Below, piece by piece: positions 1 to 64,000 of a stretch of 64,000 nucleotides of DNA. The stretch covers positions 704,001 through 768,000 of the forward strand of contig CAWCMR010000025.1 of assembly GCA_963796685.1 (NCBI GenBank), read 5' to 3'. How positions within the stretch are numbered: position 1 is the first letter of the stretch; each line of letters starts with the position of its first letter. The notes below the pieces were generated by a model. That model saw nothing but the letters and a program-made list of their open reading frames with translations, was not told the DNA's origin and made no database searches. The stretch is from an uncultured delta proteobacterium (GTDB lineage Bacteria; Myxococcota_A; Polyangia; Fen-1088). The translations under genes and the position numbers were made by a program.

Positions 1-158
1 AATTCACCCACCGTTTTCCGCAACGCAACCCACTGGTCCCTCATTTTCGGCCCCAGCCTTTCCATCGGCAACGTGGGCACGAACCTTTGAGCCGTCTACG
101 TCCACGGCCACCCGTCATCGCTTGCGCGGGCTAGCGAACTGGCCGATGATCCTCGGCC

Positions 159-2093
159 ATGAGAAGTCGCGCCTTGCTCGCCCTCTGCCTTGCCCCGCTT
201 TTTGCCTCGTCCTGTGCCACCTCGCCGCCGGTCGAGGTCGATTCCCTGGCGCTCAAGCGCGTGGTGATCTACCGCAACGGCGTGGCCTATTTCGAACGCG
301 AGGGTCGGGTCTCCGGCAGCAAGGTCAGCTTCCGTGTGCGTGGCGACGAGGTCGGCGACTTCTTGGCCAGCTTCGCGGTCATGGAAAAGGGCGGCAGCTC
401 GGTGCGGGCCGCGTCCTTTCCATTGCACCGGGAGGACGATGCCGGGCCCGCGCCCGACGGCGAGACGAAGAGGAATGCCCTGCCCAAGGATCCCAAGCAG
501 CGCCTCGAAAAGGTGGTCATGGAGCTCGACGGCGGCGAGCACGAGCTGACCGTGGGGTACATCGCCGAGGCACCCGTGTGGCGACCGTCGTACCGCCTGG
601 TCTTGGAAAAAGAGAAAGTGCACCTGCAGGTGTGGGGCATCGTGCAGAACTTGTCGGGCGAGGATTGGAGACACACACGTCTGACCGTCATCGCGGACGC
701 ACCGCTGGCCCTGCAGACGCAATTGGAGAAGCCCGTCATCCCCGCCCGGCCCGTTCTGGTGGAAGGCAACGAGGTGATGGCCGTGGTGCCGCAATCGGAA
801 ACCAGCCTAGCCGAAGCGCCCCTACCGCCCCCACCGGCCGCGGCACCGCCCATGGAAATGGAGGAAGCCAGGCAGGCCCCCGAAGGGTTCGGGCGTTCCT
901 CGCAATCGAAGGCCGGAGGTGGACTTGCGAATGCGCACAATGCCAAGAGGGAAAGCGCAAAAGCAGGCGTGAAGAAGTTTCTCGGTCCGCAGGGTAATGC
1001 CATGGCCAACCTGTTCGGCAACGACATGGCAGCGGCGCGCCCGGCCGCCACGCCCTCGCGCGCCCGAAACCTGGCCGCCCTCGCCGCCGTGGCGGTGACC
1101 GGAGGCGCGACCCGCTACGAGCTGCCCGAACCCGTGACCGTGCCGAACGGCAGCGCCACCATGCTCCTTCTGCTCGACAGGGAAGTGGCGGGCGAGTCCT
1201 CTTTTCTCTTCGCGCCCGACCCCGGCCTTCCCGAGTCGGCTGCGCACCCGTTCCGCGTGGCCCGCTTCACCAACCAGACCGGCGGCCTGCTCGAACGCGG
1301 GCCGCTGGCCTTTTTCGGCGAGGGCGGTTTTCTTGGCCAGGGCGTGATCGACGGCCTCCCCGCGGGCGCCAGCGCCACCGTGCCCTTCGCGCTCGAACAA
1401 AGCCTCGCGGTGGAGCGCAACACCGAGTACATCCAGGAAGGCTCGACCCTTTATCAGATCGAGATGGGCCAGCTCATCGTCAAGCGCCAGGTCGGGCCGC
1501 GCACCCGCTACACCATCAAGAGCGGGAGCTCCCGCGCCGCCAAGCTGTGGATCAAGCACCCGCGCCAGGCCGGCAGCAAGCTGCTCAATCCGCCCAAGGA
1601 TACCGAGGACAATCTCGGTACCGGCAGCGCGCTCGTGCCCGTTCAGGTCGCGCCGCAGGCCACCGCCACGCTCGTCCTCGACGAACGGCAAGGGCAGCAG
1701 ACGGCGGTGGATTGGCTGTCGCCCTTGGCCGAGGAAGCGGTCAAGGGCTACTTGAACGCCCCGGATTCGGACAAGGCCAGCGCCGCGGCCCTCAGGACCG
1801 CCTTCGGCCTGCGTAACGACTGGAAGAAGCTCAGCGACGAAACCAGCCGCCTGCGCACCGAGCAGGAGGACTTGGAGCGCTCCACCGAGGAGACCCGCGA
1901 CAACATCAAGGCCATCGAGAAGAACAAGGCCGCCGAGGATCTGCGCAAGACCCTGACCACCCGTCTGGCCAAGGCGTCGGCCCGCCTCGACGTGGTGGTG
2001 AAGCGGCTCATCGAGGTCGATCTGCAGGTCAAGGAAGTGGAGCTGCGCTTCCACGAGGCCATCAAGGACGTGCACATCCCCGCCCGCTCGTAA
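159..2093 (+). CDS. DUF4139-type putative lipoprotein with C-terminal coiled coil
   Basis: Signal peptide ending FASSC; LKRVVIYRNGVAYFER and WRPSYRL...W.IVQN.SGEDW motifs typical of DUF4140/DUF4139 proteins; strong GC3 bias. Confidence 0.7.
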   Translation: MRSRALLALCLAPLFASSCATSPPVEVDSLALKRVVIYRNGVAYFEREGRVSGSKVSFRVRGDEVGDFLASFAVMEKGGSSVRAASFPLHREDDAGPAPDGETKRNALPKDPKQRLEKVVMELDGGEHELTVGYIAEAPVWRPSYRLVLEKEKVHLQVWGIVQNLSGEDWRHTRLTVIADAPLALQTQLEKPVIPARPVLVEGNEVMAVVPQSETSLAEAPLPPPPAAAPPMEMEEARQAPEGFGRSSQSKAGGGLANAHNAKRESAKAGVKKFLGPQGNAMANLFGNDMAAARPAATPSRARNLAALAAVAVTGGATRYELPEPVTVPNGSATMLLLLDREVAGESSFLFAPDPGLPESAAHPFRVARFTNQTGGLLERGPLAFFGEGGFLGQGVIDGLPAGASATVPFALEQSLAVERNTEYIQEGSTLYQIEMGQLIVKRQVGPRTRYTIKSGSSRAAKLWIKHPRQAGSKLLNPPKDTEDNLGTGSALVPVQVAPQATATLVLDERQGQQTAVDWLSPLAEEAVKGYLNAPDSDKASAAALRTAFGLRNDWKKLSDETSRLRTEQEDLERSTEETRDNIKAIEKNKAAEDLRKTLTTRLAKASARLDVVVKRLIEVDLQVKEVELRFHEAIKDVHIPARS

Positions 2094-2152
2094 TTGCCCC
2101 CGCGTGCGGGAGCCTACCCGCCGCTGGCACCCGGGGACAGATGCTCACCCGC

Positions 2153-2291
2153 CTCGCTGCGCTCGGCGACCTCGCCCCGCTCCGCTCCGCTACGCGGGGC
2201 GAGGTGTTTCAGGTCAGGGTTCCCATCACCGCGTTGGCGGAGCCGGGCTTTGCCCGGCGGAGCCAGAGCGCGCGAGGCCGAGCGCAGCGAG
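2153..2291. repeat. REP-like nested palindromic element between convergent genes
   Basis: 15-bp perfect inverted repeat CTCGCTGCGCTCGGC (2153-2167 / 2277-2291) enclosing a 12-bp stem ACCTCGCCCCGC...GCGGGGCGAGGT (2169-2205). Confidence 0.55.
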
Positions 2292-2410
2292 CGGGGTGGT
2301 GGGTGGCGGGTAGGGGCCGAGGGTTTGGCGAGGCCGCGCGAAGCGCGGGGGTGGCAGGGCGGGTTGGCAGGTGCCGAGTGCAGAGCTGAACCCTCCCAGG
2401 GTTCCCATCC

Positions 2411-3046
2411 TCAAGAAAATCGCGCCACGCTGGAAACGCGGTGGCCGCTTTGCCAGAGCGCCTCCACCATGGCGGGCACCTCTTGATCGATGCGAAGGAT
2501 GGCCACGTGGTGCCCATCGTGCTCGAAGGTGGTCACGTTGCGCACGCGCGCCTCGTGCTTGGCGGCGAGCGCGCTCACCAGCGCGAAGACATCCTCGCTC
2601 TCCGCGACGTCGAAGGTAATGCGCACGCCCGGCGTTCCCGCGCCCAGCGCCGCCAGCAGTGCGCGCGAGATGTCCGAGCCGGTCAGGATACCGGCGAGGC
2701 GCAGGTTCGCGACCACCGGCAGGGCGTTGATGCGACGGTCGATGAGCTGGTGCGCCGCCTCTTCCAAAGGCGAATCCGGCCTGGCCGTAACCACCTCGGT
2801 GGTCATGATGTCGCGAATCGGCCGCGCCAGCTCGGTGGCCACCCTTCCAATCAACGAGAACGGGTTCAGATCGGGCGGGCAGGCTCGCAGGAGGTCGCTC
2901 TTGGTCAGAAGCCCCACCAAGCAGTCGCCTTCCACCACCGGCACTTGGCGAATACGCCGCTTGCCCAGAATACGGGCCGCGGTCGAAATCATGTCGCCAG
3001 GCGCAACAGCCACGACGTCTCGGGTCATCCACTCCGCGACCAACAT
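2411..3046 (-). CDS. CBS-pair plus ACT-like domain protein (AcuB-like)
   Basis: Two CBS repeats (WMTRDVV...QVPVV...LVGLLT..DL; IMTTEVV...ALPVV...GILT..DI) followed by a short ACT-like region. Confidence 0.8.
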   Translation of the reverse strand: MLVAEWMTRDVVAVAPGDMISTAARILGKRRIRQVPVVEGDCLVGLLTKSDLLRACPPDLNPFSLIGRVATELARPIRDIMTTEVVTARPDSPLEEAAHQLIDRRINALPVVANLRLAGILTGSDISRALLAALGAGTPGVRITFDVAESEDVFALVSALAAKHEARVRNVTTFEHDGHHVAILRIDQEVPAMVEALWQSGHRVSSVARFS

Positions 3047-3298
3047 GTGCCCAGCATGGGCCGAACCCTCGGGGTCTTACAAGGGGCGTGTTGCCGTTTC
3101 GGTCCGGAATTGCCAGAAATTACAGGCTTGAGCAGCTTGCGCGGCGGCCGAGATGGACGGCCAGAGGATGCGCAGAAACCGCATCGCTTTGCCCCGCGTG
3201 TACGCCTGTGACGGACATGGCCGGATAGGCGTCATTCCTCGCCACAGGCATGCTTTTCTCGGCCGAGCAGGCATAGGGGTTATATGCTTGGGGCACCC

Positions 3299-6200
3299 AT
3301 GAAGCGTAATGGCTGGAAATACGTGCGCGTCGTGTTGGTCGCGGTGGGCTTTGTCGGCGCGCTGATAAGTTGCAACTCGCACGTCTTGCTCGAGTCGGGC
3401 AAGCCCACCGTGGTGATCATCAATCCGCCGCCCGTCAAAGGTCCGCCCCCGCCGCCGGACGCGGGTTTGACGAACACCAATCCTTTCGGGAATCCTGTCA
3501 ACCTTACCCCCCTTCCCGACGCCGCGCCTTCGGACGATCCGCCACCCGTTCAGCCCCCCCAAGGCGACGCAGCGGTCGCGCCTCCCGACGCGGCCAAGAC
3601 TCCGGATGCGGCACCAGACTCGGCGCCCGATCTGCCACCGCCCACGGAAAACCTCAAATGCCCTGCCGGGGAGGTTCGCGTTCACGTGCGCGACGTGTGG
3701 TCGACCGCGGTCGATCCGCCGAGCATGAAGACCCTGACCGCCCCCCCTTCGGGGGTGCAGATTATCGACCCCGTCAACAACTACATCACCTACGGCGCCC
3801 GCATCGACGGGGCGAATTGCACTTACTATTCGGTTTGCTTGCCGACCACCGTCACCAAGATCCAAATCAAGCCCATCGGCGCGGATTCGTGTGCCACAGG
3901 CAGTCAGTCGGGCAATTTCGACATCTCGTCGTACACCAAGAACAGCGATGTCTGGATCGAGTACACCGGGACCGACAGCACCATCCAGGCCGACTACACT
4001 GCCTATCCGACCGCCGCGGTCGGCACGAACAAGTTCCATATCACCTCCGACAGCGCCACCCTGACCTACCCGGCCTGCAAGATCGGGACTCCGCCCGACG
4101 AGACCACGCCGGCCGGCTATACCAAGATTCATTTCCGCTGGCCGTGGAACGATCCCACGAATCCGGCGACGCCCTATCCCGGCTCGGGCTGCCCGCTCGA
4201 TTTCGCCGCCACGCTCGGCTTCTCGGTTCCGCCCTATCCGTCGAGCCTCAAGGTCACCGGCCTGAGCTGCGACATGGTGGCGGTCCTGGAGTTCCAGGAC
4301 GGCTCTTGCCCCTGGTACTACGTGCTCGTCCCCAACAGTGCCTGGCCTACCAGTGGCACCACTTCGAAGATCGTGTTCCGGTACCCGGACGACTCCAAGA
4401 ACCTCTACACGAACGGCATCCAGCTTCCGGCGCGAACCGCCAACGAGTACTGGATCGCCTACGCTGGTGCCCCCGACAACACCATCGCGTCCACCACGAA
4501 GTGCCAGGACTGGTCGTTGCAGACCAATTCCTACTTCATCTACACCTCGAATCCTGGGCCCGGCTACGCCAGTTGTGGTGGCAGCGTGACCCCGCCCGAC
4601 CCGTGCAGCCCGCTGCAACCGAGCGGCTACCATACGGTCCACTTCCGCTACCTGTGGGCCGGCCAGAAGACCTTCACCTTCTTCCCCAAGCCGGAGTTCA
4701 TGCCCAAGTGGATCGAGCTCGAGGTGAACGGCACCGGCAGCGCCCTCAAGGTGATCTGCCAGCGCGAGCAGGATCGGCCGTGGTTCGAATGTCCAGTCCC
4801 CGACTCCTCGTTCGGGCCGAACACCACCTGGCGCGCGGTGGACAAGCTGCACAGCCCGGAGTGGAACACGGTCCAACCGTGGCCGCTGCCCGCGACGCCC
4901 AAGGAATACTGGATCCGCTGGTACTACGGCAAGCCCGACATCCCACGCTCGGTGGACCCGCCTAACTTCAAGGTCTACGACTACTACCCCGATGGCAGCA
5001 ACGGCGACTGGTCGGCCACCGGGGTGTGGAACGACGGCATGTGCGCGCCCAAGCCACCCGCCACGCCGGTGACGGTAGGCTTCGGCAACGGGGCCTGGTT
5101 CCCGTACAAGAAGACCCACTACCTTTATCCCTACGGCGGATCGCTGGCCTATGTGTATCCCGACTCGTCCACGGTTCAGGATCTGTTCGACGCCTTCGTG
5201 TGGGAGCGCTACCAGCTCTGGAAACAGAACTGGGTCAAGTACGACGCCGACGCCTGCGGCACAGGAACCGCCATGGTCTGGAGCGACAATCCCAAGGGAA
5301 CGGTCAGCGAAGGCCTGGGCTATGGCATGGCCATCACCACCGCCATCGGCGACGAGGATCTGGCTGGCAAGCTTTGGCTGTTCATTCGTCACTACCTGTC
5401 CCAGAGCGCGAAGAAGTACTGCGGCGGTCTCATGGGCTGGATGTGGTCATCCCCCAGCGATTGTCGTCCCCTCGACAAGCCGTGCGACATCAGCACCGAG
5501 ACCTGCTCCGGAAACGGCGACAGCGCTTTCGATGGCGATGTGGATATCGCCATCGGGCTCGTCTACGCGGCCCTGCAGTGGCCGAACGACAACCCGCCGC
5601 AGTCCACCAGCACCTGGCAGCAAGCCGCCATCGATTGGCTGACCAAGATGGAGTGCGAGATCGATACCAACTACGACAGCCAATGGAACTACCCGTCGAC
5701 CGGCGACACCGATACCAAGAACTGCCAAGACTACCCCAACAAACCCTGTTCCTACCCCGTGGGATCCCCCAACACGGTTCGCTTGGATTACTATCCGCCG
5801 GGATATTTCAGGGTGTTCGGCGACTTCCTGGCCGCAAAGCTGGGCAGCGATCAAAAGGCGGCCAATGGCCAGACCCACCACGACTTCTGGTACAAGACGG
5901 CCGAGACGGTCTACGAGATGGAGGAAAAGTGCTACGACTCCGCGGTTCCACCGGCGCTGGTGGGCGCCAGGGGAATGGCCGACAAGCCGTGCGCGTCCCC
6001 AACCGAGGGCACGTACGAGGAGTTGCGCGGACTTTGGCGCGTGGGCATCGACGGCGCGTGGTTCGGCAACAATACCTCCCTGCCCGAAAACGTGACCAAT
6101 TCGTCGACCCACTATGGGCAGAAGTCGCGCATGCAAGCCAAGATCGACAACCAGCAGGACTTCTTCACCAACTTCTACAAGAAGAACCCGGTCGAGACCA

Positions 6201-6493
6201 ACACCAACCGCTTCTCCTCGCTTTGCGACCGACTCGACGGCACGGGGACGATCACCAACTGCGACTCGGCCTACGGGCACAATGCCTACACCGTCAACAT
6301 GGCCATGAGCAGCTACGTCAGCATGTTCGACGATGGTGGGGTCACGACCAATGACATCCGGCGTGAGGCGATCGAAGAGGCAATCTCCGCAACGGTCCAA
6401 GACGACCACTACTTCCAAGAATCGCTCGGTGTGTACTCGATCTTGTTCCTGACCGGCAACTTCCCCAACCCGATGGTGGTGCCGTCGAACTGA
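3299..6493 (+). CDS. Large lipoprotein: Pro-rich linker, three repeated N-terminal modules, C-terminal glycoside hydrolase family 8 domain
   Basis: Lipobox ALISC; GH8 motifs TVSEGLGYGM, GLMGW, SAFDGDVDIA and DYYPPGYF. Confidence 0.75.
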   Translation: MKRNGWKYVRVVLVAVGFVGALISCNSHVLLESGKPTVVIINPPPVKGPPPPPDAGLTNTNPFGNPVNLTPLPDAAPSDDPPPVQPPQGDAAVAPPDAAKTPDAAPDSAPDLPPPTENLKCPAGEVRVHVRDVWSTAVDPPSMKTLTAPPSGVQIIDPVNNYITYGARIDGANCTYYSVCLPTTVTKIQIKPIGADSCATGSQSGNFDISSYTKNSDVWIEYTGTDSTIQADYTAYPTAAVGTNKFHITSDSATLTYPACKIGTPPDETTPAGYTKIHFRWPWNDPTNPATPYPGSGCPLDFAATLGFSVPPYPSSLKVTGLSCDMVAVLEFQDGSCPWYYVLVPNSAWPTSGTTSKIVFRYPDDSKNLYTNGIQLPARTANEYWIAYAGAPDNTIASTTKCQDWSLQTNSYFIYTSNPGPGYASCGGSVTPPDPCSPLQPSGYHTVHFRYLWAGQKTFTFFPKPEFMPKWIELEVNGTGSALKVICQREQDRPWFECPVPDSSFGPNTTWRAVDKLHSPEWNTVQPWPLPATPKEYWIRWYYGKPDIPRSVDPPNFKVYDYYPDGSNGDWSATGVWNDGMCAPKPPATPVTVGFGNGAWFPYKKTHYLYPYGGSLAYVYPDSSTVQDLFDAFVWERYQLWKQNWVKYDADACGTGTAMVWSDNPKGTVSEGLGYGMAITTAIGDEDLAGKLWLFIRHYLSQSAKKYCGGLMGWMWSSPSDCRPLDKPCDISTETCSGNGDSAFDGDVDIAIGLVYAALQWPNDNPPQSTSTWQQAAIDWLTKMECEIDTNYDSQWNYPSTGDTDTKNCQDYPNKPCSYPVGSPNTVRLDYYPPGYFRVFGDFLAAKLGSDQKAANGQTHHDFWYKTAETVYEMEEKCYDSAVPPALVGARGMADKPCASPTEGTYEELRGLWRVGIDGAWFGNNTSLPENVTNSSTHYGQKSRMQAKIDNQQDFFTNFYKKNPVETNTNRFSSLCDRLDGTGTITNCDSAYGHNAYTVNMAMSSYVSMFDDGGVTTNDIRREAIEEAISATVQDDHYFQESLGVYSILFLTGNFPNPMVVPSN

Positions 6494-6542
6494 GTGTCTT
6501 CAGGACAGGTGCAGCTTTGTCCGGTACAATGCCCTGCGCACC

Positions 6543-9050
<2,508 letters not shown>

Positions 9051-9108
9051 CGCATCCGTCGCTGCCCTGTAACGAGCCGCACAGGGGTCGGGCGTCCCTG
9101 CGCACCGG

Positions 9109-9732
9109 ATGTGGTATTCAGGAATCGAGTTGAAAGCTACGCACCCCCACGAGCACCGCCCGCGACGGTTCAAGATCTGGATGCCGGCCCTGGCCCTGCT
9201 TGGAGGCCTGTGGCTGTGGGGGTTGGTGTCGTTTGTCGCCGCCGACGGCCACTTCGAGCTCACGCTTCCCAGGTTACGCAATCCGCCCGCCGGCCTGCAC
9301 AACCTGTCGCTGTGGGATCTCGGCCCCACCATCCGCGCCAGCTCGTTCTACGGCGACTGGGGCTCGCACCACCATCCGGCCTTCCTGGTAGACGGTAGGG
9401 TCCATCCCGACATGGTCGAGAAGTGGGCGTCGGCCGAACGCGATCGACATCCTTGGGTGGAGATCACCTGGCGCGAAAAGCACGACCTCGAACGGGTGGT
9501 CATTCGTCACGCCGGCAGCGTCGAATCGTCGGACCTTACGGCCCATCGCTACACCCTCCGCTGCCTGGGCGGCAGCGAGCCAGCGCCCACGCTGGAAGTG
9601 ACGTCGAATCAGGATTCGGTGGCCACGCACCCGCTCGCCTGCTCACAGGTGCAGGGTATTCGCATCGACTTCGTCCCCAACGACAGCAAGGGCATCGTTC
9701 GCATCTACGAAGTGGAGACGTGGGGAAAGTGA
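9109..9732 (+). CDS. Membrane-anchored discoidin/galactose-binding-like domain protein
   Basis: N-terminal TM helix; ASS...LVDG...KWAS...PWVEI...RIYEVE pattern; stop overlaps next start (GTGA). Confidence 0.55.
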   Translation: MWYSGIELKATHPHEHRPRRFKIWMPALALLGGLWLWGLVSFVAADGHFELTLPRLRNPPAGLHNLSLWDLGPTIRASSFYGDWGSHHHPAFLVDGRVHPDMVEKWASAERDRHPWVEITWREKHDLERVVIRHAGSVESSDLTAHRYTLRCLGGSEPAPTLEVTSNQDSVATHPLACSQVQGIRIDFVPNDSKGIVRIYEVETWGK

Positions 9733-11234
9733 GTCGACGCGGGGTCAATATCGCGCTCGGCACCATCGTTCTCCTCGGGCTCGTGCTGCGCGCTCTCGCC
9801 CTGCGCTATGAACCGGCCCATCACCCCGACGAGTTCTTCCAGTACCTCGAACCCGCCTGGGGCCGACTGACCGGTGCCAGCATCGAAACCTGGGAATGGC
9901 GCAGCGGCGTCCGCTCCTGGGTGCTGCCCGGCTATCACGGTGCCTGGATGGCAATCCTCATGAAGCTGGGTGTGCACGAAGGCAGCGTCATCGGCAAGAT
10001 CCTGCAGGCCCATTGGGCCTTGCTCAGCATGAGCCTGGTGTGGGCCGGATGGCGGGGAGGCATTCTGCTGACGAGGAGCTTGGCACACGGCCAAGGCCCA
10101 GCGGAAAGTTCCGCCGAAGCCGTCAGCGATCAGGCAGCGCCGGTGGGCTGGCAAGGCGGGCTCATGGGCGCACTCTTGTGCGCGGCCTTCCCGTTGCAGG
10201 TGAGGTTTTCCATCCACACCCTGAGCGAGGAGGCGTCGATCTTGTGCATGGTCTGCGCCCTGGTGCTGACGGCCGAGCTCGTCCACGCGCCAGGACCCAA
10301 GGATCGATGGCGGGCGGTGTGGATGGGCCTTCTGCTCGGGCTCGGGTTCTGCCTGCGCATTCAACACGGGCCGGTGCTTCTGTTGGCGATGCTATGGTTG
10401 CTCTTCGCCCGACGATTCGCGCTGGCGGCAGCGGCCTGCGCCGCGTTCCTCCTGCCCGTGCTGATGTTCGGGGTCGTGGATCGGCTGACCTGGGGCGGTT
10501 GGTTCGCTTCCTACATAAGCTACGTGAAATTCAACCTCATCGAAGGCGGCGCCTCGATGTTCGGCACCTTGCCGTGGAAGTGGTACTGGACGCAATTCTC
10601 CGGCCGTCTGCCCGTCGGGCTGCCTATCCTCGGCCTCTTGTGCCTGCTCGGCATCCGCCGCAACTGGCCATTCGTCGCTTCGGCCCTCGGGCTCGCGGTC
10701 CTGCTCAGCACACAGGCGCACAAGGAGGAGCGTTTTCTGATGCTCTTCTGGCCGCTCGTGCTGATCGCCGCCGCGGCGGGCGCGGGGACGTGGCTCGCGC
10801 GTAGACCGGCAGAGGTTCGCCTCGAGGGCAACCCAGCTCGGCCACGGCGTTGGCGCACGTGGGCCGTCCGCATCGCAATCCTTGCCGCCATCCCGGTCGT
10901 CCTCGCCGATGGCGCGCGCCATTGCCGAGGCAACGACTTCGGCGGTCTGTGGACCTCACGTTACGAGGCGCAGGCGTGGGCCGGAAAGCAACCCGACATG
11001 CGAGGATTGTTCCTGGATTTCTCGCTCTATACGGGCGGCTACATGTGGTTCAGCCGCAGCTTTCCCCAGCTTCACTTCGAAACGAAGCTGCTCGGCAATC
11101 CGCTGTTCAGCCACGTGCTGGCGCCGCGCGACTCCAGCGAGCGTCGCGAAGCCGAACGCGCGGGGTTCACGGAGGTCTTCAGCAAGGACGAGATGGTGGT
11201 GCTGCGCCGAAAGCCCCAGCCGACCGGCCCGTGA
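9729..11234 (+). CDS. GT22 (PIG-B/Alg9-like) polytopic mannosyltransferase-like protein
   Basis: HPDEFFQYLEPA...TWEW..GVRS and HKEERF motifs; many TM segments; GTG start coupled to upstream stop. Confidence 0.75.
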   Translation: MSRRGVNIALGTIVLLGLVLRALALRYEPAHHPDEFFQYLEPAWGRLTGASIETWEWRSGVRSWVLPGYHGAWMAILMKLGVHEGSVIGKILQAHWALLSMSLVWAGWRGGILLTRSLAHGQGPAESSAEAVSDQAAPVGWQGGLMGALLCAAFPLQVRFSIHTLSEEASILCMVCALVLTAELVHAPGPKDRWRAVWMGLLLGLGFCLRIQHGPVLLLAMLWLLFARRFALAAAACAAFLLPVLMFGVVDRLTWGGWFASYISYVKFNLIEGGASMFGTLPWKWYWTQFSGRLPVGLPILGLLCLLGIRRNWPFVASALGLAVLLSTQAHKEERFLMLFWPLVLIAAAAGAGTWLARRPAEVRLEGNPARPRRWRTWAVRIAILAAIPVVLADGARHCRGNDFGGLWTSRYEAQAWAGKQPDMRGLFLDFSLYTGGYMWFSRSFPQLHFETKLLGNPLFSHVLAPRDSSERREAERAGFTEVFSKDEMVVLRRKPQPTGP

Positions 11235-11236
11235 GG

Positions 11237-12982
11237 TCAGAACCGGCCTTGCGACAGCAGGCCCGGCAGAAGCTCGGCGGTGCCCATGGTCGATTGCACC
11301 GGCACGGCACCGGGCAGGGGAATGAACGACAAGGGCGCCAGATCGGACCTCGATTCGCGATGGCGATCGTAATTCATGGTGAGCAGCCAGCCAGCGACGA
11401 GGCCCAGGCCCGCGCCTACGAGAGAAAAGCGCGCCGTCCGGCTGTTGAGCGTAGCAGAGGTGTCGGCGCAGTGGGTGTTTTCAATTGTATTTCGGGTGCA
11501 GACCTCGATCGTGCTGGCGAATACAGCACCGGCAAATCCCGCCAGATCGACCATGATCACGCGTTGCCAGCTCGGACCATACACGCTCTGGTCTGGCAGA
11601 TAGGCCATGGCCAGCCCCGCGGCCAACCCCGTGTTGAGACCAACCAGCATGCCCCAGGCCAGGCGCTGCTTGATTCGGTTGCGGTAGTTGTTGTAGGCAT
11701 CGATCTCGCCCTGCGAGGAATTGCTTTGGACGCGTGAGGAACTGTCGTGCGGCGTCGCGACGGTAGCGGGATACTGCCCAATGGCGGACACGGCGATTGC
11801 GCCAGCCACGGTGCCGAGGAGCGCCGAGCTTTGGATGAGTGCCACCCGTCCGTAGTTCGGCGACAAATCATCCAGCCACCATCCTGCAAAGGCCCCTGCG
11901 GTCAGCCCGGCGGCACCGCCGAACCAGGTCGCTGTCCAACTTTGGCTAAGCCCCATGGCGAGAGTAGCGCCTTCAACGTCCCCAACCCACATTGATCCGA
12001 TACGAAACAGGGCCAAGTTGTCCCTAATGTAGCTCGGCACCAGCGGCGTCGTGGATGAGAGCACACCGAGCCCCAAGCCGCCCGCAAGCATCCCGGCACC
12101 GAAGAGCGAAATCGAAAGCGACGCATGAAGATTTCCCGGATCACCTTGCGTGAGTACCGCTAGCCCGCCGCCCACCGCGCCGATGCCGGTCCAAAAGCCG
12201 ATGAGCTCTGGCCGGCCGGAGCGCTGCACGTAGGTCAGGGGAAAGTCGACCATGCGCTCTTCGCCAGGCCCAAGCGTGATGGTCTCGCGCTTGGGTTGGT
12301 AATAGGCGGCCTCAGCGTAGATTTCGTAGTTCCCCGGGGGGACATCCTGTGCGTAGGGGTTCTGCGCGCGGTTGCCGCGCACGAACAGCGCCGCACCGGG
12401 CGGGTTCGTGTGGATGGTCAAGTGCGCGGGAATGGGTTCCAGCTTGAAGAACAACGGCTTGGTTTCGCCGACGTCGATGGACAGCTCGCGCGTTTCGCTG
12501 CCGAAGTTCGTCTTGGACACGGTCACGCGGTAGTGACCGCGTCGGATGCGGAATTCGTTGGGCGCCTGACCGGCGACGACCGTGCCCTGGCCTTCGATGC
12601 GTACGTCCACATCGTCGGGCACGGTGTTGATGACGAACACGCCGGGCCTGCGATTGATGGCCTCCAGGCGCAGGCGCGCCAGATCGGCCAAATCGCCCTC
12701 CTTCTGCTCGGCTAGGTAGGCCAGGTAGTGCTTGCGCGCGTTCACGAGCTGCCCCAGGTGGTACTCGCACTGGGCGATCATGAAGATGTTCTCTTTCTTG
12801 GGCGCGATCTCGTTGGCGAGCTGGAATTCCACCAGCGCCTGCTCCTTGTTGCCCGACTCGAAAAGGCTGACGCCCGCGTCGTAGTGTGCGTGCGCGCGTT
12901 CGAGGGCACTCGGCTCCTGCGCCGCCGGCGCAGGGCCTTGCAAGAGAAACAACAAGACGAGCGAGCTGACCAGAACGCGCAC
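11237..12982 (-). CDS. TPR plus two PEGA domains with Gly-rich hydrophobic C-terminus
   Basis: Signal peptide, TPR-like helices, PEGA patterns (INTVPDDVDVRIEG; IHTNPPGAALFVRG); coupled to kinase stop. Confidence 0.75.
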   Translation of the reverse strand: MRVLVSSLVLLFLLQGPAPAAQEPSALERAHAHYDAGVSLFESGNKEQALVEFQLANEIAPKKENIFMIAQCEYHLGQLVNARKHYLAYLAEQKEGDLADLARLRLEAINRRPGVFVINTVPDDVDVRIEGQGTVVAGQAPNEFRIRRGHYRVTVSKTNFGSETRELSIDVGETKPLFFKLEPIPAHLTIHTNPPGAALFVRGNRAQNPYAQDVPPGNYEIYAEAAYYQPKRETITLGPGEERMVDFPLTYVQRSGRPELIGFWTGIGAVGGGLAVLTQGDPGNLHASLSISLFGAGMLAGGLGLGVLSSTTPLVPSYIRDNLALFRIGSMWVGDVEGATLAMGLSQSWTATWFGGAAGLTAGAFAGWWLDDLSPNYGRVALIQSSALLGTVAGAIAVSAIGQYPATVATPHDSSSRVQSNSSQGEIDAYNNYRNRIKQRLAWGMLVGLNTGLAAGLAMAYLPDQSVYGPSWQRVIMVDLAGFAGAVFASTIEVCTRNTIENTHCADTSATLNSRTARFSLVGAGLGLVAGWLLTMNYDRHRESRSDLAPLSFIPLPGAVPVQSTMGTAELLPGLLSQGRF

Positions 12983-14355
12983 TAGGGGATCCTGGGCGCA
13001 GTATAGGGCGAAGGCGCAATCTTGTCGTCCGCCTTGGTCTTCTTGGGCGAAGCCTCTTGCACGACCGCCGCCGGACGGGCCGGACGGCCCTTGATCGCGT
13101 GACGGATCCGCTCACTTGATGGGGCGACTGTCGGCGGTTCGATGGCGGGCCTTGTGAGCCCGGACACAGGCGGCGAGGGTGGGCTGACCTTGGGCGCGCG
13201 CGGGAGGGGCGCGGCCATGGCCTTGACCGCGGAAGGTGTCTTGCCACCACGGGCGAGCACGGCCGCGCTGCCGATGCCCAGCGCAAAGACCGCGGCCACG
13301 CCGAGGTGCCAGGGCCAGCGACGACGGGCGCGCGGCGCCGAGCCCGATTCGGCCCCCCCATCGAGGGTGATGTCCACGTCCCCGGCCAGAAGGCGCTCCA
13401 TGTCCTGCTCGAAGGCCGCCATGTGCTGGTAGCGTCGCGCGCGGTCCTTTTCCAGCCCGTGCATCACCATGCGGTCCACCGCCTCTGGAATACCGAGCTG
13501 GGGCGCAAGGCCGAGGGTGGTTGGATCTCCCTGTTCTGGATCTGCGCGATGACACCGAGGTAGTTGGTGCCGCGGAAGGGGGAGCTCGCCGGTCAGGCAC
13601 TCGTAGAGGATGAGCGCGGCGGCCCAGATGTCGGCGCGCGCGTCGATGTCCTCACTGCCACCCGCCTGCTCGGGCGACATGAAGAGCGGCGTGCCCAGCA
13701 CGGCGCCGGTGCGGGTGAGCCGCTGCCAATCGCTGCCTGCCTCCTCTTGGGTGCGCACGGCCTTGGACACGCCGAAATCCACGACCTTCACGAAGTCCAG
13801 GTCGCCGCGGCGGACGAGATAGACATTCTCGGGCTTCACGTCTCGGTGGACGATGCCCTTGGCGTGGGCAGCAGCGAGCGCGCTCGACACCTGTTTGACG
13901 ATGGCCAAGCTGCGTTCGACCGGCAGGGGCGCATCGCGCATGATGAGCTCGGACAGCGGCTCACCTTCGAGGAATTCCATCACCACGAAGGCGCGTCCGT
14001 CGCGCGTGGTGCCGAAGTCGGTGACATCGACGATGTTCTGGTGGCCGATGGAGCTGGCCAGCCGTGCCTCTTGCAGAAGGCGGGCGATGAATTCCTCGTT
14101 CTCGAGGAATTTTTCCAGCAGCACCTTGATGGCCACGCGCTTGCCGATGATGCTGTGCTTGGCCTCGTAGACCGCGCCCATGCCGCCCTCGCCGATGCGG
14201 CGAATGATTTCGTACCGCTCGGCCAGCGTGGTCCCCACCAGGGAATCGAACTTGGCCCCGACCGGCGCGGGCGCGGGCACAGGTGGACCTGCCGCTTCGG
14301 CGTGCGGCACGGTGTTCATCAGCGAGGGATCGGTCTCGGTCACGGTTTGGCGCAT
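12982..14355 (-). CDS. Transmembrane Hanks-type Ser/Thr protein kinase (contains a short out-of-frame patch)
   Basis: GEGGMGAV, VAIK, HRDVKPEN, DFG and GTP.FMSPE motifs; TM helix; start moved to ATG 14355 to avoid overlap with ilvD. Confidence 0.9.
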   Translation of the reverse strand: MRQTVTETDPSLMNTVPHAEAAGPPVPAPAPVGAKFDSLVGTTLAERYEIIRRIGEGGMGAVYEAKHSIIGKRVAIKVLLEKFLENEEFIARLLQEARLASSIGHQNIVDVTDFGTTRDGRAFVVMEFLEGEPLSELIMRDAPLPVERSLAIVKQVSSALAAAHAKGIVHRDVKPENVYLVRRGDLDFVKVVDFGVSKAVRTQEEAGSDWQRLTRTGAVLGTPLFMSPEQAGGSEDIDARADIWAAALILYECLTGELPLPRHQLPRCHRADPEQGDPTTLGLAPQLGIPEAVDRMVMHGLEKDRARRYQHMAAFEQDMERLLAGDVDITLDGGAESGSAPRARRRWPWHLGVAAVFALGIGSAAVLARGGKTPSAVKAMAAPLPRAPKVSPPSPPVSGLTRPAIEPPTVAPSSERIRHAIKGRPARPAAVVQEASPKKTKADDKIAPSPYTAPRIP

Positions 14356-14486
14356 TGTAGCGCCGAAACATCCCGGGGGCACGCGCGCAGATGCTGCCGA
14401 ATCCGCGGCGCGGGCTACGCCGTCGGGGCTTCCCTTGCCGCATGTCCACCGCTTGATTGCAGGGTCCACCGTGGTAGGAAGCTGCC

Positions 14487-16358
14487 ATGCCTCACTACCG
14501 ATCACGCACCTCGACCTTCGGCCGCAACATGGCTGGCGCGCGCGCCCTTTGGCGCGCCACCGGCATGAAAGACGGAGACTTCGGCAAGCCCATCATCGCC
14601 GTGGTGAACAGCTTCACCCAGTTCGTTCCCGGTCATGTCCATCTCAAGGATCTGGGACAAATGGTCGCGCGAGAGATCGAGGCCGCCGGTGGCGTGGCCA
14701 AGGAATTCGACACCATCGCCATCGACGACGGCATCGCCATGGGCCACGACGGCATGCTGTATTCGCTGCCCTCGCGCGAGCTCATCGCCGATAGCGTCGA
14801 GTACATGGTCAACGCCCACTGCGCCGACGCCATGGTGTGCATTTCCAACTGCGACAAGATCACGCCCGGCATGCTCATGGCGGCCCTGCGCTTGAACGTC
14901 CCGGCCGTGTTCGTGTCGGGCGGCCCCATGGAGGCGGGCAAGGTCAAGCCGCCGAGCCAGGCCGGCAAAGACGGAGGCAAGGAGGTTCACGTCGATCTGA
15001 TCGACGCTATGGTCAAGGCTGGCGATGCCTCGGTGTCCGACGCCGACGTGGCCGAATACGAGCGCTCGGCGTGCCCCACCTGCGGCTCGTGCTCGGGCAT
15101 GTTCACCGCCAATTCCATGAACTGTCTGACCGAGGCCCTCGGCCTGTCCTTGCCCGGCAACGGCACCTTGGTCGCCACGCACGCCGATCGCAAGGCGTTG
15201 TTCCTGCGCGCCGGGCGGGTCGCGGTCGAGCTGTGCAAGCGCTATTACGAGAAGGACGACGCGTCCGCTTTGCCCCGCTCCATCGCCACCTTCGAGGCGT
15301 TCCAAAACGCCATGTCGCTGGACGTGGCCATGGGCGGCTCGACCAACACCGTGCTGCACCTGCTTGCCTGCGCGCAGGAGGCCGAGGTGAAGTTCACCAT
15401 GGCCGACATCGACAAGATCTCGCGCAAGGTGCCCTGTCTGTGCAAAGTGGCGCCGTCGACGGCCAAGTACCACGTCGAGGACGTGCACCGTGCCGGCGGC
15501 GTGTTCGGAATTTTGGCCGAGCTCGACCGCGCCGGGCTGATTCATGGCCAAGTGCCCACCGTGCACAGCAAGACCATCGGCGAGGCGATCGCCGAGTGGG
15601 ATGCGGCCACCAGCAAGGATTTGTCGGTGCGCACCTTCTATTCCGCGTCGCCTGGCGGCATCCCGACCCAAGAGGCATTCAGCCAAGACCGTCGCTTCGA
15701 TACGCTCGATTTGGATCGAAAAGAGGGCTGCATCCGCGACAAGGCGCACGCCTATTCGCAAGATGGGGGCCTGGCCGTGCTCTACGGCAACCTGGCGGAG
15801 AAGGGCTGCATCGTAAAGACCGCGGGCGTCGACGAATCGATCTGGAAATTTTCGGGCAAGGCGCGCGTGTTCGAGAGCCAGGACGAATCGGTCGAGGCCA
15901 TCCTGGGCGGCAAGGTCGCGGCCGGCGACGTGGTGGTCATTCGCTACGAAGGCCCCAAGGGCGGTCCCGGCATGCAGGAGATGCTCTATCCCACGAGCTA
16001 TCTCAAGTCGCGCGGGCTCGGCAAGGCTTGCGCCCTACTCACCGACGGGCGTTTCTCGGGCGGCACGGCCGGTCTGTCCATCGGTCACGTCTCGCCCGAG
16101 GCAGCCTGTGGCGGCGCCATCGCGCTCATCGAAGAGGGCGACACCATCGACATCGACATTCCCAATCGGCGCATCCACCTGGCCATCGGCGAGCAAGACC
16201 TGCAAAGGCGTCGCGCCGCCATGGAGGATCGCAAGGCCATGGCGTGGAAACCCAAGGCCCGCAAGCGCCAGGTTTCAGCCGCCTTGCGCGCCTACGCTGC
16301 CATGACCACCAGCGCCGACACCGGAGCGGTCCGGGACATCTCCCAGTTGAAGAGCTAG
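14487..16358 (+). CDS. ilvD: Dihydroxy-acid dehydratase
   Basis: [39 protein letters not shown] and TDGRFSG motifs. Confidence 0.97.
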
Positions 16359-16370
16359 AGCGGTCGAGAG

Positions 16371-16751
16371 CTAGCAGGCGGGCGCCGCCGCTTCGTCGGT
16401 GCGGAGGGCAGCGTTCATCAAGAGCAGGGCCGTGGGGGCGCCAATCTCGTCGGCGGCGGATGGAAGCTCCTCCTGGGTAAAGGCGAAGTACCCGCTCTCC
16501 CAGGACAAGAGCTCGTAGATGGCGGCTCGATTCACGCGACGCGAGCCTTCGATGCGTGCGGAGATGGCCTGACCGCCGCGAAGCCAAACCCGGCCCATCT
16601 TGCCGCCAGCCACAATGAGGAGCTGGCCAGAACGCCGCTCGAGGTCCAAGAAGCTCAAGATGGTTGCGAAACCGAACTGCTCGAGACGGCCGCGCAACCC
16701 AGCATCATGTCGGGTAGTGGTGGAGGTTTGCCGAAGCCTTGCCCGTGCCAT
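16371..16751 (-). CDS. DUF4388 (PATAN-like) domain protein
   Basis: LRGRLEQF...IL..L..ERRSG.L...G...AIYELLSW.SG.F pattern. Confidence 0.75.
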   Translation of the reverse strand: MARARLRQTSTTTRHDAGLRGRLEQFGFATILSFLDLERRSGQLLIVAGGKMGRVWLRGGQAISARIEGSRRVNRAAIYELLSWESGYFAFTQEELPSAADEIGAPTALLLMNAALRTDEAAAPAC

Positions 16752-16850
16752 GCGGAGAGTTGACCCTACTCACGCGTCCACCGCAAATTAACGATGCCGC
16801 GGCGCATCCCTGCAACGAGCCGCGCGCCCCATGTCGGTGGCGCGCTCGAA

Positions 16851-18269
16851 TCATGGCCGAACGTCCGGCGTAGCCGTGAGCGGCTGCGGAGGCTGGCTGG
16901 CCTTGTGCTGCTCTTCACTGTAGGCCCAAGCCGAGGCTGTGCCGGTATCGGGAAGCTCGATCGCGGCAAACGAGAGGGGAGGGAAGGTGAAGGTCGGTGC
17001 TGCCGGCGTGCCCGTGACCTGGAACGTGAGCATGGCAGGGACGTCGTTCCAGTTTACGACGATGGCCTGGGTTCCAGTGTCCGTCTGGTTGCGGCTGGCG
17101 TAGGCGCGAATCCCATCGGGCATCGAAGTCACCGAAAGCAGCGTGGGCCCGAAGTGGGTCGCATACAGGTCGAGGGCCCAGTAGGAAGGCTGGGGCTGGC
17201 CGCCCGAGGACGCGAACAGGCCCAAGGTCCACCCCTCGCGGGTGCTCCAAAACACGGTTGCCCACAGGCCGTTTTGCAGTCCCTCGCCGAAGGTGTCCGC
17301 CGCCCACAGCCCCGCCGGGACCGTGCCTGGCGACGCGGGCAACGTGCTCTTGGCCGGGTCGCCATCCCAGGTGATGTTCGCCTCGGTGATGGCGAGTGGT
17401 TTGTCGCCCGCTCCGGCAAGCTGCATGATCCCGCGAACGTGGACGATGGTGTCGTTGAGGTTGGTTGCATCCACGGCGGCGTTCGCCACGCTCGTCTGGG
17501 TGGGATCGATGGGGTAGCGGTGGATCGTGACGACGTCGAAGAGCGCGCCACAGGTTTGCAGGATCGGCGTGAGCCAGTCGTTGGCGTTCGACTGGTATTT
17601 CCAGGAAAGCTCAGGTCCCAGGATCTGAATCGTGGGATCGACCGCTTTCATCGCGGTCACGTAAGCCGACGCCGAGGCACAGAAGGCCGCGGGCGTATAC
17701 CCCGGGATGCCCTTGGTCGTGCCCGTGGCGTCCGGGTAGAGATCCGGCTCGTTGCCAATCGAGAAGTACTTGATGCCGTACCCCATGGTCACGTTGGCAT
17801 AGGTCACCATGCCCGCCGCCGTGTCCGCGGATGCCGGGGTGCCAGATTTGTCGGCGGCGAGCAGTGGCACCTGCAGGATCGGTTCCGCCGAGATGGCATG
17901 GGCATAGGCCATGGCCAGGTCGATCTGCTTGTCGTCGAAAGTGTCGGGCGTGTTGGCGTCGTTGTTGTAGCCCCCGATGCGCATGACCCGGGGCGCCAGG
18001 GCAAGGACCTGCGCCTCGGTCCCGGCCACCAGGTTCCCCCAGGTGGGCGACCACTGCCAGTAGCTCGTGCCAAGCCCGGTGGTTGGTCGAGGCGTCCGCG
18101 TCGCAGTGGAGATCACGACGCTGCCTTGCATGGGCGGCGCAGCATCGGGAGCTCCCTCCGCTCTGCTGGCATCGTGAACCGCGGTCGGCGTCGCGGCGCA
18201 TCCAAGACCGCCAGCGCAGAAGGACAGAAAAAAGGAAAGCTCCAGCAATGAGCGAAACCACAGGGACAT
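16851..18269 (-). CDS. Clan GH-A glycoside hydrolase lipoprotein (GH44/GH79-like)
   Basis: Lipobox GLGC; acid/base motif SIGNEPDLY and nucleophile motif AITEAN. Confidence 0.7.
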   Translation of the reverse strand: MSLWFRSLLELSFFLSFCAGGLGCAATPTAVHDASRAEGAPDAAPPMQGSVVISTATRTPRPTTGLGTSYWQWSPTWGNLVAGTEAQVLALAPRVMRIGGYNNDANTPDTFDDKQIDLAMAYAHAISAEPILQVPLLAADKSGTPASADTAAGMVTYANVTMGYGIKYFSIGNEPDLYPDATGTTKGIPGYTPAAFCASASAYVTAMKAVDPTIQILGPELSWKYQSNANDWLTPILQTCGALFDVVTIHRYPIDPTQTSVANAAVDATNLNDTIVHVRGIMQLAGAGDKPLAITEANITWDGDPAKSTLPASPGTVPAGLWAADTFGEGLQNGLWATVFWSTREGWTLGLFASSGGQPQPSYWALDLYATHFGPTLLSVTSMPDGIRAYASRNQTDTGTQAIVVNWNDVPAMLTFQVTGTPAAPTFTFPPLSFAAIELPDTGTASAWAYSEEQHKASQPPQPLTATPDVRP

Positions 18270-18425
18270 TCACCGAGTATGGCCTGCACGGCGTGGACAA
18301 ATCTTCGCATTTTGTGGGTCAGCCATCGCAAGTCTCGCTTGTCAGTGGCCACGGACGAGCGCCGAGGGCATGCTGCCCATGCTACGCTGGAGACCGTGTC
18401 GGGGGCGATCTACCAACCCTTTCCC

Positions 18426-19244
18426 ATGGCGACCGCGGCCCGCGCGCAAATTTGGCGGCATGCCCCAGCGACACGACGCCCGCGCCACTTCCACGCCGAG
18501 CCGGAAATGAACCTGGTCGCGGCCGGGAGCGCAAGGTTTGGGGTGGGAGAGATGGTGCTCTCGGTGGTCGAGGGCGACCTGCTGTGGTGGCCGCCAGGAC
18601 AAGACCACGAGCTGCTCGAAGCCTCGCTCGATTTCGACCTGTTCGTCATCGGTGTCACGGCCGAGTTTTCGCTGCGCGTGCTCGCCAGTGGCAGGGAGGT
18701 CGCAACCACTGGTCCGGTGCACTTTCGTCTACCGCAAACCGCGCTCGCCGATTTTTGCGACATTTGCGCCGCACCCGTCAACCCGCTCGATATTCCGAGC
18801 ATCGAGCGACGCGTCGGGGATCTTTGGCGCGAGGCCCATGTGCTGAGGAGCTCCTCGAACACGATGCACACCCTGACCCGTCGAACGCTCTTGTCGCTCG
18901 CCGAACAGCCGGAGCTCGCCCGCGCCGACGTGGCCCACCTGGTTCGTGCCTACCCGAGTGAGATCAGTCGGCACTTCCACAAAGACATGGGCCTCACCCT
19001 CTCGGCCTACCGCACCCGACTGCGACTCATGCGCTTCATTCAAACAGTCGACGGCGGAGCCGAGAATCTCCTGGCCGCGGCGCTTGCCGCCGGATACGGC
19101 AGTTACTCGCAATGCCACCGGACCTTCCAGCAGAATTTCGGATGCACGCCGCGCGCGTTCTTTGGAACTGCACTGCGCACCCGGATGCAGGAAGCCTTTT
19201 CGCCGTGGGTCTCGCCGGAGCCATTGTCGCCAAGCACAGAATGA
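18426..19244 (+). CDS. AraC-family transcriptional regulator
   Basis: Cupin motif HFHAEPE and C-terminal double HTH (SRHF...YR...R...AGYGSYSQ.HRTF...G.TPR); start uncertain. Confidence 0.85.
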   Translation: MATAARAQIWRHAPATRRPRHFHAEPEMNLVAAGSARFGVGEMVLSVVEGDLLWWPPGQDHELLEASLDFDLFVIGVTAEFSLRVLASGREVATTGPVHFRLPQTALADFCDICAAPVNPLDIPSIERRVGDLWREAHVLRSSSNTMHTLTRRTLLSLAEQPELARADVAHLVRAYPSEISRHFHKDMGLTLSAYRTRLRLMRFIQTVDGGAENLLAAALAAGYGSYSQCHRTFQQNFGCTPRAFFGTALRTRMQEAFSPWVSPEPLSPSTE

Positions 19245-19348
19245 CCCACACGGGTCGCCGTGGAAGGTAAGTCGAATCCGTATTCGGACCTGTTTTGATG
19301 TAAATTGCCGGCTTCGGGTCCGAGCTTGGACTATTGCGAGGTCATAGT

Positions 19349-20452
19349 ATGAGAGCCATGGCGGCATTGTTCCTGTTCGCCGGATTGCTCGTGGGGCTGG
19401 CCTGGCCGGCGGAAATCGCGCACGCGGCGGATGCCGCCACCGAAGAGGCGCGCCAGCATTTTCTCAAGGGCCAGCAACTCTTCGACGTTGGTCGTTGGGA
19501 CGAGGCGGCCGAGGAGTTCGAGAAGGCCTATTCGCTGCGAGGCGATCCGTCCTTCATCTACAACATGGCGCAGGCATATCGTCGCAAGGGGGACGCCAAA
19601 CGCGCTCTGGATCTGTACAAGAACTACCTGATCAAGGCGCCCAAGAGCCCGCAACGCGCGGAAGTCGAGAATCGCGTTCAGGCTCTGCAGAAACAAATCG
19701 AGGAGGCCGAGTACCGGGTCGGACCGCCGACTCCGTCAGTCCCCAGCGCCACCTTGCCCACCCAAGCTCCGCCGGCTGCCGCGCCCCCGCCCGCGCCGAC
19801 CTCCCCTGCGGCGCCGGTCGCCGCGCCCCCACCCGCACCGACCTCCACTATGGCACCGGCCGCCGCGCCCCCACCCGCACCGGTCCCCGCAGTGCCCGTG
19901 CCCGCACCGCAGCTGACACCTCAACCCGCCGCAGCCGTGGCACCGGCGCCCGCACCCGAGCGAGCCGTCTACGCACCGGTCGCGCAACCCGTGCAGGGCG
20001 GCTATCCGGCGCCCGCGTCAGTGCCGGGGAGCGGGTATTCCTATCCATCGGCTGTCGCGCCCATCGCGCCGCGCGCGCAGCCCGGTTTCGTCCAGGTCGA
20101 GGCGACGCCGGTGCCCGAGACCGAAGGTGCTGGTCACGGACTGCGCGTGGGCGGTATCGTTTGCGGCTCCGCAGGCGTGGCCGCGATCGGCGCCGGCATT
20201 TTTTTCGGAGCGGAGGCCAGCGCTTACTCCAGGTCCGTCGAAAGCGGGTCCGTCTTCAACCCGAATTTCGACAGTAGGGGCAAGCTCTACGAAACCTTGC
20301 AGTGGGTGGGCTACGGCATCGGTGCGGGCCTGATTGCAACGGGCGCCACGCTTTACATCATCGGGGCGGTTTCGGCCAATTCACGGAAGGTCGCGCTCGC
20401 GCCCACCGTTTTTCCGGGTGGGGCCGGTCTTGGCGCACGAGGGGAATTCTGA
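19349..20452 (+). CDS. TPR protein with Pro/Ala-rich repeats and hydrophobic C-terminus
   Basis: Signal peptide, TPR helices, three AAPPPAP repeats; TGATG overlap with next gene. Confidence 0.75.
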   Translation: MRAMAALFLFAGLLVGLAWPAEIAHAADAATEEARQHFLKGQQLFDVGRWDEAAEEFEKAYSLRGDPSFIYNMAQAYRRKGDAKRALDLYKNYLIKAPKSPQRAEVENRVQALQKQIEEAEYRVGPPTPSVPSATLPTQAPPAAAPPPAPTSPAAPVAAPPPAPTSTMAPAAAPPPAPVPAVPVPAPQLTPQPAAAVAPAPAPERAVYAPVAQPVQGGYPAPASVPGSGYSYPSAVAPIAPRAQPGFVQVEATPVPETEGAGHGLRVGGIVCGSAGVAAIGAGIFFGAEASAYSRSVESGSVFNPNFDSRGKLYETLQWVGYGIGAGLIATGATLYIIGAVSANSRKVALAPTVFPGGAGLGARGEF

Positions 20453-21573
20453 TGCGGGTCTGGATTCGAAACGGTCTGTTGGGTTGCGGGATCGTCTGCT
20501 CCGCGCTCTACGCGTGCACCTACGGCCCACATCCCAAAGAGGGAGCTGAGCAGTGCTATACCGGCACCAAGCAGTGCCCCGACGGTTACGTGTGTTCGCC
20601 GGTCAACAACATGTGCTACACGCCGGCAAACCTTCCGCCCACGAACGGCTACGGCCACGGCGGCGGCGTGGGGACCGGCGGGCCTGGGCAGGGCGGGATC
20701 GCCACCCCTGGCGCCGGGGGGCGAACGGGAACCGGTGGTACGATCGGGACCACGCCTGGCGCTGGCGGCCTCGTCGGGACAGGTGGCCCCGGCGGGGGAA
20801 GTGCGGGTGCGCCAGGTACCGGAGGCGTGGCGAGCACCGGTGGGGCCACGGCATGCACGCCGACCAAGGCCACCGGTAGCTATCCGCTCATCGACGACAT
20901 GAGCGACGGTGATGGCGGGATTCCTCCGCAAGATGGGCGCTCAGGCGGTTGGTTCACGTTCAACGATGGTTCCGGGGTGCAGCTGCCATCCGACCCGGGC
21001 GCATTGGCGGCCACGCCGGGGTGGATCTGCACGTCAGGCTCCGGCTTCATCACGTGGGGCGCGGGGCTCGGGGTGACCCTCGACTCCGACACCTCCGGCA
21101 AGTCGTGCAACTACGACGGCTCCGTCTACAAGGGCGTCACCTTCAAGATTCAGGGCACGGTCACCGGCGGCAGGGTGCGTTTTGGCATCCTGACCTCCGA
21201 CATCGCTGCGGCGGCAACCACCAACGGGGGCACCTGCGTGTCGTCGAGCACGCTGGCGAACGACTGCGACGATGCCTACGGCGTATGGCTGACGCCTATT
21301 TCCTTCGCGAGCACCACCGGATTCTCGTGCTTCAATGGCTCCTCGCAATGGTCCTGCGCCACTGCAACATCGGCTGGCTCGGTGGCAGTGACCATTCCGT
21401 TCTCGTCCATGGTGCAGGAGGGATGGGGTAGGAGCATTCCCTTCGATCTCGCCCACATGCTCCACCTCGACTGGCAGGCCAAGGACTATTGTTCGGATCC
21501 GGCGACTGGCGTCACCTCGTATCTCGGACCGACCAGTTTCAACTTCTGCATCGGCAACTTGAGCTTCTACTGA
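20452..21573 (+). CDS. Lipoprotein with Gly-rich linker and CBM11-like C-terminal domain
   Basis: Lipobox LYAC; LIDDMSDG...G.WFTFND...WGAG...Y.GVTF...IPFS...Q.GWG pattern. Confidence 0.6.
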   Translation: MRVWIRNGLLGCGIVCSALYACTYGPHPKEGAEQCYTGTKQCPDGYVCSPVNNMCYTPANLPPTNGYGHGGGVGTGGPGQGGIATPGAGGRTGTGGTIGTTPGAGGLVGTGGPGGGSAGAPGTGGVASTGGATACTPTKATGSYPLIDDMSDGDGGIPPQDGRSGGWFTFNDGSGVQLPSDPGALAATPGWICTSGSGFITWGAGLGVTLDSDTSGKSCNYDGSVYKGVTFKIQGTVTGGRVRFGILTSDIAAAATTNGGTCVSSSTLANDCDDAYGVWLTPISFASTTGFSCFNGSSQWSCATATSAGSVAVTIPFSSMVQEGWGRSIPFDLAHMLHLDWQAKDYCSDPATGVTSYLGPTSFNFCIGNLSFY

Positions 21574-21855
21574 TCGCGCTTGGTGGGGGACCTGTTCGGT
21601 CGTGCGCCTTTCCACCCGACGTCTGCGCCGTTTTCTCTTGTCTACAATGCAAACAGGCATAACCTGCCCCCCGGCGAAAAAATGGCAAGGAAAGCAGGTT
21701 AGCAGCTTGAAAACTGCCGCGCGGCTCGGCACCGCGGAGAAGGCATTTTTGTGGAAGTCCGCCTTGTCGAGAAAGCACCTCACTGACACTGACGGCTTCA
21801 ACGAAGCGTGGTGGTATCAGTCGGCTACATCAGCAGAGAACAGGAGACCAAGGCA

Positions 21856-22899
21856 ATGAGAAGACACAGCAACCAGAGCGGGTTTGTTATCGGAGCGCTA
21901 TCGCTGGTTTCGGTATACGTGGCATCGTGCATGGCCCATGTCGAGCCGCGACTGGCTCCTGATGTCTTGCAGGAACGCGTACTTGGCCCCGACAGATCAC
22001 TGAGTCTGTGTGAATTCGAGTTGCTGAATGCGGCCGGAAGCGGCACAGCGGCGCTCCTTGGGATTGCCGGCGCCATCTACGACGCGAACAAGGCGCAGAA
22101 GGACGCACCCTATGCCATGGAGCTGTCGGCCGACTTCAACGGGATCTACGAAGGGGCGTTGATGGGAGCCGGCTCCTTCCCCTATGTGCCTAGGGCGAAG
22201 CTCGCGCGATCGCAAGATGGCAAGGCGATACCCATGGACGCCTTGGCCAAAGGCAACGGTCTTCATGCATGTCTGAAAGCGAAGTCGAGTCTGTTGGTAC
22301 TTGTTGGCTGGAACAAGAAGGTTTCGGTTGCAACGACCTGGGAGCTGACGGGACGGTCGGGCTGGAAGATGACCCTCGAAACGGAGGCAATTTCCAAGGA
22401 AACCTATGGGATGGGTCCCGACACAGCGGATCCTAAGCTGAAGCCCGTATTTATCGAGCTTGCGCAGGAAGGTGTGCAGATGTTTCTCAAGCAGCTCGCC
22501 GGGACGGGCATCCTGCCCACAATGCCAAGTGGAACACCGTCTGGAACGCCGTCGTCTTCTCAGCCAGGGTTTGCAGGGGCCTCGACCTTTGCCATCCATT
22601 GCCGCTACCTGGGTGTCTGCGCTTCGCCTGCAGACAGCACGACTGTCACCCTAACCAAGGGGACCGTATCGTCCATCGATGCGAGCTCCAGAATCATCTT
22701 CGTGAAGGGGTGCAACGGCAGTACGTGCGAGGAGCCGAAGCCTCTTGTGATTACGGATGCGACGTCCTTCCGTCCCGAGGGCTCTACACTTGCGGATATG
22801 CACGCCGCCGATCAGGTTCTCTTTAGTTACAGGACCGAACCAGACAAGACGGTAGCCTTGCTGATCGTGAAGGAAGGTGTCGAGGTTCAGGTGAAGTGA
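21856..22899 (+). CDS. Hypothetical lipoprotein
   Basis: RBS AGGAG, lipobox-like VASC; codon usage visibly less GC-biased than upstream genes. Confidence 0.6.
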   Translation: MRRHSNQSGFVIGALSLVSVYVASCMAHVEPRLAPDVLQERVLGPDRSLSLCEFELLNAAGSGTAALLGIAGAIYDANKAQKDAPYAMELSADFNGIYEGALMGAGSFPYVPRAKLARSQDGKAIPMDALAKGNGLHACLKAKSSLLVLVGWNKKVSVATTWELTGRSGWKMTLETEAISKETYGMGPDTADPKLKPVFIELAQEGVQMFLKQLAGTGILPTMPSGTPSGTPSSSQPGFAGASTFAIHCRYLGVCASPADSTTVTLTKGTVSSIDASSRIIFVKGCNGSTCEEPKPLVITDATSFRPEGSTLADMHAADQVLFSYRTEPDKTVALLIVKEGVEVQVK

Positions 22900-22949
22900 C
22901 CGAGCACCATCGAGGTCCCGTCGACACACCTCGGGTTAGGAAAACTCTG

Positions 22950-22979
22950 GCACCACACCTCGGTGCACCACACCTCGGT
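22950..22979. repeat. 15-bp tandem duplication
   Basis: GCACCACACCTCGGT twice, plus partial CACACCTCGG at 22925-22934. Confidence 0.8.
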
Positions 22980-22993
22980 TCCTCCAGCCTGGC

Positions 22994-24061
22994 TCAGACG
23001 TAGTAACCCTTGATGCACGACCACCCGTGGTACGAGCAGGTACAGGTGTAGAAAATGCCCGGCTCGTTGGCCCAGTCCGAGTAGGTGCAGCTCAAGCCGA
23101 ACCTGGCCGCGCTACAACCCTCGTGCTGGCTCGGCTTGTCCCTGAGGCAGGTGTAGTCCTGCGGCTTGGTGCTGGACGGAATCGCACACCCCGGCGTGGA
23201 AGACGATACCGAGGCGCAGACGGTGCCGGGGCAGCAGGTGCCGGTCGACGTTCCCCCGCAGTCCCCATCCTCAGGCGCTTCCCAGCAGGCATCGCTACGT
23301 GCCACGCACTTGCCGCCTGTGCAGTCGAGGCCCGCACAGCAGTCGGTTGTGGCGCCGCAGGCATTCCCGATCGCGGTGCAGGCCGGAACCGCCCGGCACG
23401 AATACGTCGAGCCGCCGTTGGCCGACACGCACTCGGTGCCCTGACAGCACGAGGTCGTCGGATCGCTACAGTCTTGGCCCACATCGAGGCAGCTCGCCAC
23501 CAAATCGGCGGTGCCGTCGTTCGCCCGCGCGTCGCCCGCGTCGACGGTCGCGGTGTCCTTTGCTCCCGAGTCGCCAGCGCCGTCCGTCCCGGCATCGATC
23601 GGTTGGCAAGCCCGGCTGGTGTCATTGGCCCCGTCTACGCAGCGGGTGCCCACGGGACACGCGATCTCAGGGCCATCGGAGTTGCAGCTTCCGCCTGAAC
23701 AGGGCCCGGGACCGCATACATAGTGGCAGTCATGGCTCGTGACCGGCTGGTAGCCGGTGGCAGTGCACCGGTAGGGGTAACTGCAGGGAAAATCGACGTA
23801 GCACATTGCGGTGGTGCCGCCGGTGGATACAATCGAGCCCCCGCTTCCGGCACCACCCCCGCTCCCGGCGCCACCCCCGCTCCCGACACCACCCCCGCTC
23901 CCGGCGCCACCCGAGGGACCGCCCGTCGTGCCCCCGCTCGGAGCCGCGCCGCCCGAGCCTCCCTTGGAAGGGAGCCCACTACTTTGACACCCGAACCCTA
24001 CCGGCAGAGCCAGGAGGACCAAATTCAGCACAAAGGTAGACCAGGAGGAGGTGATTCGCAT
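22994..24061 (-). CDS. Cys-rich lipoprotein with Gly-rich 18-bp tandem repeats
   Basis: Lipobox GFGC; GGG(A/V)GS repeats at 23853-23906; repeated C..C...CC.G..C modules. Confidence 0.7.
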   Translation of the reverse strand: MRITSSWSTFVLNLVLLALPVGFGCQSSGLPSKGGSGGAAPSGGTTGGPSGGAGSGGGVGSGGGAGSGGGAGSGGSIVSTGGTTAMCYVDFPCSYPYRCTATGYQPVTSHDCHYVCGPGPCSGGSCNSDGPEIACPVGTRCVDGANDTSRACQPIDAGTDGAGDSGAKDTATVDAGDARANDGTADLVASCLDVGQDCSDPTTSCCQGTECVSANGGSTYSCRAVPACTAIGNACGATTDCCAGLDCTGGKCVARSDACWEAPEDGDCGGTSTGTCCPGTVCASVSSSTPGCAIPSSTKPQDYTCLRDKPSQHEGCSAARFGLSCTYSDWANEPGIFYTCTCSYHGWSCIKGYYV

Positions 24062-24208
24062 GTCGCGCTTCGCTGCAATGTCCGAGCCAGTGCCAAGTAC
24101 CGCACGCCCGCGCGCAAGATCGCTGATCTATTGGGTGGGACCCTCGATGTGGCCGCAACCTTCACGACACGCTTCGGACATGAATGTCAGGGCGGGGTGC
24201 GGGCAGAA

Positions 24209-24255
24209 AATTTCGCTGTCGAAGCGGCGGTCACGAAGATGTCGCCTTGCGGGGC
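24209..24255 (-). pseudogene. ahcY-derived relic (APQGDIFVTA joined to FDSEI)
   Basis: Minus strand encodes two conserved AdoHcyase motifs joined by an internal deletion; matching part of ahcY lies beyond the window. Confidence 0.7.
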
Positions 24256-24302
24256 GCGCGCCGAGGCCCGAGGGCGCATCGCAGGACTGGGAGTATCGCT
24301 GG

Positions 24303-24350
24303 GTGATCGTACTCGACACGCACACCTGGCTGTGGTGGATACGCGGCGAG
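24303..24350 (+). pseudogene. N-terminal remnant of a PIN/VapC toxin
   Basis: Reads VIVLDTHTWLWWIRGE, similar to VVDTHALIWY at 58208; rest missing. Confidence 0.55.
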
Positions 24351-24410
24351 GCGCCAGACTCGATCACGGAGATTGATTGCATGTCGACCACATGCAGGTA
24401 TCCTAAGGTC

Positions 24411-24641
24411 ATGGCCAAGATGATTCAGGTCCGACACGTTCCCGACGACGTGCACCGACGCCTGACGGACCTTGCCAGACAGTCGCGCACGTCGCTGTCC
24501 GACTATTTGCTGGCCGAACTGGAGCGGACGAGCCTGCGGCCATCCCCGAAAGAGATTCTCGCGCGGCTGTCGAAATTGCGACCGGTTGCCACACGTGCCT
24601 CCATCGTGTCGGCGTTGCGCGAAGAGAGGGATCGGCACTGA
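24411..24641 (+). CDS. Ribbon-helix-helix (FitA-like) antitoxin
   Basis: MIQVRHVPDDVHRRL..LA...SLSDYL; overlaps PIN toxin. Confidence 0.85.
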   Translation: MAKMIQVRHVPDDVHRRLTDLARQSRTSLSDYLLAELERTSLRPSPKEILARLSKLRPVATRASIVSALREERDRH

Positions 24642-25030
24642 CCGTCCTTGACGCCTCGGTCGTGGTGGAGCTCTTGCTTGGCGGCAGGCGAGCGGCGGAG
24701 ATCCATGCCCGCCTGGCAAGCGAAGGACATGCCTGGCACGCGCCGCACTTGATCGAGGTGGAGGTGTGCCATGTCCTCCGGCGGCTGAATCTATCGCGGC
24801 AGATGACGGATGTGCGTGGACGGCAAGCGCTGCGAGACCTTTCGGCGCTCGGACTCTCCCTGCACGAGCACGGCCCACTCTTGCCGCGTGCATGGGGTTT
24901 GCGGGCCAATCTCTCTGCGTACGACGCAATGTATGTCGCCCTGGCAGAGGGCCTGCGCGCGCCTCTGCTCACACTCGACGCCAAGCTGGCGAAGACGACG
25001 GGGCACCTGGCGAGAATCGAAGTCTTGTAG
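24638..25030 (+). CDS. vapC: VapC-family PIN toxin (apparent CTG start)
   Basis: TVLDASVVVE, APHL..E and SAYDA.YVALAE..LLT.D motifs; CTGA overlap with antitoxin stop. Confidence 0.8.
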   Translation: MTVLDASVVVELLLGGRRAAEIHARLASEGHAWHAPHLIEVEVCHVLRRLNLSRQMTDVRGRQALRDLSALGLSLHEHGPLLPRAWGLRANLSAYDAMYVALAEGLRAPLLTLDAKLAKTTGHLARIEVL

Positions 25031-25088
25031 AGACCTTGGAGTATCATCCCGCCCCTGGTGGAGCTTCTCGAATGGAGCAGCGCTTGAG

Positions 25089-25532
25089 GTGACCCCGAAT
25101 GTTTCACAGGATAGTCTGGCGCGGGACCTGCTGGCGGCTGCCCACGCGGGTGACGTCGAGCGCATTCGACGACTGCTCGACGCCGGCGTGGATCCCACCT
25201 ATCTGCCAGCCGACGCCTTTGCGCCGGCCCTCCATCATGCCGTCGAGGCGGCCAGCGTGGAGGTTGTGCAAGAGCTGCTCCGGCGTGGGTGCCCGCCGGA
25301 GATCCGCGACCGCGCCAAGCAAACGGCACTGGGCACCGTCGTGCATGAGCTCGGCGAAGGCCGGGACGAGCCTACGGCCGCAAGGCTGAAGTGCATCGGC
25401 GAGCTCCTCATGGAGCGAGGAGCTTGTCCGACATGGCCATGCGATTCGGAGCACACCGCTCTCTCGTTGGCCAGGGCGTACGGCAGGCCGGACCTGGAGA
25501 GCTGGCTGGAGGCTCACGCCAAGACGCCTTGA
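25089..25532 (+). CDS. Ankyrin-repeat protein
   Basis: LLAAAHAGD...LLDAG, ALHHAV...LLRRG and TAL.LA repeats. Confidence 0.75.
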   Translation: MTPNVSQDSLARDLLAAAHAGDVERIRRLLDAGVDPTYLPADAFAPALHHAVEAASVEVVQELLRRGCPPEIRDRAKQTALGTVVHELGEGRDEPTAARLKCIGELLMERGACPTWPCDSEHTALSLARAYGRPDLESWLEAHAKTP

Positions 25533-25628
25533 GCCGTCGACAGCCGACCTGGTTACCGATTCGCTGACGTTGATGGCGGGGTCGTGGACGGGTCAGGCAC
25601 CTTGCCGACTCTTTCGAATTCGGCGCCC
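25533..25628 (-). pseudogene. ahcY-derived relic ([16 protein letters not shown] joined to PAINVSESVTRSAVD)
   Basis: 25581-25628 reverse complement matches ahcY 63661-63708 at 43/48 nt; adjoining part matches 63875-63919 at 35/45 nt. Confidence 0.9.
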
Positions 25629-26312
25629 TCATTCGTTACAGCGCATGTCGGAGCCGAGCAGAGAATCGTACCGCTCGAGCAAAGGGCCGACTTGTGGCTG
25701 CAGGGTCGTTTCGGAAAGGAGAAAGAGCAGACTGTGCCCGCGTACCTTCGAGCGGAACATAGTCAAGATGGGCAGGGCGAAGTTTGAGCGACCTGACTTG
25801 ACGACAGCCCTGTACGCAGCCGCCAATTGCTTGCACTTTGGAAACTCGACCACGAGGAGCCCGACGTGCAGAGGGCCAGCCGAGGTTTGCGCATGCAGAT
25901 GGGCCTCATCCACGCGATCCGCCAGGCGGAAAACCCGTGCGCCGAAGTCCTTGGCAAGCCATGCCAGCCTTTCCTTCCGCTCGGGGTTGTCCACGAGAAT
26001 CTGCCAGTCGTTCCAGGAACGCAGAGACAGCGATGCGAAGATCGCCTTGAGAGCGCTGCGAAAGTCAGCGGGTGCATTCTCGACCGAAGCAGGCACCGCA
26101 ATGGTCGCGACGGGAGCGTCGGCGCTTGGCCGGGCGACCGCTGCCAGTGGCATTGCGGCAGCTTGCGAAGAGGTAGCCTTGCTCGACGATACCGATCCTG
26201 CGCAAGAGGCGAGCACCGCCAGGACCAGGGCCGCACTGCAGCCGGCACGACCCCATGTCAGCGAAGCGTAACGGCTGGAAGTGTCGCCGGCAGGTAGGTA
26301 ATCGTCATGCAT
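25629..26312 (-). CDS. Hypothetical putative lipoprotein
   Basis: 227-aa ORF with hydrophobic stretch ending LASC; fills the gap between two ahcY relics; start uncertain. Confidence 0.5.
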   Translation of the reverse strand: MHDDYLPAGDTSSRYASLTWGRAGCSAALVLAVLASCAGSVSSSKATSSQAAAMPLAAVARPSADAPVATIAVPASVENAPADFRSALKAIFASLSLRSWNDWQILVDNPERKERLAWLAKDFGARVFRLADRVDEAHLHAQTSAGPLHVGLLVVEFPKCKQLAAAYRAVVKSGRSNFALPILTMFRSKVRGHSLLFLLSETTLQPQVGPLLERYDSLLGSDMRCNE

Positions 26313-26369
26313 GCAGAATCACCGATCTCCTTGAGCTGAAGCGCAAGGGTAGGCGGTTCGGTCCGCCCT

Positions 26370-26460
26370 TTCTATGGTAATCACCTCGGCCCCTTCCATC
26401 GCCGCCTGCAAGGGGCGCCACGACCGACCCGTCGATGTTGATGGCGGGGATGGGCAGCCG
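26370..26460 (-). pseudogene. ahcY-derived relic (RLPIPAINIDGSV joined to LQAAMEGAEVITIE)
   Basis: 26422-26460 matches ahcY 63863-63901 at 31/39 nt; 26370-26411 encodes the conserved AdoHcyase LQAAMEG motif. Confidence 0.85.
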
Positions 26461-26645
26461 GCGGGAGAAGTTGCTCAGCATTGGAGTAACCCTGGGTGGT
26501 ACCGCCGTAGCGCGTGGCCGCGTGGCGGTGCCAGACCGCGACGCCGTATTTTGGTACCGACAGGCCCGGCCCCTGACGACGGCTCGCCGTTCGGCCTTCA
26601 GAATCCTGGTGGCACCCGGTCGCATTTCTTCACTACAATACCCAG

Positions 26646-27680
26646 ATGCACCGCTTGGTCCTTCTGCTCGCTGCCCTCGCAGGTCTCATGGGCTGCCGCG
26701 AGCGGAGGACAACCTCGCCAGCGCTGACGGTGCGCTACCTCAAGGGTCAGCTTCACCTGCACTCGTCGCGTTCGGGGGACAGTCGCACCCCACCTGACCA
26801 GGTGGTGCGTTGGTATGGCGAGCATGGTTTCGATTTCATCGTGTTCACCGATCACAACCGGGTCGGCCTACCCATGGGTTCGTCGACGCCGCTGGTCTTC
26901 TCTGGGGTGGAGCTGACCCAAAACCTACGCACCTGCACGCCGCCGCCCGCTCCTGGGGACCAGTGCCTGCTGCACATCAATGCCCTCTTGGTTCGACCGG
27001 GGGTGGATGGTTTGGATCCGTGGCGGCCCGAGGTCATAAGCGACCGCCGCGCTGGCTATGGCCAGGCGATTGCCGCCGCCACGCGAGCCGGCGGCTTGGC
27101 GCAACTCAACCATCCCAATTTTCACTATGCGGCCGATGCGGCGTTGCTGACAACGCTGGTGCGCGAGGAAGGGTTGCGCTTCTTTGAAGTGGCCAATGGT
27201 TCGTTCGATGCTGGCAACGCGGGCGACGCCAGCCATCCGTCCACCGAGGAGCTTTGGGATCGCGTGCTCAGCGCCGGCGGCTGGCTCTACGGCACCGCGA
27301 CGGACGACGCCCATCACTACTATGACGCCGACGAGCTGGCGGCGCGCGGCCAGCCCGTCTTCACGGGCGGACGAGGTTTCGTGATGGTCCGCGCGCGACC
27401 AGACGTCGACGCCATCCGTGCCGCCCTGGTGCGCGGTGATTTCTACGCTTCCAGCGGCGTGCTCCTTGATCGGGCCGAGCTTGCCCATGGCACCCTCTTC
27501 ATCGACGTGGCCTCGACCGGCCCACACACCATCACCTTCATCGGCCAAGGCGGAAAGATCCTCGCACGCAGCGAAGGTCGCCACGCCCGCTTCGCCCTCG
27601 CCCCCACCGGCTACCTCCGCGCCGTCGTCGAAGACGGGCAGGGGAGCAAAGCATGGATCCAGCCTGTTCGTGTGCGCTAG
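26646..27680 (+). CDS. PHP-domain (CehA/McbA-like) metallohydrolase lipoprotein
   Basis: KGQLHLHS..SGD, FTDHN, GVE, NHP and TDDAH metal-binding motifs; lipobox LMGC. Confidence 0.85.
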   Translation: MHRLVLLLAALAGLMGCRERRTTSPALTVRYLKGQLHLHSSRSGDSRTPPDQVVRWYGEHGFDFIVFTDHNRVGLPMGSSTPLVFSGVELTQNLRTCTPPPAPGDQCLLHINALLVRPGVDGLDPWRPEVISDRRAGYGQAIAAATRAGGLAQLNHPNFHYAADAALLTTLVREEGLRFFEVANGSFDAGNAGDASHPSTEELWDRVLSAGGWLYGTATDDAHHYYDADELAARGQPVFTGGRGFVMVRARPDVDAIRAALVRGDFYASSGVLLDRAELAHGTLFIDVASTGPHTITFIGQGGKILARSEGRHARFALAPTGYLRAVVEDGQGSKAWIQPVRVR

Positions 27681-27690
27681 ATCTGGCATC

Positions 27691-28020
27691 ATGTCCAAAC
27701 ACACCGTCGAGAAATGCGGTGTGAAGGCGCGGGTTCAAGCGGGGGTCGCTGTTGGCGCGCTGGATGACCGCGCGGCGGGTGCCAGAGGTCTCCTCCGCGA
27801 ATGTGCGCTCGAGGAATCAAACGGTGATGCGTCGATGGTCGCCAAGGCCATCGGCGACATCGCTCGAGCAAGAGGGATGAGCCAGGTCGCGAAAGATTCA
27901 GGTTTGTCCCGGGAAAGCCTTTACAAGGCCCTGTCGGGCGAGAGAAGCCCCGGGATCGACACGATCCTCAAGGTCATCAACGCTCTGGGCATCAAGCTGC
28001 ATGCCGAGGCGCGGACGTAG
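27691..28020 (+). pseudogene. Orphan addiction-module antidote (HI1420-like HTH), N-terminus degenerate
   Basis: AIGDIARARGMSQVAKDSGLSRESLYKALSGERSP; no cognate killer gene upstream. Confidence 0.75.
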
Positions 28021-28024
28021 GAGC

Positions 28025-28190
28025 TGACCCGGTGATCAGCCCACGCGCGCCCAGGCCGCGGCCCGCCTGGGCGGAGCCCTTGCCCACGTCGCCCTAGCCC
28101 AGGGACCACCACGACCTTGCCCGCCATCATGACGTCGGTGACGCGCTCGCCGCCGTCGAGGAGCCAGCTGGTTGGGTCAGATTCGCTCGT
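28025..28190 (-). pseudogene. ahcY-derived relic (LLDG.ERVTDVMMAGKVVVV...GDVGKGSAQ.RGLGAR)
   Basis: 28107-28163 matches ahcY 63944-64000 at 48/57 nt and continues, with a frameshift and stop, into the NAD-binding GxGDVGKG motif. Confidence 0.92.
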
Positions 28191-28974
28191 CAACGTGACG
28201 GGTACACCTACGGAAGCGTTTCCGCCACCGCCAGTGGTGCCTCGCCGTGTTGCCTATCTCCATGAAGCTTTTGCACAAAAGCACCACACGGTTATCATGA
28301 CTTCATGGCGGTGGATCCACTGGTCGAGCTTCCTGAGAAGAGTGAAGGCGGTCCGGTTTCGACGCTGGAACGAAGGGTTGGGGCCACGTGGATATCTCTG
28401 GCGCAAGCGCGCCTTCGCGCACGCGAGACGCGCGAAATGCTGGGGCGAGCACTTGAATCGGCGTGCTCGTCCGAACTGAGCATCGTCGTCTACGGCTCGC
28501 TGGCGCGCGACGAGTTCACCGAAGGAAGTGACGTCGACTGGACGCTCTTGATCGACGGCCCTGCGAACCGCAGACATCTCGACACCGCTCACGACATCGA
28601 AGCCGAGCTAGAGGAACTTGGCATGAAAGAGCCAAGCCGTGACGGTGCGTTCGGCGCGATGACCTTCAGTCATGACTTGGTCCACCAGATCGGCGGCGAG
28701 GATGATCGCAACAGCAATACAACCCGCCGCATTCTGCTGCTACTCGAATCCGCGGCCCTTGATCCCTCCGAGGTGAGAAGGGACGTCATCACCAAGGTCC
28801 TCAGCCGATATGTCCTCGAGGAGCCAACCTTCGCTCACGGGACCAAGGCCCCACATGTTCCACGGTTTCTCCTCAACGATTTTGCCCGCTACTGGCGAAC
28901 GATGGCAGTGGACTTCGCCCACAAGGCTAGAACCGGGTTTGGCAAGAAAAGTGCGCTCAGAAACCTCAAGCTAA

Positions 28975-30302
28975 GGTCTCGCGCGTAAATAAAAGAGCGC
29001 ATATAGGGACAATTGCGTATATTGTGCACTCAAAGGGAAGAGTGTCGCAATATGGACGAAGTGGAACGGGTTCGAAAGCTCTTTTGTGATCTGACGCCCA
29101 TTTTGAATGAGCGCCAGATTCGACTGTGGGCCGCAGCGGAAGCAGAATCACTGGGTCGCGGCGGCGTCGCCATCGTCACTCGCGCGACCGGCCTGCGCCA
29201 CAAGAGAATCGTTGCAGGGAAAAGAGATTTGCAGGTGCAGCGGGAGACGCCGCCATTGGCGGCACCATGCGAACAGAGGGTGCGCCGCCCCGGTGCTGGG
29301 CGCAAACGCATTGAGGATCAGGACCCAGAACTGGTCAAAGCCCTTGAGCGTCTGATCGACCCCGCTACACGAGGAGATCCGGAATCGCCGCTTCGTTGGA
29401 CAAGCAAAGGCACGCGGCGCCTCGCTGAAGAACTGACAGCGCAGGGGCACCCGGTCAGCGCAACCAAGGTGCGAGAGCTACTGGTGGATCTGGACTACAG
29501 TCTGCAGGCAAACCACAAGACCAGAGAGGGCAAGCAGGATCCAGACCGAGATGCCCAGTTCGAGTACATCAACCGCCGGGCGAAGGAGTTCCAGTCGAAG
29601 GGGCTGCCTGTAATCTCTGTCGACACCAAAAAGAAGGAGAACCTGGGCGATTTCAAGAACGGAGGCCGCGAATGGGAGCCGAAGGGTTCGCCGGTTCCCG
29701 TCCGGGTTCATGACTTCATTGACAAGGAACTCGGCAAGGCGATTCCGTATGGCGTGTACGACCTCGCAAGGAACGAGGGTTGGGTGAGCGTGGGGATTGA
29801 CCACGACACCGCCGAGTTTGCAGTGGAAACCATCCGTCGTTGGTGGAAGAGGATGGGCAAGGCAGTGTATCCGGAAGCGGAGGAGCTGCTCATCACTGCG
29901 GACGGAGGTGGCAGCAACGGGGCACGAGTGCGTCTTTGGAAGACAGAACTTCAGGAATTCGCGGACGAGAGCGGATTGCGGATACAAGTAGCGCACTACC
30001 CGCCTGGGACGAGCAAGTGGAACAAGATCGAACACCGGATGTTCTGCCACATCACCGCGAACTGGAGGGGGAGGCCGCTTGAGACTCTCGAAACCGTCGT
30101 CAATCTGATTGGAGCCACAACGACAAAGCGGGGCCTCCACATCCGCGCCGCCGCCGACCGGAACTCGTACAAAAAGGGAATCAAGGTCGCACACGAGGAG
30201 ATGGAAGCCGTCAATCTTCGCCCCGCCCGTTTCAGAGGTGACTGGAACTACACAGTCACGCCGCAATCAGACTAATGCGATCAGTTATTTTCGCGCGAGA
30301 CC
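28975..30302 (+). mobile_element. ISAzo13-family insertion sequence, 1328 bp
   Basis: Terminal IRs GGTCTCGCGCG(T/A)AAATAA; 3-bp target duplication TAA (28972-28974 / 30303-30305). Confidence 0.92.
29052..30275 (+). CDS. ISAzo13-family transposase
   Basis: RGDPESPLRWT, ISVDTKKKE, KAIPYGVYD, ADGGGSNG and PPGTSKWNKIEHR motifs. Confidence 0.93.
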   Translation: MDEVERVRKLFCDLTPILNERQIRLWAAAEAESLGRGGVAIVTRATGLRHKRIVAGKRDLQVQRETPPLAAPCEQRVRRPGAGRKRIEDQDPELVKALERLIDPATRGDPESPLRWTSKGTRRLAEELTAQGHPVSATKVRELLVDLDYSLQANHKTREGKQDPDRDAQFEYINRRAKEFQSKGLPVISVDTKKKENLGDFKNGGREWEPKGSPVPVRVHDFIDKELGKAIPYGVYDLARNEGWVSVGIDHDTAEFAVETIRRWWKRMGKAVYPEAEELLITADGGGSNGARVRLWKTELQEFADESGLRIQVAHYPPGTSKWNKIEHRMFCHITANWRGRPLETLETVVNLIGATTTKRGLHIRAAADRNSYKKGIKVAHEEMEAVNLRPARFRGDWNYTVTPQSD

Positions 30303-30750
30303 TAAGGATGTCGCGGAAGCTGATCTTCGTTTCTGGACTCCTGTCGTGCTTCAGCTGCCAGCTCGGTTTGGCGCAAGCCGCTGGCCGCGCCGGCTGTCCA
30401 GGTAGAGACGAGGCCTGCGTCGCTTGCTTGAGAGCCTTCATGCATTTGAGGCCACTCGATACCTTCGCTTGCACCGCGCTTGGACTTGCCGACAAGGATC
30501 CAGAAAACGAGAAGAAGATCCTGCGGGCAGCTGCTGATGCTTTGACTGCATACGACGAGTTCCTACAGATTCTCTCTGACAAGACGAGTCGAGGCCATCT
30601 CGAGGCGCTTGCTCCCGAAGCCGTTGATTCCGATCCCCTTTTCGGGCAAGGCAGGCAGATTTCCCACCGCTTCCAAGCGGCCATCGACTCGTTTTTCTTC
30701 GATGGAGACCCGGAACTTGGTAAGCTCACACGCCACTACGGAGTCTTCTA

Positions 30751-31503
30751 ATGCGCCTTGTCGGTTTTTCCACCGGAGCCCTCGCCCTTGCCGATTTTCG
30801 GCGAGGCTTGGACATGCTCGCAGGAACCAGCGCGAAGGCCGTCGAGCTTTCGGCGCTAAGATCTGCAGAGCTCGATCCCCTGGTGGACTCGCTCGATGGT
30901 TTGGACCTCAGCCGCTTCGCGTATGTCTCGGTCCATGCGCCGGCCGGGATCGATTCAAGCGACGAACCGCACGTCGTCAAGAGATTGCAGGAAGTCGCCG
31001 CTCGCGGCTGGCCCATCGTCGTACACCCTGACTCCATTCACGAACCCTCGCTGTGGAAGGGTCTCGGCAAGCTGGTCTGCATCGAGAACATGGACAGGCG
31101 CAAGCCAATCGCGCGTACCTGCGACGAGTTGCGCGTCTGGTTTGATCGACTGCCGGACGCCCGCTTGTGCTTTGACCTTGCGCACGCGCGACAGATCGAT
31201 CCCACGATGACGGAGGCGTACCTCATCCTTCGCGAGCTCGGTGACCGTTTGACCGAAGTGCACCTCAGCGAAGTCAACAGCGCCAGTAAGCACGAGCCTA
31301 TCTCACACGCTGCCATGCTCGCCTATCGCCAGATCGCCTCGCTGATCCCGACCTCAGTTCCGGTGATTCTCGAATCGATCGTCACGGCCGAGTTCATCGA
31401 CGACGAGATCGATGCGGCCCACGAATCATTGGCCGTCGACGGTCCCCGCCCGCGCATCCGCGCCCGACGCTCGGGCGCGACTCCCAAACCGATACACGCG
31501 TAG
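30751..31503 (+). CDS. Xylose-isomerase/AP-endonuclease-2-like TIM-barrel protein
   Basis: VEL, SVHAP, VVHP, IENM, CFDLAHA, EVHLS and ILES motifs; TAATG overlap with the NTase. Confidence 0.8.
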   Translation: MRLVGFSTGALALADFRRGLDMLAGTSAKAVELSALRSAELDPLVDSLDGLDLSRFAYVSVHAPAGIDSSDEPHVVKRLQEVAARGWPIVVHPDSIHEPSLWKGLGKLVCIENMDRRKPIARTCDELRVWFDRLPDARLCFDLAHARQIDPTMTEAYLILRELGDRLTEVHLSEVNSASKHEPISHAAMLAYRQIASLIPTSVPVILESIVTAEFIDDEIDAAHESLAVDGPRPRIRARRSGATPKPIHA

Positions 31504-31571
31504 AGGAGCGTGAGGCTTGCCCGCTCGAAGTGGCATGAGCCACCGGTAGGCACCTACGAGTACTCTCGTCG

Positions 31572-34500
31572 CTAGTCTTCGGTGGTCCGGTCGCTTCGGA
31601 CAGAATGCCAGGCGCGAGTAACGGTCTTCGGCGAGAGAAGGGCACGCAGCTGGTCGATCTTATCTTCCGTGACCACAAGCATCGTGCCCTTCCCAAACAT
31701 CGCATCATCCGTGAAGGAAGAACGCACACCCCCGTCTCGCCACCTCACAGTTCTCGCAACGATCTCACCGCTTCCATCGTGGATCGCAAGGACGTTGTTC
31801 TCGTCGTGCTGCCAGCCCAGACTTCCGGCAACGCGCGGGCACAGGCTCAACGTGTAGGGCTCGCTGGCGCCGAAGTAGTCCGGCTGGAGCATCACGACGG
31901 CGCCCGGTGCGGGGCCATCATACAAGGGCACGAAATCGTCTGGGATCAGTACACTGGGAAGGCTGGCGAGCGCTTTTGACATGGAAGTCCAGCTGTCGGT
32001 GCCGGAACGAGACGGCCCATAGTACTGCTCGGCAATCCAGGATTCTCCCGTATACCTGCTCTTGCGGCGCGCAACGGACGCAACAACGACATGACCTGGC
32101 ATCACAGGTACCTTCGCGTCCACCTCGCTGTTGGCTAGCCACGCCGCACGGGCCTCGGCTCGGTAGCGCTCTGGAAGTTCGACCTGCGGCACGCCCTTGG
32201 GGCGAGGCTCAAATGGCACCGTGCAAATCCGAAGGGAGAACGCAGCCGCGTGGCAGAGCGCGTACGGGACACCCCCCAGGTCAATTGCATCAGCTGCCAC
32301 CAGTTCCCCGATGACCTCACGAGTGGCTCTCCACGCTGCGTCCGTCATCAGCCTGCGAAACCTGCACTCCAAAGACAAGCTCCGCAGCCGGTGCTGCTGC
32401 CGAAGGTTCGCGTCTCGCCCGAACAACGATGCACCACCCATATCCTGCATTCTCTGAGCAACGCGCATACGGATATTTGCGACACCTAGTCCACTTGCCT
32501 TCGCAACAATCCCTATCGCCTCCTCCAAGTGCGACGTCCAATCCTCGACGTCGTCACCAAGTCCGTCGAGGCGGGGAGCCTCGTTCTGCGGCCATCCATC
32601 AAACCGGTTCAATCGAGAACCCGACGGTATCTCCAAGTGATAAATTAGGGACAGCTCACCACGCTTCCTTTCAAGCTCCTTTGCCCACCTCGTAGCCAGC
32701 ATTTCCGCAATTCGGCGGACAGCGAAGTCATCACAATTCCCCATTTCACCAAGGATGGCGATTATCGATTCCCGAATCGCAGCAACTTCACGACACTCCC
32801 AGGCGATCTCCGCAGCCTGGATAGCACAGTGGCCACCAGCATGCCAAAGTCGTGGCAATAACGCCGCCACGACACCGACCCCATTCTGCATTCCCGACAG
32901 CTCGACTGCGGCGACACGTGCCTGGTAGGCGAGGTCGTGCACCGTTGTTTGAAACGCTCTATAGAGTACGTCCGCGAGAATCGACTCTCCTCTTCCGTCG
33001 CTTTCCGTCACATCATCAACCTCCACTGCATCTTTGTACTCTCGGAACTCCCTCAAGAGATCCGCCAGAGACTCCCACGCATCGGCCCAAGTCGGTTTCG
33101 GCAGCAGAAGCTCAAGAATCTCGTCGAGAGCAGGGGGAAGATAGTCCATGTATCCTCGCCGCGCAGCGAGATCGTCGACGAAGCTGTCGAATGCCTCGCG
33201 GCGAGCATGGTGGCCATTCACCAGCACATTCAGCTTGTGGTAACGAAGCTTCGTGCTACCGAGCCAGCCTCCCCACCCACCTTCGTCTTTCGCCAGTTCT
33301 CGCAACCGAGCGACACAGTCTTCAGCATCAGCTCTTCGTCCCGCCCCAAACGCCATCTTTCCGATGGTCTCGGTCGCCCCTGCGTCACCATTGATCCGAT
33401 TGTACGCATCGAATACTCCCTTGGCTTTGTCGTAGTCACTTCGAACAGCGATCCGCTCAAACGCGTCTGCGGCGCGATAATGGTCCTTGTGCTCTGCGAG
33501 CTTGTTGACTAGCTCATCCAATGTCCGCACAAGGAAGAATGGATCCTCGGGGCTGCTTCCGGATCTCGGGGTAGGTAACTCGCTCTGCCACCGGATCAAG
33601 GCATCGCGTCCCATCAACAGGCCGCGGTCCGCAGCCGCTTTGACGACCTCTTCGAGAAACAAAATCTTATTGTCCAAGTGCGCGTCGGTCTCAATGCAAA
33701 GGATCGCGTGTTGGATAACGGACTTAAGCTGATTGTCCGAAGCACGACCAATAAGCTCGCGATAAATGCTCCCGGTGCGCTCGTTTCCGAAGGGAAGGCC
33801 CACCCTCCCGAAGACTACCCCAGCCGCTGCCACCAAATCTTGTCGGTTCGCCACGGCGCCCATCAGTGGTCCTTGAACCAACATATGCCAGTGCACCAGG
33901 CCAATCACCTCCACCAGATCGACCGCCCGTATCTCCCAGGCCGGGCCAGCTTTGGCCGCTTGCTCCAAGAACACCCGCGTTAGTCGCAAACCGGCGCCAT
34001 CCCCGCTGGTCTCTGCCATTCCTACGAGAATTCGGCCCAAGAAGCGTAGGCGTTCCGGCCGATGAGTTGGATCTTCGTCACATGCTCGCTGAAACAGATC
34101 CCGCCAGACGACATATTGAGGATCCTTCTTTGGTGCCCTGGCATAGCCCACAGCGTCTGCCTGGACATCGGTGAGAATTGCCCGAGCCCGTTCCTCAAGC
34201 CCAAATCCAGCCAGGGCAGACGCAGCACTCGCGGCTTCCGCAAATTCCGCAGGGGGATCTTTCCCCGCGCCCCGTCGGTAAGCGACCCGGGCCTCGGCTT
34301 TGGCAGCGTTTTGTTCGTGTTTGAAGGCCGCTGCAGCATAGGCGCGTCGAACGCGCAGTCGCGTGAGCCGGCGCGCTCCTTGAGCCAAGAGATTGTCGGT
34401 CGCGCTGGTCACTCGCCCGAAGATGTCGTCGCCGAACAAAGCAGCCGATTTGGTGATTAAGGCGACAACCTCATCCATAGTGTCGTCGATACCCATTCGG

Positions 34501-37362
34501 ACAAGGTCGTGGTCTCGCTCGCCCTCGGCCCGGTCCAGAAACGTGAGTGTAGAGAGGAGTTCTTCCACCACGTCCGTCGACGGTGTTCTTCCTGCTTTAC
34601 CCTCACCGACAAGACGTCCAACCACCTCAAGACGGGCTTGATACTTCGACAACAGATCAGAGTTCGGCTGTTCCCCGGAGGTGTGAGGCCATCCGAAAAG
34701 AGCTGCCATGGCGGCATGGTCCACGACCGCATGTACAGCGTCTCTGAGTTCGCTGCCGCCATAGGCCGACTCGAACCCCCGAAGAGTTGGAGGCGGCAGT
34801 CCGTCGAGGAATGAGGTCGCTAGATCTTTCCTGGAGACTCGGAGAGCGAGCCTCGCGAAACTCCGTCTGACCCAAGGCTTCAGACCGTTCAGCGACGCCA
34901 CTGACTCCAGGTGTCGGATCGCAGTTTCGCGACCATCAGGCACGTTCAACGCGGCCCAGCCTGCACGAAGCAGCAGGTCGTCCCGGTATCCAGGATCCAC
35001 TCCGAACTGTGCAATCAGAGCGTCAATTGGGGTCGTTGGCGAGCGACGAAGGTGCCCTGCAATCGCTTCAAATCTGAGGAAGCTCCGATAGCGCTCAATG
35101 TCGAATTCGGGTTCGTGTTCCGGAGCGGGCGCCCGCAGTCGTCCCAGGGCACTATCAAACGCCACTCGATCGCGAAAGATAAGGACTCGGTTTGCCCACT
35201 CAAGAAGAGCCTCGCCCTCGTCGCCCCGAAAAGGTACCGGCTTGTGCCCAAGAAGAATTTCGGTCGGCTCAGTCTCAGCGAATAGGCGGCCTGCTTCATC
35301 TAAGTCGCCGGTGGCGACGAGGGCATCGACCAGCATATAGCCCTTGGCTTCGCCGATATTGACGCCCTCTTTACGGGCCGCCCTAAGCAGATCAGACGCC
35401 CGGCCGAATTCCCCGATATCGACAGAGAGCCTCGAAGAATTCGTTGCCGTACGCCTCCAGGCGCATGCAGGTCTCATGTCGAGCCATCATCAAATTCAGG
35501 ACGAGTCGACAATCGCGCAGCCTCTTCGCAGAGAGGAAGGCCAGACAGATGTCCCTGTGTATCTCCGGCACAGATCGTCCCTCAACAAGTTGAGAGCTAA
35601 AGTGTGCACGTGTGGCGAGGGCCGCAACCCGCGCATCGTCGTGAGCCCGAGCTCGATAACGAAGCTCCATCCACCGTTGAGGGTCCTGCGGACCGGCGTG
35701 GCAGGCCATTTCCGCCAACTCAGCGTATCGGGAGTTGATACCTGCCTCGTCGGTGAGATCGTAGCGTAGGCCGGTCTTCTCTCGGAGGAACAGTCGGAAG
35801 CTGTTGTGGAAGATCGACCACGCGTGGTCTTTGTTCCTGTTCATCAGATGGCGTGCTGCGGACCAGGCGGCCTCGGTAGCTTGACGTCCGACCATTCGCT
35901 CAAGACTTGCCGTGGTGATGGCTCCTTCGACCAGCGCAAGATAGGCAAGCGCCCGCTGCGCATCAATGTTCGAGTCCAGTTCTCGCCAGGCCCGAGAATA
36001 GACTGCTTCAACATCGTCTCCGTATGCAGGCCCGCGACGAAGCCACTCCCGCCGCGCTGTCGAGGTGTTGGCTGCAAGCAAACCTCGGATGATATAGCGC
36101 GCGGACAAGGGGTGACCTGCGCAGCGTTCGTACAGCTCAACCCTATCGACGTCAGCTGGGACCCCACATGCTGCTGCCAACGAGTGAATTGCCTCGCGGG
36201 ATAGGGGCGAAATCGTGACACAACGGTCGGGCCTTGCAGCCTGCACCGCCACCTCTCCCGGCATATCCTCACCCAGGTCTAGCCTTTGCGTACTGAGCAA
36301 GAACACCACTCCCTCAGGGACAGCATGCGGCAGCGGCAGTTCACTAAGGAAGGAACGTATTGGGGTCTCCTCGCGAGGCACATGGTCGAGGCCATCTACA
36401 AGGATCACAGTTTTGCTGCCATCCTCCTTAAATCGTCTGCTGCATGCACGCAGGGCCCCCTCGAACTGCTCCCGCAATTCCCGCAGTTCAGTCCCAGGGA
36501 CCATTTCAATCGAGTGGCTCTGTTTCAGCTGCCTGATCACGTCAGAGAGAAAGTCAGATGCCTCCGCCCGCCCCAAGCCGTGCTCCTCGGTGGGCACGAA
36601 AGCGAGATACCTCACCAGAATAGTCTGCGGAACCTGAAACACTCCAGCTGCGAGTAGAGTTGACTTGCCGGAGCCCGGCGGCCCAATCAGGCTCGCGTAG
36701 CCAGAGGACACCGTCGCAAGTACCTTCTGCAGGACACGTTGAGTGGCGGAGTTCGCCTGAAACAGACCGTCGACTGGAAACTGCCCGCTGTGCCGAAGTA
36801 CGCTTGGGTCACGCCAACCCAGCTCCCTCAGCAGCTCCGATTTCGTCCAGCGATTCTTTTTGCCAGATTCTGCCACCAGGCGCGGTATGCAATTCGCAAT
36901 CTCTCGGATGCGCCGGACATCCCCGTCGCTGGGATCAAGAATTCCGAGAGTCCGTCCGTCCTGGCTAGTAACAAAATGCAAGTTGCGCCAGACAATCTCG
37001 AACTCACCGTCGGACAAGCCCGCGCCTACGAGCAGTTCATCAACCAGTGCCGCGTAGGGTGAACATCGCCAATCAGCAAGGTTCCACCGGAGCCGCTCGT
37101 CCGCAAGCACTTGCAGCAGTTGCGCAGAAGATACCCTCTGCGCGCCCCCGCCCACGTCGTCGTCTTCGCTGGGTGAGTCGTCACAGACGTAGACCGTCTC
37201 GATAGGAACGTTCTGGGGGAAGACGCCAAGGTCTCGACGCGAGTCAATGATCTTCCGCCAGAGCCCCTTCGCGCCCAGCAGTACTGTCTTGGCGTTGAAC
37301 GACCCTGGATCTCGCGTCGTCTTCACCTGGTAGGCAATCACCTTGCCGTGCAGCCCTAGGAC
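31572..37362 (-). pseudogene. Very large nuclease-STAND/NACHT-like ATPase (Avs-like), 5'-truncated by IS4, frameshift near 35425
   Basis: AYQVK nuclease-like motif, Walker A GPPGSGKST, Walker B ILVDGLDH, GHPL; ORFs 35392-37383 and 31572-35477 join as FFEAL/VDIGEF if one base is removed. Confidence 0.8.
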
Positions 37363-37375
37363 CAATGCCAGTCGG

Positions 37376-38698
37376 TTAAGCATTTGAAGGCCGTTTTCTC
37401 GGGAAATTGCTCATTTTGATCTTCACGGCCCGTGGATATCTGCGGGCCGTGCGCCGCTCTGGGAGAACAAGGCTGGTGAAGAGCTCTCGCATGGTCTTGA
37501 GGCGAGTAGGCAAAGCGCCGGGCGAGGCGAGCGCACACCATGACCAGGTGTCACAGATGATCCGAAGTGACGTGACGAAGCTGATGCGCGTGGGCTCGAC
37601 GCCGAAATCGTCGGCAGTCCTTTCCATTTCGAGGCGAATCAAGTTGTACGCGAGAAGAATGCCCCACAATTCCTGCTCGACGCCAGCGACGCTGCGGCAG
37701 CGGATGCTTTCGAGACGGTCGAGCATATCGGTCTTGATTTCGCCATAGCCCAGTTCCAGCTCCCAGCGCTCGTGATAAAGGCGGGCGACCTCGGCAGCGG
37801 GGAAGGCGTCGGGGTCGAGCATCGAGGTGAGCACGATCTGAGGACGGAATCCCTTCACCTGGTAGGTGATCGCACGTGCCAGATAGGTCGCTGGCAAACT
37901 TGGGTCCTGCTTTCGCGCCTCGCGCGAAACCGTCAACTCGACCAGGTCGTCGTTCTTCCCGAGGTGCTCCACGACGCGCCATTTTGTGGTCGACTTGGCG
38001 CGAGTCAGCCAATGGCGATTCTTTCCATCGCGGGCCAGCGGCACCAGGATTCCGGCTGCCAGGAAGCCGCGGTCGACCATCACCAGCGCATTGTCCGGCA
38101 CGGCTCGCCACAGAAACGCGCTCAGCGTGATTTCACTGTCTTCGTAGGGGCCGAATTCGGCGGCCACCAGAATGTGCGAACGCAACGCCATCAACGCGGC
38201 GATTCGAACCAGCGGATAGCCACTGTCGCCTCGGTCGCCTCGGGTTCCACCGAAATGAGCGCGATTTTCCGGAGAGTCTGCCACGCGAAGCGTGGACCCA
38301 TCCACACCGTAGAGCGCCAGGCCTCTCCATGCGTGCTTGCGCGCGCTCTCGTGGCCCCACTTCTGAGCGCTCATCTCGAAGATCCGTTCCAGCGGCTCGG
38401 CACCAACGCGCGCCCGAGCCTCAGCGACCGTGCTGGGAACAACCGTTGCTCGTGGTCCAGGCAGAACCAAATTCAGCTTCCCAACCAAGTCCGCAATAGG
38501 CCACTTCCGAAACATGGCCATTCCAATCACCAGCCACACCACCTGGTCGGCTGGAAGCCGTCGCTTTCGCACCGTGGCTGTTCCAGTCGCCGCCAGAGCC
38601 TCGGCCACCCACGCAGGGTCAATGTGCTGCCTGATGCTCTCGAACTGCTCGGGCGCCGTGAATACGCTTACCGTCTTGAGGGAACTATCCAGATGCAT
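37376..38698 (-). CDS. IS4-family transposase
   Basis: RKRRLPA..VVW, GVDGS, VDRGF and YHERWELE...EIK (YREK) motifs. Confidence 0.93.
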   Translation of the reverse strand: MHLDSSLKTVSVFTAPEQFESIRQHIDPAWVAEALAATGTATVRKRRLPADQVVWLVIGMAMFRKWPIADLVGKLNLVLPGPRATVVPSTVAEARARVGAEPLERIFEMSAQKWGHESARKHAWRGLALYGVDGSTLRVADSPENRAHFGGTRGDRGDSGYPLVRIAALMALRSHILVAAEFGPYEDSEITLSAFLWRAVPDNALVMVDRGFLAAGILVPLARDGKNRHWLTRAKSTTKWRVVEHLGKNDDLVELTVSREARKQDPSLPATYLARAITYQVKGFRPQIVLTSMLDPDAFPAAEVARLYHERWELELGYGEIKTDMLDRLESIRCRSVAGVEQELWGILLAYNLIRLEMERTADDFGVEPTRISFVTSLRIICDTWSWCALASPGALPTRLKTMRELFTSLVLPERRTARRYPRAVKIKMSNFPRKRPSNA

Positions 38699-38762
38699 GA
38701 CCTTCTCCATCGAAGATCGATGCATGGTGACTTCGCTTCTTGCCTAAAGGCAAGAAGCGAAG

Positions 38763-38771
38763 TTATCCACA
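38763..38771 (+). promoter_or_regulatory. Consensus DnaA box within the IS4 transposase promoter region
   Basis: TTATCCACA followed by GATC at 38781, 38791 and 38810; function not shown. Confidence 0.4.
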
Positions 38772-38820
38772 GGAATTCCTGATCAATTTCGATCACTTAC
38801 GCGCTAACCGATCGGCATTG

Positions 38821-40622
38821 TCCTTAGCCCCGAGGAGCTGGCAGATCTGGAAGACGGCGGCGAGGTCAGCGCGGAAGACATCCTGGCGGCGCAAATGTCG
38901 GCGCGCGCGAACGAGTCCGGGATTACCTACGTCGCCTTCACGGCCACGCCCAAGGTGAAGACCATGGAGCTGTTCGGTACGCGCCCAGACCCCACGCGGC
39001 CGGCTGGTCCGGGCAACCTGCCCACGCCTTTTCACGTGTACTCGATGAGGCAGGCTATCGAGGAAAAGTTCATCCTCGATGTCCTTCAAAACTACACGCC
39101 GTACCGCCTGGCCTTCAGGTTGGCACACGAGGGTAAGGACTACGACGAGACCACGGTCGAGCGCAGCGCTGCCGTGAAGAGCATCATGGGCTGGGTCCGG
39201 CTGCATCCGTACAACATCGCGCAGAAGGTGCAGGTCGTGGTCGAGCACTTCCGGACCTTCGTGGCACCGCTGCTGAATGGCAAGGCCAAGGCCATGGTGG
39301 TGGTGGGCAGCCGCATCGAGGCCGTGCGCTGGAAGCTGGCCATCGAAAAGTACATCAAGGCGTGCGGGTATACGATTGGCACCCTGGTGGCTTTCTCGGG
39401 CGAGGTGAACGACAAGGAATCCGGCCCTGATCCCTTCACGGAAACCAGCCGCGACTTGAACCCCCGCCTGAATGGCCGCGAGATCCGCAAAGCCTTCGAG
39501 GGCGACGAATACCAAATCCTGCTGGTGGCGAACAAGTTCCAGACCGGCTTCGACCAGCCCCTGCTGTGTGGCATGTACGTGGACCGGCGTCTGGCCGGCA
39601 TCCAGGCCGTGCAGACGCTGTCCCGCTTGAATCGCGCCTATCCCGACAAGACAACCTACGTGGTGGATTTCGTGAACGACCCCGAGGAAGTCCTTGCGGC
39701 CTTCAAGACCTACCACGCGACGGCGGAGCTGTCGGCGGCCACCGACCCGAACATCGTCTATGACCTGCGCGCCAAGCTGGACGCCGCCGGCCACTACGAC
39801 GACTTCGAGGTGGATCGCGTGGTGGCGGTGGAGCTGAAGCCGGACGCGACCCAGGGCGAGCTGCTGAAGGCGCTGGAGCCGGTCGTCGACCGACTGATGA
39901 AGCGCTACAAGGCCGCGCAAGAGGCGCTACGGGCAGCCAGAGACCGCAAGGACGAATCCGCCGCCAAGGCCGCCCGCGACGAGCAGGCCTCGCTGACCCT
40001 GTTCAAGACCGACATGGGAGCGTTCGTGCGTCTGTACACGTTCCTGTCCCAGATTTTCAACTACGGCAACACGGCCATCGAGAAGCGCGCCATCTTCTAC
40101 AAGCGCCTGATACCCCTGCTGGAATTCGGCCGCGAGCGCGAGGGCATCGACCTATCGAAGGTGGTGCTGACCCACCACCACCTGCGCGATCTCGGCAAGC
40201 GCACGCTGCCCTTGCAGGTCGGCGACAAGCCCTTGCTCGACCCCATCAAGGAATCGGGCAGCGGCATGGTGCAAGAACCCCAGAAGGTCTACATGGCCGA
40301 GGTCATCGCCAAGCTGAACGAGGTGTTCGGTGATGACACCAGCATCGACGACCAACTGGTCTACGTGAATCACGTGCTCATGGGGAAGCTGATGGAATCG
40401 GAAACCCTGCGGCAGCAAGCGACGAGCAACACCAAGGAACAGTTCGGCAATTCCCCGGACCTGAACAGCGAGCTGATGAACGCCGTGATGGACGCGCAGG
40501 AAGCGCACACCACCATGAGCACCAAGGTGCTGAATTCGGCAGCGGTGCTGGCGGGAATCAAGGATATCCTGCTCAACCATTCGCGCCTTTGGGAAGCCTT
40601 GCGCGGGCAACAGAACCCATGA
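38821..40622 (+). pseudogene. hsdR: Type I restriction subunit R, C-terminal part only
   Basis: AFTATPK, YSMRQAIEE.FILDV, KFQTGFDQP and QTLSRLNR motifs; frame begins at the IS4 end and lacks the nuclease, Walker A and DEAH motifs. Confidence 0.9.
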
Positions 40623-41578
40623 AGCGCGCTACGGTGGCAGTCGTCGTTGGCTTCCTGCTCGCCCTTTCCGGGCTCTTCCTGCTCGCGTTTTTCCCACTGC
40701 GGGATCCCTACGTCTGGGGATATTGGCAGGAGCACGGCCAGGTATTCTCGCAAGAGGTCCTGGTCGAGAAGATCGAAGAGGCGTCTCCGGCTGAAGCGGA
40801 GCGCTTCATTTCCGAGGTATGTGACGAGCCCGTGCGGTTTCGCCAGGGCGACGAAACCATCCAGACGATGGTGTGGCCCGACCCAACCCTTGTCCGCCAC
40901 TTTTTCTTGAGAAGCCCCTTTGCCGGCGTCGTCTGGGTGACGGTCATTTCGCCCCAATACGCATGCTCTGCCCGGTTTCGCGTCACGCTCAAGTGGCACC
41001 GCTGCAGCAACAAGGAGTTGGATAGCGAGCACACACTGGCCAGCGAGGGCGAGGACGAACCGACAAACAAGATCATTTGCACGGCGGGCGATCTGCGCAT
41101 GACGGACATTCGTCTGTTGGCTCGCGAGCGCAGGCGATCCGATGCGCCCCCCGGCATGCAGCCGCTGATGTTGGGTGAGCGCGTGCTCGGGAAACTCTCC
41201 TCCGGAGAGTCTGCCAGGTTTCGCGCCATCGCCCCGGATGTGGGGCAGAACGTCGTGATCGATGCGCACGCGGTGGGGTTTACGTATCCGCCACCCGCCG
41301 ACGAGCTCTCCGACAGGGTCACGTTTTCCGTGGAACGGAACGGCCAACGCATCGATCTGAATGGCCCTCCTGGCAAGGTCGATCCGGCCCTGCTTCCCGG
41401 CGCTGCTTTCGCCCAAGGTGGAGGAACGTTCGACATCACCGTGCACGGCCCGAAGCATGGGACCGGCAGCTACTGCCTCGTCGTGACCTGGAATGCGAGC
41501 CTGGGGACACCTTCCTGCGCCATCGTGGACTTGAACATGAGGGCGGGCGCGTCCATCCCCGGCATTCCCACGCGATGA
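40619..41578 (+). CDS. Hypothetical protein with N-terminal TM segment
   Basis: ATGA overlap with hsdR stop; hydrophobic N-terminus. Confidence 0.55.
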   Translation: MKRATVAVVVGFLLALSGLFLLAFFPLRDPYVWGYWQEHGQVFSQEVLVEKIEEASPAEAERFISEVCDEPVRFRQGDETIQTMVWPDPTLVRHFFLRSPFAGVVWVTVISPQYACSARFRVTLKWHRCSNKELDSEHTLASEGEDEPTNKIICTAGDLRMTDIRLLARERRRSDAPPGMQPLMLGERVLGKLSSGESARFRAIAPDVGQNVVIDAHAVGFTYPPPADELSDRVTFSVERNGQRIDLNGPPGKVDPALLPGAAFAQGGGTFDITVHGPKHGTGSYCLVVTWNASLGTPSCAIVDLNMRAGASIPGIPTR

Positions 41579-41580
41579 GG

Positions 41581-42126
41581 CTACGACTCGTCGGCCGCCG
41601 CCGGTTTCAGCAATTTGGCTTGGCGACGGGCGACGATGCACAGCAGGACGACCGGGACCGGGGCGACCACCAGGGTAATCGGTACGGCCGTCATCAGGAC
41701 CAAGACAGAAGCTCCTGCGGAATCGGCTCCGCCTTCGGCGATGCTTCCCAGCGCTTCACCGAACCACGCGAACCTGACCGTGACCAGTACCGCCACCGTT
41801 AGAACGGACGGCAAGGACAGGACCCAAGCAGCGAGCGTAGCCAGGAATACCAACCATCCCGACCGCCCCCGGGTGCTCGCCACGAGCCCAACCTGCGCCG
41901 CGATGGTGAGGACGGCGCTACCCATGCAAGTCACGAGGCCCAGCCACCAACCGGTACGCGCGACCGGCCAATACACCAGGTTGAACACCGGGCATAGTGC
42001 CGCGGTGGCCAGGCCGACGTACAGTCCCAGTGTCGCCCTCTGGAGCCTGGTGGATTCTGCACCTGGCTCGGCTGTTCTTGGCTCCCCCGCCGGCGCATCG
42101 CTGTCGCCATGAACCTGTGACGTCAT
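41581..42126 (-). CDS. Hypothetical membrane protein (about 4 TM)
   Basis: Four hydrophobic segments; start uncertain. Confidence 0.5.
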   Translation of the reverse strand: MTSQVHGDSDAPAGEPRTAEPGAESTRLQRATLGLYVGLATAALCPVFNLVYWPVARTGWWLGLVTCMGSAVLTIAAQVGLVASTRGRSGWLVFLATLAAWVLSLPSVLTVAVLVTVRFAWFGEALGSIAEGGADSAGASVLVLMTAVPITLVVAPVPVVLLCIVARRQAKLLKPAAADES

Positions 42127-42179
42127 GGTCGCGAATGTACCCCACGATGGTACCGTCATCCGTGGCAAACTGGGGGGCG

Positions 42180-43049
42180 ATGTTCCCCGCGCGACCACCC
42201 TTTCACCACCTCATCGGCCGTCATGCCACGCTGGAGATCCGGCGCTTCGGCAGCCCGGGCGCCTTTCTCGCCGAGAGGGGCGCCGCCTCGGACGCCGACG
42301 TGCTCTTGCTGCTTGGCCCGGAGATCCCGCCCGGTGCGCGCGAGGGCGACGAGGTGGCCGTGTTCGTGACCTTGGACTCCGAGGCGCGCCCGCTGGCCAC
42401 CACCAAGACGCCCAAGCTGGCGCTGGGCGAGGTCGCCTTTCTCACCGTGACCGCGTGCACGGATTTCGGCGCCTTCGTGGACTGGGGAATGCCCAAGGAA
42501 TTGCTCGTGCCCTTCGCCCAGCAGACGAAGGATCTGCGGGTGGGGGACGCGCATCCCATTGGCCTGTACCTGGACAACACCAGTCGCCTGGCGGGAACCA
42601 TGCGCATAAGCGAGCTGCTCGGCGTGGGAAGCCGCGAATTCGCGCGCGGCGAGTGGGTCGAGGGCGAGGTCTGGCGCCAGGATCCCGAGATCGGGCTGTT
42701 CGTCATCGTCGAGCGCGGCTTCGTGGGCCTGGTGCCGAAGCACGAACCGCAGACGCTCGCGCGCGGGCAAGCGGCGCGTTTTCGCGTGACCCATGTCCAC
42801 CCCGACGGCAAGATCGAGCTGTCGCCGCGCGGCCGTGCCCACGAAGAGCTGGAGAGCGACGGCGAGAAGATTCTGCAACTGCTCAAGCGACCGGGCGCAC
42901 CCAAGCTGGGCGACAAGTCCGACCCCGAGCAGATCCGCGCCCTGTTCGGCCTGAGCAAGAAGGCCTTCAAGCGCGCCGTGGGAAGACTCTTGCGCGAACG
43001 CCTGGTCGACGTCGACGAACAGGGTTTCGTGCGCGTGCTGTCCGGTTAG
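42180..43049 (+). CDS. cvfB: CvfB-family S1 RNA-binding protein
   Basis: FGAFVDWGMPKELLVP and DKSDPEQI...FG.SKKAFKRAVG.L motifs; start uncertain. Confidence 0.88.
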   Translation: MFPARPPFHHLIGRHATLEIRRFGSPGAFLAERGAASDADVLLLLGPEIPPGAREGDEVAVFVTLDSEARPLATTKTPKLALGEVAFLTVTACTDFGAFVDWGMPKELLVPFAQQTKDLRVGDAHPIGLYLDNTSRLAGTMRISELLGVGSREFARGEWVEGEVWRQDPEIGLFVIVERGFVGLVPKHEPQTLARGQAARFRVTHVHPDGKIELSPRGRAHEELESDGEKILQLLKRPGAPKLGDKSDPEQIRALFGLSKKAFKRAVGRLLRERLVDVDEQGFVRVLSG

Positions 43050-43060
43050 AATATCGAGGC

Positions 43061-43606
43061 ATGTGGAGGAAGCGCATCGCCAGCACCTTGAGCCTGGGCG
43101 CCTTGGTGTGGGCCATGACCGTCCTGGTCGCCATCGTGACCACGGTCGGCGCCGCACGCTTGGGGAAGGGGTGGGGGAGCGCAGCGTTCGCCATGGCCCT
43201 CGCCGTCGCGTGCACGCTCGTGCCGTGGATGAGGGCCCGGGTGGTGCGCGCGGTGGCGACACGGCGCGATCGCATCGACGGCCGGCTGACCATAGACGGC
43301 TGGGGCGTCACCCGCGCGGCGGGGGAGCGCCGCGCGGCGGTGGCCTGGAAGGATCTCGTGTCGGTTCGCATCCGCACCACCAGCGACGGCCCGGCCGCCG
43401 AGGACATGTTCTTCGTGCTCGACGGCGCCGACGGCCCGGCCTGCGTCGTTCCCAACCGCCTCGCCGTGGCGTCGCGACTGCTGACGGCGCTGCAAGAGCG
43501 CCTGCCCGATCTCGACAACAAGGAAGTCGCCCGTGCCGCCGGGGTTTGCACCGAGGCCTGGTTCACGATTTGGACGCGCCCACCTCGATGCCCACCAGAC
43601 GCATGA
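43061..43606 (+). CDS. Hypothetical membrane protein
   Basis: Two TM helices then W..L..V.I.TT.DGP..ED.FF domain. Confidence 0.6.
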   Translation: MWRKRIASTLSLGALVWAMTVLVAIVTTVGAARLGKGWGSAAFAMALAVACTLVPWMRARVVRAVATRRDRIDGRLTIDGWGVTRAAGERRAAVAWKDLVSVRIRTTSDGPAAEDMFFVLDGADGPACVVPNRLAVASRLLTALQERLPDLDNKEVARAAGVCTEAWFTIWTRPPRCPPDA

Positions 43607-45374
43607 GATCGAGGGCGTTCCGACGCGTGACCACGCCGGGGCGCAGGAGATAGTCGAAGAGCAGGCGGTCGTCTTCCAGGGTGTCTTGGAAGTGTACGTT
43701 CCTGCCTGGGCCGCGTTGGCTGTCGGCCAATGCGCTCAGCGCCAGATCGTGCGTGGTGACCAATCCGACGGCGCCACGGTCGAGGAGCTGGCGAATGATG
43801 GCCTCGGCTCCCTCGCGGCGATCTTGCGAATTCGTGCCGTTGAGGATTTCGTCGAGCAGGAAGAGCACGGGTGGCGCGTGCGTGGCCAGGGACAGGATCT
43901 GGTGCAGGCGTTTGATCTCGGCGAAGAAGCGCGACACGCCCGCTTCCAGGGAATCCTGGGCGCGCAGGGAGGCGCCGAGCTGCAGCGGCGTCAGGGTCAT
44001 GCCGGCCGCGCACACGGGGGCCCCGGCCTGGGCCAGCACCGCGTTCACCCCCACCGTGCGCAAGAGGGTGCTCTTGCCCGACATGTTGGAACCCGTGACC
44101 ACCAGCAGCCGGCACCCTACATCGAGGCGCACGTCGTTAGCCACCCGCGCGCTGGCGGGGATGAGCGGATGGCCCAAGGCGGTCGCCGCGAAGGACGGAG
44201 GATCGCCCTGCTCGGCAACCTGCGGAAACGGGTAGTCGGGGTGCTCGAACGCGAAGGTGGCCAGCGAGGTCAGCGCCTCCACTTCCGCGAGAGTTGCCAG
44301 CCAGCGCATGGCCGCGGCGCCGTGCCGGGCGCGCCACGATTCGATGGCGAAGCTCAATTGCTCGGGCAAGAGCAGAACCGCTGCCGGGATGGCGAACAAC
44401 TGATTGCGCCGCGACTCCAGCCAGTTCACCAGGCGCTCCAGACGAACGATATGGCGGCTCGCCGGTTTGCCCTCGTCGGACAGGCCGGCCACCAGGGCCG
44501 CCAGGCGCGGGTCGGAGAAGCGCTCGCCGCAAAGGCGATCGATCGAGCGGGCGATGACCTTGAGCTCGTAGGCGCGGCGAAAGACCTGGGCTTCCACCGC
44601 CTTGGTCAGCCCGCGGTAGCGCGCGGCCCACAGCCGCTGCACGAGCACGATGGCCACCGCGAGGGGGATCGCTTCCGGGTTGGCAAACGCGTAGAGCACG
44701 GCCAAGCCGAGCGCGCCGAGCAGGCCGGTGGCCATGCGCTGCCACGCCGGCATCCTGGTGGTCGCCCGTGACAGCCAGTCCTCCAAGGCGTCCTCTCTTA
44801 CGCGCTCGTTCACCGTGCCTCCGGCCAGCCAGAGATCCTGGCGCAGGGATAGGTGCTTGCTCAGCTCGGCGACCGCCCGTTGACGACCGGCGATGTCTTC
44901 GACCGAGGCTGCCTGGATCAACCAATGCGCCAGCTTCGCTTGCCCGCTTCCGGTTCTGGCCATGCACAGATGCGAGAAGATCGACGACGGTCCGAAGATG
45001 TCCAGGTCCCCCGTGTACGGATGCGCGGGATCGACGAAACGTTGTCCATCCGGCGCACCCTTGACGGCGCGTCCTTGCACCCGGGCCAGTCCGTCCTCGC
45101 AATAGCGAACCCGCGCTTCGTGCCGCTTGCTCCGGTGCTCCACCAGCGCGATCGCGATGGTGAGCGCGACGAACACGACGGCACTGACTATGGCAGCCTG
45201 CCCGAAGTACCCGTGCCGCGAGCACGCCTCGCCGGCCAGCACGATCCCGGCCACGAGATCCGCGATACGAACCCGCACCAGCCAGGTCAACCAGCGCCGA
45301 AGACGCCCGAGGTGTCCCTGTTCCGCGGCCAAACAGCGCGCGTACGTGGCGCCGGGATCGTCCTCGCTCTTCAT
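43563..45374 (-). CDS. MutS-related ATPase (domain V only) with TM segments
   Basis: DLDIFG..S, TGSNMSGKST.LR, S.FFAEI.R, LLDEI..GTNS and TTHD motifs. Confidence 0.9.
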   Translation of the reverse strand: MKSEDDPGATYARCLAAEQGHLGRLRRWLTWLVRVRIADLVAGIVLAGEACSRHGYFGQAAIVSAVVFVALTIAIALVEHRSKRHEARVRYCEDGLARVQGRAVKGAPDGQRFVDPAHPYTGDLDIFGPSSIFSHLCMARTGSGQAKLAHWLIQAASVEDIAGRQRAVAELSKHLSLRQDLWLAGGTVNERVREDALEDWLSRATTRMPAWQRMATGLLGALGLAVLYAFANPEAIPLAVAIVLVQRLWAARYRGLTKAVEAQVFRRAYELKVIARSIDRLCGERFSDPRLAALVAGLSDEGKPASRHIVRLERLVNWLESRRNQLFAIPAAVLLLPEQLSFAIESWRARHGAAAMRWLATLAEVEALTSLATFAFEHPDYPFPQVAEQGDPPSFAATALGHPLIPASARVANDVRLDVGCRLLVVTGSNMSGKSTLLRTVGVNAVLAQAGAPVCAAGMTLTPLQLGASLRAQDSLEAGVSRFFAEIKRLHQILSLATHAPPVLFLLDEILNGTNSQDRREGAEAIIRQLLDRGAVGLVTTHDLALSALADSQRGPGRNVHFQDTLEDDRLLFDYLLRPGVVTRRNALDLMRLVGIEVGASKS

Positions 45375-45444
45375 GCTGGCCGCAGACTACCAGAGCCTCG
45401 GCGAGTCGCGTTCACTCCTTGCGCGTCGAGGGCCGCAAGGACCG

Positions 45445-45825
45445 TCACGCTTCGTGAACCGTCTTGTCGGCGGCCAGGGCCCCGACCTGCGCGCGGAAGT
45501 CGTCCACCCGCTGGCGTGCCCCGCGGAAGTACGCGCCCAGGCTGTCGTAGGTGCCAATCGTTCTGGGGATCACCGTCGACAAGTGGCAGCGGTGGCAGGA
45601 GAGCAGATCGCTGTCCTCGGAACAGGGGTGGCGATACACCTCGCCGAAACAAGTGCGGTGGATCGCGACCAGGGCCGGCGTTCCGGTCGCCCGGTTCGGC
45701 ATCGGGATCCGGTCGTTGCCGCGGGCCGCCCGCAGAAACACCTTCAAGGGCGGCGAGTCCAGCCGGGCTGCTCCCACGGGCAGGACGATCTCCGGGAATC
45801 TCCCGGACAGAGACGTTCCTGCCAT
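45445..45825 (-). CDS. Possible small hypothetical protein with Cys/His cluster
   Basis: H..C...C..C pattern; weak support only. Confidence 0.3.
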   Translation of the reverse strand: MAGTSLSGRFPEIVLPVGAARLDSPPLKVFLRAARGNDRIPMPNRATGTPALVAIHRTCFGEVYRHPCSEDSDLLSCHRCHLSTVIPRTIGTYDSLGAYFRGARQRVDDFRAQVGALAADKTVHEA

Positions 45826-46024
45826 CTTGGATCCGCGTTCGATACTCATCGCGCCCTCGCTACGAGCTGTTGCCATAGCGATACCACAATTGGGCCGCGA
45901 ACAACCGGGAAGACTTCGAGCCCGTGTCGCCGGCTGCACCCTGATGTCCAGCAAGACGTCCCACCTCGTTCCGACTGGACGAAATCAAGCCTGCGAAGAT
46001 AGAAAAGGGGCCCAGGTCATCACG

Positions 46025-47227
46025 TTGGCAAGACGGCGAAGGACACACCCCCAGGAAGAGCTCAAGACGCAATGACGTCCCGCACGAAATGCGCCCGAGG
46101 GAACCGGAGGCGAGCGACGGCTCGACGAGCCGGAGCCGGATGGCGACGAGTGGGTTCTGTGGGGAGGGGAGCTCATGTGGGCTGCGGGCACGACGAGCGG
46201 CGGAGCCCCGTATGGTCTGACGTACGCCGAGTGGCGCCAGGCGATGCGTGAAGCAGAAGCCAGCTCCGGATGGGCGCGAGCCCCGCACGTGCTCGAGGGG
46301 CTTGCCCACCAGCGCTGCCCGCGGGCCGACCATCGAGAGGTCGGGCGCGTGGTCCACCTCGGGGCTGGCCTGGCGCGCGACGCCTTCGCGGCGGAGCTGA
46401 CGGTTGCTCCCGATCCAGAGCGGCTCTCCGCTGTTTATGTCGTCCTGCTTCCTTGCGCCGACGCGGAGGGTGATAGCGACCAGCACGTGAGACGGGAAAT
46501 GGCCGTGCTGAGCACGCTCGCGAGCGCAAGCCTACCGTTCCGCGTGCCGCGCGTTCTCGGGGCCTGGCCCGATCGGCACGGCACCGCCTTGGCTTGCACC
46601 TCCGGCATCCCGCTGGACCTGCGGGCCAGTCGTCAACCGAGCGTCCGCCCCTGGGTGGTGGTGGGTGAGATTGCCGCCGCCATCCACCGGATCGATGCGG
46701 CGGTGCTTCCGCCGGGACTGGCTGGCCCCCGGACCCGGCAGGACCACGCACGCGCGGCGCTGGCCGCGCTTGCGCCCCTCGACGTGCCGGAGGCGCAGGA
46801 CGCCCTTGACTGGGCGACCGAGCACCTGCCACCACCCGAGCCTGCTCGACTGCTGCACGGCAATCTTCTCGGCCAGAACATCCTCCTCGACCCCGGCAGC
46901 GATCTTCCTCATGGCGTCATCGACTGGGAGCTCACGGCTTGCGGCGACCCCGCCTATGACCTCGCCATCGTCACGCGATGTGCCCGGCAGCCTTTCCAGA
47001 TACCGGACGGCGCGCGGCGCCTGCTCGATGTCTATCACAGCTCCGGTGGCTCGCCGTCTGTCAGCCTGGACCATGTCCGCATCCACGAGCTCGCCCTCGC
47101 CGCTGGCTGGTATCGCGCCGGGCTCGCTGATCCCGAGCGCGGCGTGCACCGTATGACCGAATCCCTCCATGCCCTCCGGCGCGTGCTCCGCGCGGCAGAG
47201 ATGCCGGGGCGCGGGTCGGCCGGTTGA
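46025..47227 (+). pseudogene. Aminoglycoside-phosphotransferase-like kinase, probably degenerate
   Basis: LLHGNL..QN (Asn in place of catalytic Asp) and IDWE...GDPAYDLA; in-frame TGA at 46073; open from 46175. Confidence 0.65.
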
Positions 47228-47255
47228 GACGGGACCTTCGCAGGTCGAGCTTGCA

Positions 47256-47606
47256 TCATCCCCGGCTGGGCCGCCGAGATGACCGACCGGCCTTGCGCGC
47301 GGGCCGCCGCGCCGGCTGCGCGCGCCGGACCGGGAGCCCCGGTTGAGCACGACTCACGAGCGGGAATCGCTCCGGGTGCTCGATGGATGCAAGCGCGAGA
47401 TCGACATCGAGGTCGGGCCAGCGAAGGTGGTGGGGGCTGGGCCTTTCCACGGCCGCGATCTGTCGGATCGTGGCATCTGCAAACCAAGGGAACAGCTTGA
47501 ACGGAACGAACAGCTCGCGCTCGTCCACGAGCAGGCAGAAACCATCCCGAGCGACCTTACTAACCTCGACGGTAGAAATGGTCTTTCCACGCAGCGCGGA
47601 CTTCAT
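47256..47606 (-). CDS. DUF2442 protein (partner of DUF4160)
   Basis: LFVPF..FPWF..AT...HLRWPDLDVDL...IEHPERFPL. Confidence 0.85.
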   Translation of the reverse strand: MKSALRGKTISTVEVSKVARDGFCLLVDERELFVPFKLFPWFADATIRQIAAVERPSPHHLRWPDLDVDLALASIEHPERFPLVSRAQPGLPVRRAQPARRPARKAGRSSRRPSRG

Positions 47607-47805
47607 CTTCGTTCTCCTTGAGCAGCCGAAACGCCACCGAAATCTGGCGGTGGCCGAGACCGTGATTCTGCGCGAGCTCGACTGCCGGTTCCAGCCAGAA
47701 TTTCGCCTGGCCGGTCGCGTGTTGGACGTGCACATGCGCCCGCGGCTCCTCGCGCGAGAAGAAATAGAACCGGTATCCGCCGATGCGAAGGACCGTGGGG
47801 CTCAC
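47560..47805 (-). CDS. DUF4160 protein
   Basis: PTVLRIGGYRFYFFSREE..HVHV...AKFWLEP. Confidence 0.88.
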   Translation of the reverse strand: MSPTVLRIGGYRFYFFSREEPRAHVHVQHATGQAKFWLEPAVELAQNHGLGHRQISVAFRLLKENEDEVRAAWKDHFYRRG

Positions 47806-47858
47806 GCGAAGGTTATCGGGAGCCGATCGGAGAAGTTGCTGGGAGCGACGTCGGACGA

Positions 47859-47936
47859 GGGTCCATCGCCCGCGCGCTAGGGCCGGATTCGCCGCCGACG
47901 ATCACCCAGTCGATCCTTCGCAGGTCGAGCTTCGGC
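47859..47936 (-). pseudogene. Relic copy of part of the DUF5131 gene
   Basis: 74/78 nt identical to 53884-53961; an 18-bp sub-copy lies at 47235-47252. Confidence 0.92.
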
Positions 47937-48011
47937 GCGCGAGGGCCGCTCCGCACTACCGGCGTTCGCGTTGGCGGGAGGGGCAAGCCATCCTCCGCGT
48001 TTCCGCGGAAG

Positions 48012-50023
48012 GTGCGCCAGGCAAAGCCTGGGCAAGGAGGATGACATGTAGAACCATGATTGAAACCTTGCGAAGGAACCCGGCGGGACAAGCCCGCCCG
48101 GCAAAGGCTGGCAACCAGCCGGAACCGAGTGTTGCGTGGTTCGGGGGTAACCCCGACTGCGAAGCGTACACAGGGAGCATGAGGGCCGCGCGATAGAGCC
48201 TCGAAATGAAACTGCTTGCGGGAGATGCCGTGGTTTTCTGAGCGGCGTCAGCACCTGCGATGCCGCAATGGCTAGGCGTTGAGGTCCCGCCGGGGTCGAA
48301 GAACGTGGCGCGCATGCACAGGGGTTCCACAGGAACCTGGGAGGTCCTGTCGTCTCCACTGACAACAAGGGAAGGGCACCCGGCGGAAGCCAAGAGCCCA
48401 GGCCCCATCACGACGCGCTCGACACGATGGGGAGCGAACGAATGAGCGCGCAGTGGTACCGCCAAGCGAAGGAAACGAAGCGCGGCGGGAAGGGCGAAAG
48501 GAAGTCGGAGCTTTCTCGTAGTACCGATGAAGCGGGGGAACCGACCCGAGGGACCCCGTGGAGGGAAGGGGGAGCCAAACTACGGAACGGCTGGAGAGAA
48601 AGATGAAGGGAACGTCGAGTCCCGAAAACGTCTCAACGAAACTACAGCGGATAGCAAAGCTGGCGAAGGAATCACCGGACATGGTGTTCACGACGCTTGC
48701 CCATCACATCGACCTGGAACTATTAGACCAAGCGTTTCGGCTGACCCGAAAGGATGGGGCGACTGGAGTAGACGGCCAGGATGCGACCGGGTACGCGGCG
48801 AATCTGCAGGGAAATCTGCGGTTGCTGCTAGACCGGTTCAAGTCGGGCACGTACCAGGCGCCTCCGGTTCGACGGGTGCATATCCCGAAGGGGGATGGTA
48901 AGTCGACCCGCCCCATAGGGATACCGACCTTCGAAGACAAAGTGCTTCAAAGGGCGGTCACGATGGTGCTGGAGGCGGTTTATGAGCAGGACTTTCTAGC
49001 CTGCTCGTATGGCTTCCGACCGGGCCGGTCGGCGCATCAAGCGCTGGCAACGCTTTGGCAGGGTCTGATGAACATGGGCGGTGGCTGGGTGATTGAGGTA
49101 GACATCAAGAGCTACTTCGACACCGTCGACCATGGACATCTCCGAGGCTTTCTCGACAGAAGGGTGCGAGACGGAGTGCTCCGTCGAGCAATCGACAAGT
49201 GGCTCAAAGCAGGAGTTCTAGAGGACGGCAGCGTGTACCACCCTGAAGGCGGAACGCCCCAGGGAGGTGTCGTCTCACCGCTACTCGCGAACATCTACCT
49301 GCACGAGGTCCTGGATACGTGGTTTGCTCGGGAAGTGAAGCTCAGACTTCGGTCACAGGCATTCATGGTCCGGTACGCAGATGACGTGGCCATCGTCGTT
49401 GGAAACGAGGACGATGCCCGCAGAGTGTTGGATGTACTCGGCAAACGGTTTGCCAAGTATGGCCTCGCCCTGCATCCAGAGAAAACCAGGATGCTCGACT
49501 TTCGAAGGCCGCGCAGGTCGCAGTCGTCTGCGAACCCGAGTGCGCCTGAGACTTTCGACATGCTGGGCTTCACCTGGTACTGGGGTAAGTCCCGCAAGGG
49601 AGCCGCAGTCATCCAGCGCAAAACCTCGTCGAGCCGCTTTTGTCGAGCGCTCTCTCGAATCGCTGACTGGTGTCGGACCCATCGGCACGACGCCGTCGCC
49701 GCACAGCACATCGACCTTTCGCGGAAGCTTCGCGGACACTATGCGTATTTCGGAATCACCGGAAACGCACGCTGTCTCAGTCGCTTTCTGCACGAGGTCG
49801 AGCGCGTGTGGCGCTACTGGCTCAACCGTCGGTCAGCAAGAGCAAAGATGGTGTGGGAACGCTTCTGTGCTCTGCTGCAGCGGTATCCGCTGCCGCCGAT
49901 CCGAATCGTCCACAGCGTCTACCGACCCGCAACGAAACCGTAGCTTGAGGAGCCGGATGCGGGAAATCTGCACGTCCGGATCTGTGGGAGCCCTGGGCGG
50001 ACAACCGCCCAGGGCCACCCGAC
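48012..50023 (+). mobile_element. Group II intron (IIB-like, IEP without endonuclease domain)
   Basis: 5' GTGCG; domain V GAGCCGGATGCGGGAAATCTGCACGTCCGGATC; domain VI ending CCCGAC; candidate EBS1 TTTCTG (48235-48240) pairs with exon end CGGAAG. Confidence 0.9.
48603..49943 (+). CDS. ltrA: Group II intron reverse transcriptase/maturase
   Basis: [38 protein letters not shown] and maturase X domain (LRGHYAYF). Confidence 0.95.
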
Positions 50024-50189
50024 CGTCCGCCTTCGCCTCTACCCGCGCGATCTCGCGAGCCCGGTCAATCGCGCCTTCGACAAGATCGGCCTCGTCCGGA
50101 TGCGTGCCACTTTGGGCTTGCGCTGCCACTATTAAGTGACACTATATACCGGTAGTAAGTAACGCTATGTAGACGTCAAGGAGCCGTTC

Positions 50190-50519
50190 ATGGGCAAGCA
50201 AATCACGGAAATGCTGAAGGGAATCTTGGAGGGCATCGTCCTCGCGAGCCTGTCCGTGCGGCCCGCGTACGGCTACGAGATCACGGCGCGGCTGCGGGCC
50301 CAGGGCTTCTCCGACATCGCAGAGGGCACCGTCTACGCCCTGCTCGTCAGGATCGAGCAGCGCGGCTTCGTCGACGTGGAGAAGGTCCCATCCGACAAAG
50401 GGCCGCCGCGGAAGGTGTACTCGCTCAACGCTCAGGGGAGGGAATACCTGGAAGAGTTCTGGAGGACCTGGAGCTTCCTCGCTGAACGGCTCGAACAGCT
50501 CCATGAAGGAGGCAGATGA
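50190..50519 (+). CDS. PadR-family transcriptional regulator
   Basis: LKG.LE..YGYEI...EGTVY.LL.R.E...GPPRKVY. Confidence 0.93.
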   Translation: MGKQITEMLKGILEGIVLASLSVRPAYGYEITARLRAQGFSDIAEGTVYALLVRIEQRGFVDVEKVPSDKGPPRKVYSLNAQGREYLEEFWRTWSFLAERLEQLHEGGR

Positions 50520-50520
50520 C

Positions 50521-50880
50521 ATGTTCATTTCAAAATTCATCGCGAAGGTGATCGGCGAGAAGGGGCAATGGCGGCAGTACAAGGCGCGCGCAAAACAACT
50601 TCCCGCGAGCTATCGCACGGCGGTCGATGCGCTGGAGCGGTACCTGATGTACTTCGGGACGGGGGGCGATGGAACTGCGCTTTACGCGGACCTCGTCGAC
50701 CTATTCGAGCAGAGCGCGGCGAACCGGACCCCGATCCGCCAGATCGTCGGGGAAGACCCGGTGGAGTTCATCGAGACGTTCGTCCGGAACTACCCGAAGG
50801 GTGAGTGGATCATCCGGGAGCGGGAACGACTGACCAACGCCATCAAGCGCGCCGCCGAAGAAGAAGCGAGGAAAGTCTGA
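50521..50880 (+). CDS. DUF1048 protein
   Basis: WRQYKAR.K.LP.SYR...LFEQSAA...IVGEDPVEF; usual PadR partner. Confidence 0.85.
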   Translation: MFISKFIAKVIGEKGQWRQYKARAKQLPASYRTAVDALERYLMYFGTGGDGTALYADLVDLFEQSAANRTPIRQIVGEDPVEFIETFVRNYPKGEWIIRERERLTNAIKRAAEEEARKV

Positions 50881-50896
50881 TGACGGGCGATGCAAA

Positions 50897-51393
50897 ATGA
50901 CTGGCGCGACCAGCGAAACACCGGTGCGGGGACATGTCGAGGCCGGCTGGGGAAAGGTGGCCGATGTCTTCCGGGCGAGTTTCGCAGGGAGCCCCGGCGA
51001 GGTCGGCGCAGCGTGCTGTGTCTACGTCGACGGCCGCCCCGTCGTCGACCTGTGGGGCGGCCTCGCCGACCGCGAGGCGAACCGTCCGTGGGACCAGGAC
51101 ACCATCGTCGCCGTCGCATCCACGACCAAAGGCGCTACTGCGATCTGCGCCCATCTGCTGGTCCAGCGCGGCGAGCTCGATCTAGACGCGCCGGTGGTCA
51201 AGTACTGGCCGGAGTTCGGCGCTGCCGGCAAGGAACAGATCCCGGTGCGCTGGCTACTCTCGCACCAGGTCGGCCTGCCGATCGTCGATGGACCGCTGAC
51301 CTTCGAGGAAGCCTGCGCTTGGTATCCGGTCATCCGGGCGCTCGAGGCGCAGAAGCCGCTGTGGCAGCCGGGCACCGAGCACGTCTACCACCA
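50897..51393 (+). pseudogene. Serine hydrolase (beta-lactamase class C/esterase family), 3'-truncated
   Basis: VVDLWGG, SxxK (STTK), LLSHQ.GL and PGT...YH, then similarity is lost; ORF runs on to 51547. Confidence 0.8.
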
Positions 51394-51543
51394 GGAGTCC
51401 GACGAGCCGGTTGGGGTGAAGCAGCCCCGGCCAAGTAGCAGGCGTCCGGGCCGAGCGCGGGATCACAGCCGGGCTCGACTTCCGGGCGCCAGGCTCGACT
51501 GGGTGCCGGCAATTCTGCGAGAATCGCGGGCGCGAGGGATGAC

Positions 51544-52896
51544 ATGACGGGAATCCGAATCTTCCGATGGGCGCGTGCGGTTGGCGCTCTTGCCGTGGTC
51601 TTGACGATCGCTGGCTGTAGCCGAAGTGGCCTACAGGCACGCGCGGTCGATGGCGGGTCGTCGTCAGCGAGGCCGGAGGCGAGCCCCGATCGGGCCATCG
51701 CGGTCGACCCCGAAGCGGGCCCGGAGAGTGGACTGGAAAGCGGCCCCGAGGTCGCGCGGGAAACGGTCCCCGAGGGACCCGACGTGCCGGTGTTCGCGCT
51801 CGAAGGCGGCTCCGAGCCGGCTCGGGAAGCACCGTTCGAGGCGCCCGGTGACCGGCCGGTTGTGCCGGAGATTGGCTGGGAAGGGGGGCTCGAGACCCCG
51901 TCCGAGGCCGGCTCCGCCTGTCCAGGCGCGGTGACGGTGGCCAAGACCCTCGCCGAGATCGACGGGCAGGCCCTGCCGTCCGCGCTCGCGGTGCAGGGCG
52001 ACCGTATCTTCGCGGGCGTGACCAACGGTGGCGCCGGCACGGTAGCCCCCACCGGCGCCATCGTCGCCGTGTCGCTGACCACGGGCGAGAAGACCACCTT
52101 TCCGCTCGGCGGCAACCTGCCCAATCAGATCGTCGCCGCTCCCGGCGCGCTCTTCTACATCCAAGGCAAGGTGGAGCCGACCACGGATGGGTGGCGCTTC
52201 GACTACACCAACGTGGCTCGTCTGGATCTGGCGACCGGGCAGGTCTCGATCGTCGACAGCGAAGTCGTAGAGGCGGCCGTCTCGATCGAGTCGGTGGTCA
52301 CCAATCCGAGTGGCGAAGTCTACTGGTCCATGCTGACGGACGTCAGCGGGGCATCGGTCATCAAACGATGGGATCCCGTCGCCCTCACCACGCAAACCGC
52401 TCTGAGCTGGGGCAAGGGCCTGCCTCTGTTGATCGATGCGGACCACTTCTACTGGTCCGAGCTCGACACCAACCTGCACACCTTGTTCATGTCGATGCCC
52501 AGCCCGAGCGGGTCGATCTTCCAGGTCTACCGGTCGCCCGATGCCTTCCCCGACGCGCCCAGCCTGACAGCCGTCGACGACCAGAGCCTCTACGCCGTCG
52601 CCACGGGGAGTGCCGACCCGGGGATCCTGGCCATACCCAAGACCGGCGGCGACAGTCGCATGGTCGTCGCCGGCGCGAATCCCATCCTGTTCGACAGCCA
52701 TACCATCGACGACAAGCACGTCTACTGGGTCGACCAATCGGACCAATCCAGCGTCCGCCGCGCCCCCAAGGCCGGCGGTGGCCCCACCGAGGCGGTGTGG
52801 TCCGGCGCGTCCGGAATCTCGGGCCTCGCCGTCGACGGCTGCAACGTCTACTGGACCGTCAGCGGGCCGACGCGGCTGATGGTGAAGGGAAAGTAG
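51544..52896 (+). CDS. Lipoprotein with beta-propeller-like repeats
   Basis: Lipobox IAGC; repeated (V/F)YW...PK.GG units. Confidence 0.7.
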   Translation: MTGIRIFRWARAVGALAVVLTIAGCSRSGLQARAVDGGSSSARPEASPDRAIAVDPEAGPESGLESGPEVARETVPEGPDVPVFALEGGSEPAREAPFEAPGDRPVVPEIGWEGGLETPSEAGSACPGAVTVAKTLAEIDGQALPSALAVQGDRIFAGVTNGGAGTVAPTGAIVAVSLTTGEKTTFPLGGNLPNQIVAAPGALFYIQGKVEPTTDGWRFDYTNVARLDLATGQVSIVDSEVVEAAVSIESVVTNPSGEVYWSMLTDVSGASVIKRWDPVALTTQTALSWGKGLPLLIDADHFYWSELDTNLHTLFMSMPSPSGSIFQVYRSPDAFPDAPSLTAVDDQSLYAVATGSADPGILAIPKTGGDSRMVVAGANPILFDSHTIDDKHVYWVDQSDQSSVRRAPKAGGGPTEAVWSGASGISGLAVDGCNVYWTVSGPTRLMVKGK

Positions 52897-53024
52897 GGGC
52901 CGGGAACCCGAGAGGAACCTTGGTTGCCCGGTCGGTGTGGGGAGCCGGGGAGATCACGGCTCGCGTCTCACCGCCAGATAGCTCTCCCCCACCGCGAGCA
53001 CGGCAGCAGTGCTAGAATCAGACT

Positions 53025-53357
53025 ATGGGCGTCGACGCCATCAATCTCGACCGCAAGCTCGACGAATTGGTTCGTCGACTGCGGGATGCCTACGTCCCCG
53101 AGCGCATCTACCTTTTCGGTTCCAAGGCCCGCGGCGATGCCGGCCCGGATAGCGACTACGACATTCTGATCGTCGTCCCCAACAGCGCCACCGCAGAGGC
53201 CCGCGGCAGCAAGCTCGGCTACCAGGCTCTACGTGGCACCGGGATCGCCGCCGACGTGGTCGTGTGCTCGCACGCCTATTTCGAGGCCCGTTCGCACCTG
53301 CAGGCCTCATTGCCCGGAACCGTGCTGCGCGAGGGTCGCCTGCTCCATGCCGCCTGA
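53025..53357 (+). CDS. Minimal nucleotidyltransferase (MNT) of an MNT-HEPN pair
   Basis: YLFGS.ARGD...SDYD...REG motifs. Confidence 0.9.
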   Translation: MGVDAINLDRKLDELVRRLRDAYVPERIYLFGSKARGDAGPDSDYDILIVVPNSATAEARGSKLGYQALRGTGIAADVVVCSHAYFEARSHLQASLPGTVLREGRLLHAA

Positions 53358-53643
53358 CCCTGCACGCACGGAGGACACGCGAGCGTGGCTCGACAAAGCG
53401 GCAGGCGATCTGCGTGCCGGGGCCCACAGCCTCACCGCGGATCCACCGCTGACATTCGACGTGTCTTTCCACGCGCAACAAGCCTGCGAGAAGGCCCTCA
53501 AGGCACTCCTGGCCTGATATCCTGGGGACGCCAACGATCCAACCGACGACGAGGCTGTCGCGGCTTTGGCCGCTGCCCGGGCCGTCTTTCAGGCCGTCAT
53601 CGATCGCCTTCCGGCCGACGTGCGGCCGGCAGGCCGAGGCTAA
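53347..53643 (+). pseudogene. HEPN protein with internal deletion and in-frame stop
   Basis: WL.KA..DL...FHAQQACEKALKALL, then TGA, then YPG... tail in the same frame; central region missing. Confidence 0.85.
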
Positions 53644-53687
53644 GGTCGGGCGCCCCGGCGACCATAGCAGAGCGCCCCGCCACCCGC

Positions 53688-54455
53688 TCAACCAAACAGC
53701 GGGAGCGACTTCGAACGCACCTTGGTATTCGGCCCCGGCTGCGATCTCTCCCGCGGCATCTCGTCCCACGTGCGTCCGTCGAGAAGTCGCCCGGCCTTCT
53801 TCTTGTTCGTGCCGCCCCACTGCTTGAAGAAGAACGGCACGCGCGCCCGTCCGCACTGGTCGCGCAGGTCGGTGACCCACCTCGGGTCCATCGCCCGCGC
53901 GCCCGGGCCGGATTCGCCCCCGACGATCACCCAGTCGATCCTGCGCAGGTCGAGCTTCGGCAGGGGACCGAGCAACGGTTCGAGCGAGAGGAACTTCACC
54001 CGCGCGCCCGTTTCCCGAAGCCGGTCGATGCGATCGATGTAGTCGGCATTCTCCACGCTCACGCCCATCCACACGTTCGGCGGCCAATCGAGCTGGGGGC
54101 ACAGTTCCGCAAGTCGATCGCCGCGCTTGGTGAGAATCTGAAAGCGATGCCAGTGCGCGCGCAGCATCACCCCGAACAGGCGCTGGATGTACCCGAGCGG
54201 CACATCCTTGTGAAACAGGTCGCTCATCGAGTTGACGAAGATGGTCTGCGGCTTCTTCCACTTGAGCGGCAGCTCCAGCATTTGCGGTTGCAGCGTCAGC
54301 TCGAACCCATTCCGGTAGTTCGGCTGCCCCATCGCCTGGAGCCGCTCGGCCATGCGCTCGGCATAGCAGTGCTTGCACCCCGGGCTCACCTTGTCGCAAC
54401 CCGTGATCGGATTCCACGTCGACTCGGTCCACTCGATTCCGGACCCCTGGGCCAT
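53688..54455 (-). CDS. DUF5131 / phage Gp37-Gp68 family protein
   Basis: [39 protein letters not shown] and FFFKQWG motifs. Confidence 0.93.
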
Positions 54456-54781
54456 CAGCGCACGCCCTTCAGGAGATGGTTCGTCTTCAGCGCCAGCCGG
54501 GCCGAACCGTCGAGCAAGTCCTGTGGCGCGGACTCGGCAAGGTCCGGGAAAGGCAGATTCGGTGAGGTCGTCCCCGCTTCCGGTCCCCCCGACCGATACC
54601 CGGTTCCCGCGAACGCATCGATGTAGGCCTTCACGAAAGGCCGCGCCGAAGTCGGCTTGTCCTTGAGCGCCTTCGTGTAGGCACCAAGGTACTTGCCGAG
54701 GATATCCAGCTTGGTGGAAGTCCAGTCGCCCCCGAAGCTATGGGCCTTGCCGTACGTGGCTGCCCGCTTGCGCGTCACCAT
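54455..54781 (-). pseudogene. tcmP: Three-Cys-motif partner protein (TcmP) with large internal deletion
   Basis: GG.WT..KL..L..YL, YIDAFAG.G and GSA..AL motifs, then jump to a short tail overlapping the DUF5131 start. Confidence 0.8.
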
Positions 54782-54987
54782 GGCCAGCTCCATGCTGCTC
54801 GCGGCGACGGCTGGAGTCTACTTTCGCGCATCATGGTTGCGAGAGAGGCCATGGCCGGATTCTCGGCCAGGAGGGGCCGGAGGTTGCGTGTGGCAATAGG
54901 TCCCCTGCCTCCACTCGGCAACTTCAGCCAAGAACGTTTGTCATTCCGTTGGAAGTGGCGGAAAATCCGCCTGCCCCAAGGTTTTCC

Positions 54988-56398
54988 GGCTCTCCTGACA
55001 TCTTCATGGAAGCGCGGGCACCTTGAAGACGGGATGAAGGACAACGCCTGAGCAGCAGAGGAAGATGAAGCCAATGAGGGCTTGAGCGTTGTGGAAGCCA
55101 TAGGCCCTGCGGGTGATGACCCTGATCTTGCCATTAAGGCCCTCGGTTCTTCCGTTATTGAGCCCTGTGGCGACAATGGCCACGATGCCGTCCAGGTATT
55201 TCTTGATGGTCGCGGCGACCTTCTTGAAGGAAGGTAGTCTGGATCGCCTGGCCCAACTGATCCATTCTTCGAGCTTCTGTTTGACGACGTTGACCTGGCG
55301 ACGACCGAGGATGTCGCAGATGGCGATCTTGAGCAGGTAGCCGCGATAGAGTCGGGCATTGGTCTTCGGGAGGGTCGAAAGCCTCTCAGACTCGGCCCTG
55401 GATAGGTTCCACGGATTCTTGAGCAGAAGGTACTTGGTCTTCTTCAGTTGCCCGCGTTCGTCGGTGTCCTCCAGGAGTCGGACCTCCGCACGCCGGAGCT
55501 CGTCGAGTGCTTCCTGCACGAGTCTCTGAACGTGGAAGCGGTCGAAGACGATCTGCGCTTGTGGCGCTCGCGAGGTGACCGCGTCGATGTAGGCCGCGGA
55601 CATGTCGATGGTGACGGTCTTGAGCTTGCTGGTTCGTTCCGGGCCGAGAGCGTCGAAGAAGCAGCCGAGCGTCGCAGCGTTCTTGCCCTCGTGGGCCCAG
55701 ACGACCCGCTGCGAGACGTGGTCGACAACGACGGTGACGTACTCATGGTGCCGCCGGTACGACAACTCGTCGACGCCGATGTGTTCGAGGTCCTCGAGGA
55801 GAAGGCTAGGATCTCGGTGCCGCGGCACCACCCGCTGGATGATGGCGCCGACGGTGCGCCACGCGATGCGCATGGTTTCGGCCACCATCGTCTGGCTTGC
55901 TTGTTGGGCCAGATAGGCCACGTGGTCCTCGAAGTCACGCGTGAAGCCGACCTTCGGCTCGGCCCAAGGGACCATCTCGATGACCACGCCGCACCGAGGA
56001 CAGTCAACCCTGCGCAGGGTGTAGCGCAGAAGAACCTCCATCCCGCACGCGTCCAGATGCCGCCAGTTCCGAGCCCGAGCATCGAACACGTCATGGACCC
56101 GACATCCGCAGCCTGAGCAGTAGGGAACGGTCGTCGTTGGCGCCACGTGCACCAATATGCCAAGCAGATCGAATTCGACCGCCAGGACACGGGTATGTGG
56201 AAATTGGAGTAGGTTTCGGAATAGGGTGGTTGCGCGCATGGGCTCCTGGGCTTGTGGGTTCCAGACAAGCCACACGATACCCCAGGTGCCCGTGCGCACT
56301 TCGTCTCCACCTCACCCGGAACTCATGCCGCCCACATCTCCGTCGGCGACGTGCGTCGCACCTACGAGATCTCCCTTTACGAAGATGTCAGGAGAGCC
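54988..56398 (-). mobile_element. ISL3-family insertion sequence, 1411 bp
   Basis: IRs GGCTCTCCTGACATCTTC; 8-bp target duplication GGTTTTCC (54980-54987 / 56399-56406). Confidence 0.95.
55004..56239 (-). CDS. ISL3-family transposase
   Basis: Zn finger, GVDE, IDMS, DRFHV and EGLN.KI....RRAYGF motifs. Confidence 0.95.
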   Translation of the reverse strand: MRATTLFRNLLQFPHTRVLAVEFDLLGILVHVAPTTTVPYCSGCGCRVHDVFDARARNWRHLDACGMEVLLRYTLRRVDCPRCGVVIEMVPWAEPKVGFTRDFEDHVAYLAQQASQTMVAETMRIAWRTVGAIIQRVVPRHRDPSLLLEDLEHIGVDELSYRRHHEYVTVVVDHVSQRVVWAHEGKNAATLGCFFDALGPERTSKLKTVTIDMSAAYIDAVTSRAPQAQIVFDRFHVQRLVQEALDELRRAEVRLLEDTDERGQLKKTKYLLLKNPWNLSRAESERLSTLPKTNARLYRGYLLKIAICDILGRRQVNVVKQKLEEWISWARRSRLPSFKKVAATIKKYLDGIVAIVATGLNNGRTEGLNGKIRVITRRAYGFHNAQALIGFIFLCCSGVVLHPVFKVPALP

Positions 56399-56433
56399 GG
56401 TTTTCCGACGTGCCACCCAGCTCTTGGTGATCT

Positions 56434-57060
56434 GTGAACAAGAAAGACCTCACCGAAGCGGACATCCGAACCAAGTTCATCACCCCGGCGCTGGTCGCCA
56501 GCGGGTGGGATCTCATGACCCAGCTTCGCGAGGAAGCCTACTTCACCAAGGGCCGGATCATGGTTCGCGGCAGGACCGTGGCGCGCGGCGAGGCCAACAA
56601 GGCCGACTATCTTCTCTTCTACAAGCCCAACCTACCCATCGCGGTCATCGAGGCAAAGGACAACAACCACACCATCGCCTCGGGCATGGGCCAGGCCCTG
56701 GAATACGCCGACATCCTCGACGTCCCCTTCGCCTTCAGCTCGAACGGTGACGGGTTCCTGGAACATGATCGCAGCAAGACCGCTGGCACGGTCGAGCGCG
56801 AGTTGCCCATGGACCGCTTCCCCTCGCCCGCCGACCTGTGGGCCCGCTACTGCGCGGCCAAGGGCCTGACCCCCAAGCAGGAAGCCGTCACCACCCAGGA
56901 CTATTACGACGATAGCTCGGGCAAGACGCCCCGCTATTACCAGAACATCGCCATCAACCGAACAGTAGAAGCGGTGGCCCGCGGCGAAAAGCGCGTGTTG
57001 CTGGTCATGGCCACCGGCACCGGCAAGACCTACACCGCGTTTCAGATCATCTGGCGCCTG
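56434..57060 (+). pseudogene. hsdR: Type I restriction subunit R (EcoAI/EcoEI-like), N-terminal part only
   Basis: E.DIRTKFITPAL, ADY...IEAK, RYYQ..AI and MATGTGKT motifs; similarity ends after IIWRL. Confidence 0.9.
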
Positions 57061-57064
57061 TGTC

Positions 57065-57700
57065 ATGTCAAGCGAACAGATCTCAGGCTCCAATCACGAA
57101 CCGACGCGCGAAGAGCTGGTTGGCGTCGGCAAGAATCCCCGTTTTGACGAGGTCATCGACGATGATGAACAAACGGGCATCGAGGTCGTCTGCCGCCTTG
57201 CCGGAAAGGAGATTCCTCTAGCGAAGCCAAGTCGCGCCTTCTACTTCGGCGACCGAGAACTCTATCTTCAAGAGGCGAAGCGCTTCGATCATGGCGAAAG
57301 ACATCGAATTCTGAATGCCAGCCAATTCCCAGATAACCCGCAGGTTCTGGACGATCTGAAGCGCGCCTGCGTGCGTGGCTTCGTAATCCCATTTGTTGGT
57401 GCCGGGATGTCAACGAGTGCGAACTTGCCCGAGTGGAAAGACTACCTGCTCGGCCTGTGCGACAAGGCGAAGCTGTCCAAGGATGATGTTCGTGCACGGC
57501 TAGAAGTCGACGGCGACTACGAGGGCGTCATGAACGACATCATCGAAGGCATGAAGTTCAACCTGTTCGAGCGCAACTTTGAAAGGGCCTTCAATATCCA
57601 CGAAGACATCGAAGGGGCTGTCGCATCATTGCCGCAGCTCTTCGACTGCGCCGTGATAACGACCAACTTCGATCGCGTCCTCGAAAAGGTCTATGAGAAC
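57065..57700 (+). pseudogene. SIR2-like domain protein, 3'-truncated
   Basis: IPFVGAGMS...LP.W and ITTNFD..LE motifs; downstream HG motif absent. Confidence 0.75.
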
Positions 57701-57704
57701 AACT

Positions 57705-57755
57705 CTACGCGGCTTCTTGCGGCAAGTACTCGCGCGCGAAGGTCGTCTTGCCGGC
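57705..57755 (-). pseudogene. Remnant of a zeta-toxin-like/predicted ABC-type P-loop ATPase
   Basis: Reads AGKTTFAREYLPQEAA. Confidence 0.5.
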
Positions 57756-57983
57756 AGAAGCCGACGAACCCGGCCACGGCGCGACTGCGTCCTCGGCGGA
57801 ACCCACACGATGCGCGGCAGCCGGCACGTGAAGAGCAACGCGCTCGCTACCCACGCGTATTCGACCACCGGGGGATGGGGCGACTGCACCTGCGAGGCTG
57901 CCCGCGCCCCACGGCCTAAAGCCGGACACCTCCAGCATTTGCTTCATCCAGGGGCGTAGGTATGATTAACTCTAAGGATTGTC

Positions 57984-58208
57984 ATGACCACATGGGAAAC
58001 AATTGCGGAAAGGGCTAGGGATTTGACGCCTGAGAGGCAGCGTGAGGTCCTGGATTTCCTCGAGTTCCTGCGCACCCGCGACAACACAAAGCAACCCCGC
58101 CGGAGTGCTGCGGGACTGCTCGCGGACTTGAACGTCGACATCTCAGGCGAAGACATCGACGAGGCGCGCCGGGAGATGTGGTCGGACTTTCCACGCCGGG
58201 ACGTTTGA
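57984..58208 (+). CDS. DUF2281-like antitoxin
   Basis: L.PE.Q.EVLDF.EFL...EDIDEARREMW..FPR; TGATG overlap with toxin. Confidence 0.8.
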   Translation: MTTWETIAERARDLTPERQREVLDFLEFLRTRDNTKQPRRSAAGLLADLNVDISGEDIDEARREMWSDFPRRDV

Positions 58209-58609
58209 TGTCCGGACTCGTCGTCGATACACACGCCTTGATTTGGTATCTCACCGCCTCGCCGCGCCTTTCAAGGACGGCCCTGACCGGCATGGAAGAC
58301 ACGATCGCGGCGGGCGATCCGGTCTACGTACCCGCGATTTGTCTCGTGGAAATCACCTACCTCATCGAAAAGGGCCGCTTGCCACCGGTCACTGCGGTCC
58401 GCATCGCCGAGCGACTGAGTCAACCTGAATCAGGATTGGTAGTAGCGCCGCTCGACCGGGATGTGGCCGACCAGGTGGGTAAGATTTCCCGCGAGCAGAT
58501 CCCGGACATGCCCGATCGAATTATCGCGGCCACAGCCTCACTGCTCGGACTGCCGCTGGTCACCAAGGATGGGCGAATACGAAGCGGTGCTATCGCGACG
58601 CTTTGGTAG
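58208..58609 (+). CDS. vapC: VapC-family PIN toxin
   Basis: VVDTHALIW, EI.YL and DMPDRIIAATA...LVTKD motifs. Confidence 0.9.
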   Translation: MSGLVVDTHALIWYLTASPRLSRTALTGMEDTIAAGDPVYVPAICLVEITYLIEKGRLPPVTAVRIAERLSQPESGLVVAPLDRDVADQVGKISREQIPDMPDRIIAATASLLGLPLVTKDGRIRSGAIATLW

Positions 58610-58672
58610 CATTGACGTGCTCCAGGGGTAGTTCCGAAGCAACCTTTTCGAGGGGTGACCGATAGCCTCGGG

Positions 58673-59060
58673 ATGTCACCCAAGGTCTATATCGAGACGA
58701 GCGTTGTAAAGACCGATACGATCTCTTTGTCTCGGAGGCGGTCCTCGCCGAGGCGGGCGGTGGGGAGCCTCTGGCTGCGCAACGTCGGCTATCGGCGTGG
58801 CGAACCTGCCTGTCTTGACGATCACGGCCGATGTCGGGGACTTGGCTGCCCGCTTTGTGGACGAAGGGGCGCTCCCGCGGAGGGCTTTCGTGGATGCCAT
58901 TCACGTTGCCGCCGCTGCCATTCACGGAATGGACTTCCTACTGACCTGGAATTGCACCCACATCGCCAACGCACGGATCCGTGGTAGGCTTGAATCACTA
59001 TGTCGGTCGCGCGGTCTGCAACCCCCGACGATTTGCACCCCGGAGGAGCTCCAGGCGTGA
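58673..59060 (+). pseudogene. PIN-domain toxin with internal deletion and frameshifts
   Basis: KVYIETSVV, YDLFVSEAVLAE and DAIHVA.A...LLTWNC.HIAN...ICTPEEL are separated by frame breaks. Confidence 0.8.
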
Positions 59061-59065
59061 CTCCA

Positions 59066-59227
59066 ATGGCCTGCGATCTCATCGTAGACGAGGTTCGTGC
59101 CATTCGGCAGGCCTATGCTGATTCCCACGGGAACGATCCGTCGGCGATTGTCGCCGATTTGCGCTCGCGAGAAGCTCAGCACCCGCAGCATCTCGTGACG
59201 TTGGCTCCCAGGCCGTTAGAGAAGTAA
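59066..59227 (+). CDS. Small putative antitoxin downstream of PIN gene
   Basis: D.IVDEVR.IR..YA...G.D...I..DLR pattern. Confidence 0.65.
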   Translation: MACDLIVDEVRAIRQAYADSHGNDPSAIVADLRSREAQHPQHLVTLAPRPLEK

Positions 59228-59279
59228 GGCCAGCACCAGGCGCTGCCAGCCATGAACGCGGTGCTGGTGCAGCCCTACG

Positions 59280-59304
59280 GGCGGGGCTCACCATGTTCGA
59301 CTCG
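59280..59304 (+). repeat. 25-bp exact copy of an internal segment of the aldo-keto reductase gene
   Basis: GGCGGGGCTCACCATGTTCGACTCG also at 59789-59813. Confidence 0.85.
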
Positions 59305-59639
59305 CTCAGGAGGAATCAGGCCCGTTTCAGACATGTCGCGCACTCCGAGGTTTTGAGATCACGGACTGTGATCTTCTTGCGGAAAGGCTCCACGGATGGT
59401 GCGAGGCGGGGAGGGCCGATCGGGTGGACGGTCTACGAGCGAGCTGCTACTGGGCCTTCAACAACGTTTGGATTGGGATGAGCCAGGTGTTAGTTCCAAG
59501 CACTTTCGTTTCCGGAACGCTTACGTAGCCAAGCGCCGCCCCGCCGCACTGCGCGCTAAAGACGTTGAGCATGACTTCGTAGACTTGTGGGCCGCCGGCA
59601 GCAGGTGCACCCTCGGCACTTTCCGGCTAAACCATGCTC

Positions 59640-60674
<1,035 letters not shown>

Positions 60675-60697
60675 GGGCGAAGCTCGCCGAGCCGAAG

Positions 60698-61172
60698 TCA
60701 AAGGACCTGCGGGGTGCGGCTTGGCCTTGCTCGACCCGGCTTGGCCTTGCTCGCCCCCGGCGTGCCCTTGGCGGACGAGCTGTTCTGCTCCACCGCGGCC
60801 TTCACCAGCGCCGTGAATGCGCGCCCGTCGACCTTCTCTCCCTCGGGGATGTCGATGGCCCTGCGCGTGTTGCCCCCCAAGCTGGAATTGAAAAGACGCG
60901 CCGGATCCGGCGATCTTGGCCCCCTGGGCGAAGGTGAGCTTCACGACCTTCTTGTACGCCTCCCCGGTGCAGACGATTCCGTGGTGCGACCACACCGGAT
61001 TGCTCCACTTCCACTCCTCGGTCATCTTGGGGGCGGCTTTCAGGATCAGCGCCCGCATGCGAGCCAGGGTCTCCTCGCGCCATCCCCCGAGCTCGCGGAT
61101 GCGCTGGTCGATGAGCCGGGAGGCGGGTGCCCCGGTCGCTTGCTCACGGCCTGCTCCTTGTTTCGAATCCAT
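60698..61172 (-). pseudogene. DUF1801 (YdhG-like) protein with one frameshift near 60911 (real or assembly error)
   Basis: EEWKW..PVW...GEAYK.VVKLTF.QGA continues as PDP.RLFNSSL.GNTRRAID after removing one base. Confidence 0.8.
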
Positions 61173-61268
61173 CGTCGTCCTCCGCTGGAAATCCCGTTTC
61201 TGCCTTTGATGGTGAAGATCAGGCAAAGGGTTCGGGGCCGTGCATGGCCGCACCTACTTCGGCCCGGC

Positions 61269-61970
61269 TTACGGGCCGTAACAGTTGATGTCCGACGGAA
61301 GCGTTTCATTCCCGCAAGGCGGTTCGCCACAACCCCAGAAGAGCTGGCCATCCCGCGTGCCACAGATTTCGTCGCCGATCGCCTTTGCGAAGCACCTTTC
61401 GTGGTTGACCAGGATAGCCTGTCTGGTCGCGGCGCTGACCTTGTTGCACGTCGACTGCATCGGTTTGCACGTGCCATCGTAGTAGGCAACGCAGAGCTCG
61501 TCGGCGGCGCAGGCGCTGCATGCGGAAGATGCGACTGCGTCTGAGGCTGTGTCGATGATGACAGCGCCCACCTCGTGAATGTCTCCGCCATCCATCGTGA
61601 TCCACTCCGCCCCTCCCGCGCCCGAGGCGCCCCCGGTGCTCGCGACGCCGCCGCTTGCGGAGATGCCTCCTGTGCCCGAAGAACCGCCAGACACGGTCCC
61701 TGCTCCGCCGTCGAAGCACGCCATGACGGTGCATCGGACCAGCGTATCTCCGAGGGCTCCGCAGGAGCACGTGTTGCAGTCGTCTCGGAAGCTCTCCCCG
61801 CTGAAGTACGTCTTGCCCTTCCACGTGCATACGCTCGGTCCACTCGCGCCGCCGCTGCCGGAAGCCCCGCCGGTCGCGCCCGAGCTTCCGCCCGCCTGGC
61901 CCCCGGTCCCGCTAGAGCCGCAAGCCACGCCAGTCACCACGAAGAGAACGACAAATAGCTGATTGCGCAT
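61269..61970 (-). CDS. Cys/Gly-rich lipoprotein with pacifastin/VWC-like module
   Basis: Lipobox GVAC; C..KGKTY..GESF.DDCNTCSC...CT.MAC. Confidence 0.7.
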   Translation of the reverse strand: MRNQLFVVLFVVTGVACGSSGTGGQAGGSSGATGGASGSGGASGPSVCTWKGKTYFSGESFRDDCNTCSCGALGDTLVRCTVMACFDGGAGTVSGGSSGTGGISASGGVASTGGASGAGGAEWITMDGGDIHEVGAVIIDTASDAVASSACSACAADELCVAYYDGTCKPMQSTCNKVSAATRQAILVNHERCFAKAIGDEICGTRDGQLFWGCGEPPCGNETLPSDINCYGP

Positions 61971-62210
61971 CGACAAGCTCCTTATTCAACGGCTTACGCC
62001 GGCCAAGACGTCGAATCGCTACCGCCTCGGTCGCCCAGCGTTGGCTGCTATGCAAGGACACTGCCGACCTGAAATCCCCTGGATGACGCCCATGTTCATC
62101 CCAACCTGCACGACATGACCCGGACGGATTTGTCAGGCCAGGGCGAAGCACGGTGTATCGGACCCCAGAGGCGCTCCGTCTTCGCTGACGTTCGCCGCCC
62201 GCCACAATAC

Positions 62211-62239
62211 TTGCATACATGCGCATAATAGCATATAAC
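62211..62239 (+). promoter_or_regulatory. Sigma70-type promoter with overlapping inverted repeat (candidate operator)
   Basis: TTGCAT-N17-TATAAC; ATGC-N8-GCAT palindrome in the spacer. Confidence 0.7.
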
Positions 62240-62245
62240 AAATCC

Positions 62246-63190
62246 GTGGCCGCCACCGTCACCAGCGCGCACGCTGACCTCTTCCGCCTCCTCGGCGATG
62301 AAGATCGCTTGCGTTTGCTCGCCTTGTGCGACGCCGAGGAGCTGACCGTGGGTGAGCTGTCCACGCTGCTGCGGCAGAGTCAGCCGCAGGTCACGCGCAA
62401 GACCCAGCCTTTGCGGGATGCCGGCCTGCTGGCCGAGCGGCGGGACGGCACACGCATCCTCTTGCGCGCGGAAGCCAAGGACAATCCCATCGTGCAGGCG
62501 GCGCTGCGCGCTGGGAATGACTTGTGCCTGGCCGAAGGACGGCTGGCGCGCATTCCCAAGATCGTGGCCAGGCGGGAGGAGACGGCGCGAAGACTGTTCG
62601 CCGATGGCGCCGCTGAACCCTCGCCTGGGCCGAATGTTTCGGTCGAGCCGTTCCTGCCGCTGCTGTCGGCCCTCTTGCCCGGGCACCATCTCGCCGTCGA
62701 TGTCGGCTGCGGCGATGGACTGCTCTTGCCCCTGCTCTCGCCGCTCTACGATCGCGTGATTGCGGTGGATCGCAGCGCGGCCCGTCTTGCTCGCGCCGCC
62801 GCGCGGGTGGAGCAGAGCGGACTTCCCAACGTGCGATTGCGCGAGGCAGAGGTGGACGATAGCAACCTGGCGCAGGAGATCGCGCAAACCGGCGGCACCG
62901 ATCTCGTCACCCTCGTGCGCGTCCTGCAATTCATCGCCCGCCCCAGCGATGTCATCGCCACCGCCGCGCGTTTCCTGCGGCCGGGGGGCCATCTCGTCGT
63001 CGCGGATCACGTGCCCCACAAGGACGAAAGCCTGCGCGAGCAAGGGCACGTCTGGCTGGGCTTCGAACCCGAAAAGCTGCGTGCCTGGCTCGGCGAAGCG
63101 GGCCTCGAGGTCGTCGCTTGCGGCCCCCTGCCCGGCGCCTTTGCGCCACCTCTTCAGTTGATTGTTGGAAAAAGAATCGTAAACCCGTAA
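62246..63190 (+). CDS. sahR: ArsR-HTH plus SAM-binding methyltransferase-fold regulator (SahR-type)
   Basis: RLRLL...EL.V.EL...QP.V...LR.AGL HTH; DVGCGDG; L.PGG and WLGF motifs; directly upstream of ahcY. Confidence 0.85.
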   Translation: MAATVTSAHADLFRLLGDEDRLRLLALCDAEELTVGELSTLLRQSQPQVTRKTQPLRDAGLLAERRDGTRILLRAEAKDNPIVQAALRAGNDLCLAEGRLARIPKIVARREETARRLFADGAAEPSPGPNVSVEPFLPLLSALLPGHHLAVDVGCGDGLLLPLLSPLYDRVIAVDRSAARLARAAARVEQSGLPNVRLREAEVDDSNLAQEIAQTGGTDLVTLVRVLQFIARPSDVIATAARFLRPGGHLVVADHVPHKDESLREQGHVWLGFEPEKLRAWLGEAGLEVVACGPLPGAFAPPLQLIVGKRIVNP

Positions 63191-63223
63191 CCCGTTCCCA
63201 TTCACGTTCGCGAAGGAGCTTTC

Positions 63224-64000
63224 ATGGATATCCGCAATGAATTTCCGGCCTACAAGGTCAAGGACATCTCCCTGGCCGAGCTTGGCCGCAAGAAAATCCG
63301 CATGTCGGAAAAGGAAATGCCCGGCCTCATGTCCCTGCGCGAGGAGTTCGGCGCGCAGAAACCCCTCAAGGGCGCGCGCATCGCAGGCTGCCTGCACATG
63401 ACCATCGAGACCGCGATTCTCATCGAGACGCTGGTCGAGCTGGGCGCCGAGGTCACCTGGACCTCGTGCAACATCTACTCGACCCAGGACGAAGCCGCCG
63501 CGGCCATCGCCAAGGCGGGCGTCCCCGTGTTCGCGTGGAAGGGCGAGTCCCTGCCCGAGTACTGGGCCAACATCGAAACCCAGATCTCCGCCTTCAAGGG
63601 CGGCCAGGGACCAAACCTCTTGCTCGATGACGGCGGCGATCTCACCCTGCTCGTGCACAAGGGCGCCGAATTCGAAAAGGCCGGCAAGGTGCCCGATCCG
63701 TCCACGACCAAGGTGGAAGAGATGAAGGTCATTCTCACTTTGCTCGACAAGTGCCAGAAGGCGGACAAGACGCGCTTCACCAAGATGGCGAAGGAAATCA
63801 AGGGCGTGTCCGAGGAGACCACGACGGGCGTGCACCGCCTGTACGAGATGGCCAGGAACAAGCAGCTCCTCATCCCGGCCATCAACGTCAACGACTCGGT
63901 CACCAAGTCCAAGTTCGACAACCTATACGGCTGTCGCGAATCACTCTTCGACGGCATCAAGCGCGCCACCGACGTGATGGTGGCAGGCAAAGTCGTGGTG
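63224..64000 (+). CDS. ahcY: Adenosylhomocysteinase (runs off window end)
   Basis: RBS AAGGAG; [32 protein letters not shown] and [18 protein letters not shown] motifs. Confidence 0.97.

Follow-up and report, generated by a model that had tools for sequence, protein, structure and literature searches.

How does a run of unrelated accessory genes come to be separated by pieces of a housekeeping gene? The question is raised by an array at about 24-28 kb of the 64,000-nucleotide stretch analysed here (the window), in which the spacers between the accessory genes are old, degenerate DNA derived from ahcY and lie on the minus strand. The source genome (G000; its relatives are also given G numbers) is a metagenome bin, 88.6% complete with 6.5% contamination, and its single AdoHcyase match is the intact ahcY (1458 nt). 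With a probability of roughly 0.6, we read the array as belonging to a hypervariable island of accessory genes bounded by ilvD and the 3' end of ahcY, of which it forms the inner part, and its spacers as the debris of old partial ahcY duplicates, re-sorted by ordinary recombination and illegitimate joins. The features are listed in Table 1.

Table 1. Features of the array and its surroundings, in window coordinates.
Feature	Position	Strand	Remarks
ilvD (dihydroxy-acid dehydratase)	14487-16358	+	Pfam ILVD_EDD on orthologues
Relic E	24226-24256	-	ahcY nt 921-951; 31/31 identical, E 8e-5; outermost piece
PIN-toxin gene fragment	24281-24358	+	N-terminal piece only; PIN assigned by eye from translation
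VapBC-type pair	24411-25030	+	RHH antitoxin 24411-24641 (FitA-like_RHH E 1e-4, below cut-off); PIN toxin 24662-25030 (E 3e-9)
Small ankyrin-repeat protein	25089-25532	+	Pfam Ank E 5e-10
Relic D	25546-25577	-	ahcY nt 655-686; 28/32
Relic C	25580-25629	-	ahcY nt 437-486; 45/50, blastn E 1e-8
227-aa protein	25629-26312	-	lipoprotein-like N-terminus; no Pfam family; module 25639-26353
Relic B2	26360-26416	-	ahcY nt 868-925
Relic B1	26422-26458	-	ahcY nt 642-678; 81% of 37 nt
344-aa PHP-like protein	26646-27680	+	weak match: Pfam PHP E 1.7e-4, below cut-off
HigA-type antidote gene without HigB partner	27691-28020	+	Pfam dnstrm_HI1420 E 1e-23, profile positions 27-89 only
Relic A	28027-28163	-	ahcY nt 721-857; 86.8% identity to intact ahcY over 136 nt
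Nucleotidyltransferase gene, split	28305-28988 and 30275-30751	+	Pfam
ISAzo13-family IS splitting it	transposase 29013-30275	+	Pfam
TIM-barrel protein	30751-31503	+	Pfam scan
1301-aa protein	31572-35477	-	no Pfam family
STAND/AAA NTPase	35392-37383	-	Pfam scan
IS4-family element, copy a	37350-38824	-	Pfam Nterm_IS4, DDE_Tnp_1; ends rest of island
ahcY, intact	63224-64681 (beyond window end)	+	485 aa; Pfam AdoHcyase E 4e-142
IS4-family element, copy b	64680-66156	inverted to copy a	begins at ahcY stop codon, just past window end

Degenerate ahcY sequence in the spacers

When ahcY was used as the query of a genome-wide blastn search (word size 7), the best non-self matches all fell in the array and all on the minus strand. 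The match of 28163-27996 to ahcY nt 721-884 (82% of 169 nt, E 5e-34) is longer than the true relic, A, which adjoins the 3' end of the HigA-type gene, and the match at 26464-26360 (E 3e-5) consists of two pieces, B1 and B2. In 200 dinucleotide shuffles of each of the spacers 24209-24255, 25533-25628, 26313-26645 and 28021-28304, no shuffle reached the minus-strand score of the real sequence, and the plus-strand scores of the same four spacers were at background. A fifth site, 25061-25083 in the spacer 25031-25088, was rejected, since its score of 12 was reached by 53 of the 200 shuffles, as by chance. Among 80 unrelated ahcY loci used as controls (at most 10 kb of flank per side, 1.26 Mb in total), 12 gave any match at E<=1e-4; eleven of these had only compositional matches of 58-74% identity, and the remaining one (L037) had one clear ahcY fragment, 77 nt at 97%.

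Along the minus strand the relics follow one another as ahcY nt 721-857, 642-678 with 868-925, 437-486 with 655-686, and 921-951. Their order thus departs from that of the gene, and the pieces overlap and have internal deletions, one of which joins relic D to relic C. A repeat search of 24000-28400 gave a single notable direct repeat, the segment encoding PAINVNDSV, which lies at 25555-25581 and again, in relic B1, at 26423-26449; ahcY nt 642-686 occurs twice in the window. Because the pieces restart and overlap, at least three partial ahcY copies must be represented. The reader of the bare sequence who made the original prediction had recognised the four spacers as degenerate ahcY separating unrelated cargo, and the pieces as deleted, disordered and redundant, hence not one broken paralogue; all of this is borne out, while the tentative fifth piece is not. 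Divergence does not rise with distance from ahcY, a trend that reader had proposed to test: going outward, identity to ahcY is 86.8, 70.2, 89.0 and 100%. Relic E may be younger than the others or gene-converted. By our own arithmetic, 31 identities in 31 positions would be expected by chance about once in 75 at about 87% identity.

It is barely credible that the array is an artefact of assembling a metagenome bin, even though the source genome is such a bin with some contamination. The same junctions occur in independent assemblies, those of G002, G005 (L114) and G067, and in public soil-metagenome contigs (X1 record 7, 27991-28308; X5 record 27, 27853-28084), which makes an artefact unlikely, and assemblers do not introduce the divergence and indels seen in the fragments. 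Retention of the fragments for a function would be only slightly less improbable. Every piece runs antisense to the plus-strand cargo genes, with one perfect 31-mer among them, and cargo transcripts would carry ahcY-antisense stretches that could modulate ahcY mRNA. However, relic A is no better conserved than its surroundings between G000 and G002 (95.9% over a 1777-nt block), the extent of the pieces differs between genomes, and most have 10-30% mismatches.

Relics and mutations in common among genomes

In G002, G004, G005 and G067, equivalent relics follow immediately after the intact ahcY and share its strand (the part of ahcY assembled beside them being just the 3' end in G005 and G067), and the cargo between them varies, including toxin-antitoxin pairs, nucleases and nucleotidyltransferases. 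The variable cargo that the original prediction expected beside ahcY in relatives is thus present. The G002 island is collinear with window 31506->22975. In G000, G002, G005 and G067, six of the seven relic-to-relic transitions restart at a lower ahcY coordinate, which argues for several partial copies and not for one gene cut by insertions; a single pseudogene split by insertions is therefore rejected, also because nt 642-686 occurs twice in the window. Fourteen relic pieces in seven genomes cover only ahcY nt 437-1112, with nothing from nt 1-436 or nt 1113-1458. They end at nt 686-766, 857, 921-926, 951-967, 1007-1049 and 1112. Several starts cluster at nt 721-733, and ends cluster at nt 921-926 and nt 1007, which could point either to shared ancestry or to a favoured point of breakage.

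Five relics in three genomes, namely A in the source genome, r1, r2 and r3 in G002 and relic a in G005, have in common a G>C change at nt 781, followed at once by a 1-nt insertion that shifts the frame. None of the seven intact ahcY genes compared has either change. Therefore, the five relics descend from a copy that was already dead and were not cut independently from functional genes. Other relics also carry derived changes or junctions in common across genera: relic B2 and a relic in another genus (G064) have three derived changes in common (nt 832, 895 and 903), and G067-e and a piece in G022 have two derived sites and an end at nt 1007 in common. The G004 relic ends at the end coordinate of B2 (nt 926). 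The relic-HigA junction is found twice in G002 (r1, r3) and once in the source genome, and the C-D junction of the source genome is that of the G067 contig minus 9 nt. In G022, ahcY up to nt 1007 is joined to nt 273 onward within a 10-nt microhomology, and so illegitimate joining does occur at ahcY.

These observations bear on a model of sequential displacement, close to the idea of the original prediction. Homology in or upstream of ahcY would anchor one end of an incoming segment, the other end being joined illegitimately; the segment would bring a complete ahcY with new cargo, and what is left of the resident gene's 3' part would be pushed downstream as a scar. A model of this kind, with homology in the conserved gene and illegitimate joining, is put forward in Kirchberger et al. 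2017 (PMC5361080) for arrays of orphan modules downstream of rhs, cdiA and T6SS effector genes. As in the arrays described there, small toxin/immunity-type genes are interspersed with leftovers of a main gene that lie behind it in the same orientation, and there is no dedicated recombinase; unlike in that description, the main gene here is a housekeeping enzyme to which the cargo is not fused, and the leftovers are internal and degenerate, with at least one family multiplied when already dead. In its favour, relics and cargo alternate downstream of ahcY in five genomes, all relics in the same orientation (in G000 after an inversion is undone, see below), several relics start near nt 721-733, and the outermost are closest to live genes (E 100%, G005-b 94%, the G004 relic 90%). 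An identity of 92-93% for ahcY and its upstream gene between G000 and G004, against 73-86% for other shared regions, is compatible with recombination at the locus. However, the family of five relics multiplied after death and was not left over piece by piece from functional copies, the relics all stop short of the 3' end of ahcY, which a newly displaced remainder should include, divergence has no monotonic trend with position, and a search for a G005 relic of an ahcY lineage other than that of the resident gene did not yield a convincing case. Sequential displacement is an unlikely explanation.

The island between ilvD and ahcY

In G004 and G005, ilvD is the conserved outer flank of the island, and synteny ends at window 16356/16358 in G004, G005 and G003. 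The island spans about 16.4-37.3 kb of the window in the source genome, and each of the eight long-type genomes examined in the genus has its own content downstream of ahcY, so that the same conserved flanks enclose varying content with no mobility genes of its own. The array belongs to the 3' flank of ahcY, and in the source genome ahcY lies far from it and on the opposite strand because of an IS4-mediated inversion. The two IS4 copies are 99.6% identical over 1477 nt in inverted orientation and lie exactly at the synteny breakpoints, and in G010 and G007 the flanks at 38825 and 66157 directly adjoin each other. The inversion of window 38825-64679 between these copies moved ahcY by 35 kb onto the other strand.

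The VapBC pair is a discrete module (bounds at about 24359/24370 and 25030), found with the same ends and 89-93% DNA identity in G003, G006 and G067, and the relic parts on either side of it differ between G000 and G067. Between G000 and the G067 contig, VapBC is 92% and ahcY 88-94% identical, while the ilvD-side flank is only 70-76% identical, which hints indirectly at exchange by homologous recombination in the flanks; between G000 and G004, it is ahcY and its upstream gene that stand out among the shared regions. The 227-aa gene has a 79% DNA match in G001 with no adjoining relic. The 5' part of the HigA-type gene has been replaced, homology to other HigA genes beginning at 27795, and 27795-28026 has 90-96% DNA matches in four genomes; intact HigBA pairs are present in G005 and G002. 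Only the 3' half of the PHP-like gene (from 27215) is common to G002. Overall, the VapBC, HigA and 227-aa modules occur at 79-96% identity in other genomes without adjoining relics.

The original prediction saw the array as built by repeated captures, each leaving an ahcY scar. The dead-copy substitution and frameshift common to five relics, the derived changes and junctions common to other relic pairs across genera, the lack of a rise in divergence with distance from ahcY, and the occurrence of the modules elsewhere without relics all speak against one scar per capture. The idea of ahcY as a homology anchor finds partial support, and homology-facilitated illegitimate recombination, one of the mechanisms offered in that prediction, may have been the founding event.

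Mechanism and comparison with known systems

Our preferred reading, debris in a hypervariable island, would have the ahcY debris inherited and not created anew at each gene gain. From an initial duplication of ahcY, we infer, dead copies may have been multiplied, trimmed by deletions and re-sorted along with the cargo blocks. Homologous recombination between ahcY-derived repeats (unequal crossing-over or re-insertion of repeat-flanked blocks), illegitimate joins of the microhomology type and the insertion of small self-contained modules would each have contributed, larger pieces would be exchanged between strains through homology in the conserved flanks, and a dedicated recombinase would not be involved. 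In the source genome, the inversion between the two IS4 copies came afterwards.

Some observations weigh against this reading. In five genomes nearly every cargo block is paired with an ahcY piece in alternation, which is more regular than random decay predicts and hints that the gain of a block and the gain of a repeat are coupled. The restriction of the relics to nt 437-1112, the clustering of their starts and ends, and the full identity of relic E in its outermost position are further points against it. The three ahcY copies in the source genome flank three different cargoes; segmental duplication alone would have repeated the cargo too, and repeated cargo is seen only for HigA. A bolder proposal is that the dead ahcY segments are portable homology arms of a recombinase-free cassette system run by the host's homologous recombination. 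Blocks would be excised, duplicated and inserted into any ahcY-like repeat, looping out or entering another array by RecA-dependent crossovers, and each entry would recreate a repeat on either side, as in insertion-duplication. Most cargo blocks indeed lie between overlapping ahcY segments: HigBA in G002 between pieces ending at nt 857 and starting at nt 733, VapBC in G067 between nt 1007 and nt 450, and the 227-aa gene of the source genome between nt 925 and nt 437. Such a system would account for the multiplication of dead copies, for their disorder and alternation with cargo, and for the missing recombinase, and the differing relic neighbours of VapBC in G000 and G067 are in keeping with it. 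However, inter-genome homology stops sharply at the module ends (24359/24370, 25030) and not in the repeats, the same modules occur without relics, no circular or alternative junction was seen, and repeats of 30-300 nt with 70-90% identity are poor RecA substrates. We therefore consider the arms, and the excision and insertion of blocks through them, an unlikely if attractive possibility. If it were true, toxin-antitoxin and defence genes could move between strains, and even genera, of soil myxobacteria-like organisms, with cassettes always landing beside, and never inside, the essential ahcY.

Insertion-duplication (Campbell-type) integration with an internal gene fragment is known as a laboratory tool or a plasmid event. 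The likeness is that cargo lies between overlapping direct repeats, the left copy truncated at its 3' end and the right copy at its 5' end; the difference is that here dead copies would be the substrate, and the process would have to recur. Replacement islands, or 'minimal mobile elements', lie between conserved core genes and are exchanged by homologous recombination. The island resembles them in carrying different gene sets between the same flanks (ilvD, ahcY) across strains, in lacking mobility genes of its own and in containing blocks shared at much higher identity than the flanks. To our knowledge, replacement islands are not described as having their cargo genes separated by recurring pieces of a flanking gene, as in this array, and any exchange by recombination is here putative.

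As the original prediction had noted, no integrase or attC site is visible. Pfam scans of 17 window ORFs and of 236 ORFs from the ahcY flanks of eight relatives gave no integrase and only IS transposases, the mobility-type matches in both sets being ISAzo13, IS4 and an rve_3 fragment. A whole-genome search with PF00589 found no tyrosine recombinase in the window; the nearest, a multi-copy trio, lie at C25:679384-683852, about 44 kb from the array and about 20 kb ahead of the window start; no resolvase was found on this contig. The repeat search of 24000-28400 gave no recurring inverted repeat at the spacers. Chromosomal integron arrays have IntI and attC-type inverted repeats. The array is like them in that small, promoter-poor cargo including toxin-antitoxin pairs is split by short recurring spacers, but its spacers are heterogeneous and come from a coding gene; with no adjacent IntI-type tyrosine recombinase and no attC-type inverted repeats at the cassette ends, an integron cassette array was rejected.

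Integrase-borne islands and prophages in tandem duplicate part of their target, such as the 3' ends of tRNA genes or of icd (e14/phage 21). As in such accretion, repeated target-gene fragments in one orientation separate accessory blocks beside the target; unlike in it, the fragments come from inside the gene (nt 437-1112), vary in extent and overlap, with no constant 3'-end core. Accretion of the icd/e14 type was rejected, since there is no recombinase in the island and the pieces are not the 3' end of ahcY. More broadly, a site-specific integrative element (integrase-type or Tn7-like) could target ahcY and duplicate its attachment region by tandem accretion. Only the position beside a conserved housekeeping gene and the repeated fragments of that gene speak for such an element; against it, the scanned ORFs of the window and of the flanks of eight relatives include neither Tn7-type genes nor a recombinase of the tyrosine or serine type, the fragments are internal to ahcY, their ends have no single common core, and there are no terminal inverted repeats. 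This explanation is largely refuted and very improbable, though a shade less so than a function for the fragments.

Fragments of other genes also abound in the region, including the PIN stub (with 88-90% DNA matches at G000:C10 and G001:C4), the remodelled HigA-type gene, a piece of multi-copy sequence and the split nucleotidyltransferase gene, which is uninterrupted in G002, where 8072-9276 and 9263-11034 of L012 abut.

Location of the ahcY-derived pieces

When ahcY was queried by sensitive blastn against the whole 7.3-Mb genome, the best non-self matches fell inside 24.2-28.2 kb, on the minus strand throughout, and local alignment against ahcY resolved six pieces (relics A to E in the table). 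The original prediction that four spacers between the accessory genes are ahcY-derived and on the minus strand is borne out by these matches and by a shuffled control, in which the observed score of each spacer was matched by 0 of 200 dinucleotide shuffles. A tentative fifth piece (25061-25083) was rejected as chance level, its score being equalled by 53 of 200 shuffles. The pieces were also described as redundant and out of gene order, and local alignment and a repeat search agree. No relic covers ahcY nt 1-436 or nt 1113-1458; relic starts cluster at nt 721-733, and two clusters of relic ends lie at nt 921-926 and at nt 1007.

In four relatives (G002, G004, G005, and G067), relics lie on the downstream side of ahcY on the same strand, and relics are also present in G064 and G054. 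Within one family, 89 genomes were covered (the order-level search comprised the same 89), and at least 8 of these, spread over three genera, carry extra ahcY pieces. Genus-wide, there are two ahcY types, long (as in the window) versus short, with 42-56% protein identity between them. Eight genomes of the genus with the long type were examined: no two have the same content downstream of ahcY, and relics are present in four of them. G004 carries both types (C22:126277-127735 and C7:423239-424129); its long-type gene has an apparent 1-nt frameshift, which could reflect a pseudogene or an assembly error.

Loci related by AhcY were only distant (≤82% aa), the nearest being in Haliangiales/Myxococcales-labelled MAGs, and they were used as a negative control. 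A clear fragment of the locus's own ahcY was nearby in 1 of 80 unrelated ahcY loci (flank up to 10 kb per side). This fragment, in a Magasanikbacteria-labelled MAG (L037, 8771-8847), is a second copy (97%) of the initial 77 nt of ahcY and lies some 1.2 kb upstream of it. Among the sequencing runs listed for the window stretch none is from RNA, and those from DNA are soil-metagenome contigs that cover only parts of it. When public metagenome contigs were scanned for the relic signature, six matches resulted, of which one was related (L114, 99.5% identical to a G005 contig) and none showed a new relic arrangement.

Features of the island and of the corresponding arrays in relatives (window coordinates unless a contig is named; nt, position along ahcY)
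Feature	Position	Strand	Details
VapBC-type pair	24411-24641, 24662-25030		RHH antitoxin, PIN toxin
Relic E	24256-24226	-	nt 921-951; 31/31 identical
PIN-gene stub	24281-24358		another PIN gene, in spacer
Ankyrin protein	25089-25532
Relic D	25577-25546	-	nt 655-686
Relic C	25629-25580	-	nt 437-486
227-aa protein	25629-26312	-	no family
Relic B2	26416-26360	-	nt 868-925
Relic B1	26458-26422	-	nt 642-678
PHP-like protein	26646-27680		weak match
HigA-type antidote gene	27691-28020		without toxin; 5' part replaced
Multi-copy sequence fragment	27699-27777		~80 nt, 5' part of HigA-type ORF
Relic A	28163-28027	-	nt 721-857
Nucleotidyltransferase gene	28305-30751		split by ISAzo13-family element (transposase 29013-30275)
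IS4 copies	37350-38824, 64680-66156		inverted, 99.6% identical; second just past window end
Intact ahcY	63224-64681	+	485 aa; sole AdoHcyase match in genome
G002 array			ahcY, Mrr-like gene, r1 (nt 581-857), HigBA, r2 (733-871 + 1046-1112), TIM-barrel + nucleotidyltransferase genes, r3 (721-857), truncated HigA, further genes
G004 array			ahcY, VapBC, NTP_transf_8 gene, relic (nt 827-926), ilvD
G005 array, contig 1			ahcY 3' end, Mrr-like gene, HigBA, relic a (nt 745-793 + 882-967), TetR + methyltransferase genes
G005 array, contig 2			relic b (nt 723-1049), ilvD; order of the two contigs assumed
G067 array (another genus)			ahcY 3' end, relic (nt 913-1007), VapBC, relic (nt 450-492 + 641-766), 64-nt HigA end
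G022 partial tandem duplication inside ahcY	L023 (G022:C148) 8049-8238 joined to 6863-8058

Inversion between IS4 copies

In this genome, ahcY lies 35 kb from the array and on the opposite strand. A 25.9-kb segment, opposite in orientation to its counterparts in G002, G007, and G010, lies between two inverted IS4 copies, the second of which begins at the ahcY stop codon. The sequences bordering the two copies, at window 38825 and 66157, adjoin each other in G010 and G007. G002 has the ahcY region connected to the island, which is collinear with window 31506->22975. These arrangements are explained by one recombination between the inverted IS4 copies, as synteny and the IS pair indicate; before it, ahcY lay on the minus strand, its 3' end towards the island. 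Target-site duplications of the IS4 copies gave no match in swapped register, the IS ends being uncertain. Elsewhere in the genome the same IS4 recurs at least five more times, as copies or fragments.

Descent of the relics and growth of the arrays

A single pseudogene cut by insertions is ruled out by the order of the pieces, since six of seven relic-to-relic transitions step back to a lower ahcY coordinate. Hence three or more partial copies are present both here and in G002, in line with the original prediction, which denied one broken paralogue. Overlapping ahcY segments, 3'-truncated on the left and 5'-truncated on the right, lie on both sides of most cargo blocks, a pattern that unequal crossing-over or insertion-duplication via repeat homology would leave. 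In G022, a 10-nt microhomology marks the point where ahcY nt ...1007 meets nt 273..., which shows that illegitimate joining takes place in ahcY; a second ahcY is located on another contig of that genome.

Each spacer had been read as the scar of one gene capture. Relics A, r1, r2, r3, and G005 a have in common a G>C change at nt 781, which we read as replacing Ala with Pro in the NAD-binding glycine motif, and a 1-nt insertion just after it, both found in none of seven intact genes compared. A working gene could not carry the frameshift, and therefore these five relics descend from a dead copy. Junctions are shared as well: the relic/HigA junction is present twice in G002 and once in the window, and the C/D deletion junction is that on the G067 contig minus 9 nt. 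Three derived sites are common to B2 and the G064 relic, and the G067 relic and the G022 piece agree at two derived sites and both end at nt 1007. A rise of divergence with distance from ahcY had been proposed as a check; identities to the live gene run outward as 86.8, 70.2, 89.0, and 100%, and therefore no gradient is present. Cargo modules have sharp ends and are found elsewhere at 79-96% identity without relics (VapBC in G003 and G006; HigA in G004, G010, and G012; the 227-aa gene in G001). One scar per capture is contradicted by the common frameshift and nt 781 change, the shared junctions, the missing gradient, and the relic-free modules, and this sequence evidence says that the pieces would not be scars of separate captures.

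Three further proposals were set aside. The relics carry the state of the G000/G002/G010/G004 group at 25 of 26 informative sites, that of the G011/G007/G006 group at none, and neither at one; these sites are unpolarised by outgroups, so that the counts show similarity and not a 'type I' origin. The claim that G005 relic b belongs to another ahcY lineage than the resident gene was dropped, the latter being only partly assembled. For a 3'-end replacement, a mosaic breakpoint was sought in the intact ahcY of G002, G010, and G004, where divergence is fairly even along the gene.

No integrase is present in this island or in the relatives' islands described, in agreement with the original prediction. 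The wider search for a recombinase found no resolvase on this contig; the nearest tyrosine recombinases are a multi-copy trio at C25:679384-683852, about 20 kb before the window start and about 44 kb from the array. This cluster recurs on contigs C10, C11, and C12 and looks like an element of the recombinase-trio type. In the literature searched, ahcY is nowhere described as an integration site.

Probably, part of ahcY was first duplicated beside the gene. Homologous recombination of the ordinary kind between the ahcY-derived repeats would have followed and, together with illegitimate joins, deletions, and the insertion of modules, would have given each lineage a different array. Blocks common to genomes are 85-96% identical, compared with 70-84% for the ilvD-side flank of the same genomes; this points to horizontal exchange, for which recombination in the conserved flanks is the probable route. 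Of the systems described so far, the orphan arrays behind Rhs, CDI, and T6SS effector genes come closest. In the model for those arrays the leftovers are former live copies, whereas not all leftovers were formerly live in the present case. The uncovered nt ranges, the clustered ends, the perfect 31-mer of relic E, and a cargo/repeat alternation more regular than decay alone predicts leave room for a cassette system that works without a recombinase and has the repeats for its homology arms, which we consider unlikely. The feature is real and unusual, a new variation on island and orphan-array architectures that are already known. It illustrates clearly how, in nature, a variable island can grow beside a housekeeping gene without any integrase, while dead copies of that gene are kept, become more numerous, and move along with the cargo. 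If the repeats do guide recombination, they would offer a simple, general route to cassette arrays by host recombination alone, and a caution for annotation pipelines that take fragments as attachment-site scars.

Accessory gene content

The region is a store of accessory genes, whole and broken. The nucleotidyltransferase gene is uninterrupted in G002, and sequences related to 27699-27777 number at least 12 on contig C9 (35 nt, 94%), with one more on C5 (79% of 80 nt). On L004 (G003:C415), a 2.6-kb contig carrying neither ahcY nor relic, the VapBC module of the window recurs (93%) and lies exactly at the ilvD-side island boundary, between the equivalents of window 16358 and 16372. Beyond the array are a TIM-barrel protein, a 1301-aa protein without family, a STAND NTPase, and the first IS4 element. 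The 1301-aa protein (no Pfam family) adjoins the STAND/AAA NTPase at 31572-37383; the two, possibly a defence-type pair, are present only in this genome's island among the genomes compared.
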